Shown here piece by piece: positions 1 through 64,000 of a stretch of 64,000 nt of DNA. This stretch comes from a virus: the IMG/VR virus record IMGVR_UViG_3300045988_131228, positions 1 to 64,000 of that record; one strand, 5' to 3'. How positions within the stretch are numbered: the first letter of the stretch is position 1; each line of letters begins with the position of its first letter. The notes beneath the pieces were generated by a model, which searched no databases, was not told the origin of the DNA, and saw only the letters and a program-made list of their open reading frames with translations. The translations under genes were made by a program, and so were the position numbers.

Positions 1-873
1 CTATTCTTTCATCTGCTTTTTATTTCTATATGATTCCATATACCATTCCAAAAAGTCACCATATAGATGTTTTTCCGCTTCTTTTCTGGCACTTGCAGCA
101 TCTTCTATAGTATCGTAAGTGCCAAGCCAATATGACTGCTTCTGGAATTTAATTGCTGCTCCCCATTTTCCGTTAGCCCTATGCACTCCATTGACTCCCG
201 ATGTATTATCTTTTCTCATCTTTTGACCATTTAAAACAATTGATGCTTTAGTATGTTTTTCCTTTTCTATATCATCAGCACATCCGCATGAGCGTTTCCA
301 CTCAAGATCAGATGCAGTACATGTTATCGTGTTACCACAATCACATTGACAAATACAAGACAGCCCATTTTCTTTCGTAATTCCCGTTACTTTCAGCATA
401 CCTATACGTTTTCCGATTAGATTATAAGATGTAGAGCATCCACAACTTATACTTTTACCATATATAAGATGGTATGGTGAAACTTCTTTGATTGTTCCGC
501 ACTTGCATTTACATACCCACATCTGTGTGTTATTCTTATATTCGCCTTTTTTCAAAACTGTCCAAAATCCAAATTGTTTTTCAGTGAGATCTTTTAACAC
601 AATTGCATCTTCATTGTAACAGTTTTTTCTTAATGTATCTTTTCTTTTTTCTTTGATACATTTATCGCACATTGTTGCGCTGCCACCCTTTAGTAGCTTT
701 ACAGAAACTTGTCTTGTACCACCACACAAATCACACAAACATTCCCATATAGCATATTTATTTTTAACTCCTACAATCCTCTGTGGAATTAAATGTCCAA
801 AGTGCTGCCCTTGTATGTTTTTGATACGACTACCATTAAAACGAATATATTCATCCATTTTTATTCCATCCAT
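1..873 (-). CDS. Zn-ribbon-repeat plus AP2-domain DNA-binding protein (homing-endonuclease-associated type; no nuclease motif seen)
   Basis: 290-aa ORF. Three CxC..CG...CGC-type repeats, then C-terminal AP2-like GVNGVHRANGKWGAAIKFQKQSYWLGTYDTIEDAASARKEAE. Confidence 0.6.
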   Translation of the reverse strand: MDGIKMDEYIRFNGSRIKNIQGQHFGHLIPQRIVGVKNKYAIWECLCDLCGGTRQVSVKLLKGGSATMCDKCIKEKRKDTLRKNCYNEDAIVLKDLTEKQFGFWTVLKKGEYKNNTQMWVCKCKCGTIKEVSPYHLIYGKSISCGCSTSYNLIGKRIGMLKVTGITKENGLSCICQCDCGNTITCTASDLEWKRSCGCADDIEKEKHTKASIVLNGQKMRKDNTSGVNGVHRANGKWGAAIKFQKQSYWLGTYDTIEDAASARKEAEKHLYGDFLEWYMESYRNKKQMKE

Positions 874-1106
874 ACGTCCTCAATGATATTTTCTGAATTT
901 ACAGTGAATAAAAATTGTTCAGAACCTTCTGCATTTATATATGCAATTTTATCATATCCGTTATTATCACTATCTCCGACATAAACAGAAGTCTCTCCAT
1001 CAACTTCGTAATCTTCAAATGCACAGATAATATCATCTTCGTCAAATTCTTTTCCAATAAATTGCTTTAAATTATTTAACACCATATCACTTGTCATAAT
1101 TTTCAC
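861..1106 (-). CDS. hypothetical early protein
   Basis: 81-aa acidic ORF. Overlaps the start of the downstream gene in the leftward array. Confidence 0.5.
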   Translation of the reverse strand: MKIMTSDMVLNNLKQFIGKEFDEDDIICAFEDYEVDGETSVYVGDSDNNGYDKIAYINAEGSEQFLFTVNSENIIEDVWME

Positions 1107-1233
1107 CCCGTTTTATTGAATATTCTTTCTGTTATTTTACCATAAATCAATCAATCTGTCACTCACCATCAATTATCTCCCGTTCTTTATATGTGTTGTT
1201 TGTAAGATCCTCATCTTGAAAACTGGTATTCAT

Positions 1234-1386
1234 CTACTTATTGAATCTGTCTATGAAAAAATTTCCAGCATATGTTATATAAGCTATTTGATAATATTTT
1301 TCTGTTTCCCAAAATTCTATGGGAGAAGCACTTATATTATTTTCTTTTAGAATTTCTTTTGCCTTAAATAATTCTTTACTTGTCAT
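1234..1386 (-). CDS. small hypothetical protein (50 aa)
   Basis: Below the ORF-track cutoff. GGAGGGTAT precedes the ATG at 1386; stop TAG at 1234-1236. Confidence 0.4.
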   Translation of the reverse strand: MTSKELFKAKEILKENNISASPIEFWETEKYYQIAYITYAGNFFIDRFNK

Positions 1387-1413
1387 ATACCCTCCATGAA
1401 ATTCTCGTTCTAT

Positions 1414-1662
1414 TTATACGTCAATATTTAATTCCTTGTCTTTCTTTTTTAACATTGATAATTGTTTTTGTAATTTATTTAATCCTTCTAGCATTCCCCT
1501 ATTGTTATTTCTTAATGCTTTAATAGAATTTTTCAACCGCATATTTTCCGCTTCCAGTTGCTCTATATACAAATTTAATTCTTTAATTATTACGTCTACG
1601 TCATTCTCTTTTACAAAAGCATCGTTACTATCTGGCATATAATATACTTTAACGTTCTGCAT
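1414..1662 (-). CDS. hypothetical coiled-coil protein
   Basis: 82-aa ORF with heptad-like IEQLEAENMRLKNSIKALR. Confidence 0.5.
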   Translation of the reverse strand: MQNVKVYYMPDSNDAFVKENDVDVIIKELNLYIEQLEAENMRLKNSIKALRNNNRGMLEGLNKLQKQLSMLKKKDKELNIDV

Positions 1663-1747
1663 TTTTTGATTCTCCTCTTAACTTAATAATGCTATAATAA
1701 ATACCGCAATTCCTACATATGCAATTATACATCCTAATGTATACATA

Positions 1748-2422
1748 TCATCTACTCTCCTTTCCACTTGTCACACACATAAACAAGTACAAATCATTCC
1801 TACAAATCCACCAATAATGAATCCAATTACAATTCCTACGATCATTTATTTTCCCTCTTTCGCAGCAAAATACTGTTTTTGTTATATGTTTCGTAGCTTC
1901 ATAAGTTCTATGTATTTCTTTTGCAATCTCTTTATTGCTCATACCTTTTATCAACATATTTTTAATTGATAGCTTCTCAAAGTCAGTTATCTTATTTCTA
2001 TGTCGTTCTGGTTTACCGTTATCTTTCTTCCATTCATAGTTAATCCAGGATGGCTCTGGAAATAATGTTTCTCTTTCATATTTCTTCCAATTAATTACAT
2101 CCTGATGATTTTCAGCCCATTTCCAAAACTCTGCTGCGTCAATCAAATATCGTGTCTGATTTTTCAATTTGACCTTTTTACAAGGAAGATCATATTTATC
2201 AATCCATCTCACTACTACGCTTATATCTGAATGAAAGCATTTTGCAAGTGTTTTCGCACTAATTCTTTCACCATAATAATGATTTAGTCCCATTTTGCTT
2301 GCTTTATGCTTCACAGAAGATACACTTCTATCCAGAAATTTTGCCGTAGTTTCAACTGATTGATTCAAATACCTTCTATACATATAAGTTTCTTCATCTT
2401 TTGTCCATTCTCTTCTTCCCAT
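1748..2422 (-). CDS. putative HTH DNA-binding protein (Myb/SANT-like N-terminus, LuxR/sigma-r4-like HTH)
   Basis: 224-aa ORF. REWTKDEETYMYRRY at the N-terminus; GMSNKEIAKEIHRTYEATKHITK HTH-like segment. The C-terminal tail may be read-through. Confidence 0.45.
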   Translation of the reverse strand: MGRREWTKDEETYMYRRYLNQSVETTAKFLDRSVSSVKHKASKMGLNHYYGERISAKTLAKCFHSDISVVVRWIDKYDLPCKKVKLKNQTRYLIDAAEFWKWAENHQDVINWKKYERETLFPEPSWINYEWKKDNGKPERHRNKITDFEKLSIKNMLIKGMSNKEIAKEIHRTYEATKHITKTVFCCERGKINDRRNCNWIHYWWICRNDLYLFMCVTSGKESR

Positions 2423-2473
2423 ACACTACCTCTTAGCTTCTAGCTTTCAATAAAATACGATTTTCATTTACTC

Positions 2474-2734
2474 TTATGGTTCAATTAGTTTCATATAGTT
2501 CCCATCCGCAATTACTATAAATCTAGGATTTTCTTTAGATCCCATTAATGTAATTGCAATTTTACCGTTTGTCCAACAATCCCATATAAGTACATCACCT
2601 ATAATTTCACGACATTTAATGCTATGAAAATAATTCAATAATCTTCCATACAGTTCATCATATGATAAACCTCTTCTTGTTACTAATCCATTTTTCCCAT
2701 CTTTATGTGCTTCTTGAAAAGTCATATCATTCAC
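2474..2734 (-). CDS. hypothetical early protein
   Basis: 86-aa ORF in the co-oriented array. Confidence 0.5.
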   Translation of the reverse strand: MNDMTFQEAHKDGKNGLVTRRGLSYDELYGRLLNYFHSIKCREIIGDVLIWDCWTNGKIAITLMGSKENPRFIVIADGNYMKLIEP

Positions 2735-2888
2735 CCCTTGAATTTAAATTTACTTATGTAACATTTCTTTTAACCATGCATTAAAATTGAAATTCTCCAT
2801 ATTCTCTTCTCTTTCCGTATAGTTCCCGTTATAATTACGAAAACAGTTTCCAGAATCACGTTTGTCTTTATCCCAACATGATACATGC

Positions 2889-3155
2889 TTATTTGTCCCT
2901 TTCATTATTTTTCACCTCTTCCATCAGATATGATAATCCCTTACTATAGTGACGATTGAACCAATCATATACAGTATTCTTATTAGTTCCTTTTGGAAAT
3001 GCATACCATGCAGCTTTAAGATTTCCATTACGATCAACAGGAACGTTCTGAAATTCTTTCCATGAAGCTTCTACATTCTTATCAATTGTGTCTTGTAATG
3101 TTAGTTTTGATATTTCCAGTTCTTCATTTGCTGTTGTGATATTCATATTCTCCAT
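2889..3155 (-). CDS. hypothetical early protein
   Basis: 88-aa ORF in the co-oriented array. Confidence 0.5.
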   Translation of the reverse strand: MENMNITTANEELEISKLTLQDTIDKNVEASWKEFQNVPVDRNGNLKAAWYAFPKGTNKNTVYDWFNRHYSKGLSYLMEEVKNNERDK

Positions 3156-3393
3156 ATGTATTCACTGTTCCTTTCTACAAATTAATTGGATTTATAAATA
3201 TTACTTTATGATTCGTAATTTCCTTTTTGAACTTCATTTTTAATATAAAGTGGGATAATCCCAAATAACCAAAATGAAGTTTGCTTTATATATTGTTCAC
3301 CAACTTTTGTATAATAACCAGATTGCTTAACTTTTTTAATGTAAAATCTTTCTCTTTTAACTAACATATAACAATTTCCTTTCGATCAAAAAA

Positions 3394-3771
3394 TTATTTT
3401 AATTCTTCTATTGAAAATCCATATTTTTCTTCGAATTCATTTTCCCCGTAAGTCTCTAACATATCCATAATATTAGGATGTTGCCAATCAACAAATTCAA
3501 ATAATTCTTCTGCCACATCTTTGTACCCATTACATTCTTCTACAAAATCGTTGCCTGTGTAACAACTATTAAGAACATTTTTAATTTCTTCCTTATTTAA
3601 TTTTGTATCTATATTAATTTCATTCAAATCAATATCTGGAATATAAATAATATCATCAGTTATTTCAAAATCACTTTTATATATAATACAGTCTTGTCCA
3701 TCCGAAAAATCAAATAAATCTTTAAGTCTATATCCTTTGATTAATTTTTTCTTTAATTCTTTTACTGTCAT
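3394..3771 (-). CDS. hypothetical acidic protein
   Basis: 125-aa ORF, rich in D/E. Confidence 0.5.
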   Translation of the reverse strand: MTVKELKKKLIKGYRLKDLFDFSDGQDCIIYKSDFEITDDIIYIPDIDLNEINIDTKLNKEEIKNVLNSCYTGNDFVEECNGYKDVAEELFEFVDWQHPNIMDMLETYGENEFEEKYGFSIEELK

Positions 3772-3801
3772 ATTTATTATTCCTTTCTTAAAATCATCAT
3801 T

Positions 3802-3951
3802 TCATGCCAATTCTAACCAATATGAGTTTTTTAATCCTCTTGCTGTTTTTATCGTCCCATTACAGATTTTAAATTTTACACCTAATAACATTGCTGTATT
3901 TCCATTTATCTCATATCCTTTACTCTTTAAGTGATGTAAAAATTTATTCAT
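3802..3951 (-). CDS. small hypothetical protein (49 aa)
   Basis: GGAGAATAAAG precedes the ATG at 3951; stop TGA at 3802-3804. Below the track cutoff. Confidence 0.4.
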   Translation of the reverse strand: MNKFLHHLKSKGYEINGNTAMLLGVKFKICNGTIKTARGLKNSYWLELA

Positions 3952-4072
3952 CTTTATTCTCCTTATATTTTCTTAAAATAGTTTCAATTTTATCCGCAAA
4001 TTTAGATGTTGTAAGTGTCGGTGTACCATTTAATGCGTTCATAACTATCTGAATTTCTTTTTCTGTTAACAT
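3944..4072 (-). CDS. small hypothetical protein (42 aa)
   Basis: GAGGTAATC precedes the ATG at 4072. Its 3' end overlaps the next start, suggesting coupling. Confidence 0.35.
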   Translation of the reverse strand: MLTEKEIQIVMNALNGTPTLTTSKFADKIETILRKYKENKDE

Positions 4073-4139
4073 GATTACCTCAATTTTCAGCATAAAACTC
4101 TTGTTTCATCTATAATATTTTTCTTCTAAATATGTACTG

Positions 4140-4325
4140 TCAAAAAGTTCCTTCTAATAAAATTTCTAATGTGCTTAAATCAACAATCCTGCACCAGAAT
4201 CCTTTGTATTTTCCCAACATATCTAAAATTTCTTCTGGTTTATTAAATGCTTTTTCTGCTACCCATGTATTAATATTATTTTCTCTATATATAAACAATT
4301 TCCATTTCATAATATTTCTCTCCAT
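4140..4325 (-). CDS. hypothetical early protein
   Basis: 61-aa ORF. Confidence 0.45.
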   Translation of the reverse strand: MERNIMKWKLFIYRENNINTWVAEKAFNKPEEILDMLGKYKGFWCRIVDLSTLEILLEGTF

Positions 4326-4352
4326 TCTTCTGTTAAAAATATTGTTTTATCT

Positions 4353-4670
4353 CTACTGACTAATTTCCATTAATCCATGTTTGTAGCAATATTCAACCTT
4401 CTTCATCATATATTCTGGATTATCACTACATAACATATAATCAGTTCTTAATTCTGACGGATGACAACCTTTTGCAAGACCTTGCTTCTTTCTTATTCTG
4501 TCATTCTTCGTTTTGTTATAAATACAAACACTATTGTATGAACCAAGCCAAGTATTAGGATTCCATTTATTTGCAAATACGCAAAGATAATCTTTTCCAA
4601 CTGTTACATCATAATACTTCTGGTTATCGTTTTCTCCATATTTCCATTCATATTTCATAAAATTTTCCAC
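4353..4670 (-). CDS. hypothetical early protein
   Basis: 105-aa ORF. Confidence 0.5.
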   Translation of the reverse strand: MENFMKYEWKYGENDNQKYYDVTVGKDYLCVFANKWNPNTWLGSYNSVCIYNKTKNDRIRKKQGLAKGCHPSELRTDYMLCSDNPEYMMKKVEYCYKHGLMEISQ

Positions 4671-4688
4671 CTTTCTGAAACTCTTATC

Positions 4689-5027
4689 TCAAAGTTCCTC
4701 ATATTCTGTTCTAATCCTTGAACCAACAAAAAACCAATTCTTAGGCTGACTTCTCCATGAATTAGGATCAGCTTCTTTATGTTTGTTATCATATCCGATT
4801 AATAAATTATTTCTATCCAATGAATTAACAGTTCTCCCATTAATCTTATAATCGCAAATGGGTAAATATTTTTTCTCACCTATTTTATGAATGATAAACC
4901 GTATTTTCCAAAAGTCATTGACATATCGTAAAAACACATTTCCTTTGCCGTATTTTGATTCTAAACGTTTATATTCTTCTATTAATTCATTCTGTTTTGG
5001 TGTAAGTTTCATAATATTTTCATCCAA
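4689..5027 (-). CDS. hypothetical early protein
   Basis: 112-aa ORF. Confidence 0.5.
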   Translation of the reverse strand: MDENIMKLTPKQNELIEEYKRLESKYGKGNVFLRYVNDFWKIRFIIHKIGEKKYLPICDYKINGRTVNSLDRNNLLIGYDNKHKEADPNSWRSQPKNWFFVGSRIRTEYEEL

Positions 5028-5044
5028 TCTAAAACTTTATTTCA

Positions 5045-5281
5045 TTAATAATTATTTCTCACATGTTTGATTTTGTTTTTAATTACTCTTAAAAATCCAC
5101 CATCAATTTTTAGGTTTTCACAATTTGAAGAATCTTTTTCTAACCAATATTCCATCTGTGCGCTCCATAAATCACGTTTACATGAGTCTGGTATATCAAT
5201 TACAATGTTTCCGTTTTTATCAATAGTTGCATTCATTTCGTCCTGTAAAGCTATAGTTAATTTCATATTTGTTTCCTCCAA
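5045..5281 (-). CDS. hypothetical early protein
   Basis: 78-aa ORF. Confidence 0.5.
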   Translation of the reverse strand: MEETNMKLTIALQDEMNATIDKNGNIVIDIPDSCKRDLWSAQMEYWLEKDSSNCENLKIDGGFLRVIKNKIKHVRNNY

Positions 5282-5307
5282 TCTTCAATTTGAAATATCT
5301 CTTTCAT

Positions 5308-5679
5308 CTAAAGTAAATCATATTTTTCTTCCCATAAAAGAAGTTCTTCTTCCGGCATCTGATCTAAAGTATCTCTTACTTGACTATGTATATCTTCTGG
5401 TGCGGTAAACGTTAATTCATATCCAAGAAATTCTTCTATCATGTCAACAGATTCATTGGAAATAATTTCCTCTAATTTATCTTCTATTGATTCATAACTA
5501 TTAGTTCTTTCCATTTCCTGAATATTATCACACCAGCTATTCTCACATTCTTCTGGTGGATTTTCTTCTCCATTACAAATCATATCTCTTAAAATTTCCT
5601 CTGCTTCTTCTGGTGAGTTGGCTTCAATTTCATATGTTTTTCCATAAGTTTCGTGATATTCAATACTAAATTTTTTCAT
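5308..5679 (-). CDS. hypothetical acidic protein
   Basis: 123-aa ORF, strongly acidic. Confidence 0.5.
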   Translation of the reverse strand: MKKFSIEYHETYGKTYEIEANSPEEAEEILRDMICNGEENPPEECENSWCDNIQEMERTNSYESIEDKLEEIISNESVDMIEEFLGYELTFTAPEDIHSQVRDTLDQMPEEELLLWEEKYDLL

Positions 5680-5684
5680 TTTCT

Positions 5685-5888
5685 TTACATCCTTTCCAAT
5701 ACTTTACAACAACGATCTGCAAGTTCTTCCATCTGTTCTTCTGTGATATGTCTAAATTTCCAACACCAGTCAATTCTATTACATATCCAGCCAATACTTT
5801 TATCATGCCAAGGTTTATATTCCTCATAATCCTTTAAAGCATTATCAATTTCCTGATAATAGTTTCTCTGTTTCTTTTCTTTCTTCAT
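5685..5888 (-). CDS. hypothetical early protein
   Basis: 67-aa ORF. Confidence 0.5.
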   Translation of the reverse strand: MKKEKKQRNYYQEIDNALKDYEEYKPWHDKSIGWICNRIDWCWKFRHITEEQMEELADRCCKVLERM

Positions 5889-5949
5889 AACGCATATTCT
5901 CCAATTAAAACAGGTGGCACTCTATATCAAGTACCACCTTTATGTAATA

Positions 5950-6711
5950 TTATCGTTCTGTATATTCCCATTCAGCAATAAAGTCAAATGCTTCATTATA
6001 ATACATAGGGTTTAAATCCTTGTAAGAACTACATCCAAACCTTTCCTTTAACTCATTCCACATATTAATAAAATAGCTTTTGGAGTAGCATTTGTATTTA
6101 GTCCCATGCGCTCCATCCAGAAGTTTATTGATTCTGTCTTTCGCTGCTTTATACAACTTCTGTTGCTGTCTAGTGGATAACGTCATATTTTCCACCATCT
6201 TGTTAAGCATTTCCGTTTGCTCTCCGAGAAGATCTTCCATTGCATTGATTTGAACTTGCATTCCTTCGATACGTCCTGTAAGTCCTAAATCATTAAACAA
6301 TTCTTGTTTCTGTTCTTCTGTTCCGAAAAATGCCTCGTGAAGTGTTTTAGCAGCTTTTAATTGATATAAAACCAGTTTTTGTACACCTTCTGGATTATTC
6401 CTTCTCATAGTAGGAGTAAGAGAAATTTTAGCAAGCCATAATGTAACATAATCTTCAATGACACATAATGTTTCCTGTTCTCCACCTTTGGAAGGGTAAC
6501 GCAAAATTGCGATTCCTTTTGAAAGCACGATATCTTTTCTTGCATTTTCAACCTGTCTCCTAGTCTGACCATCCGAAAACCCTAAGTCATAACAAACATT
6601 TCTGATTGCCAACCATAATTTTCCAGAATCATCTTTGATTCCTAACAGTTCACTACCTTCAAATGGAATTTTCTTTGTTTCTACCATAATTGATTCCTCC
6701 TGTACTTGCAT
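5950..6711 (-). CDS. phage antirepressor-like protein (Bro-N/Ant-type N-terminus plus ORF6C-like C-terminus)
   Basis: 253 aa. N-terminal IPFEGSELLGIKDDSGKLWLAIRNVCYDLGFS; C-terminal KLYKAAKDRINKLL...FGCSSYKDLNPMYYNEAFDFIAEWE. Confidence 0.6.
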   Translation of the reverse strand: MQVQEESIMVETKKIPFEGSELLGIKDDSGKLWLAIRNVCYDLGFSDGQTRRQVENARKDIVLSKGIAILRYPSKGGEQETLCVIEDYVTLWLAKISLTPTMRRNNPEGVQKLVLYQLKAAKTLHEAFFGTEEQKQELFNDLGLTGRIEGMQVQINAMEDLLGEQTEMLNKMVENMTLSTRQQQKLYKAAKDRINKLLDGAHGTKYKCYSKSYFINMWNELKERFGCSSYKDLNPMYYNEAFDFIAEWEYTER

Positions 6712-6757
6712 ATTATTTAGTTCTCAATGTGCATTTGTAAAATATTGGAAATTTTCT

Positions 6758-6802
6758 GATTGACTAATCGTGTTGAAATGATATATAATAGATAAGTCAA
6801 TC
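6758..6802 (+). promoter_or_regulatory. rightward sigma70-like promoter inside an 8-bp inverted repeat, antisense to the RHH-ant operon
   Basis: TTGACT (6760-6765), 18 nt, TATAAT (6784-6789). Flanked by GATTGACT (6758-6765) and AGTCAATC (6795-6802). Confidence 0.45.
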
Positions 6803-6880
6803 AGTTAATGGTTTTCCATGCTGATGGCGGTTAATGGTGGTTTCTAGTTTCTCAGGCTGTGAACCACCATTTCTATTTCT
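6796..6880 (+). ncRNA. candidate short antisense RNA (sar-like) opposite the 3' end of the RHH gene
   Basis: Predicted start just downstream of the 6784-6789 -10 box. Hairpin GGTGGTT (6836-6842)/AACCACC (6862-6868) is followed by ATTTCTATTTCT on the plus strand only. Confidence 0.3.
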
Positions 6881-7028
6881 GCTTATCTTTCTCCCGTTCT
6901 ACAAGAATCATTCTTATGAGATTAGAAAAATTTGTCCCCTTTTCTTGTGCTTCTCTTTCCAATGATTCCTCCAATTCTTTTGAAATATAAACAGACTTTC
7001 TTATTCCATTCTGCTTAGGTTTCGCCAT
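6873..7028 (-). CDS. Arc/CopG-type ribbon-helix-helix protein (51 aa)
   Basis: Not in the ORF track. GGAGGAAATCCA-ATG. MAKPKQNGIRKSVYISKELEESLEREAQEKGTNFSNLIRMILVEREKDKQK shows a beta-strand then two helices. Confidence 0.6.
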   Translation of the reverse strand: MAKPKQNGIRKSVYISKELEESLEREAQEKGTNFSNLIRMILVEREKDKQK

Positions 7029-7051
7029 TGGATTTCCTCCTTACGTCTATT

Positions 7052-7080
7052 ATATTATCATTTTAACAGGTACTTGTCAA
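7052..7080 (-). promoter_or_regulatory. sigma70-type promoter of the RHH-antirepressor operon
   Basis: Minus strand TTGACA (7075-7080), 17 nt, TAATAT (7052-7057), about 25 nt upstream of the RHH start. Confidence 0.55.
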
Positions 7081-7164
7081 CATCTATTTTCATTATTTTT
7101 ATGTTCATAAGCACTATCGTAGTTACTAAAATTTCCATTCTAGCAACTACTAACTACAAACGAA

Positions 7165-7491
7165 TCATGCTATATGTAATCCTGATGCTTTCAATAATGC
7201 TTCAAATGCGTTTATCAATTCTATCCTCATTTTCTTTTTAGCAACTGAACCTTTTCCGCCTTCTCTTATACTATTATCCAGGCGTGTTTTGTATTTTCTT
7301 ACTTTATCATTCGCAAACAGATCAATCTCTTCTATTTTTCCGTTATCCATCTGCATTCTCATAAAAACGTGTGTATTCTGTTTATTTCCATCTGTATACT
7401 CTATGAAGCTTGCTAAATTCTGCATATGTATATCCTCCATCAACTCAGTATTGCTACTATAATAAGTATTGTAAGTCCAATTCCCAAACAA
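7165..7491 (-). CDS. hypothetical early protein
   Basis: 108-aa ORF. Confidence 0.5.
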   Translation of the reverse strand: MFGNWTYNTYYSSNTELMEDIHMQNLASFIEYTDGNKQNTHVFMRMQMDNGKIEEIDLFANDKVRKYKTRLDNSIREGGKGSVAKKKMRIELINAFEALLKASGLHIA

Positions 7492-7639
7492 TAACCTAAC
7501 TCGTACATTTTAATCTTCTCCTTTAATCCTGTTCTAAGTATAAAATTAGCCTTATAGATTTATTCTCTACAAGGCTATAAAAGATACATTTCATTGCATT
7601 TTTAATCTGCTTAATATTTTTATTATAAGTTCACTATAA

Positions 7640-7873
7640 CTACAATGGTTTCTTATAAGGTTTACAGTTATGTTTCCATGCTGTTATTTTCACTCTAACT
7701 TCACCTTCGTCTAACGACCAATACCAATCTCCATCGTGTCTATACGCAAATGCATCACAATGAGGCTCATGATCATTGTATCCAATATATGTTACTTGTA
7801 CATCTTCCATATCATCTGGAAATAAACCAGAACTAACGGGAGTCCAACTATTATTCTTCATAATATTTTCCAC
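7640..7873 (-). CDS. hypothetical early protein
   Basis: 77-aa ORF. Confidence 0.5.
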   Translation of the reverse strand: MENIMKNNSWTPVSSGLFPDDMEDVQVTYIGYNDHEPHCDAFAYRHDGDWYWSLDEGEVRVKITAWKHNCKPYKKPL

Positions 7874-7878
7874 CTTTC

Positions 7879-8172
7879 TTATGGTATATAATCAAATTCT
7901 TTTAAACCGCCACTAGCCATCACAAATGCTTGTGCAGCTTCTATATATGTTCCATCAAAGTTTCCGTTCTCTGTATCGTAATCACTAACATGATCTCCAA
8001 TTTCCATCTCATAGAAACAAAAGATATTAGATATGAGATTTTCCACATCTGTTTTAGGTTCATATCCCTGTTCTCTAATCCAGATTGCCATATAATCATA
8101 ATCACATAATTTTTCTTTTGGATATGTACTATAATCTTTTTCCTCTGTCCATCTTCCGTATGTGTCTACCAT
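7879..8172 (-). CDS. hypothetical early protein
   Basis: 97-aa ORF, 5 nt from its neighbour. Confidence 0.5.
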   Translation of the reverse strand: MVDTYGRWTEEKDYSTYPKEKLCDYDYMAIWIREQGYEPKTDVENLISNIFCFYEMEIGDHVSDYDTENGNFDGTYIEAAQAFVMASGGLKEFDYIP

Positions 8173-8173
8173 T

Positions 8174-9280
8174 CTAACAAACCTCCTTATATAAAGGATT
8201 TACACCAGCAGATTTTTCAATAGTCTTTCTTGCATTCTCAATCATCTGCTCTGCATTTCCCATCTTGTCAATGTTTACTTTTAAATTTTCCATAGCTTCT
8301 AAACGTGTTTTCCCTTTTGCAATCAGCAAGCCAACTCTTTTAACAGATATTTTCCATTCGTCATTATCACGTAAAATAAAGAAGTCTATTCCATATTTAG
8401 TAAAGCATTCCGCAATAACTTTTCTCCATTCAGAATGATCTTTATTATGAAATGCAATGTAAACTTCCTGGATATCCTTTTCTTTCTGTTCTGCTCTCTT
8501 ACGTGGTTTATACTCAATAGGTTCTTTAAAATCTGAACTTGTTATACTTTCCAGATATGCCATTCTTTCCTTATAACCTTTAGGAAGTTTCAAGCCTGTT
8601 ACACACTCAAAGATTTTAATGCTTGCTTTATTTCCATTATGTAAACGTTCTTTAATCTGATTCTTACAATATGGAATATCATAATAATGGATTAATGGCA
8701 ATAAATTATAATTCCATTTCTTTTCTATGCCATATACATCAAGAAAAATATCATCAATAATTTTAGTTTCCATTTCTGGTAAACGTTCCATATCTTCTGC
8801 AAGTAAAGTCTTAACACGTTCTATTTCTTTCCGTTCCTGTTCTGCTTTTTCCAACACAGCACGTTCATTTTCTTCCTGCAAACGTTTCTGTTCTTCCATA
8901 CATACCTTATAATCTGCAATAGCTTTTTCCATTGCCTGTTCTGTATCAAGTCCGTTATTGATAAGATATTCGACAAAATCATATTCTGTCTTTTTCAGTT
9001 CTATATAAGTCTTTTCATTCTTGTTGACAAACTTATATAATGTTTTCGGTTTGGTTAATTCGCCATTACGCTTATAGTATGTATAGTTCTCTACTTTTTC
9101 CAGATAGTAACCTTCTAAAAGCTTTAAGCAAAGATAATCTACCATATTATATATTTTTCCATCATATCTAATTAATTTATCAAGTAAGTTTTCCACTTTT
9201 GTTTTACGTGGTTCTTTGATATTGTCTGTAAATCCAAAATAAAAGCTATCTGTTTCAATCATGTTCTTATCCTCCATCAC
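8174..9280 (-). CDS. hypothetical protein with central coiled coil
   Basis: 368-aa ORF. EEQKRLQEENERAVLEKAEQERKEIERVK segment. Confidence 0.55.
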   Translation of the reverse strand: MMEDKNMIETDSFYFGFTDNIKEPRKTKVENLLDKLIRYDGKIYNMVDYLCLKLLEGYYLEKVENYTYYKRNGELTKPKTLYKFVNKNEKTYIELKKTEYDFVEYLINNGLDTEQAMEKAIADYKVCMEEQKRLQEENERAVLEKAEQERKEIERVKTLLAEDMERLPEMETKIIDDIFLDVYGIEKKWNYNLLPLIHYYDIPYCKNQIKERLHNGNKASIKIFECVTGLKLPKGYKERMAYLESITSSDFKEPIEYKPRKRAEQKEKDIQEVYIAFHNKDHSEWRKVIAECFTKYGIDFFILRDNDEWKISVKRVGLLIAKGKTRLEAMENLKVNIDKMGNAEQMIENARKTIEKSAGVNPLYKEVC

Positions 9281-9810
9281 TCACATTTAAAACTGTCTAA
9301 TACGTTCTTTAAATTTTCCAACTGATTCTCTGCTTCTGTTCTTGCGTATTCGTCAACAAGAAATTGCTTTCTTTCCTGTCGGCATTCTTCAAGAATATTA
9401 TGTAATTTTGTATCTGTACTATTAATAATAACTATTTCCGCAGCTTCCCAGTCCTCTACTTCTTGCGATTCTCTTTCTTCAAGATAACGATTATATAAAC
9501 CACGTTCTTGTAATTTCTGTTCTATGTCATCGTCTGGAATAGGATCATCAATCCAATTCTGCATACAGAAATGAATTAACTCTAAAGATTTTCCGTTATA
9601 TGTAGACATATGGAAATTGTTTCCACCAGCTACGTCATACCACATTGTTATAGTTCCATTTTCTGAAATTTCCACAATGTAACGCAAGTTTTTATTTTCT
9701 AAAGATTCTTTATAGGCTTCGATTCCTTTGTTGATAATTCTTTCTTTATTCTGCTCAATCAGTTTTAACCATTCTCTATTAGTCATTGTTACACCTCCAA
9801 AATTTTCCAC
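9277..9810 (-). CDS. hypothetical early protein
   Basis: 177-aa ORF; 4-nt overlap with the downstream gene. Confidence 0.55.
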   Translation of the reverse strand: MENFGGVTMTNREWLKLIEQNKERIINKGIEAYKESLENKNLRYIVEISENGTITMWYDVAGGNNFHMSTYNGKSLELIHFCMQNWIDDPIPDDDIEQKLQERGLYNRYLEERESQEVEDWEAAEIVIINSTDTKLHNILEECRQERKQFLVDEYARTEAENQLENLKNVLDSFKCE

Positions 9811-9897
9811 TAAAAAAGGAAACTAAATTAAATTAGTTTCCTTTTGGTATTCTCTGTTATTCTATTACATTTAGCAACTTATAAAATGTTATCTTGT

Positions 9898-10140
9898 TCA
9901 TAATATTTCAACTTCTTTCACATTCCATGTGATTTTTGTTAAATCATCAGAAATTTTCCCATCATAGTTCTGATGTGTAGAATCCCATATAAGTTCTACT
10001 GTATCATCTGGACGTACACAAGCCCATAAATGATCATGATTTACTTTTGTGATACAGATAATTCCTGTATCGTCAAATGTTCTATGCTTTTCTGCTCTTT
10101 CCTGTTTTAATAATTCCATTGCTTTTTCATAATTTGTCAT
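9898..10140 (-). CDS. hypothetical early protein
   Basis: 80-aa ORF. Confidence 0.5.
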   Translation of the reverse strand: MTNYEKAMELLKQERAEKHRTFDDTGIICITKVNHDHLWACVRPDDTVELIWDSTHQNYDGKISDDLTKITWNVKEVEIL

Positions 10141-10144
10141 AGCT

Positions 10145-10504
10145 TTATTCCTCCATCACGTTCTCTGTATAACTTTCCATATAACTGTTATACAAATTAT
10201 AATAAGTTTCCGCATTATCTGTCAATATCAATTCCAATGTGCTAGTCCATGTATTAACAAAACGTTCTAATACAATCAGATATTTTCTTAATTTCCATCT
10301 GGACAGCTTCAAATTGCTTTCCCCTACTTCACAAAAGTAATTGTCAAGCGTTCCACCTGGAACATATTCTACATCATAATTTCTTTCTTGTAATGAATTT
10401 ACAATATTATCGCACGTTTCCATTGTGGTTCTCATTCTTACATCTTTCATGTTATCAATTCCTTCCTTATTATGTAATGTTCTGTTTAATCGTTCAATCG
10501 GCAT
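10145..10504 (-). CDS. hypothetical early protein
   Basis: 119-aa ORF. Confidence 0.5.
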   Translation of the reverse strand: MPIERLNRTLHNKEGIDNMKDVRMRTTMETCDNIVNSLQERNYDVEYVPGGTLDNYFCEVGESNLKLSRWKLRKYLIVLERFVNTWTSTLELILTDNAETYYNLYNSYMESYTENVMEE

Positions 10505-10535
10505 ACAGAACTATTTTCCGTATACCTATCAGCGG

Positions 10536-10745
10536 TCAAACATTGTTGTATAAGCGGTCAATTGTTCTCATAATCTTCATCATCAAACCATATTCTGTTA
10601 AACCTTCCCACATAACAATAGAAGTCTTTCCGTTTACGGTAACAAACACGCTTTCCGATTCTTCTGAATACGTCACTGTTACTCTGTTTCCGTTTGTATA
10701 CGGATTTTCTTCTAACATTTCATTAAGTTTGTTGATCCATTTCAT
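10536..10745 (-). CDS. hypothetical early protein
   Basis: 69-aa ORF. Confidence 0.5.
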   Translation of the reverse strand: MKWINKLNEMLEENPYTNGNRVTVTYSEESESVFVTVNGKTSIVMWEGLTEYGLMMKIMRTIDRLYNNV

Positions 10746-10761
10746 TTTTCTTTTCTCCTGT

Positions 10762-10971
10762 TCATTCTGTTAATTCTTCTATTGTTTCGCACAATCTTAA
10801 AAGAGCAGCTTTCACCACACTATTCCCGTTAAGTTGTGATAACTCATTATACAGTTGTATTTCCGCTTCTTCTCTGTTTTCTTCATCGTCATAACCGTCC
10901 GAAAGACAATCTATGATCTTTCTTGCTAATTCTGAACTATTCATTCTTATTTCCTCCTCAAATAATCCCAC
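10762..10971 (-). CDS. hypothetical acidic protein
   Basis: 69-aa ORF. Confidence 0.5.
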   Translation of the reverse strand: MGLFEEEIRMNSSELARKIIDCLSDGYDDEENREEAEIQLYNELSQLNGNSVVKAALLRLCETIEELTE

Positions 10972-11246
10972 GCATCACTTAATTTATCATAATTCAAACG
11001 TTTCTTAACTGTTAATATATCATCATTGTAAACAATGTTTTCCAACTCTTCTAAAAGTGGTTTATACTCTTCTTCCGTGGCTTTTAAAGTGTCCCAATAG
11101 TATTGTAAAGTTGCTTCACTATGTTGACCAATGTGCATATAACAAAGAATATTCCCGTAATTAACAGGGTATTCTGGTAAAAAAGCAACTACTTCTTTTG
11201 TATTCTTATCTTTTCTAAATATTACGTCCATCCTGTTTCCCTCCAT
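10947..11246 (-). CDS. hypothetical early protein
   Basis: 99-aa ORF overlapping the downstream start. Confidence 0.5.
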   Translation of the reverse strand: MEGNRMDVIFRKDKNTKEVVAFLPEYPVNYGNILCYMHIGQHSEATLQYYWDTLKATEEEYKPLLEELENIVYNDDILTVKKRLNYDKLSDAWDYLRRK

Positions 11247-11258
11247 GAAATTGTACTT

Positions 11259-11855
11259 TTATCTTGAAATTTTATCCGCATATTCCATCATAAATTGAGC
11301 TGTTTTCTTAATTGTTTTTGATTTGTCGACTACTTCATCATTAAAACAAATTGTAAATACATCGCCAACATTGTCATCAACAATCCAGTACGGTATATTC
11401 TTACGGGGTTTCCAATATGTTGTCCAATAATTATAGTTGTAATTGTCACCAATTATATTTTTTCTATAAAAGTTAGCATCTTCGATTCTTACTGGATGAC
11501 AAATACCATAACCATCAAAAAGCTCTTTTGTAATTATTCTACTATTTTGATATTTTTTAATTGCTTCTTCTTTACCAAAACAAGCAATCCAATTGTATGT
11601 TAAATCTTTTTCCGTATCATTAAAATATTTATAATTCATCATCTCTTTTTCGTTCCGTGGTGTACTATATGACATTTCCCAATTAAAAGGATTGTCTAAC
11701 GCCGGATTTTTCATTCTAATAGGATATGCTTGATCTCCATTTTTTCTAAGTTCAATCCATGCATTTTTTCCACTATCAAGACATGATAATAACATTATCA
11801 TAGCCTTATTTACGTTTGTTGTTGCTTCTGTCCATGTTGTATGTACTTTGCTCAT
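11259..11855 (-). CDS. hypothetical early protein
   Basis: 198-aa ORF. Confidence 0.55.
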   Translation of the reverse strand: MSKVHTTWTEATTNVNKAMIMLLSCLDSGKNAWIELRKNGDQAYPIRMKNPALDNPFNWEMSYSTPRNEKEMMNYKYFNDTEKDLTYNWIACFGKEEAIKKYQNSRIITKELFDGYGICHPVRIEDANFYRKNIIGDNYNYNYWTTYWKPRKNIPYWIVDDNVGDVFTICFNDEVVDKSKTIKKTAQFMMEYADKISR

Positions 11856-11994
11856 ATGTTTAAATTCCTTTCTTTATCTATTCTTTAATGCCTCTATAAC
11901 GCTGTTAAACTCACTTTAACAGTGGTCAAATTGTAACTATTTCCGCTGTTCTCTACATTGATAACTTTTCCACCTGCATAGATATTAATTTCCA

Positions 11995-12189
11995 TTAACG
12001 TTCCACCACCTCTCTGATATAATAGTCTTTCAGATAATAACGACTTGAGCGTGGGTTATTACGCTTTATAACGTAACCTCTTCCGTATCTGCCCTTATAC
12101 GGTTCTTTGATTTCTTTCCCGACAGGAATATATCCCCTGTCGCTTGCGGTATGGTGATATGTATACTTAACTTCTTTCATGCTTTCCAC
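11995..12189 (-). CDS. hypothetical basic protein
   Basis: 64-aa ORF, rich in R/K/Y. Confidence 0.45.
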   Translation of the reverse strand: MESMKEVKYTYHHTASDRGYIPVGKEIKEPYKGRYGRGYVIKRNNPRSSRYYLKDYYIREVVER

Positions 12190-12192
12190 CTT

Positions 12193-12600
12193 CTACTGTA
12201 TAAAGTCCCAACGTTCTATAACGTCATCATCATAATTGCTATATGGGTTATATACGCAATAAGTAATGATTGTATCTCCAATTTCTGCATCATCTACGCT
12301 TGCATAGCTGATATAATAGCCTCCATCAACAGGCGGATTGAGTACAGTTCCGTTCTTTTCATTATCGGTTACTTTTCCGATAATGCGCTCAATGTACATA
12401 ATGTTATGATCTGCTCTTGTTGTAAGCATTTCCTCTGTTAAGTCATTACAATCAATGACTTTTGTGATAGGTGCATTTTTTGCGACATCTGGAAATGTTC
12501 TTGCCTGTACAGGTGCGCTTGTTACGTTTCCGATAATGCTAATACTTGCAAGTGTTATAATTAATGCTTTCTTAATTCTGTTCATCATAGTTCTTTCCAC
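12193..12600 (-). CDS. putative secreted protein
   Basis: 135 aa. N-terminal Sec-type signal MMNRIKKALIITLASISIIGNVTSAPVQA. Confidence 0.55.
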   Translation of the reverse strand: MERTMMNRIKKALIITLASISIIGNVTSAPVQARTFPDVAKNAPITKVIDCNDLTEEMLTTRADHNIMYIERIIGKVTDNEKNGTVLNPPVDGGYYISYASVDDAEIGDTIITYCVYNPYSNYDDDVIERWDFIQ

Positions 12601-12615
12601 CTTTCTTATATATAA

Positions 12616-12771
12616 TTAATATCCTTTTGCAATGTAGTCTAAAAACATCCAAACAGGCATTGTAAACAGGAAGAAAGCGCAAATATATGTAAGTGCTGTT
12701 TTAACTTTCCGCTTGCGTTCCTGTTTAAATACTGCTTTCCAATAACTTCTAGTTCCATAAATCTTTTCCAT
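12616..12771 (-). CDS. small membrane protein (51 aa)
   Basis: Below the track cutoff. Basic N-terminus then a TM-like ALTYICAFFLFTMPVWMFL. Confidence 0.4.
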   Translation of the reverse strand: MEKIYGTRSYWKAVFKQERKRKVKTALTYICAFFLFTMPVWMFLDYIAKGY

Positions 12772-12878
12772 AGTAGTTCCCCTTTCTTTTATGTTGTGTT
12801 ATTTGCCATTATAAGCACTATAAAAGGCACGAATGATATAATTTCCATTCATGCCCTATTTAGTGATTATAAAGCGGT

Positions 12879-13235
12879 TTAGGCTTCATGTTTCCGTTCT
12901 AATTCTTTGCAAATTTCAGAATCGTAGCTAAACGGATATTCTTTCACAAGTCCATTCTTACTGTAAATACTTGTGATAAACTTCACATCATAGAATGATG
13001 TATAATTCAGTGAATATGTAATTGTGTTATTAATATAAATGTTTACGGATTGCCCGTTATCGTAATACTGAAAAGGTACGTCCGATATTTCCAGATCATC
13101 AAGAACTTTCTTTCCTTCATAATAATTTCTTTCAAACTGTTCTTTATTTCCCCATGTTTCACCTTTTGTAAGTTCCTGTAACATTGATACGATTGACATA
13201 TTATTCCACCTCTTCATTTCATCTTTCAAAATCAA
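12879..13235 (-). CDS. hypothetical early protein
   Basis: 118-aa ORF. Confidence 0.5.
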   Translation of the reverse strand: MILKDEMKRWNNMSIVSMLQELTKGETWGNKEQFERNYYEGKKVLDDLEISDVPFQYYDNGQSVNIYINNTITYSLNYTSFYDVKFITSIYSKNGLVKEYPFSYDSEICKELERKHEA

Positions 13236-14160
13236 TCTGTAATGGTTTTACTTTTCCGCTTCTCAATTCTTCCAGTGCGATTTTATTAACTTCATTTGTA
13301 AAATAATCCACCTTGTAAGAATCAATAATTTTGTTTTGATTGTTCATTCTGGTATAAAATTCTTGTGAATTATCTTCCCAGTACCATACAAAATAAGTAT
13401 GAAGAATACAATTTTCATCATCATATACACGCTTACAACGTCTTTTATTTCCATTCATTAAGAAAATATCTTCTGTTACGTTTAATGCGTCATACTCTGT
13501 ATTTGAACAATGATGTTCTACTTCTTTATATGTCCAGATGACCGATCCGCCCCAGGTTTTTCCTGTCACAATAGCTCTATGAGTTCTTAACCACGCTTGC
13601 ATTTCTTCTTCTGTTCTCCATGCGTGATTCTCTATAAAATACTGATAATCACTATCTGATTTTCTATGAGACAGATAATATTTATCATGTGTTTTTGTGG
13701 AAAACATTTCTTTATTATCGTTACATTCCCACAAATTAACAGTTGCGGTAAAATAAACTCCACCATTTGCACATGCCCCGTTATGTCCAAATGTCCAGAA
13801 AATATTAGTTGTCTTTCCAATATATGTAAATCCGTTCATTTCATGATGGCTAAATGAACCACCAGAAGTACTATGACAAAATTCGCCTTCATAAATATTT
13901 GTATACATGCTACCGTGTTCACAAATTTCCGCATCGTCATTAATTTTGGTTATCATTGCGTGTGAGAAATATTCCCCGTATTCATTTGTATATTGCACTA
14001 CATCCCCAACCTGGACACGTTCTCTTGATCGTGAATTTTCGATCATGTCAATGATTTTATTGGCTTTTGTTACGTCTGCTTCTCTAATGCCATGTTCATA
14101 ATCAAAATGATAATTTTCTTTCTTTAATGTTTCCACTGTATATCTTGTCATGTTTTTCAC
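13219..14160 (-). CDS. hypothetical early protein
   Basis: 313-aa ORF. The internal same- and opposite-strand 62-64-aa ORFs are judged spurious. Confidence 0.55.
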   Translation of the reverse strand: MKNMTRYTVETLKKENYHFDYEHGIREADVTKANKIIDMIENSRSRERVQVGDVVQYTNEYGEYFSHAMITKINDDAEICEHGSMYTNIYEGEFCHSTSGGSFSHHEMNGFTYIGKTTNIFWTFGHNGACANGGVYFTATVNLWECNDNKEMFSTKTHDKYYLSHRKSDSDYQYFIENHAWRTEEEMQAWLRTHRAIVTGKTWGGSVIWTYKEVEHHCSNTEYDALNVTEDIFLMNGNKRRCKRVYDDENCILHTYFVWYWEDNSQEFYTRMNNQNKIIDSYKVDYFTNEVNKIALEELRSGKVKPLQIDFER

Positions 14161-14175
14161 CTATTTAACCTTTCT

Positions 14176-14682
14176 TTATAAGTTCTGATTCTTTAAAAAA
14201 TTGTAGCTATTTACTTTATACTGTTCTTCTTCATCTTCATAAATATCAGAAGAACATTTAAAAGTATATCCATGTTCATTTGTATATAATTCGTTACAAG
14301 TACCTTTATATGATTGATTTTGCAAAAATAATTCGTTACCGATATAAAGACAACATGGAAAATATTTCCGTTCTTTTATGTACTTCTCGACATGGTTTAA
14401 ATCATCAAATTTTAAAAATATTTCCATTCCTACGCTTGCCACATCTGGTAAAAACTGCCCAGATGATTCTAAAGGGATATAAATTTCTTTCCCTTTACAA
14501 TCCGTTGAAACAAGACAAATTGCGTTTCCAACGTTTTTATAATAAATGTATTCAACACCTTGATATATGTAATAATTCGGCATTGAAAAATATTTCTTTG
14601 ATTCTTCCAATGTTTCCTTGTTTATCTCTGAAATGGATTTTGTAAGTTTCCCGTTCCTGTCTCTAAATCTTTTGTTTATCAT
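14176..14682 (-). CDS. hypothetical early protein
   Basis: 168-aa ORF. Confidence 0.55.
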   Translation of the reverse strand: MINKRFRDRNGKLTKSISEINKETLEESKKYFSMPNYYIYQGVEYIYYKNVGNAICLVSTDCKGKEIYIPLESSGQFLPDVASVGMEIFLKFDDLNHVEKYIKERKYFPCCLYIGNELFLQNQSYKGTCNELYTNEHGYTFKCSSDIYEDEEEQYKVNSYNFLKNQNL

Positions 14683-14703
14683 GATCTCATTTCCTTCCGT
14701 TCT

Positions 14704-14976
14704 CTATGATATATATGCAAAATCACCTTGCACACCTGTAACAATTACCATTTTCCCGTCATTACGACGATAAACCACGCCACAACCACGGCTATTTGAC
14801 CATACACGCCAACCTTTATTAGTAACAGGTTGTTGATTCTTATAGTCATAAAATGCAAAGTGTGGATTGATTCCATCTTTTTCCTGTTGTAATGCGTTGT
14901 TGATAATTTCTGATTCTGTAGCAGTAAGAATCTTTCCATCTTTTTCACCGATTAAATACAGTTTTTCGTTTGCCAT
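14704..14976 (-). CDS. hypothetical early protein
   Basis: 90-aa ORF. Confidence 0.5.
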   Translation of the reverse strand: MANEKLYLIGEKDGKILTATESEIINNALQQEKDGINPHFAFYDYKNQQPVTNKGWRVWSNSRGCGVVYRRNDGKMVIVTGVQGDFAYIS

Positions 14977-14980
14977 GTTT

Positions 14981-15133
14981 TCACCTCCATATCAGAGCGT
15001 TGATTGTTTCAACGTTCTTTAAAAGCTGTTTACGTGTTTCCTCATAATCTCTTGACATTGCTTTAATCTCTGCAATGTCTTTCTTGATGTGATCCGTGTA
15101 TGGATTCGTGCGACTGAATAACTTTTTGAGCAT
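14981..15133 (-). CDS. small hypothetical protein (50 aa)
   Basis: Below the track cutoff. ATG at 15133. The stop TGA at 14981-14983 lies inside the SD of the next gene. Confidence 0.4.
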   Translation of the reverse strand: MLKKLFSRTNPYTDHIKKDIAEIKAMSRDYEETRKQLLKNVETINALIWR

Positions 15134-15214
15134 TGTTGCATCTTCCTTTCTTATTCTCTATTTATAAGCATTACAAAAGGCACAACGCTTGTTTTGTTGT
15201 GCCATCTCTAAAAC

Positions 15215-15421
15215 TTATAAGGCTCTTTTTACTTTTGTCATATCAAGAACGCCTGTTTCACAAAAGCCTATGAAAGCTTTTACAAGGTCATTCTCTAAAA
15301 AATCAGTGGTATAAAGCATTGTAATAACGCCTTGAGCGACTGATTTATGTAATTTATCATTGGTTACATGGAAGTCTCTTAAAACTTCTTTAATTGCCTT
15401 TTCTGCCTGTCTTGCGTTCAT
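15215..15421 (-). CDS. hypothetical early protein
   Basis: 68-aa ORF. Confidence 0.5.
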   Translation of the reverse strand: MNARQAEKAIKEVLRDFHVTNDKLHKSVAQGVITMLYTTDFLENDLVKAFIGFCETGVLDMTKVKRAL

Positions 15422-15447
15422 GTGTTTACCTCCTTAAAACATGGATT

Positions 15448-15651
15448 TCATTTTGTGTAATACTTTAAAACGTTGATGGTATCTTCAAGGTCGCACATCT
15501 TACAACCTTTAACATTTTCAATCTGCTCTTGAATATCAACAGGAAAAGCAAGGCTCTCAAACGTTTCTTTGCATTCCTGGAATATCTGATTTTGAATTGT
15601 TTCGGGCAACTCACATACATAGGTATGAGCTGTTATCTTTGTTTTTGTCAT
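15448..15651 (-). CDS. hypothetical early protein (first gene of the leftward array)
   Basis: 67-aa ORF. AGGAGGTATAACA precedes the ATG. Confidence 0.5.
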   Translation of the reverse strand: MTKTKITAHTYVCELPETIQNQIFQECKETFESLAFPVDIQEQIENVKGCKMCDLEDTINVLKYYTK

Positions 15652-15926
15652 TGTTATACCTCCTGTTATATATTGTTTATTCTCTTTTTGTTCTCATTTT
15701 TGCAAGCCATTATAATTCAACATTAGAAATTATTTATACTTGACTACTACTCACCGCCACGGGTCTTACGCTTTTGCCCGTCTTTCAAATAACTTTGCTT
15801 GTTGATAATGCCTTGCAACCTAAGTAAAACAAAAAAGTAAATGCTTTATGATATAGAATCAACCACATTTACAAGAATTAACTATTTCGGCAGTCATCCG
15901 CTTTTAACGATTGTATGTTATCGGAA

Positions 15927-16471
15927 AGTTTTATGTATCATTGATAGATGTTACCTTTCAAACTATTTCAGTCTAAACAAAATCTTAGGTCTTTGTTTTG
16001 CATCTTTCCCCGTTTTTTGATCAGATACGGACAACTGAACTTTTTGTTATTGTTACCCTGTTCACATGGGCTTTTGGTTAGACTTTTTATTTACTTGCTA
16101 TCTTGTCAGTATCGCAACCCTTGCAAGAAACTTTATAGCAGTTTATACTTTGTTGCTCTGTATTTTACAAGACTTCTCTTGTCTGGATTTAGTTTATGTA
16201 TTACCAGAATCAAAAATCTGTTTTTTTTGAAAAGAAATAGATAAAACTTTTTGTTGCAATTGCTTTTTAAGATTTTAAAAATCTTTTGAGATATCCGATT
16301 AAAGCTAACCAGATGTCGTTAGACTTGAGGTATCTACTTTTTCAAACTCGACGCGCCCTCACGGGATACTACACGGCTCATAGCTATTAACTAGAGATCT
16401 CACGAATTATTTCGCTTTACCTCACAAGCGGTAACGACTCCGCTTGTCACAATATGAAGTTTTATGTATCA
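15927..16471. repeat. 14-nt direct repeats AGTTTTATGTATCA bracketing an ORF-free, relatively GC-richer core
   Basis: Exact copies at 15927-15940 and 16458-16471. The core contains hairpin ACAAGCGG (16424-16431)/CCGCTTGT (16440-16447). Confidence 0.5.
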
Positions 16472-16505
16472 ACTTGTTTCCCTCTGTTGATGGTATTACT
16501 ATAAC

Positions 16506-16604
16506 ATAGGGCACCCTATTAGTCAATAGGTTACCCTATGATTTTTTATGTTTGTGAATTGTGTATAATTTACATATTTGTATAGGGTACCCTATTAGTA
16601 TAAT
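16506..16604 (+). promoter_or_regulatory. rightward early promoter region with three 14-bp palindromic operator-like sites
   Basis: ATAGGGCACCCTAT 16506-16519, ATAGGTTACCCTAT 16526-16539, perfect ATAGGGTACCCTAT 16582-16595. TATAAT boxes at 16564-16569 and 16599-16604. Confidence 0.5.
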
Positions 16605-16728
16605 ATATACAAATGACCATAGAAAAGTTGACAAGATAAAGCTATAATGTTAATATGTAATACTACTCTTACACCAAAAATGAAAAGAGAATTATTACAT
16701 ATAATAAATAAAGGAAGGTGTAAGAATT

Positions 16729-16917
16729 ATGGCATATAGCCCAAAATCACAAAAAGATTATAATGATAGATGTACAGTTGTAAAACTTAAATATACACCA
16801 GAAGAAACGGAAGAATGTGCAAGAATGAAACGGTATGCAAAAGATAATAACATACCAATGAGCGTATATATCAAGAAGCTAATACAGGATGATCTTGACA
16901 GAAAAGGTTATAAATAA
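16729..16917 (+). CDS. putative ribbon-helix-helix/Arc-like regulator
   Basis: 62 aa. C-terminal NIPMSVYIKKLIQDDLDRKG resembles an RHH helix. It is the first gene downstream of the operators. Confidence 0.4.
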   Translation: MAYSPKSQKDYNDRCTVVKLKYTPEETEECARMKRYAKDNNIPMSVYIKKLIQDDLDRKGYK

Positions 16918-16921
16918 ATAT

Positions 16922-17368
16922 ATGATAGACGATAAAATAACAAAAGAGCACATAGAACATTTAAGAGACATAAACTATTATGATGCTTTAAAGTTGTTTG
17001 ATAATGGAAATATACGTTATTTATATGATGATTTATTTATAGAGTATATACGCCACATAATAAAGAAATGCTTGTTTATAACTGATACTGATAACATGAC
17101 AGATATAATATATAAATGTTTTGTTGTATCTGGTAACGTGTCAAGATGTCTTAATATGCTTAGATATAATAATATACAGTATAATCAAAAGTTATCAAAT
17201 GGAAGATATAGAGTTAATAAGGAAGACGTATATAACGCTTTGAATAATGGTAGATGTGCAGATATTGAAATAGATTTTATAGCACATTTATTATGGTATG
17301 GAAGAAACTACAATGAATTAGATAGTTATATAGATACTATGTTGTCAAAGATAAAACAGTTGTATTAA
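16922..17368 (+). CDS. hypothetical early protein
   Basis: 148 aa from the ATG at 16922. The track ORF starts at 16889 in the same frame. Confidence 0.5.
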   Translation: MIDDKITKEHIEHLRDINYYDALKLFDNGNIRYLYDDLFIEYIRHIIKKCLFITDTDNMTDIIYKCFVVSGNVSRCLNMLRYNNIQYNQKLSNGRYRVNKEDVYNALNNGRCADIEIDFIAHLLWYGRNYNELDSYIDTMLSKIKQLY

Positions 17369-17760
17369 CCGCATATAATAGGAAGTAACCCTTTATCAAT
17401 CATTGTGATCTGCATAACCTGTTATCATGCGTAAAATGTACAGATAGCCTTGTAAGCGTGTAGAATGCGTTTTAAGCGGTTTTGATGCTTATATGATAAT
17501 TATATCGGATAGTGTGCCTAAAGTCGTTTATATAGCGTTTTACAAGGTTGTTTTTAAGATAGGATGTACAGAAAAGGCTACATCTGGACTGTTTAAAACG
17601 TGCAGCATGATGATATTTTTGTATCATTTTAATACATTTTTGAGTGTATTTTTACGTCAATTTGCGTCAAAATGTGCGTTATTTTATGCAAGAATATTGT
17701 ATATTTATACATTATTTGTAATGTGTTTTTATGCAAAAATTTGTATAGAATAGCGTTGCT

Positions 17761-18540
17761 TTTGTGTGTTGGAATGGGTGAAATATTGCGGTAAAGTGTG
17801 AGTATTTTTGTCTGATTTATGATTGAAACGTGATGTATTTTTATCTTGTTTAGAGTATAATTTTATCTGTTTTTATGTGGTTTTTATGTACTGTTTTAAG
17901 TTTTGATCGTGTGATATTTTAATCCCTGGACAGTGTTAGGATACTGTATTTACAATGGTTTTATAGGATGCAGATTGTATAATATGGTGTGGTTAGTGTG
18001 GTTATATTGTGCGTTGTATTATGTGGTATTATGTTAGAGTGAGTGTGTATTGTAGTATATTGTATGGTATGTTAGAGGTATTATAATAGTAGTATTATGT
18101 GATAGGATGTAGATATATAGTGTGATATAGATATATGTATATTGTAAGTTATATGTATGGTTATGTATGATATATAATGTATATTATATTGTATATTATT
18201 GTGGGTTTATGTATAGGTTATTTGATGTTATCGTGTGAGTGTATTGTGTTATGTTTATATAATTTTATATTGTGTTTGGGGATGTGATCTTGTCTTCTGT
18301 TGTGCGTCCAGATTGTTTTATTATGTCCAGATTTTTGTATTATTAAAGTGTGTTACAATTTTTGTGTTACATTTGTGTATTATTTTGTAGTGGTGTGCTA
18401 TCCCATTTTTACCGTTGTTTTTGATGTCAAAGTGGAGCGTATTATTCTGATTTGTTACATTTTTGTGGTGTAAGTGGTGATATAAGTTTGTGTTATGGTT
18501 TTGTGTTACAATCTTGTAATCAAATTTTTTGTTGGAAATT
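17761..18540. other. C-depleted (G/T/A) non-coding block
   Basis: About 40 C in 780 nt by manual count. Uninterrupted C-free run at 18013-18231 (219 nt). No credible ORF. Confidence 0.8.
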
Positions 18541-18580
18541 CAACATAACGAACAGAATTGACCGATAGTCATTTATTCAC

Positions 18581-18630
18581 GTTTTTTCTCTCATTTTCTC
18601 TTGTTTTCTCTTATTTTCTCACTTTTTCTT
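18581..18630. repeat. five tandem 10-bp phased repeats (nnnTTTTCTC)
   Basis: gttttttctc tcattttctc ttgttttctc ttattttctc actttttctt, in exact 10-bp register. Confidence 0.85.
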
Positions 18631-18959
18631 TTTTCGAGTATACTATAATAATATTTATAATTGTCTATACAATTAAAATCTCCCATCCGTGATCGGCAGT
18701 CAATCCACCCGATAAAATTTTAGTTTCATTACATTAATTTTATATCCTGCACCGCCCCGTGTTTTTACCCCTATCAAAAATGTCAAGAAATAACAAAACT
18801 TGACTTTTTACACTTCCCACAAAAGTGCAAAAGTTAGTTTTATTCAACAATAGCAAGGCTTTTCGGGAATTGCATATTACACTATTTTAATCCGATTTTA
18901 TGATTCTGTTTTATAATGTATACCAGTAGGACGGGGATAGTTTACATTTGTAATTTTAA

Positions 18960-19800
18960 TATGATATTGTCATATCCACTGATGAGTTCGACTCACACTA
19001 CTTGTCCAAAAATCAAAACTGGTAATCCATCACCCCACACTCACCACCAGTAGAAAAATTTCTCATCATCATACCACCTCATAAATTACACCAAATCTAC
19101 ACACAATTCACTAAAATATTTAAAATGAGTTCGAGACAGAGTTCGACCGCACCCTTACATATCAACATAAAATAAATTTTCTGACAATTCTAAATCACCA
19201 ATTTTTACCCAAAATTACCTGCTCCAAATCACAATATCCCTTGCAAAATCTAACAATTTACGAAGTCCTCTCGAAGTGATACCATTACATAACAAATTTA
19301 ATCTACACACAATTCCAAATAATTCACTCTATCTTAATCCTGCAATATCCCAAATTCCCTTGCCACATCTACCTAAAACGCAGCAATCATTTCCTATTAA
19401 AAGTACACATCACTCTCCCATATCAATCAAAATTATCACCAAAAACACCTATCTCGAAGTCCACAATCTCACATCATCAGGAAATACCGTTCTAAATTGT
19501 GTCAAATTTCCACACAATTCTAATCACAAAAATTCACTCAAAAATACATCATAAAAACTTGAAATGCCAAAATGACACTTCAAGATACAATCATTTCAAT
19601 TTCATATTAATCTCATATCATCTACAACTCTAAAATCAATTTTATTCTCACTATTCTAATGTACAACTTAAAGTAAACACTACAATTACTCTCGCCTTAA
19701 CAATTTAACATCTGTACATTATAATTTTCAAATTAAATCTACATCATATAATCTACAACAAATATAGCAGAATCTCAAACAGAGAATCTTAGATAGAAAG
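18960..19800. other. G-depleted (C/A/T) non-coding block with degenerate internal repeats
   Basis: G-free runs at 19054-19126, 19502-19560 and 19585-19660. ACACAATTC recurs at about 19101, 19307 and 19512. GAGTTCGA occurs three times (18984, 19127, 19139). Confidence 0.8.
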
Positions 19801-19994
19801 ATAAGAGGTGGGGAGTACTTTTACATCTATAGAAAACCACTACTCTCATATTCCACCTATCCCAAAATTTTCACCAGCAAATAGATCCTCTTTATCTTGA
19901 ATGGAGAATCTATAACCAGAAACATGCAAACCAAATATTTCAATCCGTAAAGAGAGAAATAAATATTATTAAAAATAAAAAGGAGATTTTGTAA

Positions 19995-20210
19995 ATGATT
20001 ACACAAGAAACTAAAACTTTTATTCAAGTTGAAACAGAATATTACTTTCATGAAAACGGATTATATATTGATCCAATGTTACTGGTATATCCATTAGTAA
20101 CAGAAAACTATTCTTATCATCACTATAAGCAAGAATTAGACAACCATATTAAACATCTTATACGATATTTAATTTTAATTGATATTTTAAGCCAAGTAAA
20201 ATACTACTAA
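19995..20210 (+). CDS. hypothetical protein
   Basis: 71-aa ORF. AAGGAGATTTTGTAA precedes the ATG. Confidence 0.5.
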   Translation: MITQETKTFIQVETEYYFHENGLYIDPMLLVYPLVTENYSYHHYKQELDNHIKHLIRYLILIDILSQVKYY

Positions 20211-20223
20211 GGAGATTACGCAA

Positions 20224-20823
20224 ATGACATACCCAGAAATTAACACATTAACATCACCATTATACTGTTTACCGATTAACAAACCAATCATCTCATATTC
20301 CACTTACATAAGAAATAAACATAAAGATTTAGATTGTAATTATTGGAGAGTACATACATCTGATGGATATATTGAATTTGATTCACAACATTTCTATGGA
20401 ATATTCAATCATCATAAAAGTAATAGCATTCTTTCATCGGCAATATTATCAAAAATCACAGATATAACAAATAAATATCTTTCCGATAAGAAAATCTATA
20501 TACCAGGAATAACACCAAAATCATATTATCATCTCTCAAGAGGTTATGGTAAATCAATCAGAGAATTGCGTTATTTCATGAAACTAATATCAGATTCAGA
20601 AAAGAGTCAATTTTCATATAATCCATATTCACCAGAATATACAGTACAAAATTATAAATCTGATATGGAGAATTTATATAAAAAGATGATATCTGAAAAG
20701 ATACTTAACTCATATGAAACACAAAATAACTCTACAAAACAGAGAAGTAATAACAAAGAAGAAATGAGCTGCTTAAAAATTATTGCCGATAAAAACAATA
20801 CAAATAAGAAATTTCACAAATAA
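20224..20823 (+). CDS. hypothetical protein
   Basis: 199-aa ORF. AAGGAGATTACGCAA precedes the ATG. Confidence 0.55.
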   Translation: MTYPEINTLTSPLYCLPINKPIISYSTYIRNKHKDLDCNYWRVHTSDGYIEFDSQHFYGIFNHHKSNSILSSAILSKITDITNKYLSDKKIYIPGITPKSYYHLSRGYGKSIRELRYFMKLISDSEKSQFSYNPYSPEYTVQNYKSDMENLYKKMISEKILNSYETQNNSTKQRSNNKEEMSCLKIIADKNNTNKKFHK

Positions 20824-20838
20824 AGGAGATCAACCATT

Positions 20839-21699
20839 ATGAGAAAATCAAAAGACGACAAAAACAACACAACTACTACTATTACACCATCAGCATCTGA
20901 TAAGACACCAATTGAGATTGCATTACAGATTGATAAAGACGGAATGACAACGGCAAGTAAGTTATATTCATTTCTTGAATTAGATATTACTCATTTTTCA
21001 AGATGGTGTCGTAAAAATATTGTAAATAATAAATTTGCTACTGAAAATGAAGATTATGTAATTTTAGCCATTAATGGCGATAATTCATCTAAAGGTAGAC
21101 CAAAAACAGATTATAAACTTACATCTGAATTTGCAAAGAAACTTTCAATGACAGGTAACACCGAAAAACATGAGCAAGCAAGAGATTATTTTATTGCTTG
21201 TGAGCAAGGATTTAAAATTGCTACTGTTAAACTACAAGCAAGAAATGATGATATTCAAGCTTTAGCACAAAATGTAAATAATCTTGTACAAAAGATTGAT
21301 AGTAAATTTGATTCATTAGAAACAAGAGTATCTACATTAGAAAACAACACTACTACTCTAAAATCATTACCAAAGAAACAGCGATTTACATACTGGTCAT
21401 CAAAAATGTTTCCTAAATATCAAGCATTAGCAGAATATTTTGAAATTCAACTGAAAGATCTCTATAAGAATCTATATAGAGAATTTCAGAATATGTATCC
21501 TGATATTGAGCTAAACCAGATTGTAGATGATTATTGCTATGAGAATAAATTAGAAACTTGTTACACCTTAGACGCAATAGAGCATGATAAAACCGTAAGA
21601 GTATTATTTGAACAGTTAGTAGATACTCTTTTGGAGAAATATGATTTAGTACTTCATAAAGAGAAACTTGTAATGTCAACAATTTTTGACACAAAATAA
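20839..21699 (+). CDS. AntA/AntB-type antirepressor-domain protein
   Basis: 286 aa. ASKLYSFLELDITHFSRWCRKNIVNNKFATENEDYV and GRPKTDYKLTSEFAKKLSMTGNTEKHEQARDYFIACEQ. Confidence 0.55.
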   Translation: MRKSKDDKNNTTTTITPSASDKTPIEIALQIDKDGMTTASKLYSFLELDITHFSRWCRKNIVNNKFATENEDYVILAINGDNSSKGRPKTDYKLTSEFAKKLSMTGNTEKHEQARDYFIACEQGFKIATVKLQARNDDIQALAQNVNNLVQKIDSKFDSLETRVSTLENNTTTLKSLPKKQRFTYWSSKMFPKYQALAEYFEIQLKDLYKNLYREFQNMYPDIELNQIVDDYCYENKLETCYTLDAIEHDKTVRVLFEQLVDTLLEKYDLVLHKEKLVMSTIFDTK

Positions 21700-21762
21700 T
21701 TATCCTTTGTGAGAATAAATAAAAAATACACCAAAAATCAATTTGAAGGGAGAAACACATAA

Positions 21763-21969
21763 ATGTCCACTAAGACCATTACAATTGAAAATCACAGTCC
21801 AAAATATAATAGATTACTGAAAAACTTAGTAAATCAATCAACTGATACTATCCTGGAATGGAAAACGTATTTCAAAAAATGTAAAGTAAATCCAAAATGT
21901 AACACTGACTATTTCATAATGGCTATTCAAGTGTGTGAAGATATTCTAAAAGAAAGAAGAGAGAAATAA
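21763..21969 (+). CDS. hypothetical protein
   Basis: 68-aa ORF with an SD. Confidence 0.5.
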   Translation: MSTKTITIENHSPKYNRLLKNLVNQSTDTILEWKTYFKKCKVNPKCNTDYFIMAIQVCEDILKERREK

Positions 21970-21974
21970 TACAT

Positions 21975-22181
21975 ATGACCGATTTAGAAAAGAAATTAAA
22001 CAAGATTTACAATTACGCTGATTTAATTCATTCAGAGAATCTATTAATATTATCAATTATTGGCTCTCTGTTAAGAGAGTCTGATAAACCAGAGATTGAA
22101 AAATGTATTAAGACTTATATTCAGCAAAGAGAGAATATACGAAAAGGGATATACGAAGATGATGTTGAGATTACACAATAA
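21975..22181 (+). CDS. hypothetical protein
   Basis: 68-aa ORF. Confidence 0.5.
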   Translation: MTDLEKKLNKIYNYADLIHSENLLILSIIGSLLRESDKPEIEKCIKTYIQQRENIRKGIYEDDVEITQ

Positions 22182-22284
22182 TACAAGCAAGATGTGGTTT
22201 TTTTAAAATATATTTTATTTATGAATGTAATGAATAAATAAAATATATTTGTCTGTCTTATTAAAAAGTAGTATATCTTCTTTC

Positions 22285-22376
22285 TGTTCAGTTTATGGGA
22301 ACTGGGTATTGTCAGATGAACACTCATTTGAGGTTTTCATAGGACTCAGCGCACATAAACTGAACGCTCGTAAAAT
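22285..22376. repeat. copy 1 of the TGTTCAGTTTAT..CGTAAAAT element, split by a 72-nt hairpin-forming insert
   Basis: GTTCAGTTTATG (22286-22297) is the exact reverse complement of CATAAACTGAAC (22354-22365). An uninterrupted copy lies at 24285-24304. Confidence 0.6.
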
Positions 22377-22385
22377 GAATATGGG

Positions 22386-23561
22386 GTGAGAATCATTAAT
22401 AAAAACACAAATAATTATAAAGTGTATATACATACTAACATATTAAATGATAAGAAATATATTGGTATAACAAAAACATCAGAAAGAGAAAGATGGAATA
22501 ACGGAAATGGTTATCATAAAAATCAAAAATTCTATGAAGATATTCAAAAATATGGTTGGGATGATGGATTCACTCATGAGATCATACAAGACAATTTATC
22601 ATATAGTGAAGCAAGGCGTTTGGAGAAGTATTATATATCAAAATATAATTCTGTTTCAAATGGATATAACAATGCAAATTTTAATTTAAGTGGATCTTTA
22701 CAATTTGATTTTGATAATTTCATTCCAATAGATAATCCTGATGGAGAAATAAATAATAACAAGGAATATTTTACAAGAGTACCAAATGAATTTATACAAA
22801 TTGACATTAGAAAGAAATATAATCTTCACAGAATATTTTATGTTGTATATATTCTTATTGATAAACATAGAAGTTACGAGGATAAATCATACATTGTAAT
22901 TTCAGAAATATTTGATTTATGTGGTTATAAACTTGGTAAAAACAAACCAAAGGTATTTTATGAAATTATAAAATGTTTACTATTCTTAAATGAAAGTAAC
23001 ATGATTAGAATTACATCTAATTTTGATATTTACGCTGTTGGATATACTGATTGTATTCAAATGGATATTATATATTCTAATTTTGACGCAACAGATAAAT
23101 TCTCAAAAATTACATCTTCACAACTTGACTTTATAATGATGAGTGAATCAAGTATTAATAAAGAGAATATATTAATGGCATTCCTTTATATCAATTCTTA
23201 TATTTTTATTCGTCCAAAGAATAAAAATAATGAAGAAATAATAAGTGATCCGAAATCTAAACCAGAAGCATTTTTTCGCAGCATGGAAAGTATGGCAAAA
23301 GAATTGGCAATTTCAAAAGATACATTAAATCAATGTATTCAATGTTTAACTTCTTCTAGTGAAAACCAAAAACCTCTTTTGATAAAAAGAGAAGTAGGTA
23401 GTATACAACCAGATCCTAAAAAGCCACCACAAAATGTTCCAAATATCTATGTACTTAATAAAGAAGGATATGAACAAGAAATTGAATGGGCTATTTTAAA
23501 GATGCTAGAAGTATATAATGTAGATTCATTTGGAGAATTAACAGGTAAGGATGTGAAATAA
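22386..23561 (+). CDS. GIY-YIG family (homing) endonuclease with a long C-terminal extension
   Basis: YKVYIHT..KKYIGIT..RW..YSEARRLEKYYISKYNS..NGYN matches the GIY / YIG / R / E / N motif order. 391 aa. Confidence 0.75.
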   Translation: MRIINKNTNNYKVYIHTNILNDKKYIGITKTSERERWNNGNGYHKNQKFYEDIQKYGWDDGFTHEIIQDNLSYSEARRLEKYYISKYNSVSNGYNNANFNLSGSLQFDFDNFIPIDNPDGEINNNKEYFTRVPNEFIQIDIRKKYNLHRIFYVVYILIDKHRSYEDKSYIVISEIFDLCGYKLGKNKPKVFYEIIKCLLFLNESNMIRITSNFDIYAVGYTDCIQMDIIYSNFDATDKFSKITSSQLDFIMMSESSINKENILMAFLYINSYIFIRPKNKNNEEIISDPKSKPEAFFRSMESMAKELAISKDTLNQCIQCLTSSSENQKPLLIKREVGSIQPDPKKPPQNVPNIYVLNKEGYEQEIEWAILKMLEVYNVDSFGELTGKDVK

Positions 23562-23699
23562 ATTTGACGGATAGAAAGGACGTTGATGATACACATGATT
23601 GAATAAATAAAAAAGAGAATATACATATATAACTATTAACCAGTATCACAAAAAGGAGTGATGCAATTATGAATTTTAAATCAAAGGAGAACATTAAAT

Positions 23700-23954
23700 A
23701 TGACAGAAACAGAAAACAGAAAAAACCATGAATACAGCTATAACAAAAGCTATAACAAATATTATACTATGCCAAGCAGAGAAGAATTACATAGAGGATA
23801 TAGTGGTTGGTTAAACAATGCGGATTTCATTATGTCAAGAGGAAATAATCAAAAACAATCCAGAATTGCAGAAAAAATTGCATCCGATTGGCGATTCGAT
23901 GAACAATGCCATAAAAATATTCTTAGTAAAGAAAGAGAGAAAAACAATGACTGA
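23700..23954 (+). CDS. hypothetical protein
   Basis: 84-aa ORF. Confidence 0.5.
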   Translation: MTETENRKNHEYSYNKSYNKYYTMPSREELHRGYSGWLNNADFIMSRGNNQKQSRIAEKIASDWRFDEQCHKNILSKEREKNND

Positions 23955-24264
23955 AAGAAATTTTGATAACAATAATGAAAATTGTATTGAGTTTTTATCT
24001 GGTGAACGATATGCCGTTGCAACTTTTACAAACAGGAAACATATCACTCGTTTGAAGAAAATTTATGCTGAAAGAAAAGATGAGATTAAATACTTTAGAG
24101 AAAATAAAGATGGTAGTATTTGTGTGAAATTTCCTCTTAAATGGGTAAAGATAAATCCTGGCTCTATACCTGATCCAAATAAACCCAAAAAAGTATTAAC
24201 AGAAGAACAAAAGGAAAAATTGATACAGAATTTGCAAAAATATCGTGAGTCTAAAAAGAAATAG
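23947..24264 (+). CDS. hypothetical protein
   Basis: 105 aa from the ATG at 23947, overlapping the upstream stop. The track ORF starts further upstream at 23818. Confidence 0.5.
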   Translation: MTERNFDNNNENCIEFLSGERYAVATFTNRKHITRLKKIYAERKDEIKYFRENKDGSICVKFPLKWVKINPGSIPDPNKPKKVLTEEQKEKLIQNLQKYRESKKK

Positions 24265-24432
24265 TATATACCACTACTCTCTTATGTTCAGTTTATCGTA
24301 AAATTATAAAGAAATGATAGTCAAATTTCAATTCTACGGTATCTATAGTTAAAGTTGTTCCACCTACAACTTAAAATCGAAATTTACCCAAAATTTATCA
24401 ATATATATTGAGAATAATTAAATAAGGAAAAT

Positions 24433-24876
24433 ATGATGAGAAAAATTGATTACAAATATTTCTCAAAAGCCAAGCAGATTGCACAAGTGTCTGATTTTCC
24501 AAAGGTACATATTGGATGTATCGCTGTTTATCAGAATCGCATTATCGGAATTGGTTGTAATACAAATAAAACCCACCCAACCCAGAAGTATTATAACCGA
24601 TATAGAATAGATGACAACGATTTTGATAATTCTGAATCACTTCTACCAAAACTCCACGCAGAAATTAATTGCATAAATCAACTGAAACATTTGAATATTA
24701 ATTTTTCAAAGGTGAAGTTATACATATACCGCACTAGGAAAGATATTGTGTGTGGAATGGCTAGACCTTGTGCAAGCTGTATGCAAGCAATAAAGGATTT
24801 AGGGATTAGAGAAATATATTATACAACAAATGATGGTTATTCATATGAAAAGTTAGAGAAAGGATGTGCTGTTTAA
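24433..24876 (+). CDS. dCMP/cytidine deaminase-family zinc enzyme
   Basis: HAEINCI zinc/catalytic motif plus PCASCMQAI. 147 aa. Confidence 0.85.
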   Translation: MMRKIDYKYFSKAKQIAQVSDFPKVHIGCIAVYQNRIIGIGCNTNKTHPTQKYYNRYRIDDNDFDNSESLLPKLHAEINCINQLKHLNINFSKVKLYIYRTRKDIVCGMARPCASCMQAIKDLGIREIYYTTNDGYSYEKLEKGCAV

Positions 24877-25100
24877 TGGTGTGCACAGGTTGCCACATGA
24901 GCTATTGCCCGTCAACGTGTCCTAACTATATTCCTGAGAATGTAACTCACTACTGCTCTATTTGCGGTAATGGAATTTATAATGGAGAAGAATTTATAAG
25001 GAATGATGATGGTGATTATGCTCATTGGGAATGTTTTGATGGAAAGAACGACTTAGCTGAATGGTTAAATTACGAGATTGGAATTATGGAGGAAAGATAA
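24864..25100 (+). CDS. small Cys-rich zinc-finger protein
   Basis: 78 aa. CTGCH..C..C and CSICGNG...HWEC. Confidence 0.5.
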   Translation: MCCLMVCTGCHMSYCPSTCPNYIPENVTHYCSICGNGIYNGEEFIRNDDGDYAHWECFDGKNDLAEWLNYEIGIMEER

Positions 25101-27971
25101 ATGATTGATTTAACAACAGGTGTATATATTCCAAGTGTGGATGCGAAAGACATTTATCTTTCTGCACATTATTATAATTATGAAAATCACGACTACGATT
25201 TAAAACTTAAAGATGGTAATTATAATTTAAGAAAATTTATTAATACTCTTGATTACAGCTTGGACTTAATTGAGTTATTGAATATTTATTATAAAAAATA
25301 TCGCAAGAATGATTTTCTGTTTACTGTAAAAAAACACAAATATACTACAAATGTTATTAATCTCACATTCAAATATTCTGTAAAAGAATGGAATCAAATG
25401 AATAAGAATACATTTGTAAAGTTTGGCTATAACTATAGAGATTTGACGTTTGATGATTGCATTGCAAAAAATAAGATAGGTGAAATTGTTGGTATTCAAA
25501 TAAATTCAAAAGTAAAAAATAAATTAGAAATACCATCTCCATTTGTCGTGGAAAAAGTTGAAATTAAAGATAAGAAAGATAAATCAGTTGTAAAAGAGGT
25601 TCAAATACAGTATCAGAAAAAAGGTGAGCCTAAGACTTTAAAAACAAATGCTCAATTACGAAGTGAATTATATAAAAATGGTTTTACTTGTAATGGAGTC
25701 AAATATTGCAGGATGAAACGGTCTACTGGATCAGCTAGAGTTGGAAAATGTCTCTTCATTAATGAGTCATTATTTAAGCCATTATTAAATTTCAGTTCTG
25801 GGGCAATCCGTTTAAATCCTGGTGACGAAATAGATCTTGCTGCATATGAGGGGTATATCGCTCTTCCCTCGAGTAGCATTATTGATACTCTACCAATTAA
25901 ACCAGAGAATATTTTATTAATTGATGATTATGATAGTGTATTCAATGAAGATGTAATTGAAACGCATGACGAAAACAATTGGCTAAAAACAACTGAAAAG
26001 AATTGTACTATTACCAATACGATATGGGATGGACAATCATTAATGGATATATCTTTGTTTGGTGATTATTCAGAATATGGAATGGTGCTTCTCAGAAACT
26101 TAATGTTTAAGTCATGTTGTTTTAATTGTAATATTCAACAATGGTTTAAGGATAATAATATTACAGATATTTCACAATTAAATGGGAAAACAAGAGCTAC
26201 CAAAATTGAAGATGTAAAATTAATCACTACACCAAATAGTATTAAATATTTGAAATTTAGTACATGGGATGAATGGCTTGATAATTTATATCCTAATTTT
26301 GGAGTTGTAAAACATGATAAGAAGACTCACTTTTTTGAAGGTAGACTTGTTCAAACTCATTACCAGCTTTTGAATACTTTACAAATGTCAAAAGATGAAG
26401 TAAATGATTTTTTATCAGAAGCTTTAGACTTTGCACAATTATTACGCAATAATCCAGAGGTTGTACGATATTACATTAAATATCCTGATATTGATGAGTT
26501 AGATCCATTATCACAGCCTATGAACAGTAAAAATGATGTTGTATATAATTTGATGAGTATTAATGATAACTTCACAAAGACTAAATATTATAAAGATTTT
26601 TTAATTGATTTACTCAGGTCATATTATAAGAATCTAAAAAATGGACATGTTTATGTAAATGGAAATTATTCTACTTTGCTAGGAAATCCCATTGAAATGT
26701 TACAACAATCAATTGGTAAATTTGATGGTAAAAGTCAAATTGGAATTGGTAATATACATAGTATACGATTTGATTACAACAAAACACTATTGGCAAGCCG
26801 TAGCCCTCATGTAACAATTGGTAATATTTGGCTTCCGTATAATACAGAAAACAAACTGATAGATTGTTATTTTAATCTTACACCTGAAATTATATGTCTT
26901 AATTCAATTGGAGAAAATGTTTTACAGAGGTTATCAGGAGCAGATTTTGACAGTGATACCGTATTATTAACAGATAATGAAATATTGATTCGTGCAGCAA
27001 AAAGGAATTATCATTTATTCAAGACTCCTACTTCTTTTGTATCAGCTCGAAAAGTTAAAAGATATTATACTCCTGAACAACAAGCAGATCTTGATATTAA
27101 AACATCTGTAAATAAAATTGGAGAAATTATCAATCTTTCTCAGGAGCTAAATTCTTTGTTATGGGATAGAATGTATTATGGAGAAACTTATGATGATATT
27201 AAAGAGCTATATTATGACATTTGTCAATTGGATGTAATGTCTGGTATCGAAATTGATAAAGCAAAAAAAGAATTTGATGTTAATAATGTTAAAGAACTTG
27301 ATAAATTAAGACAAAAATACGCACCCGTCCTTGAACACATCGAAAAAGACGAAAGTGGTAAAGATATAAAAAAGAAAAAAGTCCCACACTTCTTCTCTCA
27401 TATTTCAAAACAAAAAGGTTTCTATAATCCAGAAAAAAAATACTATTGTAAATATCATACGACTATGGATTATTTACAGACAATAGTAAATGGATTCAGA
27501 ATAAAAAATCCATATAAAAAAGATTGGTCACCATTTACAGCATTATTGGATAATGAAAAATACTACAGCTATAATGTAAATCAAAATCAGATTGATAAAA
27601 TTTACACTATGCTCAAAAAATATGTTAATGATAGAAAGTTAATATATTCATCCGATTCGGACTCAAAAGAAGATAAGAATGAAAGATCCAATAAATTAAA
27701 AGTTGATTTAATTTCGGATATTGAATCTGAGACTATAGGATACTCTACAATGTATAGATTATTATCTTCTGTTGAAGATAAAGAAAATGCACAGATCAAA
27801 AATTTATTATTAGAGATATTATTTTTATGTGGAAATAAAAGTTTTAACGAGACAATAATTCAATCTTCTAATGAAATAAAACAGTTAGAAATTGACGGAA
27901 ACGACATAAAAATCTTTGATATTGGTTTTAAAATTGCAAAAAAGCGGATAAATTCATGCAAAAATGAGTGA
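25101..27971 (+). CDS. large protein with a DxDxD motif; candidate YonO-like single-subunit two-barrel RNA polymerase
   Basis: 956 aa. LSGADFDSDTVLL resembles the NADFDGD metal-binding loop of beta-prime/YonO/RdRP double-psi barrels. No Walker A motif. Confidence 0.4.
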   Translation: MIDLTTGVYIPSVDAKDIYLSAHYYNYENHDYDLKLKDGNYNLRKFINTLDYSLDLIELLNIYYKKYRKNDFLFTVKKHKYTTNVINLTFKYSVKEWNQMNKNTFVKFGYNYRDLTFDDCIAKNKIGEIVGIQINSKVKNKLEIPSPFVVEKVEIKDKKDKSVVKEVQIQYQKKGEPKTLKTNAQLRSELYKNGFTCNGVKYCRMKRSTGSARVGKCLFINESLFKPLLNFSSGAIRLNPGDEIDLAAYEGYIALPSSSIIDTLPIKPENILLIDDYDSVFNEDVIETHDENNWLKTTEKNCTITNTIWDGQSLMDISLFGDYSEYGMVLLRNLMFKSCCFNCNIQQWFKDNNITDISQLNGKTRATKIEDVKLITTPNSIKYLKFSTWDEWLDNLYPNFGVVKHDKKTHFFEGRLVQTHYQLLNTLQMSKDEVNDFLSEALDFAQLLRNNPEVVRYYIKYPDIDELDPLSQPMNSKNDVVYNLMSINDNFTKTKYYKDFLIDLLRSYYKNLKNGHVYVNGNYSTLLGNPIEMLQQSIGKFDGKSQIGIGNIHSIRFDYNKTLLASRSPHVTIGNIWLPYNTENKLIDCYFNLTPEIICLNSIGENVLQRLSGADFDSDTVLLTDNEILIRAAKRNYHLFKTPTSFVSARKVKRYYTPEQQADLDIKTSVNKIGEIINLSQELNSLLWDRMYYGETYDDIKELYYDICQLDVMSGIEIDKAKKEFDVNNVKELDKLRQKYAPVLEHIEKDESGKDIKKKKVPHFFSHISKQKGFYNPEKKYYCKYHTTMDYLQTIVNGFRIKNPYKKDWSPFTALLDNEKYYSYNVNQNQIDKIYTMLKKYVNDRKLIYSSDSDSKEDKNERSNKLKVDLISDIESETIGYSTMYRLLSSVEDKENAQIKNLLLEILFLCGNKSFNETIIQSSNEIKQLEIDGNDIKIFDIGFKIAKKRINSCKNE

Positions 27972-27996
27972 TTTCGTCCTAAATTTAGGACGAAAT
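27971..27996 (+). terminator. perfect palindromic stem-loop at the end of the 956-aa gene
   Basis: ATTTCGTCCTAA / TTAGGACGAAAT, then TTTAAGTT. Confidence 0.45.
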
Positions 27997-28102
27997 TTAA
28001 GTTACTATGGAGAGGGTAGTTTTCAAATTATTATTTTAACGATTACTACCCTACTCTATCTTGTGTAACTTATCTTAATCTGAAACAGAGGAGGAATTTA
28101 AC

Positions 28103-28420
28103 ATACAAGAAAATTATACATATATTTCTCAAAAGGAAATTTCACATGAAATCGAAAAAAGATTGGGTTGTTCTGCACATGATGTATTTAAAATATTAGA
28201 TACATTAAGTGATGTGGTAAAGGATAAAATTAGTGATACGGATAATGCAGAAATAAAAATATTTCCTGGACTAAAAGTAACTTCTAAGTGTGTACCATCA
28301 GAACAATATAATTCTAATTTAAAAAATGTAAATATACCATCTAACCATGTTTTAAAATTATCTGTATATTTTACACATGATTATAAAAGAAAAATAAGAG
28401 AAACATATAAAACTCATTAA
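28103..28420 (+). CDS. divergent HU/IHF-like DNA-binding protein, apparently starting at ATA
   Basis: Frame is open from 28079. GAGGAGG (28088-28094) lies 8 nt before ATA at 28103. The N-terminal helix ISQKEISHEIEKRLGCSAHDVFKILDTL sits upstream of the only canonical start, TTG at 28163. Confidence 0.5.
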   Translation: MQENYTYISQKEISHEIEKRLGCSAHDVFKILDTLSDVVKDKISDTDNAEIKIFPGLKVTSKCVPSEQYNSNLKNVNIPSNHVLKLSVYFTHDYKRKIRETYKTH

Positions 28421-28494
28421 TTGGCATATAATCGGCGGTTGCACTGATTCTTCCCCTTTCGTTACAGTGCTTCCGTTGATTAAAAATATAATAA

Positions 28495-28567
28495 TGCGGA
28501 TTAGAGAAGTAGTTAACTCGCTTGGCTCATAACCAAGAGAACATTGGTGCAAATCCAATATCCGCTA
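28495..28567 (+). tRNA. tRNA-Met (anticodon CAT) with initiator-like features
   Basis: Hand-folded cloverleaf. Anticodon stem CTTGG/CCAAG, loop CTCATAA, T arm ATTGG-TGCAAAT-CCAAT, U8, A14, A21, 1:72 U-U mismatch, A11:U24, A73. Confidence 0.7.
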
Positions 28568-28599
28568 TTTGATGCGTTTTATGACGCATCATAAATTTT

Positions 28600-29478
28600 A
28601 CAATGTTATTGTTACGATTATGTGGCTTGACACAGATAGTATATCGTGAGGTATATAAAGATAGATTTACACCCTATCGCTATAGAAATATAGTCAATTC
28701 AAGCAAAACTGACATACCAGTAACTCAAAAGGTTGCGTTTCGCAATTGAGTCTATGCGGAAATAGTATGTATTATAAGGAGCGATAAAGTGATTTAGGGG
28801 CGACCGCTGAGAATTACTTTTTGACCGCAAATCAGATAGCTCATGCAAACTTATATGCATATAATGGTGAATCAGGAGGATAAATAGTGCGAGAAATTAT
28901 TAATCGAGTGCATTATCCATTTATATGAGTATATTACTTATATGAACGTTTAGTAGGGATTATAACTGAAAGACATGAAGGTGTGATGTATTTTTGTTCT
29001 CAAAAGGAATGAAAGCGTCTGGTGTAGCACATCTTCTGTAACTTGGACTTAAACTTGTTGTAAAGTAGAATAATATTATCGGGAATGGTGGAATGCCGTT
29101 TACGTTTAAAAGGTAAAAGAATATTTATATACTTAAATATTACATACAAAGCGAAAGTCTACACCTCTACATGGTGAAAACAACCTAATTCCATAGTACT
29201 TATAAGAGTATAATATGGACATTAATAAGTCTCGCAAGACTTTGAGATGTTTGATCGAGTTTGCACAGTTCTCTTAGCGGAGATTTATAGCACGGCGGTG
29301 TTAATGGAATAATAAAATCAGAGTAGTCATGTAGTAAAAGAGAAATGCCACTCTTTCAAAAAGGCGGTTGTGGAAGTTTACTATATATGCGTAAGGTATA
29401 TAGTGGATACGGAAAGAACTCATAATGTTCTAAAAGAACTTCTGTATAAATGTGTAATCTCAGCATTTATAATAATAA
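28600..29478 (+). ncRNA. candidate large structured non-coding RNA between tRNA genes (ROOL/GOLLD-class hypothesis)
   Basis: About 0.9 kb with no ORF of 60 aa or more on either strand. TTGACA at 28627. Many local hairpins, e.g. 28922-28944, 29228-29241, 29381-29403, 29412-29430. Confidence 0.3.
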
Positions 29479-29556
29479 TGATATATAGCTCAATTGGTTA
29501 GAGCGATTGTTTTCGTATGGATTTGGTAGATTTAGGTTCAAAGCCTAATATATCAA
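29479..29556 (+). tRNA. tRNA-like element or pseudo-tRNA with a degenerate anticodon stem
   Basis: Perfect 7-bp acceptor TGATATA/TATATCA, canonical D arm GCTC-AATTGGTTA-GAGC and T arm TTAGG-TTCAAAG-CCTAA. Only 3 of 5 anticodon-stem pairs form and the variable region is 9 nt. Confidence 0.45.
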
Positions 29557-29647
29557 TTAAGCCAGGAATAATCAAACTCTCTTAAATATACTGGCGATAG
29601 GGGACGTTGTGAGATGTCCCCTAAATGAGTTAGAAAGTTGGTAAATT

Positions 29648-29815
29648 ATGTATATAGAAAAAGATGGAATACCTTATATACATGATAATGAAAATAAAAT
29701 CAAAGATAAAATTTTAACAATTCTCTCACATGAAGAATTCACTTTAGCTACAACAAAACATCTTTTTGATAGAATTATTCAAGAAATTAATGAGAATAAT
29801 AAAATTAATTTATAA
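29648..29815 (+). CDS. small hypothetical protein (55 aa)
   Basis: Below the track cutoff. ATG at 29648, TAA at 29813-29815. Preceded by hairpin GGGGAC..GTCCCC (29599-29621). Confidence 0.4.
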   Translation: MYIEKDGIPYIHDNENKIKDKILTILSHEEFTLATTKHLFDRIIQEINENNKINL

Positions 29816-29860
29816 ATTTTCAGATTGTTCTTTTCTTCTTTGATCATTAAGTTCAGAAAT

Positions 29861-30007
29861 TTAGTTGAATGCTTCTGTATATGTTTCCATATACTTTTTA
29901 ACGAATGTTTTTACTTGAAGTGGTTGAGAACCAACAGAAGCACTTCTTTTAGCTACATAATCAGCTAATTCTTTAATTTGATTAAGATCTAAAGTTGTAT
30001 CTCTCAT
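29861..30007 (-). CDS. small hydrophilic protein (48 aa), a lone leftward gene in the tRNA island
   Basis: GGAGGTATACAA-ATG with its own promoter. MRDTTLDLNQIKELADYVAKRSASVGSQPLQVKTFVKKYMETYTEAFN. Confidence 0.45.
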   Translation of the reverse strand: MRDTTLDLNQIKELADYVAKRSASVGSQPLQVKTFVKKYMETYTEAFN

Positions 30008-30036
30008 TTGTATACCTCCGATGTATTTTTCTTACA

Positions 30037-30065
30037 ATTATACAACTTATGATGCGATTATTCAA
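30037..30065 (-). promoter_or_regulatory. sigma70-type promoter for the 48-aa leftward ORF
   Basis: Minus strand TTGAAT (30060-30065), 17 nt, TATAAT (30037-30042). Confidence 0.5.
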
Positions 30066-30198
30066 TATTTGATTATAAAAATCCAACAATGAGTGTCGAT
30101 TATTACGTTATTCGACTAATAAAATGCGTGTTAATAGTATGTTTGATATATCATAAAAATACATCACCGCTACTACTCATGGCGGTTGGATAAAATCA

Positions 30199-30287
30199 GT
30201 ACAGGTGGCAGAGTCGGGTTTAATGCGGATGCCTTGAAAGCATTTGATGGATAAAACCATCCGTGGGTTCAAATCCTACCCTGTACG
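30199..30287 (+). tRNA. tRNA-Ser (anticodon TGA), class II with a long variable arm
   Basis: Acceptor GTACAGG/CCTGTAC, anticodon stem GATGC/GCATT, loop CTTGAAA, variable arm GATGG-ATAAAA-CCATC, T arm GTGGG-TTCAAAT-CCTAC, G73. Confidence 0.85.
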
Positions 30288-30356
30288 TTACTCTCCTACT
30301 TGGAGAAATAAATGCAAAGGACGTGAATTGTTATAAAAGCAATTAATAAAAAAGAA

Positions 30357-30509
30357 ATGAAATACCTTATGAATAAAGGGTTTAAGTTCCATGAAGACAT
30401 TTTTAAGACATATAGTGGTAAGAATAAATACTACTATAGAGAATGTAATGCTATTAATAAGGCATTAGATGATTACCATAATGGATTAAGTGTTATGGAA
30501 TATAAATGA
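30357..30509 (+). CDS. small hypothetical protein (50 aa from the ATG)
   Basis: Ends in an ATGA overlap with the next start (30506). The frame is open upstream to 30328. Confidence 0.4.
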   Translation: MKYLMNKGFKFHEDIFKTYSGKNKYYYRECNAINKALDDYHNGLSVMEYK

Positions 30510-30708
30510 CAGGAAAGAAAGACAAAATATATAGGAAAGGTGGTAAGTTACCATCGGAAAGAAAAAGAAAAACAGTGTTAAAATATCATTTGTAGACTCA
30601 CCATCATCAGAAGATGTTACAGGGAGTCTTATTTATATTTCAACACAGAATCATAGAATTTTAGTTGATTGTGGCTTACATCAGACAAATGACAAGTATA
30701 AAGATTTT

Positions 30709-31986
30709 TTGGTAAACAATCGTAAATATAAAGAATTTAAACCAAAGGACATTGATTTTGTATTTATCACTCACAATCATGGGGATCACTGCTTGTTATT
30801 ACCGAAATTATATAAAGAAGGATGTAGAGCTGCCACTATTGTTTCAGAAGGATCAAAGCAAGTTTTGAAAGATATGGCAATTGATTCTGCTTTAATTAGT
30901 GAAAGAGACATATTGGTTATCAATTCTCAGAATAATAAGAATTATTCTCCACTTTATTCTATAGAAGATGTAAATAAAATGTTGGAATACACATTGGAAA
31001 AACCAGTAAATGAAAAAATTATTATTGATGATGAATTAGCTTTTGAGTTAATTCCAAGTGGTCATCTTCTTGGAAGTTGTCAAGTGAAATTATATTTTAC
31101 TGTTGATGGATTGACAAAAACCTGTTTAGTCACAGGAGATTTAGGAAATAAGATAATTCATAATAGATTTGTTGGTGAATATCAACAAGTAGATTATGCT
31201 GATGTTGTTATTGGAGAATCAACATACGGAGATAGACCAGATTTAAAAACTGGACTTAAAGAACGAAAAAATGATTTAGAAAAATTTAAAGCAATTATAG
31301 AAACACAAGTTCATGAAATGAAAGGACGGGTTGTTATCCCAAGTTTTGCGCAATCAAGACTTCAACAACTTGTGCTGATGATTTATGAAATGTATAAAGA
31401 TTCTCAATGGAAACCAAAAGTATATATAGATTCACCATTGTCTATTAAAATTTTTGATGATTATGACGAATGCTTGACTGGTGAAGATAAAAAACTTTTT
31501 GATGAAATGATTCAAGATAAGATGTTTACTTTTGTAAAAGAATCCGAAGACAGTAAATCACTTGTACAAAGTAATGAACCTTGTGTAATTTTATCGACCA
31601 GTGGAATGTGCATGGTCGGCAGGATCAGGCATCATTTAAAAAAATGTATTCCAAATCCTAATGCTACGATGCTCTTTGTGGGATTCAGTACAGATGGAAG
31701 CCTTGCTTCACTTTTAAAGGATAATAAACAAAAATTTGTTACCATTGACCAAAAAGAATATCCTTGTAGATGTGCTTCTTATTCATTAAAATCAATGAGT
31801 GGACACGCACCATTCTGGCAACTGATAGATGACTATACAAAAATTAATAGTCAAAAGATTGTCTTACATCATGGTTCCAAACAAGCAAAAGAAACTTTAA
31901 AAATTGCTCTGGAAAAAGAATTGGAGAAACAATGTAAGTCAACAAGAGTTGTAATTGCTAACTCAAGTTTGAAATTTACATTATAA
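30709..31986 (+). CDS. metallo-beta-lactamase-fold beta-CASP nuclease (RNase J/CPSF-like); the true N-terminus lies upstream of this TTG
   Basis: FVFITHNHGDHCLLLP carries the HxHxDH motif. The same frame is open from 30547 and encodes KISFVDSPSSEDVTGSLIYISTQNHRILVDCGLHQ. Confidence 0.75.
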   Translation: MVNNRKYKEFKPKDIDFVFITHNHGDHCLLLPKLYKEGCRAATIVSEGSKQVLKDMAIDSALISERDILVINSQNNKNYSPLYSIEDVNKMLEYTLEKPVNEKIIIDDELAFELIPSGHLLGSCQVKLYFTVDGLTKTCLVTGDLGNKIIHNRFVGEYQQVDYADVVIGESTYGDRPDLKTGLKERKNDLEKFKAIIETQVHEMKGRVVIPSFAQSRLQQLVLMIYEMYKDSQWKPKVYIDSPLSIKIFDDYDECLTGEDKKLFDEMIQDKMFTFVKESEDSKSLVQSNEPCVILSTSGMCMVGRIRHHLKKCIPNPNATMLFVGFSTDGSLASLLKDNKQKFVTIDQKEYPCRCASYSLKSMSGHAPFWQLIDDYTKINSQKIVLHHGSKQAKETLKIALEKELEKQCKSTRVVIANSSLKFTL

Positions 31987-32059
31987 TAAAATATAAAATA
32001 GAAAGAGGGTTATTATTATAGAAGTTTTAGATATTGCTTTACCTCAAAATTTAGAAAAT

Positions 32060-32635
32060 ATGTCATTACCATCACCAGAACTGGTGAATTATTATAGATT
32101 AGCTGAAAATAGAATTTTTTATATTGATTATGAAATTGATGAATCAGTATTAGAAGTTCAAAAAGCAATCATTTATTATAATATTATTGATAAAGATATT
32201 CCTGTTTCTGAGAGAAAACCAATTATTATCTTATTAGATACCCCTGGTGGATTACTTGTGGAAACATTTTCATTGGCTCAAACAATGGTTATGTCAAAAA
32301 CAAAAGTGATTACGGTAAATATTGGTACTGCTTATTCTGGCGGTGCATTACTTTTACTTGCAGGACACGAAAAATATACTCTAAAATATTCAAAAGCTAT
32401 GATTCATTCTGGAAGTACATCTGGTGGAGGCGGCACATTTGAACAAAATGAGGCGGCACAAAAGATTTATAAACAACAGATTGATGATATGGCAGAGTTT
32501 ATCTTAGAAAGATCAACTATTGATCCTAAAGTTTTTAAGAGAAATAAAGCAAAAGATTGGTATTTTAGTTCAGAAGAACAAGTAAAATATGGACTTGCAG
32601 ATAAAATTATTACAAGTTTAGACGAAATTATCTAA
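32060..32635 (+). CDS. clpP: ClpP-family serine protease homologue
   Basis: IIILLDTPGG, GTAYSGGALLLLAG, AMIHSGS. 191 aa. Confidence 0.7.
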   Translation: MSLPSPELVNYYRLAENRIFYIDYEIDESVLEVQKAIIYYNIIDKDIPVSERKPIIILLDTPGGLLVETFSLAQTMVMSKTKVITVNIGTAYSGGALLLLAGHEKYTLKYSKAMIHSGSTSGGGGTFEQNEAAQKIYKQQIDDMAEFILERSTIDPKVFKRNKAKDWYFSSEEQVKYGLADKIITSLDEII

Positions 32636-32695
32636 GGAGAGTTATCACTACTCTTCTATTTTTATGCAAATATATAGATTCAAGGAGAAGAAAAT

Positions 32696-32896
32696 ATGAT
32701 CAAGATCAACGAAACACCAGAAAAATTGAATCCACGCAAGAGAAATATCCAGCTTAAAAATATTTCATTACATGACCTAAATATTATTGATACAGATACA
32801 GGTGAAAACATTACTCAAGAAGTCATTGATGCCTTACCAGAAGGAACAGAAACAATTGACTTCAATATGAGTGTAAAACTTCCAGAAGAAGAATAA
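32696..32896 (+). CDS. hypothetical protein
   Basis: 66-aa ORF. AAGGAGAAGAAAAT precedes the ATG. Confidence 0.5.
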   Translation: MIKINETPEKLNPRKRNIQLKNISLHDLNIIDTDTGENITQEVIDALPEGTETIDFNMSVKLPEEE

Positions 32897-32904
32897 GTTG
32901 GGCG

Positions 32905-34071
32905 GTGGATGATATAAATAAAGTTGAGTTTTTAGAGCAACAGCTAGATTTATTAAAACGTAAACAGAAAGATTCAAACATTGAATGGCAAGATATCGCT
33001 GATTTCAGATCAGATTACAATGGGGAATCTGAACATAGAGATACTATCCGTAAAGGAAGTAAACTTTTGTATGAATACTTAGATGCAGGATGGGTACATG
33101 AACCAACATCAATGAGTATTTCTGAATCCGATGAAATTATTAGATTAAAGAAAGAACGTCAGAAATTGTCTGACGCAAGAGTTGAATATAATCGTCAAAT
33201 TAGACAGGAAGCTCGTAAGGAGTCTTATTCTGAAATGGTTAAAAGAATTATTTGTGAGAATGTAGAGCCAACTGATTTAAAAGTACAATATCATACTTTT
33301 AATAGTAATACTGATTTACTGGTACACCTCACTGATATTCACACAGGGATTGAGATTAATACTTGGAATAATACATTTAATCAAGATATTCTAAAAGAAC
33401 GAATTGAAAAATTCACTTCTGAAATTCTTAAAATTAGAGATTTACATAAATCTGAAAATTGTTATCTAGTCATCGGTGAAATCCTGTCAGGTATTATCCA
33501 TAACAATCTTCGATTACAAAATAACATGGATTTAATGGAACAATTCAAATATGTTTCAGAATTAATTTCTGCAATGCTAATTAGAATTGCAAATCATTTT
33601 AATAATATTTATGTATATGTTACACCTGGTAATCATTCAAGAATTTCACCTAAAAAAGAAGATGCTTTAGATGGTGAAAATATGGATGTATTATTACCAT
33701 TTTATTTGAAAGCAAGATTACAAAATATTAAAAATATTGATATTTGTGAAAATAATATTGATTCTGAGATTGCAATGTTTAATATTCGAGGAAATAATAT
33801 TTTTGCATCACACGGTCATAAAGATGCACCCGCAAGTGTTGTTCAAAATTTTACAATGATGTTTGGAATTAAACCAGACATTGTGCTATTAGGACATAGA
33901 CATTTGAATGGATTAACTACCGTATATAATGCAAAGGTTATTGAGTCAGGATGTTGCTCAGGAACAGACCAATATGCAATGTCTATTAGAAAAACTAATC
34001 GTCCTGAACAGACCATATCTGTTGTGGGACAGGATGGTTTAGTTTGTTTATATGATATTCAATTGGATTAA
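32905..34071 (+). CDS. calcineurin-like metallophosphoesterase (SbcD/Mre11-like fold)
   Basis: HLTDIHTG, PGNHSRI, SHGHKD, LLGHRH in the canonical order. 388 aa. Confidence 0.65.
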   Translation: MDDINKVEFLEQQLDLLKRKQKDSNIEWQDIADFRSDYNGESEHRDTIRKGSKLLYEYLDAGWVHEPTSMSISESDEIIRLKKERQKLSDARVEYNRQIRQEARKESYSEMVKRIICENVEPTDLKVQYHTFNSNTDLLVHLTDIHTGIEINTWNNTFNQDILKERIEKFTSEILKIRDLHKSENCYLVIGEILSGIIHNNLRLQNNMDLMEQFKYVSELISAMLIRIANHFNNIYVYVTPGNHSRISPKKEDALDGENMDVLLPFYLKARLQNIKNIDICENNIDSEIAMFNIRGNNIFASHGHKDAPASVVQNFTMMFGIKPDIVLLGHRHLNGLTTVYNAKVIESGCCSGTDQYAMSIRKTNRPEQTISVVGQDGLVCLYDIQLD

Positions 34072-34078
34072 TTGATAT

Positions 34079-34110
34079 GGAGAGTACATTTGCTACTCTC
34101 CTATTTTTAT
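34079..34110 (+). terminator. intrinsic terminator of the GGAGAGTA/TACTCTCC family
   Basis: GGAGAGTA (34079-34086), catttgc, TACTCTCC (34094-34101), then TATTTTTAT. Confidence 0.6.
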
Positions 34111-34143
34111 ATAAAAATATATGAAAGATGAGGAAATTTTTAA

Positions 34144-34446
34144 ATGACAAAAGTAGATTTTATTAATCATATGTACGAAAATGCAGTTGAAATGAACGAA
34201 GATGAAGAGAAAAAAGTATTCAAAAAAGATTCTGATTTTTATTTAGAAGTTTTTACTAAGTCATTAGCTGAAATTCTTAAAGCAGGAGAAAAACTTTCAA
34301 TTGTTGGACTTGGTACATTTGAAGTTGTCGAAAGAGCTGAAAGAGAAGGTCGCAATCCCCAAACTGGTCAATCTATTATGATAAAAGCATGTAAAATGCC
34401 AAAGTTTAAACCAGCAAAGGCACTTAAAGACCTTGTTAATGCATAA
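34144..34446 (+). CDS. HU/IHF-family DNA-binding protein
   Basis: LSIVGLGTFEVVERAEREGRNPQTGQSIMIKACKMPKFKPAKALKDLVN. Confidence 0.85.
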   Translation: MTKVDFINHMYENAVEMNEDEEKKVFKKDSDFYLEVFTKSLAEILKAGEKLSIVGLGTFEVVERAEREGRNPQTGQSIMIKACKMPKFKPAKALKDLVNA

Positions 34447-34462
34447 TAAGAGGGCTGATTAT

Positions 34463-35059
34463 ATGAATAAAATTCCAACTATTTGTTTTGAAGATATTTA
34501 TGAATTCTGTGAATCTATGGATTCTGAATTTAATAGACGATATTATGCATCTAAGTCAGATGAATCTGTAGATATTTCAATCTTTGCAAAATATGACAAT
34601 GCAAGAAAAATCATTAATCTTCTTACTAACTATGATTATGAACTTGCTAATATAAATTTTCATGATCCTGAGATTGATGGATATGAAGATGAATTTATAA
34701 TTACGTTATGCGCAAGAATCAGTAATCATGATACACCTGAAATCTGGGTTGAGCCTGCTAAACGAAAAGACGGTTATCTTCTGAATGAAGCAGATGCAAC
34801 TTATATTCTTGACGAATGTAGTAGAGCACTTTTACCACAAGTAGAAACTGCTAAAACTTACTTTGTTGAGTTAAAAGAAAATGTTGACGATGAATATGAT
34901 GATTTTGCAGATGACTTAGAATTAGGTAATTGTTACGATTGCTGTTGCCATCATGATTGTGTAGATTGTGATATGGATGACGAAGAATATGTAAATGTGA
35001 CTCTTCCTAAAGAAGATATTGAAACTTTACATATGCTTTGTCGTATTTTCAAAGTGTAA
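34463..35059 (+). CDS. hypothetical acidic Cys-rich protein
   Basis: 198 aa from the ATG at 34463. The track ORF starts at 34433 in the same frame. Confidence 0.5.
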   Translation: MNKIPTICFEDIYEFCESMDSEFNRRYYASKSDESVDISIFAKYDNARKIINLLTNYDYELANINFHDPEIDGYEDEFIITLCARISNHDTPEIWVEPAKRKDGYLLNEADATYILDECSRALLPQVETAKTYFVELKENVDDEYDDFADDLELGNCYDCCCHHDCVDCDMDDEEYVNVTLPKEDIETLHMLCRIFKV

Positions 35060-35091
35060 TCTATCTTTATCAGGGACATAGATCTCCTTTT

Positions 35092-35128
35092 AGAGTGCGT
35101 GGGTGTCATAGCTTACGCACTCTTTTTA
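35092..35128 (+). terminator. intrinsic terminator
   Basis: AGAGTGCGT (35092-35100)/ACGCACTCT (35115-35123), then TTTTT. Confidence 0.6.
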
Positions 35129-35348
35129 TATCCATTGGATTGTTTTGTTCAATGGAGAATTAATTATTGGGTGACAAACCCAAATTGCTCAATGTTAGTG
35201 TCATAGCTGATGTTGGGATTTAATGTCATTAACGGAACTCAAATATATGGTATGTTCCTATTACGTTAATGTCGGAGAGCCTGGTGGATAATTACCACCC
35301 TCTCTCCTTTTATTGTATATAAAAATACTTTAGAAGGAGGAATTAAAA

Positions 35349-36884
35349 ATGGGATTAGTATTACCACAACAAATTGAAATTCAAGTTGCAGTAAATATGG
35401 CAAAATATTATGAAAATTTAGGATATGAAATACCTAAGAAATATAATAAAAGAGACCATAAATGGGTGTATGATCGTAATGCAACTATGAAAGTCGATGT
35501 TAGAGATTTAAAACCAAGTTCAAATTTATTAGTGAAATGTGAATGCGATATCTGTAAAGAAAGAGAAAAGATTCCAAAATCAGAATATACAAGAATTAAT
35601 GGTTATGTATCAAAATATGGATATGATTATCTATGTCTTGATTGCAAATTTGATGTAATGCCCACGGCAAAATTAAATGTTGGAACTTTTAAAGATAACA
35701 AAGAAAAGATACAAAAATTTCTTGTACGGAAATTAAAAAGTTATGTTGAAAGTAATGGTTATCCACAAAATAAAAAGTTAGCTTTTAAGCCCAAAAATAA
35801 AATGCCAACATTAAGAATGTATGAAGAATATCTTGATGGTGATTTGGTTGATTGGCTTGAATTGTGTGGATACAAATTATCCAATGAAGAAAAATACGAA
35901 ATGAGAACTCGTGGTGGACAAAATAAAAATTATACAAAAGATGATTGTATTTCAATAATTATGAATATGCAAAAGCATCTTGATCGTCCATTGGAATACA
36001 AAGATTTTAAATACCCTACTCCTGATACTCTAGGAGTTACTCATATTAAAAAATATTGGGGTTCTGTCAATAAAATGAAGAAAGAACTTGGACTTGAAAT
36101 TGTTCAAGAAAATATGATGGATAAACAACTTACCAAAGATGATTTTGATAAAGAAGTGCATTATATAGTAAATTTTATAAAATTGGATGGAAGAAATTTC
36201 ATAACTACTAGAGAAATAAATGAAAATAGCGATTGGATGAGTTACGGTACTTTAGATAGAACATGTAAGAAATACTATAATATTGGATTGGTTCAGCATC
36301 TATCATCTTTTGGTATATCCTTTGGGAAACAGGGAAACGGGATAAATTATGATTTTGAAGATGGAGAACATGTTACGAGTCAATTTGAATACATGTTTTC
36401 CAGATATTTAAAAGAACATGGATTCAAATATCAAATAGATTATTTTAGAGATGTAAAATATTCTAATTTTATTGACGGTTATAATGGTAATATGAATTGT
36501 GATTATGTAATTCATATTGATGGTAAAATTATTTACATAGAAATTGCAGGAATTATTGCAGATTATAAAACTTGGTATTATGAAAATAAAATCATTTCTT
36601 ATAGCAAATCTAAAGAACAGTATAGAATCAAACTATTAGAAAAAGAAACTATGTTAAAAAATGAAAATCTCCATTATTATATATTATTCCCATGTGATTT
36701 AACAAATAATAATTTTCAAAATATATTATTCAATGATAATTTGGATTTAAAAAATAAAATTGAATCATTTTATAAAAATAATATTGATTGGAATAAAGTT
36801 AGAAGTATTGGAGAATTGGATTATTCTCAAAATGTAATTAGAGATTTTAAAAAATATAATGAACAACAAAAAGAGGCAGTTTAA
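35349..36884 (+). CDS. homing-endonuclease-like protein: N-terminal DNA-binding module plus C-terminal PD-(D/E)XK-like nuclease
   Basis: 511 aa. The N-terminus is paralogous to the HNH protein at 41731. C-terminal CDYVIHIDGKIIYIEIAG shows a D..E-x-A/K pattern. Confidence 0.5.
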   Translation: MGLVLPQQIEIQVAVNMAKYYENLGYEIPKKYNKRDHKWVYDRNATMKVDVRDLKPSSNLLVKCECDICKEREKIPKSEYTRINGYVSKYGYDYLCLDCKFDVMPTAKLNVGTFKDNKEKIQKFLVRKLKSYVESNGYPQNKKLAFKPKNKMPTLRMYEEYLDGDLVDWLELCGYKLSNEEKYEMRTRGGQNKNYTKDDCISIIMNMQKHLDRPLEYKDFKYPTPDTLGVTHIKKYWGSVNKMKKELGLEIVQENMMDKQLTKDDFDKEVHYIVNFIKLDGRNFITTREINENSDWMSYGTLDRTCKKYYNIGLVQHLSSFGISFGKQGNGINYDFEDGEHVTSQFEYMFSRYLKEHGFKYQIDYFRDVKYSNFIDGYNGNMNCDYVIHIDGKIIYIEIAGIIADYKTWYYENKIISYSKSKEQYRIKLLEKETMLKNENLHYYILFPCDLTNNNFQNILFNDNLDLKNKIESFYKNNIDWNKVRSIGELDYSQNVIRDFKKYNEQQKEAV

Positions 36885-36909
36885 TTATTATTAATCTGCT
36901 TCTTTTATT

Positions 36910-37977
36910 ATGCAAAAATTTATGAAAGGAAGTGAGCAAATGGCAGGAAGAACTGTACAATATAATGTTTTAACAACACCAGAAAAATTACAACAAGTTA
37001 ATCCAGATAATGTTGAATTAGGAAATGACTTTTTAGATTATCTTGTATCAGTAGACAGAGCAAGATCAACAATTGACGCATATGCTCACGATCTTAACGT
37101 TTTTTGGGTATATCTATTAGAAAAATGCAACAACAAATTTTTTATTAATTTGTCTAAACGTGAAATTTCTAAGTATCAAAGTTATTGTTTAACGGAATTG
37201 AAATGGAGTCCTGCGAGAATTAAAAGGGTTAAATCTACTCTCTCATCTCTTAGCAATTATGTTGAAAATATGTTGGATGATGAGTATGAAGGATTTCGTC
37301 CAATTATTCGTAAAATAGAAAATCCAACAAATGAAAAAGTATTAAAGAAAACTGTATTCACAGAAGAACAATTACAAGGTTTATTAGATCATCTTGTTGA
37401 AAAGGAACAATACGATAAAGCATGTATGCTAAGTATGGCTATGAATAATGGTAGACGTAAAAGTGAATTGCCACGTTTTAAAGTTTCATATTTTGATGAT
37501 GAAAATATCATTTATGGTTCTTTATATAAAACTCCCGAAACTATCACTACTAAAGGTAGAGGATCAAGAGGAAAACAACTTATCGTATATACATTGGTAA
37601 AACCATTTAAACCATATTTAGATTTATGGCTGAAATATAGAGAAGAAAATAATATTACTTCTGAATGGTTATTCCCTAAAAAAGTAGGAAATAAATATGT
37701 TGATGAACAAATTTCTACAGATACCTTGGATAGTTGGGCTGAAACATTTAGTAAAATATTAGACATTCCGTTTTACTGGCATAGCCTGAGGCACTATTTT
37801 ACGACAAGTTGCGCACGTAGCGGTCTTCCAGATAATGTAATTCAAATGATTATCGGATGGTCTTCATTGGATATGGTAGGGTTATACAAAGATATTGAAG
37901 TAGATGAAGAATTTGAAAAGTATTTTGGTGAAGATGGAATTAAAAAAGTTGAACAAGCTTCGTTAGCAGATTTATAA
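36910..37977 (+). CDS. int: tyrosine recombinase/phage integrase (XerC/D-like)
   Basis: SAM-like N-terminus DFLDYLVSVDRARSTIDAYAHDL. GRRKSEL, HSLRHYFTT, GWSSLDMVGLY. An SD-supported ATG is also present at 36940. Confidence 0.85.
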   Translation: MQKFMKGSEQMAGRTVQYNVLTTPEKLQQVNPDNVELGNDFLDYLVSVDRARSTIDAYAHDLNVFWVYLLEKCNNKFFINLSKREISKYQSYCLTELKWSPARIKRVKSTLSSLSNYVENMLDDEYEGFRPIIRKIENPTNEKVLKKTVFTEEQLQGLLDHLVEKEQYDKACMLSMAMNNGRRKSELPRFKVSYFDDENIIYGSLYKTPETITTKGRGSRGKQLIVYTLVKPFKPYLDLWLKYREENNITSEWLFPKKVGNKYVDEQISTDTLDSWAETFSKILDIPFYWHSLRHYFTTSCARSGLPDNVIQMIIGWSSLDMVGLYKDIEVDEEFEKYFGEDGIKKVEQASLADL

Positions 37978-38186
37978 TCCCCTCAAAAGCCCGTAGTGTA
38001 GACCAAACACACCTATATGGAAACAAGCGCACGACATCGGACTGTCAAACCGCTTCGGGCAAATATCTTTTTCTATATATTTTTCTTGTTTCATATTTAC
38101 TCTTCAAAGAGACATAACTTTTCATATGATCTCTTCTCCTGAAAAAGGGCAGTTCACTACTGCCCTATCTAAAAGTAAACTTGTCC

Positions 38187-38213
38187 TTTACAATATCTTT
38201 CAATTGTGATAAT
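38187..38213 (+). promoter_or_regulatory. extended -10 promoter for the DUF262 gene
   Basis: TTTACA (38187-38192) and TGtGATAAT (38205-38213). Confidence 0.4.
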
Positions 38214-38244
38214 GTAAAAATATCAAAAATTGGAGGTGTTATAT

Positions 38245-39222
38245 ATGGAGTTCAACAGAAAGACACAAACTGTCAAGTCATTTGCAAGAGATATGGGAAA
38301 TGGAAAATATAATATGTTCCATAAACTGCAACGCAAAGAAGGACAATGGAAAAATTATGAGCAGAGCTTATTAATTGACTCAATGCTTCGCAACTATCCT
38401 GTTGACCCGATTCGTTCAGAAGAGAAAGAAGATAAAATCAGATATGTATTTGACGGAGTTCAGCGCAGCACAACTATCAGAGATTTTTTAGCTGATAGTT
38501 TCAAATTAAGTCAAAAATTGAAACCAGTATTAATTGAAGGCACTGTATATAACATTGCAGGTAAGAAATTCTCACAGTTGGATGAAGTTGTTCAGGATAA
38601 AATTAATGACTATGAAATGATACAATATATCTTTTCTGATTGTACAGATGAAGATATTCGTGAAATGTTCCGTAGACAGAATGGTGGCAAACCATTATCA
38701 AACACTCAGAAAAGAAAGTCATTAGAGAGTGATGAAGTTAGTGCAATCATCTTTGATGTTGCAAATCATCCATTCTTTGCAAAAGTGTTATCTCCAACAC
38801 AGTTGAAAAAAGATGTTGCGAATGATATTGTGCGCCAGGCACTTATGCTGATTAATACTACAGATGATAATGATTTTACATCATTCAGAGCGAAAGATAT
38901 TGATACATTTGTAGAATGGTATAATGAACATGTTGATGAGAAAGATATTATTTTATTGAAATCTGCTCTGGCATTCTTGGATGAAAAATTTGAAGAAAAA
39001 CTTAATCTCAAGTCTACTTCTCTTCCGATGATGTTATATGCTGCATATACATGTGTGAAGAATGAAAAGGACTTTGATGAATTTGTAAATATTGTGCAGA
39101 CATTTGTAGATAGCTATGGTGATAATATAGATTATGTTCAGTATTGCACCAGTGGTACATCTTCTGCTCAATCTGTTCAAGGAAGATTTAATTATTGGAA
39201 GAATATTTGCAAAGGATTATAA
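38245..39222 (+). CDS. DUF262 (ParB/Srx-like nuclease superfamily, GmrSD N-terminal type) protein
   Basis: LQRKEGQWKNYEQSLLIDSMLRNYPVDPI...FDGVQRSTTIRDFL. The ATG at 38245 follows GGAGG. Confidence 0.65.
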   Translation: MEFNRKTQTVKSFARDMGNGKYNMFHKLQRKEGQWKNYEQSLLIDSMLRNYPVDPIRSEEKEDKIRYVFDGVQRSTTIRDFLADSFKLSQKLKPVLIEGTVYNIAGKKFSQLDEVVQDKINDYEMIQYIFSDCTDEDIREMFRRQNGGKPLSNTQKRKSLESDEVSAIIFDVANHPFFAKVLSPTQLKKDVANDIVRQALMLINTTDDNDFTSFRAKDIDTFVEWYNEHVDEKDIILLKSALAFLDEKFEEKLNLKSTSLPMMLYAAYTCVKNEKDFDEFVNIVQTFVDSYGDNIDYVQYCTSGTSSAQSVQGRFNYWKNICKGL

Positions 39223-39252
39223 ATATATAGAAACTTAATATTGAAATTTATG

Positions 39253-39282
39253 AGAAGTCGCCTTATTGGTGGCTTCTTTTTG
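39253..39282 (+). terminator. intrinsic terminator after the DUF262 gene
   Basis: AGAAGTCGCC/GGTGGCTTCT (two G-U pairs), then TTTTT. Confidence 0.55.
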
Positions 39283-39300
39283 TATACAGGAGAAAATAAA

Positions 39301-39531
39301 ATGTATAATATTTTAATCAAACATAATGATAGCAAAAAACTATGGCAACTATATGGAACTACCACTTGTGCTACATCAAATACGGAAACATTTACACCAT
39401 TCGAGGCAGATAATTTAGAAAATTTAAAAGCGGAAGTTATTCGATTAGATGCAATGTATGGTCATGAAAACATTAAAGTTGTAAAAACTATTGAATATAC
39501 AGTGGATGTAACTATCTCAGACGATAAATAA
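39301..39531 (+). CDS. hypothetical protein
   Basis: 76 aa from the ATG at 39301, after GGAGAAAATAAA. The upstream part of the track ORF overlaps the terminator. Confidence 0.5.
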   Translation: MYNILIKHNDSKKLWQLYGTTTCATSNTETFTPFEADNLENLKAEVIRLDAMYGHENIKVVKTIEYTVDVTISDDK

Positions 39532-39545
39532 GGAGGTGTCAAATA

Positions 39546-39794
39546 GTGGCAGCTAATATATTAAAAGTTGGTAACGATCCAAACTCAGCAATTAAAACAT
39601 TTTGCGTAGATACTATTGAAGAAATTGCAAAACTTCCTACTATGGAACATGGCGCAACAGGCGATTTTACAAATATTCCTGGTCTTGAATCTCCTGCCCC
39701 AATGGGAAGTCAAGCTATTGTAGGAAATGAATCAGGCACAGTGAAAATCTATATGCTGTTTTCATTTGGTTGGAAAGATACAGGCACAGAATAA
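39546..39794 (+). CDS. hypothetical protein
   Basis: 82 aa. GTG start after AAGGAGGTGTCAAATA. Confidence 0.5.
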   Translation: MAANILKVGNDPNSAIKTFCVDTIEEIAKLPTMEHGATGDFTNIPGLESPAPMGSQAIVGNESGTVKIYMLFSFGWKDTGTE

Positions 39795-40045
39795 TGGACG
39801 TATTATCTTATATCATTGCAAGTAGACTTCTCTCCTGTCCTGGTGGAAATGGGGCAAATATTAAACTAGATGAAAATGGAAATATTATTACAGATGAAGA
39901 TGTGACATTATATGTAGATTTCCCTACCGCAAGTTTGATGACTGATGGAGATATATTCTCAGTTGCAAATAGTTATTTAATCGCAAAAATTATTGGTGAT
40001 GTTGCTGAATCAAATAAGAAAGCATGGATTTATTCTATGTTGTAA
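39794..40045 (+). CDS. hypothetical protein
   Basis: 83 aa. TAATG stop-start overlap with the upstream ORF. Confidence 0.5.
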   Translation: MDVLSYIIASRLLSCPGGNGANIKLDENGNIITDEDVTLYVDFPTASLMTDGDIFSVANSYLIAKIIGDVAESNKKAWIYSML

Positions 40046-40243
40046 AAGAGTCATTCACGATGATGTGGGTGGCTCTTTTATTATGCAATTTTGTTGTTTC
40101 GTATAGAGTGATTATTTCACTCTATGATTATATTTAAAGGTTTCCTTCATAAATGTAGCACGACTATCATTCCACCCCTATCAACCCAAAATAGTCGCTC
40201 TATACGAGACAATAAAATATTTGAAAATTTAATTGAGACATGT

Positions 40244-40413
40244 AAACCGCAGTTTCGCTGAAACTACGGTTTCGACTCCACTTTGCTAAGGCAAAGCGGT
40301 GTCGGAGATATAGATACTATTATTGTGTCAAAGCATTAATGGTAATTCAGAAAGAGGAATAGCACGATTAGCTCTCGTGTGAATGGTGGTCTTACTCTCC
40401 CACTTCCTCTTTC
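40244..40413 (+). ncRNA. candidate structured intergenic RNA
   Basis: Adjacent hairpins at 40244-40272 and 40273-40304, plus a 10-bp stem GAAAGAGGAA (40350-40359)/TTCCTCTTTC (40404-40413). Locally GC-richer. Confidence 0.3.
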
Positions 40414-40463
40414 TAAAAAATATATGGTTAGTGAGAGTAAAGAAAGAGAGATAATGTATTATA

Positions 40464-41375
40464 ATGGAAAATCAAATTCAAGAAACAAAAATGGATCAGT
40501 TTGTAAATTTAACAACTGGTGAAATATTAGGTGAAGGCATTTTTATGTCAAAAGAAGAATTAGAACGAAAACAGGAGGCACAAATAAAAAGAATCAACTA
40601 TGCGTATTTGATGAATAATCGTTCAGAGTTTCAAACTCATATTAGCTCAAATTTTGGCTCTTTTTATTTTAATAACTATATGAAATTATTAACTAAATTA
40701 AAAAATAATCCTGCCCTTTTGTTTAGATTTTTATATCTTTGTACATATGCAAATTATGATGGATATTTAAAATATGGTCTTAATAGTTCTTTGTATATGA
40801 AAGAAAACGATTTTGGTGAAGTTTTTAAACTATCAAAAGGGATGGTTACAAAACTGAAAAAAGAGTTATATGATAATAAACTAATTAAGAAATATGAAGA
40901 TGGTAGAATTGTCGTAAATAATGACTACTACAGCAGAGGTAAATTATATTTAGGGGATATGCTTAATTCGTCCAGAGTATTTGACAATGGAATCAGAGAG
41001 TTATATCTTAATTCTAATCCAAGAGAACATAAACGTATTGGTGTTATTGTTCCACTTCTTCCATATCTGAATAAATATTATAACATCTTATGTGAAAATC
41101 CATTAGAAAAAGATGAGAATTATATCAAGCCTTTAACTTTGACAGAAATTTGTAATATTGTAGGATATGATGTTGCAAATAGAGATAAATTAAAAAAGAT
41201 GTTAGAAAATGTAACCGTAAATGGAAAACCAACTGTTGCATATATTAGCCATGCAGATGCTAGATTCTTTCTTGTTAACCCTGCGGTATTTTATAAAGGT
41301 AATTCTGTTTCTGATTTAGATGTAATTTCAAAACTATTTAACTTAAAAAATAAAAAGAAGAATGAAAATGAATAG
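40464..41375 (+). CDS. putative replication initiator/replisome-organizer-like winged-helix protein
   Basis: 303 aa. FRFLYLCTYANYDGYL...LSKGMVTKLKKELYDNKLIKKYEDGRIVVN. Iteron-like repeats lie just downstream. Confidence 0.3.
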   Translation: MENQIQETKMDQFVNLTTGEILGEGIFMSKEELERKQEAQIKRINYAYLMNNRSEFQTHISSNFGSFYFNNYMKLLTKLKNNPALLFRFLYLCTYANYDGYLKYGLNSSLYMKENDFGEVFKLSKGMVTKLKKELYDNKLIKKYEDGRIVVNNDYYSRGKLYLGDMLNSSRVFDNGIRELYLNSNPREHKRIGVIVPLLPYLNKYYNILCENPLEKDENYIKPLTLTEICNIVGYDVANRDKLKKMLENVTVNGKPTVAYISHADARFFLVNPAVFYKGNSVSDLDVISKLFNLKNKKKNENE

Positions 41376-41437
41376 AATTAACACTAATTTAGATTATAAG
41401 AGAAAATGCTAAAATCCCTTGGTATACTTGAAAACCT

Positions 41438-41504
41438 TGTTCACAGAAATACTATGATAGGAGTTCTATGTTCACAGAAATACTATCTTTTTAATTTTGT
41501 GAAC
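41438..41504. repeat. two exact 18-bp direct repeats plus an inverted half-site
   Basis: TGTTCACAGAAATACTAT at 41438-41455 and 41469-41486 (31-bp spacing). TGTGAAC at 41498-41504. Confidence 0.7.
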
Positions 41505-41697
41505 TCATATTATGATTTTTATGGAGAGTGGTTTACACTGCTCTCCTATTAATTTGGAGAAATATTGACTATAAACGGTTGGCGTTTGTTGTCCTGTCGG
41601 TGGGACGTAGTTGAATCTTAATAGAGTGAGAAACCTTTGACTGATCATCTTAGGTATAGTAGATACTCGCACTACTCTCTCACTCTATTTACTAAAG

Positions 41698-42870
41698 ATG
41701 TTTGCGAGTGGAAAGCGAGAAATTGAAATTATGGGTTTATTAACAAAAGAAATTGAAGTAACATTAAATTCAAGAAATATAGAGCATTATGCGAATTTGG
41801 GATATGAAATTCCAAAATATTATAATAAAAATAGTTGTACTTGGAGAGTGAAAAGAAATACTAAAATAATAGTTAAAATTGAAGATGTTCCAAAATTCAC
41901 AAATTATTTAGTTGATGTTCAATGTGATAATGAAAATTGTGCTAATGTTTTACATATGCCATACCAAAGATATAATTATCATCTTAAAAACGGCAAATAT
42001 TATTGTCAAAAATGCGCAATGGCTATTTATAATAGTGGAGAAAATAATCCTTCATGGAATCCCAATCTAACAGATAAAGAAAGAATTACAGGTAGACATT
42101 TTCCAGAATATAAGGATTTTGTCAAAAGAGTTTTAGCAAGAGATCATTATACGTGTAAATGTTGCGGACATTCTAGTACAAATTTAGAAGTTCATCATCT
42201 TAATGGATATAATTGGTTTACAGAAGGAAGAACTGATGAGACAAATGCAATTACATTATGCGAAAATTGTCACGCAAGTTTCCATTCTATTTATGGTCAA
42301 GGTAATAACACCAAAGATCAATTTGAAGAATGGATTGGTAAATCAATTGAAATCTTGGATAAGTTTGACGGGAAATTGCCAATTGGTAGAAATGTTATTT
42401 GTTACGAAACATTAGAAACATACGATAGTCCAGTAGATGTTGAAAATAAAACAGGAATACTTTCACAAATGATAATTGATTGTTGTAATAAACGTGATTA
42501 TACTATAAATGGACATAGGTCACGTGTAATTACAGCGAATGGTAATCATTATTTTTGGTTGGATGAATATAAAAATATGTCACAAAAAGATTTCGATAAT
42601 TATTTTGAATGGTGCAAACCAATTAAAATTAAACGTTCTGGAAAAGATTTATATAATTCTAAGAAAGTAATTTGTTTAACTACATTGGAAATCTTTGATA
42701 GTATGTCTGATGCCGCAAGAAAATACGAAAATGCACATATGGCTAATATAAGTAGATGTTGTAAGGGAATTACAAAGACTTGTGGTAAACTACCTGATGG
42801 TACAAAACTTAAATGGATGTATTATGAAGATTATTTAACAAGCACTGCTTCTTCGGAAGTTAGTGCTTAA
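41698..42870 (+). CDS. HNH homing endonuclease with NUMOD-like C-terminal repeats
   Basis: HYTCKCCGHSSTNLEVHHLNGYNW...NAITLCENCHASFH. Repeats VICYETLETYDSPVDV.. and VICLTTLEIFDSMSDAARKY... A paralogue-supported start is the ATG at 41731. Confidence 0.8.
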   Translation: MFASGKREIEIMGLLTKEIEVTLNSRNIEHYANLGYEIPKYYNKNSCTWRVKRNTKIIVKIEDVPKFTNYLVDVQCDNENCANVLHMPYQRYNYHLKNGKYYCQKCAMAIYNSGENNPSWNPNLTDKERITGRHFPEYKDFVKRVLARDHYTCKCCGHSSTNLEVHHLNGYNWFTEGRTDETNAITLCENCHASFHSIYGQGNNTKDQFEEWIGKSIEILDKFDGKLPIGRNVICYETLETYDSPVDVENKTGILSQMIIDCCNKRDYTINGHRSRVITANGNHYFWLDEYKNMSQKDFDNYFEWCKPIKIKRSGKDLYNSKKVICLTTLEIFDSMSDAARKYENAHMANISRCCKGITKTCGKLPDGTKLKWMYYEDYLTSTASSEVSA

Positions 42871-42900
42871 TTTATTTAGAAAGAAAGGTGAGTTTAAACT

Positions 42901-44076
42901 TTGTCAACAAAAAAAGATGCAAAAAAGAAAAAATGTCCTATTTGTGGGAAAGAAAAATCTATCTCATCAGGATTTTATAAAAGTGCATCTCCACTATATC
43001 AAGAAGATGGATGTGTTCCAATTTGTATTTCTTGTGTTAAAGAAGATGTAACTAATGAAGACGGAAGTATCAATAAACCAAAATTAAAAACTATGCTACA
43101 AAGATTAGATAAACCTCTTTATTGGGATGATTTAGAATCTGCATACGCTCAATATCGTAGAGAACATAGCTATTTTACCGATGATGAAGTTGCAAAACAT
43201 GGAAAAGATATTGTTGGATTGTATTTTAAAAATACAATGCTTAGACAAAATAAAAATAAAAGTTTTGCAGAATCAGAAAAAGACAATTTCATTCACGTAA
43301 ATGGTAATACTCCACGTCAAGAAATTGATAGAATTGTAAAAAAATATACTGATGCTTCTGCTGATGATATTGATATGGACATGTATAAAGAACGTGCAAA
43401 TGACAAAGGTGTAAAAACACAGGTAACAAAAAAAGATGATGACGAAGCAATTTTTCTTGATAAAAATGATTTTGAAGTAACTCAAGATATGGTTGATTTG
43501 TTTGGAGAAGGTTATACTCGTTCTGAATATAAAAAGATGGTTAAAAAATATAAAGAAATGAGTCAAACTTATGTTATTCAGACAAGTATTCATAAAGAAG
43601 CTCTTGTTACATATGTGCGTTTTAAAGTCAAAGAAGAGATGGCTACTGTAAAAGGTGATGTAGCGGAAGCCTCAAAATGGTACATGGCTGCTCAGAATGC
43701 AGCGGAGCAAGGTAAATTGACTGCAAAACAGCTTTCAAAAGAAGATTTACAAGGTGGTATTGTAAACTTTAGTGATATATTTACTGCCGTTGAAGGAGCA
43801 AAGGAACGAATTAAAATTTTCCCAGAATTTAAGTATCAACCAAAAGATGCCGCAGATTTTATTATTTGGTGTTATATAAATTATGAACGTAATCTAAACA
43901 ATATGCCAGAAGTAGAATATAAAGATATTTATGAATTTTACGATAAAAAGAAAAAAGAATATGTCGATACTTATGGAGATCCTTATGGAATATTTACCAA
44001 TGATACAACTGAAAGTAATCGAGATACTATAGAAAAATTCATTACAGTTCCAAAAGAATTTGATGATAGCGAATAG
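42901..44076 (+). CDS. packaging-associated protein (possible small terminase, by position) with an N-terminal zinc ribbon
   Basis: 391 aa. CPICGKE...CISC. Lies immediately upstream of TerL. Confidence 0.3.
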   Translation: MSTKKDAKKKKCPICGKEKSISSGFYKSASPLYQEDGCVPICISCVKEDVTNEDGSINKPKLKTMLQRLDKPLYWDDLESAYAQYRREHSYFTDDEVAKHGKDIVGLYFKNTMLRQNKNKSFAESEKDNFIHVNGNTPRQEIDRIVKKYTDASADDIDMDMYKERANDKGVKTQVTKKDDDEAIFLDKNDFEVTQDMVDLFGEGYTRSEYKKMVKKYKEMSQTYVIQTSIHKEALVTYVRFKVKEEMATVKGDVAEASKWYMAAQNAAEQGKLTAKQLSKEDLQGGIVNFSDIFTAVEGAKERIKIFPEFKYQPKDAADFIIWCYINYERNLNNMPEVEYKDIYEFYDKKKKEYVDTYGDPYGIFTNDTTESNRDTIEKFITVPKEFDDSE

Positions 44077-44097
44077 ATTGGAGGTGGAAGACCAACG

Positions 44098-45720
44098 ATG
44101 AATAATAGTTCTTTTAATGTGGATAATTGGGAATATTTTTGTAGTTTCGCACGTTGGTATCCTGACCTCTTTTTAGATATGATAAAACCGCAAAAGGGTG
44201 GACTTAATCTACATTTAGATCAACGCATTTATTTAAGAGTTATGTTGCGCTTTACTTCTTTTTATGGGGTGTTTCCAAGAGGATACGGAAAGACTTTTGA
44301 TGAAGTTCTTGCATCTATGCTCGTTTGTGTATTTTTTTCGGAAATTTCAATATCCCTTTCGGCTCAAACCAAGGAAAATGCGGCGGACTTACTGAAAGAT
44401 AAATATAATGAAATTATTCGTTTTTATCCTATGTTGAAAAACGAAATAGAAAAAGCTAATTTTGCAAAAGGTGATGCCTTGATAGTATTTAAGTCTGGTG
44501 CAAGATTGGATAATCTGGCTAATGCACAATCAAGCAAGGGACAAAGACGTAAGCGAATGAATATGGAAGAATCTGCTCTTATTGACAATGATACATTCTT
44601 GGATGCACTTCTTCCTATTGTTGAAGTTCCTCGTGTGTGTGTTGGTAAATATTCTATTACTGACCCAGAGGAATTAAATCAGCAAATAAATTTCTTTACT
44701 ACTGCTGGATTCAAAGGTTCTGATGAATACCAACGATCTGTTGATATGTCAAAGGACATGATTAATTTAAGTGGTAAAATTATATTAGGTTCTAGCTTTT
44801 GGCTTCCATGTTGGTATGGAAGAGGTAGTACAAAAAGTCAGATTTTTCAAAAGAAACGTGATATGACAATGGTTTCATTTGCACAAAACTATGAATCTAA
44901 ATGGGTAGGTGCATCAAATGGAGCATTGGTCAATATTAATAAATTAATGAATTGTCGTTCTCTCCCATCTCCTATTCTTCAATCAAAAAATGAATCTGAT
45001 GAATACTATTTAGGAGTGGACGTTGCAAGAAGTCAAAATACAAATAATAACCAATCATTTATAGCTGTAGTCAAAGTAAACAGGTCTAAAGATAAATCCA
45101 GAATTGTATCTATGGATTTAGTCAATCTTATTAATATCCCAAATATTATGAATTTTACTGCACAGGCATGTGTGGTTAAAAAATATAAACAATTATATAA
45201 TGCAAAAGCTGTTGTTGTCGATGGAAATGGACTCGGTGCAGGTTTAATAGATGAATTATTAAAAGAATCATTTGATCCAATTACTAAAATGTCTTTAGGT
45301 GTATGGGACACCATTAATGATGATAACGAGCCAGAAATTCCCGATATTGCGGAAAAAATATTATATAATTTAAAAGCTCAATCAGTACAAAGTAAAGTCG
45401 TTACAAACTTTATTGATGTTGTAGACAGTGGAAAATTTAGAATCCTTGAGCAACGTCAACAGTCTGAATTTAGCGAAAAGGAATATGATGATTTTGATAA
45501 TTGTGTAGCACCATTTTTACAGACAGATATGCTTTTTGAAGAAATTGCAAACTTAAAATTAAAGCATTTGAATAATGGTGGAGTCACTATTGAAAAAGTT
45601 GTAAATAAACTTGATAAGGATAGAACTATGGCTACACTTTATATACTTTGGTATATAAATGAATTTTGTAGAGATTTATATGCCAATAGTGATTATGAAT
45701 ATTGTACCTTAATAAACTGA
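44098..45720 (+). CDS. terL: terminase large subunit
   Basis: Walker A-like FPRGYGKTF, Walker B-like MNMEESALID. Nuclease-domain motifs YLGVDVARS and VVVDGNGLGAGLIDEL. Confidence 0.85.
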   Translation: MNNSSFNVDNWEYFCSFARWYPDLFLDMIKPQKGGLNLHLDQRIYLRVMLRFTSFYGVFPRGYGKTFDEVLASMLVCVFFSEISISLSAQTKENAADLLKDKYNEIIRFYPMLKNEIEKANFAKGDALIVFKSGARLDNLANAQSSKGQRRKRMNMEESALIDNDTFLDALLPIVEVPRVCVGKYSITDPEELNQQINFFTTAGFKGSDEYQRSVDMSKDMINLSGKIILGSSFWLPCWYGRGSTKSQIFQKKRDMTMVSFAQNYESKWVGASNGALVNINKLMNCRSLPSPILQSKNESDEYYLGVDVARSQNTNNNQSFIAVVKVNRSKDKSRIVSMDLVNLINIPNIMNFTAQACVVKKYKQLYNAKAVVVDGNGLGAGLIDELLKESFDPITKMSLGVWDTINDDNEPEIPDIAEKILYNLKAQSVQSKVVTNFIDVVDSGKFRILEQRQQSEFSEKEYDDFDNCVAPFLQTDMLFEEIANLKLKHLNNGGVTIEKVVNKLDKDRTMATLYILWYINEFCRDLYANSDYEYCTLIN

Positions 45721-45733
45721 AAGGAGGCGACAC

Positions 45734-47389
45734 ATGCCAGAAGAAGTAAAACGCAAGAGGGGTCGCCCTCCAAAACAAAAACCAATAGAGCAACAGGTTG
45801 TAGAATCAAAATCGCAATCTTCAACTGTACAAAATAATAACTATGAATTTAGTAGTTGTGTTACTACAAGTTCTCTGAATTTAGATAGTCTTCTATTTTC
45901 ATGTGGACTATATAATTATTTTTCAAAGTCTACAATTGACTGTGTAATCAGAGATCCCGTTACTTATCATGATGAAGCCATTCGTTTATCTGATTTAATA
46001 TATACAAAAAATGGTATTGTATCTAATTCTATAGATTACATGACTGCTCTCCCATGTCTGGATAGAGTGATTACCATAAAAAGTAAACGTAGTGTAAAAA
46101 AGATAAAAGAGAATAAAGAAAAAATGTCAGCTACATTGAAAACCATTGATGATAAATTGTTTATTCGTGATGCACTACATACAGAAATGCGTGAAGGCAT
46201 AGCTTTTTATTATTTTGATATACGAAAACCAAGTAACGACTTTCAACAATCTATGTCTGATTATGATGTAGAAAACATCGTTGAAATTAATGAACTTGGA
46301 ATCAATGCAAGGATTGTTACTCTTCCTTGGCAATATACAAAAATTGTTGGAAAGAAAAATGGTCGTTATGTTCTAGCTTTTAATCTTAGATATTTTGATG
46401 ATTTCACTGGTGATACACAGGAAAGAAAATTAAAGAAATATCCAAAAGAAATATCAGATGGATATAACAAAAAACGTAAAGGATTAATTAAAGATTGGTT
46501 AATTCTTGATAGTGATAAGACCATGTGTAGAAAAATCAAATGTAAAGACTCTGAGCCTTGGGGACGAAGTTTGATTATTGCTGCATTAGAAGATGTTTTA
46601 TATAAAGATTATTATACTGACACTAAGCGTAATGTGTTAGATGAAATCAATAATAAGATAATTTACGAAACATTTCCAGAAGGTAAAGATAAAGGTACTT
46701 GTGCTTTAAGTAAAAAACAGCAAGAAGATCAACATAACACTGTCAAACAAGCTATTATGACTAAAAATAGTAAAGGTGGAACAAGTTTCTTCTCTGTCGC
46801 AGCAGGTACAAAATTAGATTCTATTGATATTGATTTAGATATTTTTGATTCTAAAAATGAATCAGACTTAAATAATAATATATCTTTAGATTTAGGTATT
46901 TGTGCATCATTAATCGGTGCAATGTCAACGGGTAATTTTGCATCTGGACAATCAAATTTGGAAATGATAACTGCGCAACTATATACATGGGTTTATGAAT
47001 GGCAAACAGAATTAAATTATGTAATAAATAAAAATATCATTAAAGATGATAAAAATAAAGTGGAAATCTACTACTTCCCTACTTCTTTTGTAAATAGAAA
47101 AACATTCTTTGATCAAATGAAGACACTATATTCGGAAGCAAGCGGTTCATTAACTTTCTTGGTAGCAAGCGCAGGTATTGATCCTGATGTGTATTTTAAT
47201 ATTCTTGACCAAGAAATTGAAGATGGTATATACGACCGCTACAAACCCCATGAAACAAGTTACACTTTAAGTAAAAATCAAGAAGATTCTAATGGAAGAC
47301 CACAAATAGATAATCCTACAAATGAAAATACTATTAGATCAAAAACGAATAACAGTAATGATATGCCTAAGCCATCTAATAATAAATAA
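45734..47389 (+). CDS. portal protein (position and size based)
   Basis: 551-aa ORF directly after terL. Confidence 0.55.
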   Translation: MPEEVKRKRGRPPKQKPIEQQVVESKSQSSTVQNNNYEFSSCVTTSSLNLDSLLFSCGLYNYFSKSTIDCVIRDPVTYHDEAIRLSDLIYTKNGIVSNSIDYMTALPCLDRVITIKSKRSVKKIKENKEKMSATLKTIDDKLFIRDALHTEMREGIAFYYFDIRKPSNDFQQSMSDYDVENIVEINELGINARIVTLPWQYTKIVGKKNGRYVLAFNLRYFDDFTGDTQERKLKKYPKEISDGYNKKRKGLIKDWLILDSDKTMCRKIKCKDSEPWGRSLIIAALEDVLYKDYYTDTKRNVLDEINNKIIYETFPEGKDKGTCALSKKQQEDQHNTVKQAIMTKNSKGGTSFFSVAAGTKLDSIDIDLDIFDSKNESDLNNNISLDLGICASLIGAMSTGNFASGQSNLEMITAQLYTWVYEWQTELNYVINKNIIKDDKNKVEIYYFPTSFVNRKTFFDQMKTLYSEASGSLTFLVASAGIDPDVYFNILDQEIEDGIYDRYKPHETSYTLSKNQEDSNGRPQIDNPTNENTIRSKTNNSNDMPKPSNNK

Positions 47390-47404
47390 AAGAGGTAAAA
47401 ATAT

Positions 47405-47575
47405 ATGGATGTAAAACTTTATACATGCTACTCTCTCCCTCTTCGCAATTACTTACGGAACAATGGAGTGAAATATAAATTAGCAGCATTAAATCCAAAT
47501 AGTAAGAAATTATTTTGGGTTTATGTAAAAGATGAAAAACTTGATAATTTGTTAAATGAGTGGTCTGCAAAATAA
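47405..47575 (+). CDS. small protein (56 aa), paralogous to 51494-51673
   Basis: MDVKLYTCYSLPLRNYLRNNGVKYK...LFWVYVKDEKLDNLLNEW. The shared pattern with the paralogue is CYS..L..(n)..G...(n)..D. Confidence 0.45.
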   Translation: MDVKLYTCYSLPLRNYLRNNGVKYKLAALNPNSKKLFWVYVKDEKLDNLLNEWSAK

Positions 47576-47616
47576 GCAGATCACTTTTATTATGTAAAAA
47601 TATTTGGAGGTATAAA

Positions 47617-48567
47617 ATGGCAAGAAAACTAACTCATGATGAATGGATTAATAAATACAAAGACAATATAGATGATTCATTAGAATTATTATCAAAATAT
47701 GATGGTACTAAAAATAAAATACAAGTACGATGTAAATTTTGTGGAAAAATATATTACACTCTTCCATCAGTTTTAGTTAATGGATGTAAGTGTAAACATT
47801 GTTCTTTAACAAAAACAAATGAACAATTTGTAGAAGAGTTAAGCTCTATAAATAAAAATATTTTACCTTTAGAAAAATATCGTTCAGACGGAACGCCGAT
47901 TTTAGTTAAATGTTTGATTTGTGGACATGAATGGAAAGCTATTCCTACGCATTTGTTGAAAAATCATGGGTGTCCACAATGTGCACGAAAACTTGTGGGA
48001 TTAAAAAAGCGAAAAAATTTGAATGATTTTTTATTAGACTTAAAAAAGAAAAATCCAACCGTTGCTTATATAGACGGGTTTGAAAAAATGCATTCAAAAG
48101 TAACATTTAAGAGTAAAATATGTGGACATACTTGGAAATCAACGCCTAATAATGTCATCTATGGTGGTTCAGGATGTCCAATTTGTTCGATGTCTCAAGG
48201 TGAAAGAAAAATATATACTTTTTTATCTGATAATAATATAGAGTTTGAGCCACAAAAAGTATTTGATGATTTATTTGGCGTTAATAATGGACTTTTATCT
48301 TATGATTTTTATCTTGAAAAATATAATTTGCTTATTGAATATCAAGGGCAACAACATGAAAAACCAGTTGTTCTGCCTTTTGTAAAACGCAAGAAAATTA
48401 CGCCAGAAGAACAGTTTAAAATTCAGCAAGAACATGATAAACGTAAACGAGAATATGCAAAATCTCATAATATTGAACTAATGGAAATTTGGTATTGGGA
48501 TAAAGATAAGATAAATGAAATTCTAAGTAACAAATTAAATATTAATAATATTAAGAAACTTGCATAA
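47617..48567 (+). CDS. homing-endonuclease-like protein: three Zn-ribbon repeats plus a PD-(D/E)XK-like nuclease
   Basis: Repeats of type C.(F/I)CG..W...P..L...GCP.C occur three times. C-terminal SYDFYLEKYNLLIEYQGQQH. The ATG at 47617 follows GGAGGTATAAA. Confidence 0.55.
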   Translation: MARKLTHDEWINKYKDNIDDSLELLSKYDGTKNKIQVRCKFCGKIYYTLPSVLVNGCKCKHCSLTKTNEQFVEELSSINKNILPLEKYRSDGTPILVKCLICGHEWKAIPTHLLKNHGCPQCARKLVGLKKRKNLNDFLLDLKKKNPTVAYIDGFEKMHSKVTFKSKICGHTWKSTPNNVIYGGSGCPICSMSQGERKIYTFLSDNNIEFEPQKVFDDLFGVNNGLLSYDFYLEKYNLLIEYQGQQHEKPVVLPFVKRKKITPEEQFKIQQEHDKRKREYAKSHNIELMEIWYWDKDKINEILSNKLNINNIKKLA

Positions 48568-48614
48568 TCAAGTTTCTTTTTATTATACAACTTTTTAACA
48601 AGGAGGATTAAATT

Positions 48615-49847
48615 ATGTTAAATAATATCCTCGAAATTTCTAAACGTGCTTCTAAAAATGGTCGTGTACCAATCAAGATTGCTCTTCTAAAAATCCATAA
48701 TGATTCAACAAGTACAAATAAAAATGGACTTCATTGGAAAAAAGAATATGTTCAAAATGCAATGGATAGTGTAATTGGTATGCCATTATGCACTGAATTT
48801 GCAGATGATGATAAAGAAGTTCCAATTGGTCATGGATTGACAGGAAGTGAGTATGACTCCAATGGAAATGCTCAACCTGTTTTTGAAAACTCAGTTGTAG
48901 TTGGAACGTGTGAATCAGTTTCTATTGAAACTATTATAGATGAAAACGGAAACAAAATAGAAGTTCTTGCTACAGATGGATATTTATATAATCAGCGTTA
49001 TCCAAAATTTGTCAAATGGGTAAGAAAAAATTATGCAATTGGAAAAGTAGACACATCTATTGAGATTATGGGAACACCAGAAAACGAAAATCAAATTATT
49101 TATGAAGAAGATGAACCAAAAGAAGAGTTTCGTACTCCGAAAACATTTTGTTTTACTGGTTCAGCAATTCTTGGTGTTTCACCAGCAGATGATGATGCCA
49201 TTGTATTAGAAGTCGCTCAAAAGAAAGAAAACAAGGAGGAAAACAAAGAAATGGAATTTAATATGGATGAAATTAAAAGCACAATCCAAGCTACTATTTC
49301 TGAGATGAATGAGAAATCTGAATCTTATGAAACAAAGATTTCTGAGTTAAATTCTCAGATTGAAGCAAAAGATGCCGAATTAGCAGAAAAGGATTCTAAA
49401 ATTTCTGAACTTAATGCTTCAATCGCTGATATGCAGAAAGCTCTTGATGACATTAGAGCAGAACAATCATCTTCTTGGGATCAAATGAGAATCCTTGAGG
49501 AAGAAATTGCTAAAGCAAAAGTAGCCGAAAAACTTAGTGAAGTCGACTCTGCTCTTGGAGAATTTAGCGCAGAAGAAAAAGAAGTTGCAAAAGATGATAT
49601 TGATAAATTAAAAGAAAATATTAACGCTTGCAAAAAGAAAGAAGAACTAAATAACGTTACTTCTGAAATCAATTCTATCAAATCTAAAATCTGTATGAGC
49701 ATTGTTGAAAAACAGAAAAAAGCCGAGGCTGATGCAAAAATCGCAGAACAAAATTCAAAAAAAGAAACTGTAGAAACTGAGGATATTTTCTCAGAAATGT
49801 GTACAGAGGTTACTACTTCTGATGAAGAAGACCTCAATATTTTTTAA
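48615..49847 (+). CDS. scaffolding protein (possibly a prohead protease-scaffold fusion)
   Basis: 410 aa. Globular N-terminal half and an acidic coiled-coil C-terminal half. Positioned between portal and capsid genes. Confidence 0.5.
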   Translation: MLNNILEISKRASKNGRVPIKIALLKIHNDSTSTNKNGLHWKKEYVQNAMDSVIGMPLCTEFADDDKEVPIGHGLTGSEYDSNGNAQPVFENSVVVGTCESVSIETIIDENGNKIEVLATDGYLYNQRYPKFVKWVRKNYAIGKVDTSIEIMGTPENENQIIYEEDEPKEEFRTPKTFCFTGSAILGVSPADDDAIVLEVAQKKENKEENKEMEFNMDEIKSTIQATISEMNEKSESYETKISELNSQIEAKDAELAEKDSKISELNASIADMQKALDDIRAEQSSSWDQMRILEEEIAKAKVAEKLSEVDSALGEFSAEEKEVAKDDIDKLKENINACKKKEELNNVTSEINSIKSKICMSIVEKQKKAEADAKIAEQNSKKETVETEDIFSEMCTEVTTSDEEDLNIF

Positions 49848-49864
49848 TTAAGGAGGATAATTAA

Positions 49865-50281
49865 ATGATTAAATTTAATACTATCGGACAGATTGAGCAT
49901 GGAGAGTATCCATTTGAAGATGCTATTGCTTCCGCAGACACATTTAATGGAGCATATGGCGAAGTAACTTCTGGTTCTTTTGCTGTAGGAGCTAAAAAAG
50001 GTAAAGTTATCATGCAAGTTGAACGTGGCGATGATGAATATATGCCTACATATAAAATCGTAAAAGGTGAACATGTAAGAGTTCTTGATCTTGCAAAATT
50101 AGAAGGAAAAATTGTAGAAGTTTATGGTGATGAACTTCCAGCAGATGTTGCTAAAGGTGACAAACTTGAATCTGATGCAACTGGAAAACTCGTAAAAGGT
50201 GCTACCGCAGCTCCATACCTAGAAGTTACTGCAATCGTAGGAAACCATCTTGGTGTTGAAGCCAAGGTTGTAACTGCCTAA
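49865..50281 (+). CDS. putative head decoration/auxiliary capsid protein (position based)
   Basis: 138-aa ORF immediately upstream of the major capsid gene. Confidence 0.4.
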   Translation: MIKFNTIGQIEHGEYPFEDAIASADTFNGAYGEVTSGSFAVGAKKGKVIMQVERGDDEYMPTYKIVKGEHVRVLDLAKLEGKIVEVYGDELPADVAKGDKLESDATGKLVKGATAAPYLEVTAIVGNHLGVEAKVVTA

Positions 50282-50300
50282 TTAAAGGAGGAATAAAGTA

Positions 50301-51401
50301 ATGTCTTATACATTTGAATTAAATAATGAAAGAAAAGATGCTAATTTTGTTAGCGGAAAAATTAATGGGAAATCTGCAATTGTAGAAATTTTCTCTGCAA
50401 TGAGAGATGGAAAAGATCTTGCACCTTATGGCAAGAAAGCAGATGTAGCTGCTAAATATATTAAGGAATTAAATGAGAAGGCAAGCAACAATGACTTATC
50501 TGCCATCTCCGAATTAAATGAGATTCGTAGATTCTCTATGCAACCAGTTCTATTGCAAGAAATTAAATTACTTGGTATTTACGGTAATTACAAACCAATT
50601 GGTTACAACGAATCTTGCGAAGTTGAAATTCCAGTGTTTGCAAATCTTTCTGCAAATGAGCAAGCTCTTGGTCAGGACGTTAAGTTCCCTGTAGTCAGAA
50701 AGAAACGTGTACCAATTTCTACAACCACTATTTCTGGCGGTTACGCTGTAGATTATAGAAAAGCTGCTCTTGGTGATATGAGTGACGAGAATGAATTACA
50801 GGATCAAGTACGTGTTCAGATTAGAAATAAAGCAGCAAAATATGTTGTTGATACTGTATACAAAGCAATCAAAAACGCAACTGGTGTAAAATACTTCTTT
50901 GAAGGAAGTGGTCTTACAAAGACTGGTGTTGATGGAGTTATTTCTAAAGTAAGACGTTTTGGTAAACCAACAGTATCTGGTGATTATGCACTTATTTCTC
51001 AGTTCAATGGATTTGCAGGATACCAAGGTGTTACACCTACTGTAAATGGAATTTCCGAAGCAGTTATGAACGAGATTCATAACACTGGTCTGATGGGTGT
51101 ATATAACGGTACAACTCTGAGCGAAATCCCAAATGCTTATGATATGACTACTCTTACAGCAGATGGAACAAATTTTGAAACAATGCTTCCAGCAGGTCTT
51201 GGATTTGTAATGCCTACAGGTGGACAATCTCCAATTTATACAGTTACTCGTGGTGGTCTTACATCCATCTCTGGTAATGACATTACAACTGGTCAGTTAA
51301 TTTCAAGATTTGACCTTGAGGTAGGATGTCTTGTTGTTCCTGGTCAGGAATATCGTGTAGGCATGGTGCATGATACAAATCTTGATTCATTAGCAGATTA
51401 A
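50301..51401 (+). CDS. major capsid protein (position and size based)
   Basis: 366-aa ORF after the scaffold gene, with a strong SD AAAGGAGGAATAAAGTA. Confidence 0.6.
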   Translation: MSYTFELNNERKDANFVSGKINGKSAIVEIFSAMRDGKDLAPYGKKADVAAKYIKELNEKASNNDLSAISELNEIRRFSMQPVLLQEIKLLGIYGNYKPIGYNESCEVEIPVFANLSANEQALGQDVKFPVVRKKRVPISTTTISGGYAVDYRKAALGDMSDENELQDQVRVQIRNKAAKYVVDTVYKAIKNATGVKYFFEGSGLTKTGVDGVISKVRRFGKPTVSGDYALISQFNGFAGYQGVTPTVNGISEAVMNEIHNTGLMGVYNGTTLSEIPNAYDMTTLTADGTNFETMLPAGLGFVMPTGGQSPIYTVTRGGLTSISGNDITTGQLISRFDLEVGCLVVPGQEYRVGMVHDTNLDSLAD

Positions 51402-51493
51402 TTGTTAATCAAAGGTAATATTATATAGTCTTATTGTGAATAGAGTCACATTATTTGTGGCTCTATTTTACTTAGTCAAAAGGAGTCAACATT

Positions 51494-51673
51494 ATGAGAG
51501 ATTATTTCCATTGCTATTCTAAAAGGCTTGCTTGTTTCATCATGGCATTTGGTATTCGTTATGAGAAAAAACTTATAAATCAGAAAAACGGTATGCCTTA
51601 TTATACATTTAAGAAAACAGAACGAATGGATAAAATAATTGATCTATATAGAAAAGTAATTCACACAATTTAA
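51494..51673 (+). CDS. small protein (59 aa), paralogous to 47405-47575
   Basis: AAAGGAGTCAACATT-ATG. MRDYFHCYSKRLACFIMAFGIRYEKK... Confidence 0.45.
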   Translation: MRDYFHCYSKRLACFIMAFGIRYEKKLINQKNGMPYYTFKKTERMDKIIDLYRKVIHTI

Positions 51674-51712
51674 TCGTTAAGAAAGAAATATAGTCGATAA
51701 GGAGAATTTAAA

Positions 51713-52267
51713 ATGCCAACAAAAAGAACAACTACTACCACTACAAAAAAAGTTGAAGAAGTAAATCCAACAGAAGAAATTGTTGTAGAAGAAACCCCAG
51801 TTGATGTTGAAGAGGATTTTAATCTTGAAAAAAAAGTTACTGTAAGAAGTATTGCAGAATGGACAACAGGATTCCAAAGAATTGAAACAAATGGAGATGT
51901 TACTATTCCACCAAACGGAACAGTAAGATTATCCAGAGGTGAAATTATTTCACAGGTTCAGAATGGAAATCTTTTATTCACAGGAATAGACGGTCAAGGT
52001 TCTCATGCAACTCTTTATATTGAAGATAAACCTACGAGAATTGAAGCGGATTTTGAAACAGAAACTTCTCAACAGAATGTAATTAATAAAGAACGTATTG
52101 ATGATTTATTTGCTATCAGATCAATAAAAGATTTTGAATCTACATTACATTCTATGGTTGTTACAAGAGCAGAAAAATATGCAATTATGGGATTTATCCG
52201 AAAAGGAAACTTCAATGATTATAATAAAGTACGTGCAGTAGAGGATTATACAAAATTACAAGTATAA
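51713..52267 (+). CDS. hypothetical structural-module protein
   Basis: 184-aa ORF. Confidence 0.5.
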   Translation: MPTKRTTTTTTKKVEEVNPTEEIVVEETPVDVEEDFNLEKKVTVRSIAEWTTGFQRIETNGDVTIPPNGTVRLSRGEIISQVQNGNLLFTGIDGQGSHATLYIEDKPTRIEADFETETSQQNVINKERIDDLFAIRSIKDFESTLHSMVVTRAEKYAIMGFIRKGNFNDYNKVRAVEDYTKLQV

Positions 52268-52277
52268 GGATGGTGAA

Positions 52278-52676
52278 TTGATGGAGAAAAACACAACTTA
52301 TACGGAAGTCATAAATAGCTTCCATAGTACATTTCAAGACAAAGTTATAATACCAGAAGGACTTGAAAAAGTATGGTTTTTAAAAGCAGTTGGAAAATAT
52401 TCTTTTGAGATTGACTCCATCAATTTTGATGAAGAATTAAATGAGTTTGATTCTAAATTAAAAAGATACACAATAGATACTCTTGGTCTTATGATGAAGA
52501 AATTTTATCAAGAACGTGAGTTATCAAAAGTTAATAAACGTATCAGCATTGTTTCTAAAGATCTGTCTATTGATGGATCAAACGGAAGCAAAACCGCTAC
52601 ATTGAATGAACTTGAAAAAGTATCAGAAGAATTAGACGAAATGATATATAAGCAAACTCCTTCTGCTTATGATTAG
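52278..52676 (+). CDS. hypothetical head-tail connector-region protein
   Basis: 132-aa ORF. Confidence 0.45.
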   Translation: MMEKNTTYTEVINSFHSTFQDKVIIPEGLEKVWFLKAVGKYSFEIDSINFDEELNEFDSKLKRYTIDTLGLMMKKFYQERELSKVNKRISIVSKDLSIDGSNGSKTATLNELEKVSEELDEMIYKQTPSAYD

Positions 52677-52687
52677 GAGGTGTCTAA

Positions 52688-53707
52688 ATGCAAGAATGGT
52701 ATTTAATGACACCTGAAACAAGACCTAATATTACAGGTGGTTTTGAGAATGATGTTTTTTTAGATTACAAAGAAGATGCTTTTGCGGAAGCTCTTTCTAC
52801 AGATATAGCTAAAACAGTTATTTTATGCAATTCTGATATGACAGAAATTGGAGAAATCAGAGTTATTATTATGGATAATTTGGCTAATACGCAACTTAAA
52901 TCTATGGAACGTTCTGTTTTTGCTGTAATTGGTACATTAAAAGCAGGAATGTATATAAAGTTTGAGAATCAATATTGGTTGATTAGTGGTTATCCTGGTA
53001 ATAATGGAGTATGCGAAAAGGCTACCGCTATATTATGTCAATATGAATTAATATGGCAAGATGATGACGGAAAGATTATAAGACGTTGGGCTAATTTCAC
53101 CAGTGCCAGCAAGTATGATAACGGAAGAACGTTAGGGTCTACAATCATCCTTACATCAAATAACTTTACAATTTGGATTCCAGAAGATGATGATGGAACG
53201 ACTCTTGATGGACGTAGAGTGTTCATTGACAGAGTAAAGACTGGACAATTACCAACAAAAGTATTTGAGATAACAAGAAGTGATGATGTATTGTATCTTT
53301 TCGGAAAAGATCATGGTGGAATATTAAGTTTCATTGCAGATAAAGATGAACTTAATAAGGTGACAGATAGACAAGATTTATGGATCTGCAACTACAAATC
53401 CCCCACTACTCCTACTCTCCCACCATCAGAACCAGACAATCCAACTACATCTGTCACAATCACAGGTGGCGATACTCTCCGATACGGCAGAGCAAAAACA
53501 TGGACTGTTACTTTTTCTGATTCTGAAAATCAACCAAATTTCACATGGAATGTCGAATCAGACTTCAAAATCACTCAAAATATCACAGGTAATAAAATAC
53601 AGTTAAAATGTACAGATGATAAGGCAATCGACTGTATGTTTACGCTACAAGTTCTCGACAATGAAAGTAACATTTTATCTGAAACAACTATTACTATTGT
53701 AGGATAA
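52688..53707 (+). CDS. structural protein with a C-terminal Ig-like segment
   Basis: 339 aa. A PTTPTLPPSEPDNPTT linker is followed by SVTITGGDTLRYGRAKTWTVTFSD. Confidence 0.45.
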   Translation: MQEWYLMTPETRPNITGGFENDVFLDYKEDAFAEALSTDIAKTVILCNSDMTEIGEIRVIIMDNLANTQLKSMERSVFAVIGTLKAGMYIKFENQYWLISGYPGNNGVCEKATAILCQYELIWQDDDGKIIRRWANFTSASKYDNGRTLGSTIILTSNNFTIWIPEDDDGTTLDGRRVFIDRVKTGQLPTKVFEITRSDDVLYLFGKDHGGILSFIADKDELNKVTDRQDLWICNYKSPTTPTLPPSEPDNPTTSVTITGGDTLRYGRAKTWTVTFSDSENQPNFTWNVESDFKITQNITGNKIQLKCTDDKAIDCMFTLQVLDNESNILSETTITIVG

Positions 53708-53723
53708 ATCGGAGGTATATTAT

Positions 53724-54212
53724 ATGGCAAAATCAGTTGCCAGAGATTTGGCTTTTGTCAAATCAAAAGTAATTTCTCGTCTATTAGAATCTGATGAATT
53801 TGCAAAAGTAATGTTGCGTAAGGAAGATTTTACTGATGATGAGAAAAACGACATGGAGTATAAACAAGTATTTGATTATCCTTATGTTGATGGAACGCAG
53901 GAAGAAGTTATGCCTTTTGTTTGTGTAGAAACAGTTTGTAGAGGTACAAATCGTACCGTAAAATCTATGGACTTGTATATCTGGATTTTCGTGCATCGTA
54001 ATTGTATGCAAATGGAATCTAATGTAAAAAGTTACATGGGTAATCGTGCAGATGTTCTTACAGATATTATAGAAAGACTTCTACGTGATTCTGATGATTT
54101 AGGAATTGGAAAACCAAGTCTTGATGACATTGGCTATACTGTTCCACAGTCCAGTTATTATGGACGACAACTCAAATATAGCATTCCTGATTTTAAAATC
54201 AAGGAGGTGTGA
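53724..54212 (+). CDS. hypothetical head-tail joining-region protein
   Basis: 162-aa ORF. Confidence 0.45.
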   Translation: MAKSVARDLAFVKSKVISRLLESDEFAKVMLRKEDFTDDEKNDMEYKQVFDYPYVDGTQEEVMPFVCVETVCRGTNRTVKSMDLYIWIFVHRNCMQMESNVKSYMGNRADVLTDIIERLLRDSDDLGIGKPSLDDIGYTVPQSSYYGRQLKYSIPDFKIKEV

Positions 54213-54215
54213 TAT

Positions 54216-55007
54216 TTGAAAGGATTTTCAGAGTATGACTATCTCTGTGATGAACCTTATTTTTATGAAGGTATAGGTCATGTTAAATGCCCTACTCTTA
54301 GGGATATAAGACATATAACTTATGGACAATTCAATATTTTTCTCTCTTATATTTCTATTACTCAGAAGCAATTTCTTGAAACATTCGGTCTTACTGAAAA
54401 ATTCAATTCCCTGGACGAAGAAGAAAAAAATAAAAATACTATTTACAATTTACTTACATTCGGAATGAATCGTGCAGATTTTCTTGCCTACATGATTAGT
54501 TTCTTTGTTATGGATGATTTTCAGTATAATCCAGAACAGAATGCTTTTCTCATTGGCACTTATGAGAAGGACGATGATGGAAAGGAAATCTTTAACGAAA
54601 CGGGGAAAATTGATAATAGCAATTTTGATGAATTTCGTGCGTTTCTGCAAGTTATATTAGGAATTAAATCTGAGAAAGAAGTTGAAAAACCTAAATATAA
54701 AAATAAGTTAGCTCAACGTATTGCTGAGAAATTAGCAAAACATAAGAGTGAACAAAAAGAAAAACAAACATCTGCGGATGATGATTATACATTACCAAAC
54801 ATGATTGTGAAATATTGTACTCACAACAAAGTTGGAATCAATATATTGAATGTTTGGGATATGACATATTATCAATTCATGAAGATGTTTTTAGAATATA
54901 GGATGGGAAGACAAGCAGATATAAATGATATGATGGCTGCTAATTCATTCTCATTCAAAAACTCTAAGGATTATAAACCTATGGAGTATATGAACAAAAT
55001 TAAATAA
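54216..55007 (+). CDS. hypothetical structural-module protein
   Basis: 263-aa ORF. Confidence 0.45.
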   Translation: MKGFSEYDYLCDEPYFYEGIGHVKCPTLRDIRHITYGQFNIFLSYISITQKQFLETFGLTEKFNSLDEEEKNKNTIYNLLTFGMNRADFLAYMISFFVMDDFQYNPEQNAFLIGTYEKDDDGKEIFNETGKIDNSNFDEFRAFLQVILGIKSEKEVEKPKYKNKLAQRIAEKLAKHKSEQKEKQTSADDDYTLPNMIVKYCTHNKVGINILNVWDMTYYQFMKMFLEYRMGRQADINDMMAANSFSFKNSKDYKPMEYMNKIK

Positions 55008-55080
55008 TGAAAACTTTCAAACAAAGTCGCTGAGATTTCAGTGGCTTATTTTATTTTTAAGAAAATGGAGGAATTAAATT

Positions 55081-55821
55081 ATGGCAAATATTGCAACAGA
55101 TCTTAATATGGCGAATCGTCAGTGCTGTGATCTTGATATTAGAGATTATAAAACTAAAGCACCTTGGATGTTTGCAGATTTCTGTAATACTACTACTGCT
55201 AACATTTCTGCGGATGCTGTATATGCAAATAAGAAAGGTGCTAAATGCATTAAATTCGATAATCCATTAGAAGGTACTATTACTATGGAATTTCAGGTAT
55301 CTCCATTTAGAATTTACGCAATGCTTTCTGATGGTGAAATTGAAACTTCTGCTGTAATCGCACGTAGAGAAAGTGTAACAGGTGAAGCTAGTGGAGTACT
55401 TAATCTTACAAAGACACCTGTACCAGGAAGTGTATTTGCAATTGATCCAACTACAGGTAAAACAATTGAAGGTACAGTTGCAGACAAGAAATTTACAGCG
55501 AAAACCACATCTGATATTGTAGCAGATACTACATATGAAGTAGCTTACCTTGAATCCAAAACTACTGGCATTAAGAAAATTACATTTAATAACAAGAAAC
55601 TGCCAAAAGATTTCTTTATTCAAATGTCTACTCTTAACAAAGATGAGAATGGTGATCAAGTACCTATGAGATTAACAGCTTATAAAGCTTCTCCACAGAG
55701 AAACTTTGAAATTTCTTTTGCATCTGATGGAGATCCTTCCAGCGTAACACTAACTTGTGATCTACTCGAAGATCATGACGGAAATGTTCTTGATATGATT
55801 GAGATTACATCTGAGGAATAA
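55081..55821 (+). CDS. putative major tail protein (position based)
   Basis: 246-aa ORF with SD GGAGGAATTAAATT. Confidence 0.35.
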   Translation: MANIATDLNMANRQCCDLDIRDYKTKAPWMFADFCNTTTANISADAVYANKKGAKCIKFDNPLEGTITMEFQVSPFRIYAMLSDGEIETSAVIARRESVTGEASGVLNLTKTPVPGSVFAIDPTTGKTIEGTVADKKFTAKTTSDIVADTTYEVAYLESKTTGIKKITFNNKKLPKDFFIQMSTLNKDENGDQVPMRLTAYKASPQRNFEISFASDGDPSSVTLTCDLLEDHDGNVLDMIEITSEE

Positions 55822-55884
55822 TTTTATTTTTATAGTAGGATGATACAATATCATCCTACTATATTTATTAAAAGGAGTTAAATA

Positions 55885-57180
55885 TTGAGTAATCAAAAAA
55901 TAATGCCTAAATTCAAATTAGAAGTTGGAGCATTCTTAGTTTCTGATAAAAGACAACTTCAAATTATTGATCGTGAATATAGACCTAAGATAAAATATAA
56001 AAATGATAAACCATTTACATCAAACGAAAAATGGTACAAATATAAATGTTATAAGTGTGGAAATACTGATTGGGCTATAGAGCAAGCATTATGTGGAAAA
56101 CAAAAGATTGGATGTAACGTATGTTGCAACTCTCCATCAAAAGTTGTTAGTGGTATAAATGATTTAACTATTACCGCAAGATGGATGATTAAATATTTTG
56201 AAAATCCAAAAGATGCAGAAAAATATACCAGAGGTTCAAGTAAAATTGTTGATATGGTTTGCCCCGATTGTGGTAGACATCACAAGAATAAAATATCCAC
56301 AGTATATGCGAATCATAATCTTTCATGTCCATGTCAAGATGGTTGGAGTTATCCAAATAAGTTTATGTATTCAGTTTTAGAACAATCAGGTGTGAACTTT
56401 GAAACTGAGAAAATTTTCGATTGGTCTAAAGGAAGAATGTACGATGATTATATAGAATATAATGGTTTAAAGATTATTACTGAACAGCATGGAATACAAC
56501 ATTATATAGATCATCCACTTAATAAAAAATCACGCAATCTTAAAGAAGAACAAGAAAATGATAAAATGAAATATAATTTAGCTATGGAAAATGGTATAGA
56601 TTATTATTTTACAATTGATTGCAGAGAATCCACAAAAGAACATATCAAAAATTCTATCATCAATTCTGAATTATTTAAAATCTTAAATATAAATCCAGAA
56701 AATATTAATTTTGATAAATGTGATAAATTTGCTTCATCAAATATGGCTAAACAAGTATGTGATTATCGTAATGAACATCCTGATATGACGATGAAAGAAA
56801 TTGCGCCATTATTTCATGTATGCCACGATACTATAAGAAATTGGGTTAAAAAGGGTGCAAAACTTGGTTGGTGTACATATGAGAAATTTGATGATTTAAA
56901 ATTACGGTATCAACGTGAAGATATGCCTGTTAATAATCGTCCTATTCACTGTATCACTACAGATACATACCATCGTAGCGCAACAAAATTTGTAGAATAT
57001 TATCAATCTCTTACAGGAAAGAAACTCTGTGCAAGAAATATTCGTTCAGTATGTACAGGTAAACGTAATCATGTCAATAATATGAATTTTGAATACATTA
57101 CTCAAGAACAATTCAATCAATTAAAAGAAAAATATCCAGATAAAGTATACGGAGAACTATTTGTATCTCACGCATCATAA
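55885..57180 (+). CDS. homing-endonuclease-like protein: Zn-ribbons, PD-(D/E)XK-like core, HTH and a NUMOD-like tail
   Basis: 431 aa. YKCYKCGN..CNVCC, CPDCGRHH..CPCQ, MYDDYIEYNGLKIITEQHGIQH, PIHCITTDTYHRSATKF...IRSVCTGKR. TTG start after AAGGAG. Confidence 0.55.
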   Translation: MSNQKIMPKFKLEVGAFLVSDKRQLQIIDREYRPKIKYKNDKPFTSNEKWYKYKCYKCGNTDWAIEQALCGKQKIGCNVCCNSPSKVVSGINDLTITARWMIKYFENPKDAEKYTRGSSKIVDMVCPDCGRHHKNKISTVYANHNLSCPCQDGWSYPNKFMYSVLEQSGVNFETEKIFDWSKGRMYDDYIEYNGLKIITEQHGIQHYIDHPLNKKSRNLKEEQENDKMKYNLAMENGIDYYFTIDCRESTKEHIKNSIINSELFKILNINPENINFDKCDKFASSNMAKQVCDYRNEHPDMTMKEIAPLFHVCHDTIRNWVKKGAKLGWCTYEKFDDLKLRYQREDMPVNNRPIHCITTDTYHRSATKFVEYYQSLTGKKLCARNIRSVCTGKRNHVNNMNFEYITQEQFNQLKEKYPDKVYGELFVSHAS

Positions 57181-57197
57181 AGGAGAATATAACCACA

Positions 57198-57473
57198 ATG
57201 ACAAAAGAATGTAAAGTATTACTACGCAATCAGTGTGTTATGGTTGTTGATTTTGATGGAAAAGAAATTCAAATGCCGTCTGACCACACAGATAAAGATA
57301 CTGTATTCGTAAAGTATGAAAATGATAGATATTCTATCACTTGTAATTTAGAAGAAGAAAAGAAACCTGTAAAGGTTAAACCTGTTTCAAGAGTAAAGAA
57401 GCAAAAGAAAGTAACGGAGGTTGAGTTAGCTGATGATGTTGCAACAGATGAACCAAAGGATAAATCTGAATAA
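57198..57473 (+). CDS. hypothetical protein
   Basis: 91-aa ORF. Confidence 0.5.
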   Translation: MTKECKVLLRNQCVMVVDFDGKEIQMPSDHTDKDTVFVKYENDRYSITCNLEEEKKPVKVKPVSRVKKQKKVTEVELADDVATDEPKDKSE

Positions 57474-57569
57474 ATTAATCGTAGTTAGTATAAGTAATTA
57501 GTAGGGATGCTAGCTATGAATTAATGGCTTGTGTCCCTATTTTTTACGATTTTCAGGAGAAAACGTGAT

Positions 57570-57818
57570 ATGAAAAAACAATTATTTGATAGCTTCGAGG
57601 AAGTAGTTGAAGCTTTTGGAGAAGATAATCTTGTAGCTATTACTTTTATGCCACAGATTATTTTTTATTTAAGTAACTATAATATTCAACCTGTATGGAC
57701 TATTCCATCAGAAGTTAATAATGAAAAACTAGCCTTTTATTTTTTGAAAGCGGAAACAAAGAAGCCGTTTGAAGCATGGCAAAAACGTAGATTAGAAAAA
57801 GAACATAAGAAAGCATAA
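57570..57818 (+). CDS. hypothetical protein
   Basis: 82 aa from the ATG at 57570, after CAGGAGAAAACGTGAT. The track ORF starts at 57531 in the same frame. Confidence 0.45.
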   Translation: MKKQLFDSFEEVVEAFGEDNLVAITFMPQIIFYLSNYNIQPVWTIPSEVNNEKLAFYFLKAETKKPFEAWQKRRLEKEHKKA

Positions 57819-57837
57819 TCTTAAAGGGACATGAATA

Positions 57838-58356
57838 ATGGCAAGAAGTGTAGGTAAACAATTTGAAGATAATTTTAAGAAAAGTGTACCAAACTATACA
57901 CTCTCCTATCGTCCCCCTGATTCAGCACAAGGTTTTGATGTAGGATCAAGTAATAAGCTAAGATTCAGTCGTCACAGCCCATGCGATTTGATGGTATTCG
58001 ATGGATCACGAAATCTTTTTCTTACACTTGAATTAAAAACATTTCAAGGTTCATGTAGTTTTGAACGTGATAAAAGTGAAAAAGGAATTGTGCATTATTA
58101 TCAGATTAAGAGTTTAAAAGATTTTGCACAATATAATCGTGTTATAAGCGGATTAGTATTAGACTTTCGATCAAGTGATAATACATATTTTTTAAATATT
58201 AATCAATGGGATGATTTCATCTCACATATAGAAAAGAAAAGTTTTAACGAAAAGGATTTGCTTGAGTATGCAAGTCCTATTTTAATTCATAAAGAGAAAT
58301 TAAAAGTAAATTATAGATATGATTTAGAATCATTTTTAAATGATGTAAATTATTAA
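57838..58356 (+). CDS. PD-(D/E)XK nuclease, RecU/Holliday-junction-resolvase-like
   Basis: 172 aa. CDLMVFDG..LFLTLELKTFQGSCSF...YYQIKSL...GLVLDF shows a D..E-x-K core with RecU-like downstream spacing. Confidence 0.5.
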   Translation: MARSVGKQFEDNFKKSVPNYTLSYRPPDSAQGFDVGSSNKLRFSRHSPCDLMVFDGSRNLFLTLELKTFQGSCSFERDKSEKGIVHYYQIKSLKDFAQYNRVISGLVLDFRSSDNTYFLNINQWDDFISHIEKKSFNEKDLLEYASPILIHKEKLKVNYRYDLESFLNDVNY

Positions 58357-58684
58357 AATCGTAGTTAGGACTAATTGTTAAGTAGTCTATTTTATAGACA
58401 AGAGTGTAAATAAGTGGACAAATGTATTTTGCATTCCTTGTTCACACTTACTTAACAATAGGTTTCAAGCCTTAGTGACTGCTACTATCGAAAGATATGT
58501 TGCAGATATGAACTACGTTAGAGAAAAGGTTAAAAACACACCTTCAGATGTGCTCGTCAGTCGGAAGCTCTGTGAGTGCCAATCAAGAAACTATGCTAAT
58601 GTCCTGCATAGATAACAGAGAAACACATATACCCTCTCCAACATTGGCAAGACGAAAATTACTCCGAAAGGAAGGTATCCAGAG
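58357..58684 (+). ncRNA. candidate omega-RNA (IscB guide RNA scaffold) in the 328-nt leader upstream of iscB
   Basis: ORF-free. Long-range 11-bp stem ATTGTTAAGTA (58375-58385)/TACTTAACAAT (about 58449-58459) encloses nested hairpins (GTCTA..TAGAC). A further hairpin CTATGC..GCATAG follows. Position matches known IscB loci. Confidence 0.5.
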
Positions 58685-59932
58685 ATGGAAAATAAAATTG
58701 AATATTGTTTTGTTATTGATAAAAATAATAAACCATTAGCTCCGACAAAAATTAATAAAGGTTGGTATTTGATTAGAAAAGGTAGAGCTAAATTAAAAAG
58801 TAAATATCCTATGGTGATACAATTAGAAAAAGAAGTTAAATCTGATGAAGACGATGAAAGTCATATGGTTTGTGGCATAGATGACGGTTCTACACATGTT
58901 GGTTTAGCTATTGTTCAGAAATGTCTTACTAAAAATAAAGTAGTGTTTAAAGGAACGATTGAGCAACGCCAGGATGTAAAGCATCTTATGGATGTAAGGC
59001 GTGGATATAGACGTTACCATCGTTACCACAAAAGATACAGACAAGCAAGATTTAATAATCGTTCATCTTCTAAAAGAACTTGTAGATTAGCACCAAGCAT
59101 CAAACAAAAGAAAGACGCTATTTTAAGAGTATTATATCAATTAAATAGCTGGATAGATATTCAAGAATATTACCTTGAAGATGTTTGTATAGATATTCGT
59201 GCAATGACAGATGATTATAAACCTTATAGATGGCAATATCAGAAATCTAATCGCTTAGATGAAAATTTAAGAAAAGCAACTATCCTGAGAGATGGATGTA
59301 GATGTCAAGAATGTGGGAAATCTAACTGTATATTAGAAGTACATCATATTAGAGCAAGAAGATATGGTGGAGCTAATACCATTGGAAATTTAATTACTTT
59401 ATGTAAAAAGTGCCATGATAAAACAGAAAGTAGAGAAAAGGATTTTGAAGAAAGATATTTCAATATGATTAAATCTAAGCCAAAAAGATTTGATTATGCA
59501 ATGCATGTAATGCAGGGAAAAACTTATTTGAGAGAAAAGATTTCTGAATTAGGAATATTACATCTTACAAATGGTGGAGAAACTGCTAATAAACGTATTG
59601 AGTGGAACATAGTAAAATCTCATAGTAATGATGCCATATGTATTGCAGATGGCATCCCAGATACTTGTGATATTAAAGAGTGGATTATTAAACCAATGAG
59701 AAGGAAATCAAAGGCAAAAACTGATAATGTGCTAGGAATTAAGCATAGAGATTTAGTTTCTTATACATATAAAAGTGGAGAAACTCATACAGGATATGTT
59801 ACTGCTTTATATCCAGAACAATTGGCTTTAAATTTTCAATCAAAAACTAAACATTGCAAGAAAGTAAATGCACGAAAATGCAGATTACTTTGGAAATTCA
59901 ATAAAATTTACTGGTTAGAACAATGTGTATAA
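58685..59932 (+). CDS. iscB: IscB-type RNA-guided nuclease (PLMP/RRXRR domain, split RuvC with inserted HNH)
   Basis: N-terminal [15 protein letters not shown]; Ruv[17 protein letters not shown]; Arg-rich bridge [22 protein letters not shown]; Ruv[11 protein letters not shown]; [33 protein letters not shown]; Ruv[15 protein letters not shown]. Confidence 0.85.
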
Positions 59933-59982
59933 TATTGCACATTTATCTATAAATAAACACATTTTATAAAGGAGAAGAAAAT

Positions 59983-60702
59983 ATGAAGAAAAGCTTACTC
60001 AAAGTAAAAAATACAATCACATTTGAAGATAAACTCAATGCAATTGATCTTATTCTGAATGCTTTTTGGGATGATGAAACAGGTGAATATATACCTTGGA
60101 TGGAAGAACCTGCACGAGTTATCGCAGTTGGAAAATATTTCATTGAGGGATATACACTTGAAGATGGTGAAAATATTTTTAAACTATATTCATCAGATGA
60201 TGATTTAAAGAGTCTTATTGATACATTTATTAATCCAGACTATGAGTCAAGATGTGAATCTGTAAAAGAATACATTAAGGTCATGGATTTTGTAGACAAG
60301 ATGGTTCATGACAAACTTGAATGGACTAAGCAGAATATCATTCATGCAAATCCAGATATGGATAGAATTGTAGAAGGTGTTAATGTATTTATTGACGCAT
60401 TTAAGAATTTTGCTAATCTTGACCTTACTGCTCTCACGCCAGAAATGGTTAAAGATGGAGTATCTTTTATGGAAAAACTGAAAGAATCTGGTTTTGAAAT
60501 TAATGCAGAGAATCTTACTAAGATTGTAAAAGATGCTGCGGCATTTAATATTGACAAAGCTAGCCAGGATATTATTGATGCTAAGAATGAACAGATTAAG
60601 AAATTACAGGAAGAAAATAAGGAACTAAAGAAAGAGAAATTCAATGTAGTAAACGAAGATAATGTTTCTGGTGGAAAGACAAATAACAGAAAAAAGAAAT
60701 AA
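59983..60702 (+). CDS. hypothetical tail-module protein (acidic, coiled-coil C-terminus)
   Basis: 239-aa ORF. AAAGGAGAAGAAAAT precedes the ATG. Confidence 0.45.
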   Translation: MKKSLLKVKNTITFEDKLNAIDLILNAFWDDETGEYIPWMEEPARVIAVGKYFIEGYTLEDGENIFKLYSSDDDLKSLIDTFINPDYESRCESVKEYIKVMDFVDKMVHDKLEWTKQNIIHANPDMDRIVEGVNVFIDAFKNFANLDLTALTPEMVKDGVSFMEKLKESGFEINAENLTKIVKDAAAFNIDKASQDIIDAKNEQIKKLQEENKELKKEKFNVVNEDNVSGGKTNNRKKK

Positions 60703-60741
60703 ACTTATACAAGAACCAACACCCTTATAAAATAACAAATG

Positions 60742-60846
60742 CTATTTGCGTACAACGTGATCGTATATTATAAATGCAATGCCAATGATGTCACAAATGG
60801 CAGTCACTAACATGCACACGCTACCACAGTCGAGTGGGATATACAT
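60742..60846 (-). CDS. small hydrophobic peptide (34 aa), candidate type I toxin-like or membrane peptide
   Basis: Minus strand AAGGAGGTACATAT-ATG. MYIPLDCGSVCMLVTAICDIIGIAFIIYDHVVRK. It is antisense to the surrounding late operon. Confidence 0.4.
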   Translation of the reverse strand: MYIPLDCGSVCMLVTAICDIIGIAFIIYDHVVRK

Positions 60847-61100
60847 ATATGTACCTCCTTGTATTTTATATCTATGTGAAAGGCTAATGCCTGAGTTGTG
60901 AAATGTAGGCATAATCATATAGTTGTTATCTCTCGATTATATGCGCTTAATAGTTTACATCGTAAACCTGATAGCATTCCCTGTGGCATATAAGGATGTT
61001 GGCTCATGTCATATTTTACCAGATTATATTATGTAGTTCAATACAGAACGTTTGTTTAACGGAGGGTACTACTCTCCTATCTTATACGGAGGAAATTGTT

Positions 61101-61466
61101 ATGGGAATAATTATGGATGCAATTGATGCACAAATTATTAGACCAAGAGTTGAAGCTGCTGAACAAGAAGGCTTTCAAATGACTCAAACAGATATTCACA
61201 ATTTTTATTCAAGTGGATCACCTGTAAAATATATCAGAACTGGAACATATGAAAGTTCACCCCGTTCATCTGGTGTATCTGGTGGTAATGGAAATTATCA
61301 TTATGATATTCATTTGAATGTAGCAGAATATCCTTACGGCAAACATAGTGGTTTGCAGATCATGAGTGATATACAAAACAACGGTAGTGGGGTTTTGGGT
61401 ACACCTGGTACGTGGGATGATGCTGTACAGGATATTATAGAAGCCGTAAAAGCTAATTTTAGCTAA
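61101..61466 (+). CDS. hypothetical tail/virion protein
   Basis: 121 aa from the ATG at 61101, after GGAGGAAATTGTT. The track ORF extends upstream to 60996. Confidence 0.5.
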   Translation: MGIIMDAIDAQIIRPRVEAAEQEGFQMTQTDIHNFYSSGSPVKYIRTGTYESSPRSSGVSGGNGNYHYDIHLNVAEYPYGKHSGLQIMSDIQNNGSGVLGTPGTWDDAVQDIIEAVKANFS

Positions 61467-61545
61467 GAGGTATAGCTATCAAAAATCTATAAGAAAGAAA
61501 TAAAATAATGTAACAATTAAACAACATGAATCCTAAATTTCATCG

Positions 61546-61556
61546 TGCGATATAAT
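61546..61556 (+). promoter_or_regulatory. TGCGATATAAT -10 element on the plus strand; candidate antisense (antitoxin) RNA promoter
   Basis: This 11-mer also occurs on the minus strand at 61978-61988 and 62436-62446. Confidence 0.35.
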
Positions 61557-61593
61557 GCAAAAAGAAAAGAAGTCACTATGAAAAACATAGTAA
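61557..61593 (-). terminator. minus-strand intrinsic terminator of small-peptide locus A
   Basis: GTTACTATG ttttt CATAGTGAC, then TTCTTTTCTTTTT on the minus strand. Confidence 0.55.
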
Positions 61594-61662
61594 CTTCCCT
61601 CTCCCTCTCTTTACGACCTATATACACTTGTTTCCTCTTCTCATCTCCTGATAGACTTTGGA

Positions 61663-61821
61663 TTATTCTTTGTAGAATTTGCAAGAAAATTTTATTCCGT
61701 TTTGTAAACTAAAACTGAATTGCAATTCTCTTGCTTTCTTGGAAAGAATACGATGGATGGCAAAGTATCCTAACCCAAGTAACCCAAAGTCAAAACCATG
61801 TGACAGTATTAGGTCAACCAT
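61663..61821 (-). CDS. small hydrophobic peptide A (52 aa), candidate type I toxin
   Basis: GGGAGGTGAAAC-ATG. MVDLILSHGFDFGLLGLGYFAIHRILSKKARELQFSFSLQNGIKFSCKFYKE. Collinear paralogue of peptide B. Confidence 0.5.
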   Translation of the reverse strand: MVDLILSHGFDFGLLGLGYFAIHRILSKKARELQFSFSLQNGIKFSCKFYKE

Positions 61822-61977
61822 GTTTCACCTCCCTTCTGTTATTATCAACTTCGGGGAAATGATTCGTGGAGAACCCACGTAGATTGGATATTTCCATAAA
61901 GAGGTACTCACTTTCTCTGTCTTAGCAGAAAGCTTGGTTAATAAGTTACACTTCAAAGATGACTTTGATTCTTTATG

Positions 61978-61988
61978 ATTATATCGCA
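61978..61988 (-). promoter_or_regulatory. TGCGATATAAT -10 element driving locus A (about 150-nt 5' UTR)
   Basis: Minus strand TGCGATATAATC; TTGTGT lies 17 nt upstream. Confidence 0.45.
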
Positions 61989-62029
61989 AATGAACAATCA
62001 ACACAACAATAAAATCGCTACTGATAGAT

Positions 62030-62066
62030 ATATAAAAGAAAAGAAGCTACTATGCGATATGGTAAC
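62030..62066 (-). terminator. minus-strand intrinsic terminator of small-peptide locus B
   Basis: Imperfect hairpin GTTACCATATCGCATAGTAGC, then TTCTTTTCTTTT on the minus strand. Confidence 0.45.
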
Positions 62067-62123
62067 TTCTCTTTCTACGTCATGAAATTTTCATATGATC
62101 TCTCTTCTCCTATTTTTCAGCAC

Positions 62124-62279
62124 TTAATCTTTGTAGAACGAGCAATTAATATCTATATCCACAAGTCCGATATGAAAATGAAAATTTTTTACTCTCTTTG
62201 CGAAAATATGGTTGATACTAAAACATACAACACAAAGACCTGCAAATTTCAGTGCATAATCAAGTATAAGATCAATCAC
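62124..62279 (-). CDS. small hydrophobic peptide B (51 aa), candidate type I toxin
   Basis: AGGAGGTAAATC-GTG. (M)IDLILDYALKFAGLCVVCFSINHIFAKRVKNFHFHIGLVDIDINCSFYKD. Confidence 0.5.
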   Translation of the reverse strand: MIDLILDYALKFAGLCVVCFSINHIFAKRVKNFHFHIGLVDIDINCSFYKD

Positions 62280-62435
62280 GATTTACCTCCTTTCTGTTAG
62301 ACTACAACATTCAGGAAAATAAATTGTGAAGAACTCACAGAACTTATAAAGATTTTCATGAGATGTTATACCTTTCTTAATAAGCAAAGGTGTTTACAAG
62401 TTACACTTCTCAGCACGTAGCTTCGATTCTTTTTA

Positions 62436-62446
62436 ATTATATCGCA
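62436..62446 (-). promoter_or_regulatory. TGCGATATAAT -10 element driving locus B (about 150-nt 5' UTR)
   Basis: Minus strand TTGAAT, 17 nt, TATAAT. Confidence 0.5.
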
Positions 62447-62482
62447 GAAATTTAGACAATTCAATAAATAATATCGTAGTTC

Positions 62483-62520
62483 ACTCTCCTTTCTTTCGGA
62501 GAGTTTTATTTTTTTGTAAG
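62483..62520 (+). terminator. intrinsic terminator upstream of the tape-measure gene
   Basis: ACTCTCC tttctttc GGAGAGT, then TTTTATTTTTTT. Confidence 0.55.
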
Positions 62521-62538
62521 AAAGGAGAATAAATTACT

Positions 62539-64000
62539 ATGGGAGCGCAATTTCAAGTTGACGTAAATGTTGTTACTCATGGTGCAGAAAAAGTTAATGA
62601 GCTTGAACAAAAGTTAAGCAAAATGCAAAATAAATCTGTTGATATTAAATTCAATGTTCAAGGTCAAAATCAAATTAACAATATTATACAACAACTCCAA
62701 AATGTTCAGAGACAAGGAATAAACCTTAATCTCAATAATAACAATATGGCACGTTCTGCACAGAATGCAGCACGACAGTATGCGCAAAATTTTCAACGCC
62801 AGATAAATTCTTCAAAATTAAAATATAATATTGACACAGGAAAATATGCAGCCGCATCATCCAGAATGAGCAAACAATTAGGGGCATATGGAACTCAAGA
62901 TACTGCAAATATTCAAAAGGCTACAGCGGCTCTAGCTTCATATAATCAGGCTTTAGATAAACTTCAAAATCATTACAATGGATCTAATGTTTTAGGTAAA
63001 AAACAGTTACAACAAACTTTTCAAGATATAACTAAAGCAGGAGATACTTTTAAGAATACTTTGTCTCAAATTAGAGACGAATCGTCAAAAGCATTATCTC
63101 CGACAGTTGCTAGTGCATCTGGAAATAAAGTTGTTGAGTATATGAACGCTAACTCAAGGGCGGTTAAGAAATATGGCGCAAGTCTAAAAACACTTGAACA
63201 ACAATACCGCTCAATGACAACTATTGAAGAAAAGGCAAACTATGACAAGGTTTTTGCAAATTTAAAATCAAGAATTAGTGCAGAAGGACTATCAGGAAAT
63301 TCATGGTTTGGCGAATTAAAACGTGCCACAGGACAGATTGCGCAATTTGCTGGTGTATATGGTATGTTGCAAAATACTGTAATGCAAATACCATACAAAG
63401 CAATTACGGCAGTAAAAGATTATGATGCTGCTATGACTAATATGCAGATGGCAACAGGTATTTCAAATACCCAAGCGCAAGAACTGATGAATACTTATTC
63501 AGACATGGGTAAGCAATTAAAAGTTACTGGTGTCGATGTTGCTACTTCTGCTACAGAATGGATGAAACAAGGTAAAACAATTGAAGAATCAAACAAACTT
63601 GCACAAGATTCTATTGTTTTATCCAAGATTGGTAATTTGTCTTCCGATGATGCTACAAGAACCATTACCGCTGCTATGAAATCATATGATTTGAATGAGT
63701 CTCAAGTTATGGATTTTGTTGATCAGATTTCTGCAATTGATATGGCTTCTGCTACTGATGTTGGCGGTCTTGCAGATGCTTTTAATGAAGTTGCAGCCAA
63801 TGCCAATCAAGCAGGAATTAGTACAAAACAACTTCTCTCCTATGCTGCTGTAATTGGTGAAACAACTCAGGAGGGTATGTCTTCTGTTGGTACATCTCTT
63901 AATGCTATCTTTTCTCGTATGGGTAATATTAAACTTTCACGTTTAAAAGATTATCAAAATGGTGGAGAAGATTTATCTAATGTAGAAACTGTATTGAGAG
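62539..64000 (+). CDS. tail tape-measure protein (5' part; runs off the window)
   Basis: ORF open from the ATG at 62539 (after AAAGGAGAATAAATTACT) to the window end. TP901-type core AMTNMQMATGIS..AQELMN...ATSATEWMKQG...VGGLADAFNEVAANANQAGIS...VGTSLNAIFSRM. Confidence 0.8.
   Translation, partial: MGAQFQVDVNVVTHGAEKVNELEQKLSKMQNKSVDIKFNVQGQNQINNIIQQLQNVQRQGINLNLNNNNMARSAQNAARQYAQNFQRQINSSKLKYNIDTGKYAAASSRMSKQLGAYGTQDTANIQKATAALASYNQALDKLQNHYNGSNVLGKKQLQQTFQDITKAGDTFKNTLSQIRDESSKALSPTVASASGNKVVEYMNANSRAVKKYGASLKTLEQQYRSMTTIEEKANYDKVFANLKSRISAEGLSGNSWFGELKRATGQIAQFAGVYGMLQNTVMQIPYKAITAVKDYDAAMTNMQMATGISNTQAQELMNTYSDMGKQLKVTGVDVATSATEWMKQGKTIEESNKLAQDSIVLSKIGNLSSDDATRTITAAMKSYDLNESQVMDFVDQISAIDMASATDVGGLADAFNEVAANANQAGISTKQLLSYAAVIGETTQEGMSSVGTSLNAIFSRMGNIKLSRLKDYQNGGEDLSNVETVLR

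Follow-up and report, generated by a model that had tools for sequence, protein, structure and literature searches.

Mirror-image C-poor and G-poor arms flank a candidate origin and genome-end core in an SPbeta-like gut phage

What could remove C almost entirely from one non-coding block of a phage genome and G from the block beside it? The question was raised by a sequence-only reading of 64,000 nucleotides of viral DNA (positions 1 to 64,000 of IMG/VR record IMGVR_UViG_3300045988_131228, hereafter the window), which counted about 40 C (about 5%) in 17761–18540, including a 219-nt C-free run, and described 18960–19800 as G-depleted with three G-free runs. Our recount reproduced both, giving 39 C in 780 nt (5.0%; T 48%, G 23.5%, A 23%) in the first block and 54 G in 841 nt (6.4%; A 40%, C 25%, T 29%) in the second, with the C-free run (18013–18231) and the G-free runs (19054–19126, 73 nt; 19502–19560, 59 nt; 19585–19660, 76 nt) exact to the nucleotide. 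The C-free run was the longest in the window (the runner-up measured 66 nt), its chance at 15% C being about 0.85^219 (roughly 1e−16) per start position, and four of the five longest G-free runs of the window fell within 18960–19800; such composition is far beyond chance. GC skew in 500-nt bins reached +0.69 and −0.63 in the tract, compared with −0.49 to +0.30 elsewhere. In MT835469, the complete 176-kb genome of a relative, the tract was the only place where a window with skew of at least +0.55 adjoined one of −0.55 or lower, and comparable paired blocks occurred nowhere else. Both here and in MT835469 the skew sign was opposite to that of a simple bidirectional origin, as had been proposed, and it was also opposite to that of both flanking gene arms. 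A minor-base fraction of 8–10% is usual for coding strands of this genome, which tempers the rarity of a low count as such; the tract stands out by its keto/amino skew (G+T against A+C), by the reversal of sign, by the 5–6% level and by base-free runs of great length.

Change-point analysis placed the edges of the arms at about 17606, 18561, 18990 and 19757, slightly outside the block coordinates reported earlier, and the resulting map is given in Table 1. Within each arm nearly all G:C pairs had one orientation, with G on the strand running 5'→3' towards the core and C on the strand running away from it; the left arm is accordingly G-poor when read outward. G runs were few (GG observed/expected 0.63 and 0.78), the right arm had an excess of TC dinucleotides on its + strand (observed/expected 1.41), and no YC enrichment was seen in the left arm. 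Comparison of the left arm with the reverse complement of the right arm revealed no shared sequence beyond chance and no common binding word.

Table 1 Features of the tract and its borders
Feature	Positions	Strand	Basis or remark
Last gene before the tract, 159 aa	16889–17368	+	ORF list; directed into the left arm
Left arm, non-coding, C-poor, G+T-rich on the + strand	17606–18340	.	Start from change-point analysis
C-free stretch of the left arm, 76% A+T, TG/TA-rich low complexity	18013–18231	.	Base counts
Swappable repeat cassette, type A	18341–18561	.	Repeat words, low conservation
Core of ordinary composition, about 430 bp	18562–18990	.	Change points 18561 and 18990
TTTTCTC(N3) array, period 10 bp, 4.6 copies	18584–18629	+	Tandem Repeats Finder
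Conserved GGGGATAGTTTACAT, then promoter-like TTTACA-18-TATTGT with TG extension	18933–18970	+	Promoter scan
Right arm, non-coding, G-poor, A+C-rich on the + strand	18991–19757	.	Change-point edges
Three AATCTACACACAATTC copies, spacing 206 and 205 nt	19094–19520	+	Weak tandem units of about 205 bp
G-containing 9-mer GASTTCGAS	18984–19461	.	At 18984, 19127, 19139 (+) and 19453 (−)
Putative terminator-like hairpin, then T run	19558–19584	−	Sole terminator-like match in 16500–20500; conserved
Best sigma-A-like promoter of the tract, TTAACA-17-TATAAT, 11 of 12 positions	19697–19725	+	Promoter scan
First gene of the rightward array	19995–20210	+	G-depleted, as is the next gene

Protein coding did not account for the composition. 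The largest ORFs in 17369–19994 encode 86 and 92 aa, and across 21 relatives (stop-to-stop frames of at least 60 codons) the ORFs of the tract kept neither position nor frame; in the two longest frames, amino-acid identity was below nucleotide identity. The tract is phage DNA and was non-coding in all 21 distinct relatives, in line with the earlier statements that it holds no credible ORF and that coding bias is not the explanation. Decayed genes were considered and rejected, as none of the 21 relatives has an intact ORF in the same place and frame. No Rfam match was obtained up to E = 1 in 16000–21000, and the tract contains no tRNA genes, the only ones lying at 28495–30287. On the left, + strand genes (15948–17368) are directed into the arm and the nearest leftward gene lies about 2 kb beyond it; the product of the last of these + strand genes had no PHROG, Pfam or NCBIfam match, and the gene was 93–100% identical in nine relatives, where present, with the codon-position skew typical of coding DNA. 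On the right, G depletion reached the first two rightward genes at all three codon positions, their GC3 skews being −0.38 and −0.22 compared with mostly 0 to +0.35 in later + strand genes.

Foldability was extreme in both arms. Of all 200-nt windows on the − strand of the 64 kb, the seven least foldable as RNA came from the left arm (−2.3 to −10.5 kcal/mol versus a mean of −30.4), and on the + strand the three least foldable came from the right arm (−5 to −7 versus −31.7). When the 64 kb was folded as single-stranded DNA, 8 of the 11 weakest windows belonged to the arms (both strands), although a few ordinary windows folded just as weakly. With 22–29% C, 5–7% G and little structure over more than 80 nt, the outward strands have the composition of rut sites, while the inward orientation, despite strong GC skew, lacked the G clusters of R-loop-forming DNA.

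We further examined how the tract evolves among the 21 relatives. Composition was held within about 1–2 percentage points: C in the left arm (17606–18561) was about 6% here and 5.3–7.4% overall, the right arm (5.3% G and 26% C here) ranged over 4.9–6.9% G and 25–29% C, and 18016–18265 had 0.5–3% C in all relatives. The sequence itself turned over roughly at the synonymous or fourfold-site rate, and residual excluded bases were no more conserved than other bases. Core segment 18766–18865 was 85–92% conserved, and the right arm aligned at 70–72% nucleotide identity where the flanking protein was merely 56–59% identical. Substitution directions were assigned by parsimony in trios of close relatives, a procedure that is biased when composition is skewed. 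Per-base rates of C>T and G>A were equal (296 versus 324 in the left arm and 273 versus 299 in the right), so ongoing cytosine deamination is not supported; a C>T excess on the depleted strand, as expected of strand-asymmetric deamination, was found in neither arm in these trios. Fossil deamination, one of the explanations offered by the sequence-only reading, is weakened by these rates and by a composition that stays constant across lineages rather than decaying. The asymmetry resided in the origin of new G:C pairs, transversions included: in the left arm, A>G was about 2.6 times as frequent as T>C on the G+T-rich strand (about 2-fold for the equivalent ratio in the right arm), and left-arm events comprised 34 T>G versus 4 A>C. 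Creation of the excluded base was depressed for transitions and transversions alike, which together with the constant composition fits selection better than a single mutational lesion.

The recurring words that had been listed in both blocks were found where they had been placed, with TGTTACA at 18351, 18365, 18453 and 18504, ACACAATTC at 19101, 19307 and 19512, GAGTTCGA at 18984, 19127 and 19139, CAATATCCC at 19232 and 19343, and CCCTTGC at 19238 and 19357. In the right arm, the units of about 205 bp share merely about 52% column identity; GASTTCGAS has four matches in the 64 kb, all in this arm (0.44 expected by chance), and its copies are conserved in relatives. The left arm showed AA/TT periodicity of 11.1 bp (power 4.5 versus a 99% null of 2.24), and purine/pyrimidine alternation in its C-free stretch was 0.74, compared with 0.50 ± 0.03 in shuffles. 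The cassette carries (T)TGTGTTACA at 18348, 18362 and 18501, TTTGTTACA at 18451 and a short inverted repeat, TGTTG-N6-CAACA, at 18530, and exact TTGTGTTACA is confined to it within the window. Its three to four copies of (T)TGTGTTACA match the clustered direct repeats (at least three) of iteron/DnaA-box origins, and the C-free stretch lies about 100 nt away. Conservation across the tract was lowest in the cassette (mean pairwise identity 0.55–0.64), and four different repeat families occupy its position across relatives. The family with four copies of TATGTGGATAAC yields three perfect DnaA boxes in relatives L022 and L023, with three perfect copies and one near-perfect copy of TGTGGATAA. No gene variant tracked the cassette type within 8 kb on either side. 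The TTTTCTC(N3) array of the core, with units starting at 18584, 18594, 18604 and 18614, was present in relatives of type A, some of type C and, in degenerate form, type D, and absent in type B. Tandem Repeats Finder reported just a few local repeats (9–20 bp, 2–6 copies), unlike a telomere-type array. The TTTACA-18-TATTGT element (18941–18970) is directed into the right arm and, with GGGGATAGTTTACAT, was kept in at least 95% of relatives; the TTAACA-17-TATAAT site lies at the outer end of that arm, 270 nt ahead of the first gene, and a leftward promoter-like site occurs at 19731–19702. The best sigma-A-like promoters of the flanking operons are located beyond the arms instead of where the arms begin. 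Strongest promoters beyond the arms, together with genes directed into the left arm, indicate that the arms are not simply leaders of divergent operons.

By its gene content the phage is SPbeta-like, judging from a YonF-type terminase and a YonO-like RNA polymerase. The terminase (44098–45720), which is followed by a portal gene, shared 40.6% identity with the SPbeta-group terminase YonF across 98% of its length, and a 956-aa ORF aligned with SPbeta YonO over about 590 aa, metal-binding motif included (E = 3e−6). One contig belongs to a Lachnoclostridium-labelled MAG. The tract shares its setting with the SPbeta yonR–yonP region: both are divergent junctions upstream of a small gene and the YonO-type RNA polymerase gene, 10–25 kb upstream of the YonF-type terminase. 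At this junction, upstream of the yonP/yonO homologues, the Bacillus phages SPR, SPbeta, BUCT082 and BUCT083 carry a miniature of the layout, namely a C-poor arm, an ordinary core and a G-poor arm of the same polarity. The Bacillus arms are shorter (about 230–300 nt and 350–700 nt, around a 251-bp core), the left arm of SPbeta is weak (8–13% C), and the G-poor arm is C+T-rich there and A+C-rich here. Nucleotide similarity between the two regions was undetectable except for a short GGGG..TTTACAT-like word about 40–45 nt ahead of the G-poor arm, the whole alignment being not significant. SPR and SPbeta have a one-mismatch DnaA box at the arm/core edge, no gene is directed into either of their arms, and SPbeta has a near-consensus promoter directly ahead of yonP, downstream of the G-poor arm. 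No skew gradient was found at fourfold sites of the adjacent SPR genes.

In the Bacillus phages, composition switches at both edges of the 251-bp core. The independent records of BUCT082 and BUCT083 start exactly 251 bp apart, at these two switches: BUCT082 closes with 3 C in 120 nt and opens with 18 C in 120 nt, and at the BUCT083 start G falls from 18 to 6 per 120 nt. Instead of mapped ends, these record starts may be breakpoints of the assemblies. In published work, read and restriction mapping located both the genome opening point and a fixed block of about 250 bp between yonR and yonP; the authors interpret their data as headful packaging from a pac site and not as a terminal repeat. In SPbeta the master repressor MrpR binds at the yonP promoter. 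Among related phages, Sundance has a short terminal repeat of 323 bp and phiCD211 one of 378 bp. The matching Bacillus core appears to hold the genome ends, and by analogy we predict that the gut-phage core is the counterpart of this 251-bp terminal-repeat or packaging-start element. Metagenome contig ends of the gut phage did not pile up at the arm edges. Arms were absent from phiCD211, Sundance, phiL47 and Enterococcus H1, which have short terminal repeats or the same terminase type, indicating that they are not a general requirement of such packaging.

As a tentative explanation, which we hold as possible rather than probable, the arms may be strand-polar DNA flanks of an origin and genome-end core that work when single-stranded. 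Both blocks would be the inner arms of a replication-origin and packaging region, in which the core and cassette hold origin-like iterons and the core also holds, by homology of layout with the Bacillus SPbeta-like phages, the packaging start and a short terminal repeat. Once the duplex beside the core opened, through 5'→3' resection, incomplete lagging-strand synthesis at virion ends or outward helicase unwinding from the origin, each exposed strand would contain G or C but never both and could not form G–C hairpins. At a genome end this would leave, on the 5' side of the terminal repeat, a 3' tail rich in G+T and free of C, which could serve as a good loading platform for a recombinase, an annealing protein or SSB, the filament extending 5'→3' onto the repeat and promoting the joining of genomes into concatemers and recombination-dependent replication. 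A terminal repeat forms a 3' tail on both strands and therefore cannot be skewed, so the asymmetry should start at unique DNA; onset at such a boundary matches the switches at the Bacillus record edges. In favour of this reading we count recurrence of the layout in four Bacillus phages and 21 gut-phage relatives, the weak folding of the arm single strands, the related short terminal repeats and YonF-type terminase, and the direct repeats or DnaA boxes beside the core. Composition, its conservation, the synteny, the iteron/DnaA-box cassette and the match between switches and two Bacillus record ends are observations; a location of the gut-phage ends in the core, exposure of the arms as single strands and selection for that state are inferred, and the per-site effect of such selection would be small. 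Candidate nucleases for end processing are a metallophosphoesterase annotated as an exonuclease (32905–34071) and a beta-CASP nuclease (30709–31986); the window yielded no gene identified as coding for a recombinase or an annealing protein. Hairpin avoidance accounts for depletion of one base, not for the partner base at 22–29% against AT-biased mutation.

The most credible alternative places the constraint on RNA, and we consider it unlikely. Promoters in the core would fire outward to give G-poor transcripts, and the arms would act as Rho-loading, rut-like bidirectional insulators or attenuators that shield the flanking operons from core or origin transcription until anti-termination or strong induction. 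This covers C enrichment as well as G depletion, of which hairpin avoidance covers the depletion alone, and it suits an outward RNA with 5–6% G and 22–29% C, nearly without AUG, GUG, UUG or Shine–Dalgarno sequences, as well as the least foldable RNA windows of the 64 kb, the TC enrichment of the right-arm + strand and the conserved TTTACA-18-TATTGT element that enters this arm at its start. The Bacillus right arm, C+T-rich and G-poor, is likewise rut-like and fits poorly with a keto-skew mutational signature, and MrpR binding makes the junction a regulated switch. An outward promoter is nevertheless not established, the best sigma-A-like ones being at the outer ends of the arms (19697–19725 here; before yonP in SPbeta); genes face the left arm, the nearest leftward gene lies about 2 kb beyond it, this arm has no YC enrichment, and termination by Rho gives no reason for the nucleotide-exact coincidence of switches and record ends. 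Firmicutes also make limited use of Rho and usually rely on intrinsic terminators. Transcription in the other direction, proposed as inward G/U-rich, C-poor RNA that primes an R-loop origin, is improbable. Here converging transcription, which could start from the + strand genes on the left and from a putative leftward promoter within the right arm, would push aside the G-rich non-template strand while the RNA stayed paired with the C-rich template, leading to primed DNA synthesis across the core or freeing the terminal 3' strand. Positive GC skew downstream of a promoter is a signature of R-loop-prone DNA, the required genes, leftward promoter-like site and hairpin (19584–19558) are present, and iterons or DnaA boxes adjoin the left arm; yet the G residues are isolated, U-rich RNA would form weak rU:dA hybrids, the sole leftward unit of the right arm would stop at the hairpin after about 140 nt, and the SPR and SPbeta arms receive no gene at all.

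A neutral origin is distinctly unlikely in our estimate. The strand that ends 3' at the core side would be repeatedly single-stranded or repeatedly re-copied (for example by end resection, a terminal Okazaki gap or gap filling), and a strand-specific spectrum of damage or misincorporation would push unconstrained non-coding DNA towards a skewed steady state like that of the mitochondrial heavy and light strands. Resection 5'→3', or a lagging-strand gap at the terminus, would produce the polarity seen, a core without skew is expected where both strands are exposed, the gut-phage arms gain T and G and lose C and A on the 3'-ending strand, with A>G over T>C, and the near-neutral turnover, tight equilibrium in all lineages, ordinary conservation of leftover excluded bases and spill of G depletion into the first two genes all agree. 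Cytosine deamination is, however, the dominant lesion of single-stranded DNA, and C>T and G>A were symmetric; deamination does not predict the transversion asymmetry, on the + strand of the Bacillus phages the G-poor arm is rich in T and not in A, the reverse of what a G>A origin would give, fourfold sites next door in SPR lack a gradient, rates from the close trios predict by our estimate about 9–10% of the excluded base and not the observed 5–6%, and other terminal-repeat phages of the superfamily have no arms. Least probable are duplex protein-binding arrays, pacL/pacR-like or operator-like platforms for a small terminase subunit, a repressor or an HU-like protein, with base exclusion as a side effect of repeated binding words. 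T tracts phased at 11.1 bp suggest curved or wrapped DNA in the left arm, the right arm has its 205-bp units, a 16-mer in three copies and an exclusive 9-mer in four, cassette repeats vary by lineage like specificity determinants, and the SPP1 pac region has two binding arms around its cut site. Against this, duplex sites need no absence of a base from one strand over 219 nt, most arm sequence turns over neutrally with only composition kept, the two arms share nothing beyond chance when one is reverse-complemented, no flanking gene variant matches the cassette, and the arms, at 0.8–1.5 kb, are several times longer than known pac arms. One-base-lacking transcripts and binding or decoy arrays, both raised by the sequence-only reading, are not favoured, and we keep strand-polar flanks that act as single strands as the working explanation.

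Its broadest form, that SPbeta-like phages from Bacillus to human-gut Firmicutes share an unrecognised cis-acting genome-end element, is rather doubtful. Such an element would consist of telomere-like subterminal arms defined by strand-specific base exclusion and not by sequence, selected to give, at both ends, C-free, hairpin-free, recombinogenic 3' overhangs, immune to cytosine deaminases and uracil excision, that drive concatemer formation and recombination-dependent replication from the adjacent iteron/DnaA-box origin. Packaging, origin and end regions of phages are usually set by sequence motifs; here composition and polarity are conserved while sequence drifts neutrally, and the same design in phages of Bacillus subtilis and of gut Firmicutes points to a constraint on single strands, DNA or RNA, that would be new for phage genome ends. 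The mirror-image, one-base-missing layout has apparently been neither described nor explained, and we found no description of base exclusion at the SPbeta yonR–yonP region in the literature searched. SPbeta and phi3T are genetically tractable and carry a small version, which makes the question directly testable; for SPbeta-like phages, concrete predictions follow on the origin of replication, the site of packaging and the structure of the ends, along with a compositional signature for genome ends and origins in uncultured phage contigs.

Several known systems resemble the tract in part. In T7-type phages, a repeat of a few hundred bp stands at both ends and once at genome junctions, and 3' single-stranded ends are concatemer intermediates; the likeness lies in the documented short repeats of the SPbeta-like superfamily, the terminal repeat here being predicted, and T7 has same-orientation heptamer arrays beside its repeat, unlike the mirror-image exclusion seen here. 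Iteron origins such as P1 oriR share the clustered 9–12-bp direct repeats that differ between relatives, the perfect DnaA boxes (in one lineage) and an adjoining A+T-rich stretch that may open easily, but here no initiator gene is linked to the cassette, and known unwinding elements span 50–100 bp, not 1 kb; bidirectional origins differ in skew sign. The outward-read arms resemble rut sites such as lambda tR1 in being C-rich, G-poor, unstructured and untranslatable as RNA, a likeness known from sequence alone; rut sites span about 80–100 nt whereas these arms span 0.8–1.5 kb, and the main promoters lie beyond the arms. Mitochondrial strands and the mutation clusters of resected breaks share the keto/amino skew, about 5% of one base and a sign switch at the break or origin, and fourfold sites of the vertebrate light strand have a composition like that of the right arm (A 40, C 25, T 29, G 6%), but their defining C>T excess is absent and transversions are asymmetric as well. 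SPP1 pacL–pacC–pacR likewise has two arms around a centre, one intrinsically bent (compare the 11.1-bp phasing here), but the arms here are about ten times longer, no binding word is common to both, and base exclusion is not a feature of SPP1; a published comparison found the SPbeta region without similarity to the SPP1 pac site. Eukaryotic telomeres differ in their short tandem unit, template-driven synthesis and clustered G, none of which is seen here, and in being terminal, the arms occupying a subterminal position internal to a unique repeat; with ends located in the core, the phage would share with telomeres a G+T-rich, C-free strand running 5'→3' to each end.

Two mirror-image base-exclusion blocks had been described in the sequence-only reading, and a recount of the plus strand bore out both. 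The block at 17761-18540 contained 39 C in 780 nt (5.0%), with 48% T and 23.5% G, and its uninterrupted 219-nt C-free run at 18013-18231 was recovered, the runner-up in the 64 kb being 66 nt long. The block at 18960-19800 held only 6.4% G, with 40% A and 25% C; the coordinates reported for its G-free runs were exact, and four of the five longest G-free runs of the window fell within it. GC skew in 500-nt bins across the window reached +0.69 and -0.63 in the tract against -0.49 to +0.30 in all other bins, and in MT835469, a complete 176-kb relative of the window phage, a strongly positive window lay beside a strongly negative one only at the tract. Since the coding strands of the window genome already carried just 8-10% of one base, the low fraction in the arms was by itself merely about twofold under the coding norm. 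What set the arms apart was that their skew opposes G+T to A+C and not purine to pyrimidine, that its sign is reversed relative to the gene arms on both sides, and that their base-free runs are very long.

The tract was also as ORF-poor as claimed, its largest ORFs being the two low-complexity frames already named, and a check for decayed genes found no ORF that kept its position or frame in the tracts of relatives. Searches of the tract for tRNA genes and Rfam families returned no match. Stop-codon recoding was rejected as a source of the ORF-free tract or of the small ORFs of the left gene arm, as reading through TAG or TGA merged or lengthened no ORFs convincingly. The terminase type of the window phage also occurs in the gut phage Phass-1 (OQ749652), which is filed under the "code 15 clade". 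An ancient inverted duplication was likewise rejected: the left arm scored 29 against the reverse complement of the right arm, with shuffles at 23.2 ± 3.3 (maximum 31). The mirroring between the arms is one of composition only, with sequence sharing not above chance.

The three-part layout recurred in all relatives, where the C-poor arm measured 0.9-1.1 kb, the core ~0.4 kb and the G-poor arm 0.8-1.5 kb. Across 21 distinct aligned tracts, the left arm held 5.3-7.4% C, 20-24% G and 43-47% T, and the right arm 4.9-6.9% G, 25-29% C and 38-40% A, so that composition hardly moved while tract sequences differed by 10-44%. The left arm diverged by 0.11-0.25 and the right arm by 0.06-0.16, comparable to the fourfold-degenerate sites of neighbouring genes (0.00-0.24, mostly 0.06-0.24), indicating that the arms evolve at a roughly neutral rate. 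What is conserved is composition and polarity, and most of the sequence is not; residual G and C lay in conserved islands for a few motifs, but not on average.

Features of the tract, with positions in the window
Feature	Position	Strand	Description
Non-coding tract	17369-19994		
Left arm	~17606-18561	+	C-poor
T tracts, left arm	17585-18000	+	11.1-bp phasing, e.g. TTTTTATGTGG repeats at 17861-17898; periodicity measured over 17585-18340
C-free core of left arm	after the T tracts		purine/pyrimidine alternation 0.74 versus 0.50 in shuffles
Cassette (repeat-bearing inner end of left arm)	18341-18561		(T)TGTGTTACA, 3-4 copies in the window; least conserved part of the tract
Core	18562-18990		ordinary composition; bounds by change-point analysis
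TTTTCTC array	in core		10-bp period
Right half of core			highly conserved; ends in GGGGATAGTTTACAT and a promoter-like site aimed into the right arm
Right arm	18991-19757	+	G-poor
Weak ~205-bp units	right arm		marked by three AATCTACACACAATTC copies
9-mer GASTTCGAS	right arm		4 occurrences in 64 kb, every one in the right arm
Terminator-like hairpin	19584-19558	-	conserved, with T run; right arm
Leftward promoter-like site	19731-19702	-	
Best sigma-A-like promoter of the tract	outer end of right arm		270 nt before the first gene

The phased T tracts predict curved DNA in the left arm. Among close relatives (L001, L002 and others), four unrelated repeat families occupied the cassette site, at the junction of left arm and core; in other relatives it carried TATGAA/TATGTA arrays or GTGTGGTTAT repeats, and in the relatives L022 (6600-6660) and L023 (296-377) it held four copies of TATGTGGATAAC, which amount to three perfect DnaA boxes and one near-perfect box. 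The cassette is swappable and behaves like a specificity module for an origin, a packaging site or an operator. A flanking gene variant tracking cassette type, sought in order to name the binding protein, was found nowhere within 8 kb on either side. On the minus strand (19545-19731), the leftward promoter-like site and the terminator-like hairpin may mark out a ~140-nt small RNA antisense to the right arm; apart from the terminator hairpin, this putative RNA was predicted to fold no better than shuffles.

A crAss-like identity, first guessed from the low GC content and the large non-coding tract, was excluded, since the terminase, the portal and the YonO-like protein all match SPbeta-like Firmicute phages. 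Over 98% of its length, the terminase (44098-45720) was 40.6% identical to its YonF-type counterpart in Bacillus SPbeta-group phages, and its gene is followed by a portal gene. A 956-aa ORF at 25101-27971 (+) aligned to SPbeta YonO over ~590 residues with 22% identity, including a DxDxD-type metal-binding motif; its product matched PHROG 8308 (function unknown) at E = 3e-92, returned no sequence match in the PDB, and probably represents a single-chain RNA polymerase of the YonO type encoded by a gut phage. The sole close GenBank relative, an unannotated 176-kb phage from human faeces, showed 94.5% identity in coding DNA versus 81% in the tract. More than 30 IMG/VR contigs and 13 metagenome contigs carried the tract, and one tract-bearing contig belongs to a MAG labelled Lachnoclostridium. 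The site is the junction of two divergently transcribed gene arms, yet a small plus-strand module (15948-17368) on the left points into the tract.

The Bacillus phages SPR, SPbeta, BUCT082 and BUCT083 carried arms of the same order and polarity as the gut phage, in the divergent junction upstream of yonP-yonO, with a C-poor stretch of ~230-300 nt leading into an ordinary core, beyond which 350-700 nt were G-poor. BUCT082 and BUCT083 are independently deposited genomes. The linear record of BUCT082 closes on the final C-poor base and opens with the core, and the BUCT083 record opens, in the opposite orientation, at the boundary of core and G-poor stretch. In common coordinates the two starts lie exactly 251 bp apart (9332-9582 in SPR, locus L036; 3020-3270 in SPbeta, locus L062), and composition switches at both points, from 3 to 18 C and from 18 to 6 G per 120 nt. 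According to published restriction and read mapping, the SPbeta genome is opened, and its packaging begins, between yonR and yonP; a precise block of raised coverage of ~250 bp was also reported, equal in size across all isolates. Phages with related terminases have short terminal repeats (323 bp in Sundance and 378 bp in phiCD211). We infer that a short terminal repeat makes up the Bacillus core, or that physical ends at least bound it, which would make the arms subterminal. The 251-bp spacing and the published block together suggest that SPbeta has a short direct terminal repeat instead of, or besides, plain headful packaging; the authors of the mapping interpret their data as headful packaging, and the terminal-repeat reading is ours, not theirs.

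This architecture had a limited range. The arms were absent from phiCD211, Sundance, phiL47 and Enterococcus H1, and are thus not general to SPbeta-like or short-terminal-repeat phages. Comparison of the gut-phage core with the Bacillus core gave no significant nucleotide homology. The word GGGG-N-TA-NN-TTTACAT, found ~40-45 nt before the start of the G-poor arm in the gut phage (18933-18947 of the window) and in the Bacillus phages (about 3215-3235 in SPbeta L062), was the sole sequence resemblance between their cores. Contig ends did not accumulate at the arm edges: in pattern scans that gave 3 viral and 13 metagenome loci, they were scattered.

Among possible origins of the arms, fossil cytosine deamination, one of the explanations offered by the sequence-only reading, was not supported. 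In trios of close relatives, the only material from which we took parsimony-based substitution rates and then with caution, per-base C>T and G>A were equal (296 versus 324 in the left arm and 273 versus 299 in the right), and the left-arm asymmetry lay instead in the creation of G:C pairs (A>G 235 versus T>C 90; A>C 4 events versus T>G 34), with the mirror pattern in the right arm, which does not fit deamination. The Bacillus G-poor arm, moreover, is C+T-rich and not the expected residue of G>A decay. A neutral equilibrium under strand-asymmetric mutation would agree with the near-neutral rate of the arms, but on these parsimony-based rates the excluded base is depressed across mutation classes, which selection fits better, and we consider such an equilibrium unlikely. 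Consensus and tree-parsimony counts gave an apparent net gain of the excluded base; we discounted them, given the known parsimony artefact under skewed composition and the constant composition across lineages. G depletion reached the first two genes right of the tract at all codon positions, and no such gradient was seen in SPR.

The reading we ranked first, and hold tentatively, gives the arms a DNA-level, strand-polar role tied to an origin or genome-end core. The arms would become single-stranded when ends are resected or left unreplicated, or when an origin is unwound, and the uniform orientation of every G:C pair would keep both exposed strands free of G-C hairpins. At a genome end, a C-free, G+T-rich 3' tail would lie directly 5' of the terminal repeat, and a recombinase or annealing-protein filament could nucleate on this tail and extend onto the repeat. 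Such a role would account for where the arms lie, for their mirror symmetry and sharp inner edges and for the lack of skew in the core, as well as for the indifference to gene orientation and the conservation of composition only. It does not explain the high level of the partner base well, and it depends on ends lying in the core, which for the window phage would follow by likeness of layout to the Bacillus phages. Under DNA parameters, both arm strands were among the weakest-folding windows (8 of the 11 weakest), with a few ordinary windows equal to them. Predicted RNA folding made the outward-reading strands from the core the least foldable RNAs of the whole window, and such RNAs would be C-rich, G-poor and almost without start codons, so that in these models they look like giant Rho-loading tracts. 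Outward transcripts that load Rho and act as insulators nevertheless seem a doubtful explanation, considering that the best promoters of the flanking operons sit beyond the arms, here and in SPbeta, that plus-strand genes run into the left arm, and that an RNA model offers no cause for the composition switch at the record ends; literature searches on Rho in SPbeta yielded nothing relevant. An R-loop origin primed by inward G/U-rich transcripts is less probable again than a neutral equilibrium, and arrays of protein-binding sites acting in duplex DNA we consider the most improbable of these alternatives.

By synteny and layout the tract belongs with the SPbeta-type intercluster packaging and end region, and it contains an iteron/DnaA-box module such as plasmid and phage origins carry. 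Its arms are alike in single respects to rut sites, R-loop-prone skewed DNA, telomeric G/C strands and mitochondrial strand asymmetry, but failed at least one defining feature of each where testable. The literature searched yielded no account of mirror-image base exclusion at the ends of phage genomes. We rated the tract as a phage origin/packaging control region that includes a new component defined by composition; its interest lies chiefly in the occurrence of the same design in the tractable SPbeta and phi3T system.

Several other genes of the window encode products of recognizable type. Just upstream of the YonO-like polymerase gene, 24433-24876 (+) encodes a protein of the cytidine/deoxycytidylate-deaminase fold (PF00383; the MafB19-like deaminase threshold was also passed) that is 91-98% identical in relatives carrying the gene and, if it acts on nucleic acid, would be relevant to the strand-composition question. 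Upstream of the terminase lie two candidate end-processing enzymes: a beta-CASP metallo-beta-lactamase nuclease (30709-31986, +), which falls far short of the curated cut-offs for the Cas14 and aCPSF1 models, and a metallophosphoesterase with an exonuclease annotation (32905-34071, +). GIY-YIG and HNH homing-endonuclease-like genes were found at 22386-23561 (+), 1-873 (-) and 41698-42870 (+), and the variable presence of the GIY-YIG gene and its neighbours among relatives marks the region right of the tract as a mosaic. The late gene array includes a tyrosine-recombinase-like protein and an adjoining protein with a GmrSD N-terminal domain (36910-37977 and 38230-39222, both +); the tyrosine-recombinase-like fold is that of the SPbeta repressor MrpR.

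What the first reader, a model, noticed from the sequence alone, without database searches (positions are those of the whole stretch)
28568..29478. About 0.9-kb ORF-free, hairpin-dense region flanked by tRNA genes: candidate large ornate ncRNA
The region between tRNA-Met (28495-28567) and the tRNA-like element (29479-29556) has no ORF of 60 aa or more on either strand. Only trivial mini-ORFs occur. It does have a possible promoter, TTGACA at 28627. It also has many local stem-loops: GATGCGT..ACGCATC 28571-28590; ATATGAGTA..TACTTATAT 28922-28944; AGTCT-CGCA-AGACT 29228-29241; CTATATA..TATATAG 29381-29403; and AGAAC..GTTCT 29412-29430. GGCGGTTG words recur at 28434, 29363 and 30181. Large structured RNAs of the GOLLD and ROOL classes are known to reside in phages and prophages next to, or containing, tRNA genes. 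I cannot verify their consensus by eye, so this is a hypothesis based on context and structure density.
Basis: partly seen in the sequence, partly recalled or inferred. Interest (0 to 1): 0.65.

Follow-up and report, generated by a model that had tools for sequence, protein, structure and literature searches.

The report
GOLLD RNA gene in gut phage
The ORF-free stretch between two tRNA genes encodes a GOLLD RNA, a known class of giant phage non-coding RNA that builds RNA-only cages. It is a correct identification of a known kind, in a genome slot where related gut phages carry a ROOL RNA, a protein gene or nothing.

Summary
Rfam's GOLLD model (RF02032) matches window 28976-29466 (+) over its full length at 172.4 bits (gathering score 150, E 1e-46). 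No ROOL, intron or tRNA-like match falls inside 28568-29478. That match is only the conserved 3' domain. The 5' part (about 28621-28975) is a second structured domain. It is shared by three phage lineages about 70% identical to each other. 35 of its 98 predicted pairs change on both sides and stay paired, and a held-out lineage forms 94 of 98. No mini-ORF over 40 aa survives in the other lineages. The gene lies between tRNA-Met and tRNA-Arg, 12 nt from the latter, in a roughly 176-kb human-gut phage. I infer co-transcription with the tRNAs, release by tRNA-processing enzymes, and assembly into a homo-oligomeric cage as in solved GOLLDs; the biological function is still unknown. Among related phages the same slot holds GOLLD, ROOL, a protein gene or only tRNAs. 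Phages 96-97% identical in the upstream gene lack the cassette. This is a new member of a known kind, of moderate interest.

The parts
28495..28567 (+). tRNA-Met(CAU) immediately upstream of the GOLLD gene. ARAGORN draws a U1.U72 mismatch at the top of the acceptor stem.
   Evidence: ARAGORN; Rfam tRNA 60.9 bits. A tRNA-Met also precedes GOLLD in clade B and in the solved env-38 GOLLD (PMC12286853).
28570..28591 (+). Hairpin starting 3 nt after tRNA-Met (UGAUGCGU / ACGCAUCA), followed by a weak U-run. I read it as either a leaky terminator of the tRNA or a 5'-terminal protective hairpin of the GOLLD transcript.
   Evidence: Terminator-like call. 4 of its 5 counted pairs change on both sides between clades A and B and stay paired.
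28621..28975 (+). GOLLD 5' domain. Sequence conservation between lineages starts at about 28613. It holds about 15 helices: the P1 hairpin 28621-24/28631-34, whose loop GCUUGA can pair with UCAAGC at 28699-28704; a three-hairpin junction (28639-56, 28660-78, 28679-94); a long-range helix 28709-19/28865-75 enclosing 28720-36, 28738-61 and 28779-28842; and hairpins 28878-28918 and 28920-28946.
   Evidence: RNAalifold; helix coordinates. Pair counts are 99.9% paired with 24 both-side changes on clades A+B, and 98.9% paired with 35 of 98 both-side changes on three clades, against 1-5 in slid controls. The held-out L378 forms 94 of 98 pairs.
28953..28960 (+). Invariant GUAGGGAU near the boundary of the two domains. 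The same word in env-38 forms the intermolecular kissing loop B4 (GGGAU with AUCCC).
   Evidence: Invariant. The env-38 contacts and sequence are in Suppl. Tables 2 and 4 of PMC12286853. GUAGGGA recurs in several other GOLLD loci. No partner was identified here.
28976..29466 (+). GOLLD conserved 3' domain, the part covered by the Rfam model.
   Evidence: RF02032 at 172.4 bits (gathering score 150), E 1e-46, model positions 1-416 of 416. 88 of 97 consensus pairs are canonical in the window. On the alignment, 88% of cells pair against 34-48% when slid, and 15 pairs change on both sides against 0-3 when slid.
29038..29147 (+). Hypervariable linker, the counterpart of the disordered linker that points into the cage in env-38. 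In other GOLLDs this is where a tRNA can be embedded.
   Evidence: Insert states and low posterior probabilities in the cmscan alignment. Indel-rich. L038 carries a clade-B-like linker in an otherwise clade-A RNA. tRNAs are embedded about 325 nt before the 3' end in L020, L044 and L108. Linker description: PMC12286853.
28998..29008 (+). Hairpin loop UCAAAAG of the first 3'-domain hairpin. In env-38 its adenosines make the conserved A-minor bridge B6.
   Evidence: Matches the uppercase consensus UCAAAAG and is invariant. Its role as a bridge is inferred from PMC12286853.
29227..29242 (+). P21a-type hairpin with a CGCAA loop. Its self-complementary GC is the symmetric kissing loop B8 in env-38.
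Evidence: helix 6, invariant. PMC12286853.
29270..29283 (+). P21b-type hairpin UCUC-UUAGCG-GAGA. The loop differs from the consensus cGCAA but keeps a GC dinucleotide, and the stem covaries.
   Evidence: helix 9: two pairs change on both sides, UCUC/GAGA against GUUC/GAAC. The loop is invariant in three clades.
29452..29464 (+). 3'-terminal conserved block GUGUAAUCUCAGC.
   Evidence: It was used as the search pattern.
29467..29478 (+). 12-nt A/U spacer between the GOLLD 3' end and the next tRNA.
   Evidence: The spacer is 12-15 nt in clade A and 13 nt in clade B.
29479..29556 (+). tRNA-Arg(UCG), 78 nt, with two mismatches in the anticodon stem. I infer that its 5' end is an RNase P site that would define the GOLLD 3' end.
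   Evidence: ARAGORN drawing; Rfam tRNA 45.5 bits. The anticodon is CCG in L081, and the anticodon arm differs in L038.
28465..30262 (+). The cassette that is present or absent between near-identical phages: tRNA-Met, GOLLD, tRNA-Arg, a 55-aa ORF and the 5' part of tRNA-Ser.
   Evidence: L351 (97% identical in the upstream 956-aa protein) aligns to the window up to 28464 and again from 30263, with an unrelated 195 nt in between.

Best explanation
Window 28621-29466 (+ strand), possibly starting at the hairpin at 28570, is a gene for a GOLLD RNA of about 850-900 nt. The phage is a human-gut phage of about 176 kb. Shown: the 3' half (28976-29466) is the family's conserved domain. Shown: the 5' half (28621-28975) is a separate, strongly covarying domain that belongs to this group of phages. 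Shown: a hypervariable linker (29038-29147) sits near the start of the 3' domain. Inferred, step 1: the RNA is transcribed on the + strand together with the flanking tRNAs. No conserved promoter lies between tRNA-Met and the first helix, and the next tRNA starts 12 nt after the last conserved base. Inferred, step 2: it is released by tRNA-processing enzymes, RNase Z or an endonuclease after tRNA-Met and RNase P at the 5' end of tRNA-Arg. The conserved hairpin at 28570-28591 would then be its 5' end. Inferred, step 3, by homology with the solved env-38 and Streptococcus agalactiae GOLLDs: the 3' domains join through conserved loops (UCAAAAG, CGCAA, a GC-containing P21b loop) into a ring. The 5' domains cap it, giving a closed homo-oligomeric RNA cage with the linker inside. 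The number of subunits cannot be predicted. The biological role is unknown. Comparison with relatives shows that it is dispensable accessory cargo of a hypervariable slot, not a core phage function.
For: Rfam GOLLD hit above the gathering score, full model length, + strand only. 88 of 97 consensus pairs are canonical in the window. The Rfam structure, which was not derived from these sequences, is 88% paired on the alignment against 34-48% when slid, with 15 both-side changes against 0-3. The 5' domain shows 35 of 98 pairs with both-side changes across three lineages about 70% identical to each other, 98.9% paired, and 1-5 in slid controls. A lineage not used to derive the structure forms 94 of 98 pairs. 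ORFs of 48, 53 and 49 aa are broken in the other lineages. Clades B and C are also Rfam GOLLDs, at 181.4 and 170.5 bits. The arrangement tRNA-Met, GOLLD, then a tRNA within 12-15 nt is conserved in clades A and B. In clade C a decayed tRNA-Met-like element precedes the RNA and a terminator-like site follows it. The RNA is 70-73% identical in nucleotides between clades A and B, whose flanking proteins are only 24-34% identical. Phage context: terminase, portal and integrase, and 99.2% identity to MT835469.1 from human faeces. Cage formation and co-transcription with tRNAs are from the literature (PMC12286853; PMC12990946; PMC5737381).
Against: No expression data exist for this phage, so neither end of the RNA is known. 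The Rfam score is only 22 bits above threshold, and 9 consensus pairs are non-canonical. Folding energy alone is marginal (z about -1.8). The hairpin after tRNA-Met also fits a terminator pattern. If it is one, GOLLD needs its own promoter, and none was recognised. The 5' domain has no detectable sequence similarity to env-38 or to about 31 other GOLLD loci (best E 0.02). Transfer of the cap architecture and the subunit number is therefore unsupported. Covariation rests on three lineages only, and the 5' structure was derived from two of them.
Confidence: 0.9

Rival explanations
1. The region is a decayed tRNA array: remnants of tRNA genes between the intact ones, with no function of its own.
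For: It lies inside a tRNA cluster. In clade B the same site heads an island of 10-12 tRNAs. A decayed tRNA-Met-like element lies upstream of the clade C copy.
Against: No tRNA or tRNA-like match lies inside 28568-29478, with ARAGORN or with Rfam at E<=1. The full-length GOLLD match stands against it. So does purifying selection on pairing: 35 + 15 pairs with both-side changes. Nucleotide conservation exceeds that of the neighbouring protein genes.
Confidence: 0.01
2. It is a different large RNA, such as ROOL, a group I or II intron, or a ribozyme, that merely resembles GOLLD.
For: ROOL occupies the same slot in related phages (L373 at 281.9 bits, L414 at 342.8, L348 at 271.5). A group I intron is present in L348.
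Against: In the window no ROOL or intron model reaches E<=1 over 28300-30400. GOLLD is the only large-RNA family above the gathering score in the whole window.
Confidence: 0.01
3. It is a GOLLD-derived sequence that no longer functions as a cage. It would be a transcribed spacer or processing scaffold whose only role is to deliver the flanking tRNAs.
For: The cassette is dispensable: it is absent in L351, L352 and L370, which are 96-97% identical in the upstream gene. GOLLD was reported dispensable for phage production in a Lactobacillus brevis prophage (PMC7567579, citing Weinberg 2009). The downstream tRNA-Arg has a defective anticodon stem.
Against: Both domains are under strong structural constraint in three lineages. 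The loops that act as bridges in solved GOLLDs are invariant. A mere spacer would not keep 195 base pairs.
Confidence: 0.06
4. The interval encodes one or more small proteins, and the RNA structure is incidental.
For: Ten ORFs of 26-53 aa exist on the two strands.
Against: The 48-, 53- and 49-aa ORFs acquire frameshifts and stops in clades B and C, and partly in L038. Only ORFs of 26-40 aa lying in invariant RNA segments stay open. Substitutions follow base pairing, not codon position.
Confidence: 0.02

Closest known systems
GOLLD RNA env-38 (marine metagenome; cryo-EM 14-mer, PDB 9MEE; Kretsch et al. 2025, PMC12286853)
   Same: The same Rfam family and 3'-domain architecture. Both have P21a- and P21b-type hairpins, the UCAAAAG loop, a variable internal linker and the GUAGGGAU word near the domain boundary. 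Both lie downstream of a tRNA-Met. Sizes are similar (833 nt against about 850-900 nt).
   Different: The 5' domain shows no detectable sequence similarity, and a crude shape comparison was inconclusive. The P21b loop is UUAGCG rather than cGCAA. The linker is about 110 nt against 42 nt. The source is a human-gut phage of 30% G+C. The oligomeric state is unknown.
Streptococcus agalactiae GOLLD (700 nt; full length a dodecamer, 3' domain alone mainly a decamer; PDB 9L0R, 9LMF; reviewed in PMC12990946)
   Same: The same family, probably also from a low-G+C Gram-positive setting. It shows that the 5' domain caps the ring and fixes the subunit number.
   Different: The S. agalactiae RNA lacks P21b and several 5' helices, whereas the window RNA has P21b and a longer 5' domain.
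ROOL RNA (RF03087; 6- to 8-mer cages)
   Same: A large ornate phage RNA next to tRNAs that forms an RNA-only cage. It occupies the same genomic slot in related phages: L373, 91% identical in nucleotides to the GOLLD-bearing L378 over the upstream genes, and L414, where ROOL sits between two tRNAs.
   Different: Unrelated sequence and fold. There is no ROOL match in the window.
GOLLD in mycobacterial tRNA arrays and the Lactobacillus brevis ATCC 367 prophage
   Same: Embedded in or next to tRNA clusters, of phage origin, expressed as a discrete RNA, and dispensable for phage production (PMC6582537; PMC7567579).
   Different: Those copies often carry a tRNA or pseudo-tRNA inside the linker. The window copy has none.

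Membership tests
GOLLD RNA (Rfam RF02032) | Covariance-model score at or above the curated gathering score, over the whole model | tested here: met
   172.4 bits against 150, E 1e-46, model 1-416 of 416, + strand, not truncated.
GOLLD RNA (Rfam RF02032) | Conserved 3'-domain secondary structure kept by compensatory change | tested here: met
   88 of 97 consensus pairs are canonical in the window. On 12 sequences, 88% of cells pair against 34-48% when slid, and 15 pairs change on both sides against 0-3.
GOLLD RNA (Rfam RF02032) | Two-domain RNA of about 700-900 nt, with a less conserved but structured 5' domain | tested here: met
   The 5' domain (28621-28975) has 98 predicted pairs, 35 with both-side changes in three lineages, 98.9% paired. 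The held-out lineage forms 94 of 98. It has no sequence similarity to other GOLLD 5' domains, as expected for the variable half.
GOLLD RNA (Rfam RF02032) | Variable, unstructured linker inside the 3' domain (the site of embedded tRNAs in some members) | tested here: met
   29038-29147 aligns to insert states, is indel-rich, and is mosaic among close relatives.
GOLLD RNA (Rfam RF02032) | Conserved loops that act as intermolecular bridges (UCAAAAG loop adenosines; self-complementary GC in L21a and L21b) | tested here: inconclusive
   UCAAAAG and CGCAA are present and invariant. The P21b loop is UUAGCG, with its GC shifted by one position. Mapping to env-38 residues is by consensus position only, because the env-38 copy I obtained is an imperfect OCR text (816 of 833 nt).
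GOLLD RNA (Rfam RF02032) | Phage or prophage context, next to tRNA genes | tested here: met
   tRNAs lie 53 nt upstream and 12 nt downstream. Terminase, portal and integrase are in the window. 99.2% identical to phage record MT835469.1.
GOLLD RNA (Rfam RF02032) | Forms a homo-oligomeric RNA-only cage | not testable with these tools
   Needs in-vitro transcription with mass photometry or cryo-EM.
GOLLD RNA (Rfam RF02032) | Expressed as a discrete abundant RNA during lytic growth | not testable with these tools
   No transcriptome is available, and the host is unknown.
ROOL RNA (Rfam RF03087) | Covariance-model match | tested here: not met
   No match at E<=1 over 28300-30400. The same tool does find ROOL in L348, L373 and L414.
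Group I / group II introns | Covariance-model match | tested here: not met
   No match at E<=1.
tRNA or tRNA-like element (decayed array) | Cloverleaf detected inside 28568-29478 | tested here: not met
   ARAGORN and Rfam (E<=1) find tRNAs only at the flanks.

The most novel reading that the evidence does not exclude
This group of gut phages may carry a GOLLD whose 5' cap domain is unrelated in sequence to those of the solved GOLLDs. It could therefore build a cage with a different subunit number. In addition, GOLLD and ROOL are alternative cargo of one hypervariable slot downstream of a conserved 956-aa gene. That would make them functionally equivalent, dispensable accessory modules, for example tRNA-related or counter-defence, rather than parts of the core phage cycle.
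Probability: 0.35. Interest if true: 0.6.

Novelty: new member of a known kind. Interest (0 to 1): 0.4.

Why it matters
GOLLD and ROOL are among the largest structured bacterial and phage RNAs. Their cage structures were solved in 2025, but their function is still unknown. This locus adds a human-gut phage lineage in which both GOLLD domains are well supported by covariation. It also places the RNA in an informative natural experiment. Near-identical phages exist with and without the cassette, and phages 91% identical in the upstream genes carry GOLLD or ROOL at the same position. That supports the old suggestion that the two RNAs do related jobs, and it shows that they behave as swappable accessory cargo. 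If a host can be found, such natural variants are ready-made material for fitness and defence-evasion tests.

Tried and rejected
1. TTGACA at 28627 as a promoter: rejected. It lies in the loop and 3' arm of a covarying hairpin and reads TTGGCT in clade B. The promoter scan finds no partner -10 box.
2. GGCGGTTG copies as deletion or insertion junctions of the cassette: rejected. The homology breakpoints with L351 are at 28464/28465 and 30262/30263, about 30 and 80 nt past copies 1 and 3. Clade B has only the internal copy.
3. Homology of the 5' domain to env-38 or other GOLLDs: nhmmer with --max gave nothing better than E 0.02. A shape comparison with an MFE fold of the OCR-damaged env-38 sequence was inconclusive.
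4. Host or prophage search: the one genome-contig scan, with a 16-mer of the 5' domain, returned 120 chance matches and none carried the RNA. Host clues are indirect only. Distant homologues of the 956-aa protein occur in Enterocloster, Thomasclavelia and Bacillus phages.
5. The 14-base search patterns gave many chance hits. Only about 43-69 of the 118 loci look like GOLLD, and most loci are unrelated.
6. A third kind of large RNA in the slot of L354: rejected. It holds a 203-aa ORF, and no Rfam match appears at E<=1.
7. Identity of the 956-aa protein: Pfam, NCBIfam and PDB sequence searches found nothing.
8. Weinberg 2009 (PMC4140389) and Morgado 2020 (PMC7549688) are not held. Statements about them come from the papers that cite them.

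Full report
OBSERVATION. The interval 28568-29478 lies between tRNA-Met(cat) at 28495-28567 and tRNA-Arg(tcg) at 29479-29556. A third tRNA, Ser(tga), is at 30199-30287. All three are on the + strand and are confirmed by Rfam's tRNA model. The longest ORF touching the interval on either strand is 53 aa. Folding energy alone is only marginally better than that of shuffled sequence. The z-scores are -1.83 for 28613-28975 and -1.89 for 28976-29466 on the + strand, and 0.04 for the - strand of the 5' part.

IDENTITY. A scan of the whole window against Rfam 15 at gathering thresholds gives one large-RNA hit. It is GOLLD (RF02032) at 28976-29466 on the + strand, at 172.4 bits against a gathering score of 150, with E 1e-46. 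It covers model positions 1-416 of 416 and is not truncated. A permissive scan (E<=1) of 28300-30400 adds no ROOL, intron or extra tRNA-like hit. Of the 97 consensus pairs that have residues in the window, 88 are canonical. The Rfam model covers only the conserved 3' domain of GOLLD. [quoted passage not shown]

RELATIVES. The region is 99.2% identical to MT835469.1, an unannotated 176,210-bp "Bacteriophage sp." record from human faeces. Pattern scans of IMG/VR and nhmmer searches found the whole RNA, both halves, in three lineages.
- Clade A is the window and its near-identical relatives.
- Clade B is L023, L046, L063 and others. Its Rfam GOLLD score is 181.4 bits.
- Clade C is L378, at 170.5 bits.
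The three are 70-73% identical to one another.

STRUCTURE, 3' DOMAIN. I projected the Rfam consensus structure, which was not derived from these sequences, onto the alignment of clades A and B. 88% of cells pair, against 34-48% when the 3' partners are slid by 1-3 columns. 15 pairs change on both sides and stay paired, against 0-3 in the slid controls.

STRUCTURE, 5' DOMAIN. RNAalifold on clades A and B gives about 15 helices between 28621 and 28946. On A and B, 99.9% of cells pair and 24 pairs change on both sides. Clade C was not used to derive the structure. It forms 94 of the 98 pairs, and 17 of them differ on both sides from the window. On all three clades, 35 of 98 pairs show both-side changes, against 1-5 in slid controls. 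Caveats: there are only three lineages, so each pair records few events, and the structure was derived from two of them.

The first helix is the hairpin 28621-24/28631-34. It has three variants: UGUG/CACA, GGAG/CUCC and GGUU/AACC. The loop can also pair with UCAAGC at 28699-28704, either as a pseudoknot or as an alternative fold. The TTGACA is therefore RNA structure, not a -35 box.

ORFs of 48, 53 and 49 aa in the interval are broken by frameshifts and stops in the other clades.

The 5' domain has no significant sequence similarity to the solved env-38 GOLLD or to about 31 other GOLLD loci (best E 0.02). It does share the word GUAGGGAU near the domain boundary. In env-38 that word makes an intermolecular kissing loop.

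ANATOMY AND LIKELY MECHANISM. A hairpin at 28570-28591 starts 3 nt after tRNA-Met. It is conserved as structure but not as sequence: 4 of its 5 counted pairs change on both sides. It also fits a weak terminator pattern. No promoter-like site conserved between the clades lies between it and the first GOLLD helix. The last conserved GOLLD base (29466) is 12 nt from tRNA-Arg. The spacer is 12-15 nt in clade A and 13 nt in clade B. In clade C a terminator-like hairpin with a U-run follows the RNA instead. A decayed tRNA-Met-like element, seen by eye but not called by ARAGORN, precedes it.

From this I infer co-transcription with the tRNAs and release by RNase Z or an endonuclease upstream and by RNase P downstream. 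Co-transcription has been suggested before (PMC5737381). None of this is shown here.

The window keeps several elements that act as intermolecular bridges in env-38: the UCAAAAG loop, the CGCAA loop of P21a and a P21b hairpin. The P21b stem covaries, and its loop (UUAGCG) keeps a GC dinucleotide. The linker 29038-29147 is hypervariable and mosaic. This fits the disordered linker that faces the cage interior in env-38. Solved GOLLDs are 14-mers (env-38), 12-mers (S. agalactiae, full length) or mainly 10-mers (its 3' domain alone). The 5' domain sets the number. The stoichiometry here therefore cannot be predicted. The function of the family is unknown. Published ideas are encapsulation of tRNAs, ribosomes or other molecules.

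CONTEXT. The gene order in the window is:
- a 956-aa protein (25101-27971);
- an 85-aa ORF;
- tRNA-Met, GOLLD and tRNA-Arg;
- a 55-aa ORF and tRNA-Ser;
- a 50-aa ORF;
- a beta-CASP metallo-beta-lactamase-fold ribonuclease homologue (30709-31986);
- ClpP;
- an SbcD-like exonuclease.
Terminase and portal genes lie further downstream.

Clade B keeps the order 956-aa protein, GOLLD, beta-CASP, ClpP, exonuclease, although the proteins are only 24-34% identical. There GOLLD heads an island of 10-12 tRNAs. The RNA is thus far better conserved than its protein neighbours, or it has been exchanged more recently.

THE SLOT IS HYPERVARIABLE. I collected 80 loci that encode homologues of the 956-aa protein and examined what follows the 85-aa ORF homologue.
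- GOLLD follows in ten clade A loci and in L378.
- ROOL follows in L373 (281.9 bits). At nhmmer level it also follows in L369, L374 and L412.
- ROOL sits between two tRNAs in L414 (342.8 bits).
- ROOL is present in the more distant L348, which is MT837385.1 (271.5 bits).
- A 203-aa ORF fills the slot in L354.
- Only tRNAs are found in L351, L355, L366 and others.

L373 (ROOL) and L378 (GOLLD) are 91.3% identical in nucleotides over the upstream two genes. Their homology ends 22 nt before ROOL. L351 is 97% identical to the window in the 956-aa protein. It aligns up to 28464 and again from 30263, so the block 28465-30262 (tRNA-Met, GOLLD, tRNA-Arg, the 55-aa ORF and part of tRNA-Ser) is replaced by 195 unrelated bases. 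GOLLD is therefore accessory cargo here. This agrees with its reported dispensability in a Lactobacillus brevis prophage.

COMPARISON AND VERDICT. Every testable defining feature of GOLLD is met. Cage formation and expression cannot be tested with these tools. ROOL, introns, a decayed tRNA array and small-protein coding are all excluded or very unlikely. The finding is a correct identification of a new member of a known RNA class. It adds a well-supported lineage-specific 5' domain and an informative pattern of GOLLD, ROOL or nothing at one locus. Interest is moderate. A specialist would not be surprised to find GOLLD in a phage next to tRNAs. However, the natural variants could help test what these cages do once a host is known.

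Noticed in passing
L373:12365-12981, L378:12726-13588, L414:11227-11797, L348:8424-9021, L354:12405-13016; window 28465-30262: The slot after the 85-aa ORF, downstream of the 956-aa gene, holds GOLLD, ROOL, a 203-aa ORF or only tRNAs in related gut phages. L373 (ROOL) and L378 (GOLLD) are 91% identical up to 22 nt before the RNA.
   Followed up: partly
window 28465-30262 against L351:12366-12559: Phages 96-97% identical in the 956-aa protein (L351, L352, L370) lack the whole tRNA-Met/GOLLD/tRNA-Arg block. The right breakpoint lies inside tRNA-Ser.
   Followed up: yes
window 25101-27971 (+): A 956-aa protein of PHROG 8308 (unknown function) with a D[FY]DSD motif invariant in three lineages. Its distant tblastn hits are annotated 'RNA-dependent RNA polymerase' in Thomasclavelia and Enterocloster phages. 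It may be a YonO-like single-subunit RNA polymerase. Pfam, NCBIfam and PDB sequence searches find nothing.
   Followed up: partly
window 30709-31986 (+): A beta-CASP/RMMBL ribonuclease homologue, closest to the aCPSF1 and Cas14-type models but below their cutoffs. It lies 420 nt after tRNA-Ser and is conserved downstream of GOLLD in clade B at 33% identity. The ORF starts only about 20 residues before the HxHxDH motif, so its N-terminus looks short. It is a candidate processing enzyme for the tRNA/GOLLD precursor.
   Followed up: partly
window 29479-29556 (+): tRNA-Arg(UCG) has two mismatches (G.G, U.U) at the bottom of the anticodon stem and a pyrimidine 3' of the anticodon. Near-identical phages have anticodon CCG (L081) or a different anticodon arm (L038). 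It is possibly a pseudo-tRNA kept as a processing signal.
   Followed up: partly
window 28434, 29363, 30181 (+): GGCGGTTG occurs three times within 1.8 kb and nowhere else in the 64 kb; 1 of 2000 shuffles matches this. The copies lie 53 nt before tRNA-Met, inside the GOLLD 3' domain, and 10 nt before tRNA-Ser. Clade B has only the internal copy, and L038 has TTCGGTTG at the first site. They are not the cassette junctions. Unexplained.
   Followed up: partly
window 28436-28476 (+): Stem-loop CGGUUGCACUG...CAGUGCUUCCG between the 85-aa ORF and tRNA-Met, overlapping the first GGCGGTTG and preceded by a perfect TATAAT at 28427-28432. Seen by eye only. The homology breakpoint with L351 (28464/28465) falls inside it.
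   Followed up: no
window 28495-28567 (+) and clade B tRNA-Met: The tRNA-Met upstream of GOLLD has a U1.U72 mismatch in both clades (ARAGORN drawing). This recalls the 1:72 mismatch of bacterial initiator tRNAs.
   Followed up: no
L044 (tRNA ending 329 nt before the GOLLD 3' end), L020, L108: Other GOLLD loci carry a tRNA inside the linker. In L044 ARAGORN calls anticodon CTA ('Pyl'), that is, an amber-suppressor-like tRNA embedded in a GOLLD.
   Followed up: no
L038:8633-9545 against window 29038-29147: L038 is clade A throughout, but its linker and its P21b stem resemble clade B. This indicates recombination inside the RNA gene.
   Followed up: no
L348:5276-5525 and 10421-10481: The ROOL-bearing relative MT837385.1 also has a group I intron (77.2 bits) in the region of the fragmented 956-aa-protein homologue, and a RAGATH-18 RNA next to its tRNAs.
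   Followed up: no
window 29033, 29439, 29872 (+): CTTCTGTA also occurs three times in 28400-30300, twice inside GOLLD.
   Followed up: no
clades A, B and C, whole RNA against flanking genes: GOLLD is 70-73% identical in nucleotides between clades A and B, whose flanking proteins are 24-34% identical in amino acids. This means either very strong constraint or more recent transfer of the RNA.
   Followed up: partly

Follow-up and report, generated by a model that had tools for sequence, protein, structure and literature searches.

A non-autonomous IscB OMEGA element of phages with features of an RNA-guided homing element

An iscB gene and its omega-RNA in a phage genome

The window, that is, the whole 64,000-nt stretch analysed (IMG/VR record IMGVR_UViG_3300045988_131228, from a gut phage), carries on its + strand a 415-aa ORF, iscB (58685..59932), as the initial annotation had stated. 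Its product matched the NCBIfam profile NF040563 guided_IscB with 285.8 bits (curated cut-off 175), Pfam RRXRR (7e-47, 159.9 bits, residues 9-187) and Pfam HNH (4e-11, 43.3 bits, residues 207-249), so that all the HMM searches proposed for it returned matches, and the claim of a complete IscB, the compact type of RNA-guided nuclease ancestral to Cas9, holds. The whole-protein match runs in the order RuvC-I, bridge helix, RuvC-II, HNH and RuvC-III, within a layout of PLMP-like N-terminus, split RuvC, Arg-rich bridge helix, HNH insert and C-terminal TAM-interacting region. The best match among solved structures was HfmIscB (PDB 9k2z; 838 bits), aligned over its full length with 85.7% identity to residues 4-415 of the window protein. 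The motifs named previously are all present: RuvC residues D66 (GIDDG), E165 and H313/D316 (SHSNDA), HNH residues H220/H221, N235 and H244, and the cysteines at 207, 210, 240 and 243 are kept in 38-39 of 39 phage copies. Judged from profile matches, the structural homologue and the motif alignment, the product is an IscB with an intact catalytic apparatus. A dN/dS of 0.07-0.15 between the window iscB and ten other phage copies indicates that the gene is under strong purifying selection and its function maintained.

The upstream neighbour is a Holliday-junction-resolvase/RecU-like gene, in agreement with the initial annotation, with a PHROG 843 match at 2.6e-19, though Pfam RecU was reached only below threshold. 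The position previously described as between tail genes finds partial support, with a virion structural protein encoded upstream of the element and a PhageMin_Tail protein placed only somewhere in the window. A free-standing homing endonuclease gene (55885-57180) lies 1.2 kb upstream of the element.

A HEARO-type omega-RNA scaffold starts with the transposon-end motif AGGAC and extends up to the iscB start codon (58367..58684, + strand). It matched HEARO (RF02033) at 58377-58662, over model positions 1-211 of 211 and in the correct orientation (E 3.4e-5), with a score of 35.9 bits that is below the Rfam gathering score of 83; at the gathering threshold, Rfam reported GOLLD and tRNAs in the window but not HEARO. 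The proposed covariance-model check of the leader was thus positive in extent, orientation and E-value and fell short in score. Because the HEARO match emerges only in E-value mode, the leader was judged by covariation. Across 38 homologous leaders, 98.5% of cells were paired and 35 of 63 pairs showed compensatory changes; none of 500 shuffles was as good, and slid controls were 28-45% paired. This comparison of homologous sequences is decisive in favour of a real, structured HEARO-type omega-RNA, as had been suspected from the leader itself, whose description as 328 nt free of ORFs proved incorrect, two short mechanical ORFs (46 and 63 aa) lying inside it.

Directly 5' of the conserved scaffold start is the predicted guide-encoding flank, TATTAAAATCGTAGTT (58351..58366, + strand), its length of 16 nt being assumed from characterised IscBs. 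It overlaps the TAA stop codon (58354-58356) of the resolvase gene, and its own copy is the sole perfect match to the 16-mer within the window. Across the lineage, the scaffold and the 5' terminus are conserved and the flank upstream of them is unrelated from site to site (46 distinct flank contexts), giving an uninformative logo 5' of AGGAC (IC ≤ 0.6 bits). We infer from this pattern that the guide is derived from the flank. No promoter-like site was seen upstream on the + strand, and the flanking genes are co-oriented with the element.

Two other types of nuclease were considered and rejected. A type II CRISPR-Cas9 locus does not fit the absence of a CRISPR repeat array within 54000-64000, the size of 415 aa and the match to the IscB model, not the Cas9 model. 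A protein-only, free-standing HNH homing endonuclease does not fit the presence of a RuvC/RRXRR domain and a covarying omega-RNA. That the locus is a decayed or domesticated relic without a nuclease role, for instance a regulator, has a negligible probability: remnants and internally deleted copies do exist in other phages, and the 3' end of the VL10 copy is eroded, but the window copy is full-length with all its catalytic and zinc residues, dN/dS is about 0.1, and the omega-RNA is conserved with covariation.

Boundaries of the insert and empty sites

The initial annotation had proposed a comparison with related phages that have or lack the insertion. It recovered precise empty sites and fixed the boundaries of the whole inserted element at 58367..59969 (+ strand, 1603 bp), with an alternative registration of 58371-59973, as both junctions carry AGGA. 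The insert thus has exact ends. The uninterrupted site (...ATCGTAGTT/AGGAGAAGAAAA..., the slash marking the insertion point) was found in phage genome MT835469, where the target shows an AAA/AAAA indel, and in five IMG/VR contigs (L125-L129). Together with this locus, occupied/empty pairs are known at three independent loci, the second represented by contig L148 and the third empty in Staphylococcus phages phiSA_BS1, BS2 and PSU4 and occupied, at the ORF172/phoH junction, in Golestan101. The predicted empty site of another insertion, of the type found in contig L019, was not found in IMG/VR. In the empty alleles L125-L129, the identical 16-mer (16/16 match) is followed by AGGAG, and the left flank of these alleles is 99.5% identical to that of the window.

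At its 5' end, the element begins with AGGAC (58367-58371), and the 5' terminus reads R-G-R-A-C in all 46 copies compared. Its 3' terminus, ...CACATTTATCTATAAATAAACACATTTTATAA (59933..59969, + strand; the left end in the TnpA frame), is likewise conserved from copy to copy and persists even in internally deleted mini-elements and remnants. One mini-element is the 509-bp copy in MT835474. In lineage copies, only 35-60 nt separate the iscB stop codon from the end of the element. The DNA hairpins that TnpA recognition would call for are weak or absent: a 6-bp stem 18 nt from the omega-RNA end is not significant (z = -1.1), and no significant stem was found at the other end (z = +0.6).

The adjoining motif and the search for a transposase

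The sequence AGGAG at 59970..59974 (+ strand), which reads as CTCCT in the TnpA frame and is present once in the empty alleles, directly follows the element, and the gene downstream starts with ATG at 59983. This arrangement recurs across the lineage: of 37 full-length copies, 35 are followed by (A)GG(A/G)G, a start codon lies 5-18 nt beyond the 3'-side motif in 35/36, and the order element, GGAG, start codon is kept at 35/36 sites. The omega-RNA end faces unrelated flanking DNA throughout, and the far end faces (A)GGAG and a start codon. From the arrangement of the junctions, the element lies behind a stop codon and in front of the Shine-Dalgarno of the following, co-oriented phage gene. The insertion sites and empty alleles point to AGGAG as the target-adjacent motif (TAM), one that would coincide with the Shine-Dalgarno of the next gene. 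The terminus AGGAC of the element and the motif AGGAG differ at one of five positions, so that sparing of the element's own site would hang on position 5 and the bases that follow; copy L083 even has AGGAC on its 3' side.

The initial annotation was also right that no TnpA is nearby. The 61 window ORFs of at least 90 aa include no tnpA, none lies inside any copy of the lineage, and an IS608 TnpA probe, validated against PDB 2a6m, found none in 1.17 Mb of IscB-bearing loci or in a whole 176-kb relative. A 'transposase' near a Staphylococcus phage IscB was rejected as the missing TnpA; it is a TnpB. The element is therefore non-autonomous, having no Y1 HUH transposase in cis. This absence is not distinctive of the locus, since a tnpA lies near only ~1.5% of iscB genes (Meers et al., PMC10055086), which makes ~98.5% of iscB loci similarly non-autonomous. 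Flanking IS200/605 ends plus tnpA had been named as the discovery that would speak against a role beyond that of a transposon passenger; the ends were found and tnpA was not.

The occurrence of AGGA at both junctions casts a small doubt on the absence of a target duplication, a 4-bp target duplication being the alternative. It would also fit a TnpA-independent insertion, in which AGGA represents a target-site duplication or microhomology and the element enters Shine-Dalgarno sites by another route. The lack of a TnpA in the window, the 1.17 Mb of loci and the 176-kb relative agrees with this, as do the weak terminal hairpins and the contigs L050 and L052, in which both junctions read GGGA. Against it, the junction motifs often differ within a copy (AGAAC/AGGAG in L060 and L063, GGGAC/AGGAG in L077, AAGAC/AGGAG in L022), and the fifth base is C in the 5' motif and G in the 3' one, save in copy L083, whose 3' side reads AGGAC. 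We know of no microhomology-type insertion mechanism for IscB elements, and we consider this route very improbable. The sharp termini and the conserved adjoining motif at 36 or more sites instead lead us to assign 58367-59969 to the IS200/IS605 family, as a non-autonomous, ISC-type OMEGA element made up, by its sequence features, of an omega-RNA gene and an intact iscB.

Distribution and spread of the lineage

IMG/VR viral contigs contain at least 97 copies of the lineage, spread over 36 or more distinct sites. Close relatives among 185,579 bacterial and archaeal species genomes amounted to 12 MAG contigs, several of them phage-sized, and the lineage is nearly restricted to phages. Matches in L112 and L113 were not accepted as copies, being 18-mer matches inside unrelated sequence that were taken as chance. 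A 1018-aa ORF in L089, which follows an omega-RNA-like start and sits downstream of a ~75-nt element remnant, was rejected as an IscB fusion; by eye, it resembles a DNA polymerase III alpha-type phage gene. Literature searches found no description of this phage IscB lineage.

Across seven contigs, the element differs by 0-2 in 1602 nt (99.9-100% identical), and the flanks of these contigs are mosaic and 86-99.9% identical. Both left-flank haplotypes include occupied and empty alleles. These comparisons support a recent lateral spread of the element. A co-conversion gradient was looked for in the right flank and none was seen. Ordinary phage recombination, too, could place an identical element in diverged flanks.

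The initial annotation had favoured a homing or inter-phage competition element rather than a transposon passenger. The homing or inter-phage proposal gains comparative support, because near-identical phages have empty alleles in which the guide is matched perfectly and the TAM follows, because a near-identical element lies in flanks with differences of up to 14%, and because the lineage is nearly phage-restricted. The opposition to a transposon does not stand, given the IS200/IS605-style ends. An ordinary passenger would be moved by TnpA from a host chromosome, its IscB acting only in 'restorative' homing with no drive from phage to phage, and its abundance in phages would reflect frequent hopping, not adaptation to them. 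The IS-like ends and the many insertions beside a TAM are in keeping with this account, as are the published role of IscB in restorative homing (PMC10055086) and the TnpA genes present in 122 phage records. However, close relatives are nearly missing from the bacterial and archaeal genomes, diverged backgrounds carry an identical element at one and the same site, and no TnpA was found in this phage type, hence no excision to restore; we regard the passenger account as unlikely.

The same alleles bear on a use of the complex as an inter-phage weapon, which would mainly destroy competing genomes with an empty site, copying being incidental. Perfect-target empty alleles co-exist in the same gut viromes, and phage homing endonucleases are known to confer a competitive advantage (PMC13565253), but empty and occupied flanks are 94-100% alike within 300 nt, enough for recombinational repair, and the identical element in different backgrounds indicates copying. 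Exclusion and homing are not separable from sequence alone; even so, a primary role in exclusion seems to us quite improbable.

Discussion

Our results suggest, but do not prove, that the element copies itself into phages that lack it, and its most likely role is that of an RNA-guided homing element between co-infecting phages. We put the probability of this explanation as a whole, a phage-resident OMEGA element with RNA-guided homing, at roughly 70%. Its steps follow the established IscB/TnpB mechanism, in which a flank-derived guide leads the nuclease to cut the donor joint and the TnpA target motif serves as TAM (PMC10055086). Read-through transcription from the upstream phage gene would produce an RNA that starts with ~16 nt of flank sequence (TATTAAAATCGTAGTT), and these would serve as the guide. 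IscB and the omega-RNA would recognise the 16-mer only if AGGAG follows, as it does in the empty allele; where the site is occupied, the terminus AGGAC... of the element comes next instead, and the phage would spare itself. When occupied and empty phages co-infect a cell, or once excision has taken place, the empty allele would be cut and then repaired by recombination from the occupied genome, so that the element is copied (homing, in effect a gene drive). Reaching new sites would require a Y1 TnpA that is encoded by the host or by a different element, acts in trans and inserts next to CTCCT.

IscB and TnpB are thought to exist to skew inheritance in favour of the transposons that encode them, as shown for chromosomes and plasmids; for phages, a 2026 review (PMC13565253) regards such homing as no more than a theoretical possibility. 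As cited in that review (its ref. 89), TnpB promotes the spread of insertion sequences in plasmid populations without TnpA; this TnpA-independent spread of IS605 ('non-restorative homing') follows the same logic as proposed here, with TnpB and multicopy plasmids in the one case and IscB and phages in the other.

The window element shares its domain order with ISC elements (OgeuIscB; GstIscB of ISGst5), as well as an upstream omega-RNA on the same strand that is bounded by the transposon end, a guide from the flank and a TAM beside the far end. ISC IscB elements are usually without tnpA (PMC10055086). Unlike the ISC elements named, the window lineage occurs almost only in phage genomes and has no TnpA partner that we could find; its TAM would be AGGAG, a Shine-Dalgarno, whereas theirs are AT-rich (TTCAT or NWRRNA), and OgeuIscB scores only about 91 bits against the window protein. 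The closest known enzyme, HfmIscB, is of the same type as the window IscB, presumably with the same omega-RNA fold; its deposited chain is 99.8% identical to the IscB of a lineage member carried by viral contig L027. This solved member lends indirect support to the predicted guide- and TAM-dependent double-strand DNA cleavage by the window IscB. As compared from the deposited chain alone, it is another allele from another insertion site and would therefore have a different guide, and it has Ala at the position of H220 in the window protein. A literature search found no paper on HfmIscB. The nuclease is thus already known, a 99.8%-identical lineage member having been solved, and the interest of the locus lies in a phage-restricted spread beside Shine-Dalgarno sites.

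Free-standing homing endonuclease genes of the T4 Seg/Mob and HNH types are, like the window element, intergenic between conserved phage genes and polymorphic in presence and absence, and their spread is expected in co-infection (PMC13565253), as proposed here. They recognise their target by protein, whereas the window element would use a 16-nt RNA guide and a TAM, and, unlike them, it has exact, portable termini and occupies many unrelated sites.

More tentatively, and with odds that we place somewhat below even, the lineage may be a phage-specialised, transposase-free RNA-guided gene drive with the Shine-Dalgarno as its TAM. If so, such a TAM would place every insertion in the direction of transcription, with a stop codon before it and the ribosome-binding site of the next gene after it, at almost no cost to the phage; the guide would be transcribed for free, each gene start would be a potential landing site, and the short two-terminus remnants in other phages would be cleavage-resistant 'immune' alleles. 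The coincidence of TAM and Shine-Dalgarno suggests an adaptation for harmless insertion in densely packed phage genomes. The locus and its relatives form a natural data set, which combines alleles with and without the element, targets that match guide and TAM perfectly, and diverged phage backgrounds that share an identical element, and the cultured Staphylococcus pairs (Golestan101, occupied; phiSA_BS1, BS2 and PSU4, empty) could test inter-virus RNA-guided homing directly. Such an element would also account for a class of 'HNH endonuclease' annotations in therapeutic Staphylococcus phages.

The iscB gene and its omega-RNA

The 415-aa ORF at 58685..59932 (+ strand; ORF call, Pfam and NCBIfam) encodes a complete IscB with its hallmark motifs intact, as the initial annotation had proposed. 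The IscB, RRXRR and HNH profiles all matched this ORF, with 285.8 bits against a curated cut-off of 175 for the NCBIfam equivalog model (RNA-guided endonuclease IscB) and Pfam E-values of 7e-47 for RRXRR (residues 9-187) and 4e-11 for HNH (residues 207-249). In the lineage alignment, RuvC-I D66 (within GIDDG), RuvC-II E165, RuvC-III H313/D316, HNH H220, N235 and H244, and the four zinc cysteines were conserved in 38-39 of 39 members. The top solved-structure match was HfmIscB (PDB 9k2z; 838 bits, 85.7% identity, residues 4-415), with OgeuIscB and other IscBs ranking behind at ~91-98 bits. The sole catalytic position unlike the 9k2z chain was H220, which is Ala in the deposited protein and which we assume was changed by engineered inactivation. 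Comparison of the window iscB with ten other copies gave dN/dS values of 0.07-0.15 (dS 0.3-1.2), showing that the gene is under purifying selection.

The leader upstream of iscB encodes an omega-RNA. Nothing was reported for it at Rfam gathering thresholds; in E-value mode, HEARO (RF02033) matched 58377-58662 over the full-length model (1-211) in the correct orientation, but its 35.9 bits (E 3.4e-5) fall short of the gathering score, 83. Because this match was sub-threshold, the structure was tested independently by covariation, using an alignment of 38 non-identical leaders from related loci. RNAalifold predicted 63 pairs, 35 of which keep pairing via two-sided changes, and 98.5% of cells were paired on the consensus. 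None of 500 column shuffles matched the observed values on any of five measures, and sliding the 3' partners by 1-3 columns reduced pairing to 28-45% and covarying pairs to 5-8. The leader RNA is thus structured and conserved, and its long-range helices and pseudoknot-like pairing are those that an IscB omega-RNA should have. It had been described as ORF-free; it does contain two mechanical ORFs (46 and 63 aa), which is immaterial.

Precise ends and empty sites

Comparison with related phages revealed precise empty sites. The 176-kb faecal phage MT835469 matches the neighbourhood at ~90-98%, with 1.6 kb missing, and its complete genome is without any fragment of the element. Its empty junction reads ...TTATTAAATCGTAGTT AGGAG AAGAAAACATG, and the occupied junction of the window reads ...TTATTAAAATCGTAGTT / AGGACTAATTGTTAAG ... 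CACATTTTATAA / AGGAGAAGAAAATATG, where slashes delimit the element. Because AGGA occurs at both junctions, the element can be registered either as 58367-59969 or as 58371-59973. The same empty site was found in five IMG/VR contigs (L125-L129), in all of which the 16-nt stretch immediately upstream of the window element is matched at 16/16 positions and followed by AGGAG; in two of them, the left flank is 99.5% identical to the window. Since AGGAG is present exactly once in empty alleles, it is part of the target rather than of the element. MT835469 carries a one-base deletion in the predicted target (about 8270-8295), AAA where the guide has AAAA, which would put a bulge in the guide-target duplex and makes this allele a possible escape variant.

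Predictions of this boundary model were borne out at two further, unrelated loci. Contig L148 has the empty site for the insertion type represented by locus L010, and Staphylococcus phages phiSA_BS1, phiSA_BS2, PSU4, RSM-J51Sa and JDF86 have empty sites for the insertion of the cultured Staphylococcus phage Golestan101, where the motif is AGGGGA, ahead of phoH. The predicted empty site at a fourth locus was searched for and not found.

A phage-borne lineage inserted ahead of Shine-Dalgarno sequences

A protein scan of IMG/VR showed that 97 of 100 candidate stretches, on many different viral contigs of 5-270 kb, encode relatives with 65-100% identity; the 18-nt 5' terminus alone was present in 42 further stretches. 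The same search among 185,579 bacterial and archaeal species, one genome each, returned 12 loci only, all on MAG contigs, several of them 55-208 kb, which makes the lineage essentially phage-borne. Cultured Staphylococcus Herelleviridae also belong to it (51-59% identity). One 90-kb viral contig (IMGVR_UViG_3300029443_000474) has two copies at different sites, from different subfamilies (L017 and L075, 90% and 70% identical to the window protein).

The 20 nt preceding the terminus are uninformative (at most 0.6 bit per position across 46 different flanking contexts), and conservation begins abruptly at R-G-R-A-C-T-A-A-T-T, as would be seen for a guide taken from whichever DNA adjoins the element. 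Directly 3' of the element, (A)GG(A/G)G was present in 35/37 full-length copies, and in 35/36 an ORF of 50 aa or longer had its start codon 5-18 nt past the GG. A co-oriented ORF ended within 60 nt upstream in 23/36 copies, in ten of these within ±2 nt of the boundary. The element is therefore inserted after one gene's stop codon and ahead of the following gene's Shine-Dalgarno sequence, co-oriented with both genes.

Relation to IS200/IS605 elements

The TAM (target-adjacent motif) corresponds to the TnpA target motif adjoining the left end, and tnpA is nearby for only about 1.5% of iscB genes (Meers et al., PMC10055086). Read in the TnpA frame, our element is arranged as CTCCT / LE ... iscB (antisense) ... 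RE-GTCCT / guide target, the canonical layout for a non-autonomous IS200/IS605 member; subterminal DNA hairpins at its ends are weak. No copy has room for tnpA, because only 35-60 nt follow the iscB stop. In agreement with the initial annotation, no Y1 transposase was detected among the 61 window ORFs that reach 90 aa, in 1.17 Mb of retrieved IscB-bearing loci or in the complete 176-kb MT835469, nor did these sequences yield any TnpA able to act in trans. The probe was validated as IS608 TnpA by a full-length match to PDB 2a6m (345 bits), and it picks up TnpAs in 122 phage records.

Observations relevant to possible homing

At the site used in the window, the element is present in seven contigs and varies by 0-2 differences over 1602 nt; their flanks are mosaic, 86-99.9% identical over 1.3-1.5 kb, and are interrupted by large indels within 300-1000 nt. 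Each of the two major haplotypes of the left flank was seen both occupied and empty. Identity over the first 50 nt of left flank is 100% between occupied alleles, against 94-98% for empty ones; the right flank showed no such pattern. Position -20 is A in every occupied allele and C in the five perfect-target empty alleles. Recent lateral copying into diverged backgrounds at a single site would leave such a picture, and general phage recombination could produce it too.

The analysis establishes what the protein and RNA are, precisely where the element begins and ends, its insertion rule and the occupied/empty polymorphism with perfect targets, and the family's established mechanism suggests how they would combine into homing. 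The 16 nt derived from the flank (58351-58366) would serve as the guide and AGGAG as the TAM. The occupied allele would be spared, because its target is followed by AGGAC-TAATT instead of AGGAG, and the empty allele, in a co-infecting phage or after excision, would be cut and then repaired from the occupied genome, copying the element. Colonisation of new sites would conventionally be ascribed to a host-encoded TnpA acting in trans. No + strand promoter-like site was found upstream of the guide, which fits read-through from the co-oriented Holliday-junction-resolvase/RecU-like gene. Within the window, the guide perfectly matches only its own flank, and no CRISPR-like array was found near the element.

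Derivatives and neighbouring features

The unrelated 83-kb faecal phage MT835474 carries a 509-bp, internally deleted mini-element (4916-5425), inserted directly ahead of AGGAGG and ATG, that retains the complete omega-RNA (about 80-85% identical), both termini, and the first ~17 and last ~30 iscB codons; it may be a copy that makes only the guide RNA and is served in trans. Four loci (L084 and L101, both - strand, L089 and L122) hold 36-80-nt remnants consisting only of the two element termini fused, with a stop codon still on one side and AGGAG/AGGG followed by a start codon on the other. Since these remnants separate the old target from the TAM, they might be cleavage-resistant alleles or MITE-like derivatives.

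In Golestan101 (LC557520), the IscB element occupies 2230-3745. A 'transposase' annotated 1.4 kb downstream (5161-6233) was considered as TnpA and rejected; it is a TnpB (OrfB_IS605 plus Cas12f1-like TNB), and this one lytic phage contains two different OMEGA nucleases. The Silviavirus copy in Staphylococcus phage VL10 (OP940114, 2230-3770) has a degenerate 5' terminus and lacks the 3' terminus, and its iscB stop and the start of the following gene overlap, suggesting a fixed or immobilised copy.

Aligned to MT835469, the window is a mosaic in which 26 blocks match, together spanning about 35 of 64 kb, and indels are numerous. A second, independent insertion relative to MT835469 (55878-57179) lies between a virion structural gene and small ORFs; its ORF (55885-57180) encodes a Cys-rich protein of 431 aa matching PHROG homing-endonuclease/HNH families. 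A GOLLD RNA (28976-29466; 172.4 bits, gathering threshold 150) lies inside a tRNA cluster (tRNAs at 28495-28567, 29479-29556 and 30199-30287). Further Pfam domains in the window are integrase, GIY-YIG, a second HNH, GmrSD_N and antirepressor.

Comparison with known systems

The closest known system is HfmIscB, from the same lineage as the window IscB. The viral contig IMGVR_UViG_3300045988_110678 encodes a copy (3013-4245) that shares 99.8% identity with HfmIscB, so the enzyme whose structure was solved probably originated in a phage. Also among the closest systems are ISC/IS605 IscB elements as a group and TnpB-driven IS605 spread in plasmids, and free-standing phage homing endonucleases are conceptually close. 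Homing into 'coinfected phages/plasmids' is a theoretical category in a 2026 review (PMC13565253), and HEARO appears merely as an annotation in a Silviavirus genome paper (PMC13346280). We found no description of this phage-restricted lineage inserting beside Shine-Dalgarno sites in the literature searched, key subscription papers lying outside it. The context of this IscB locus is both interesting and testable.
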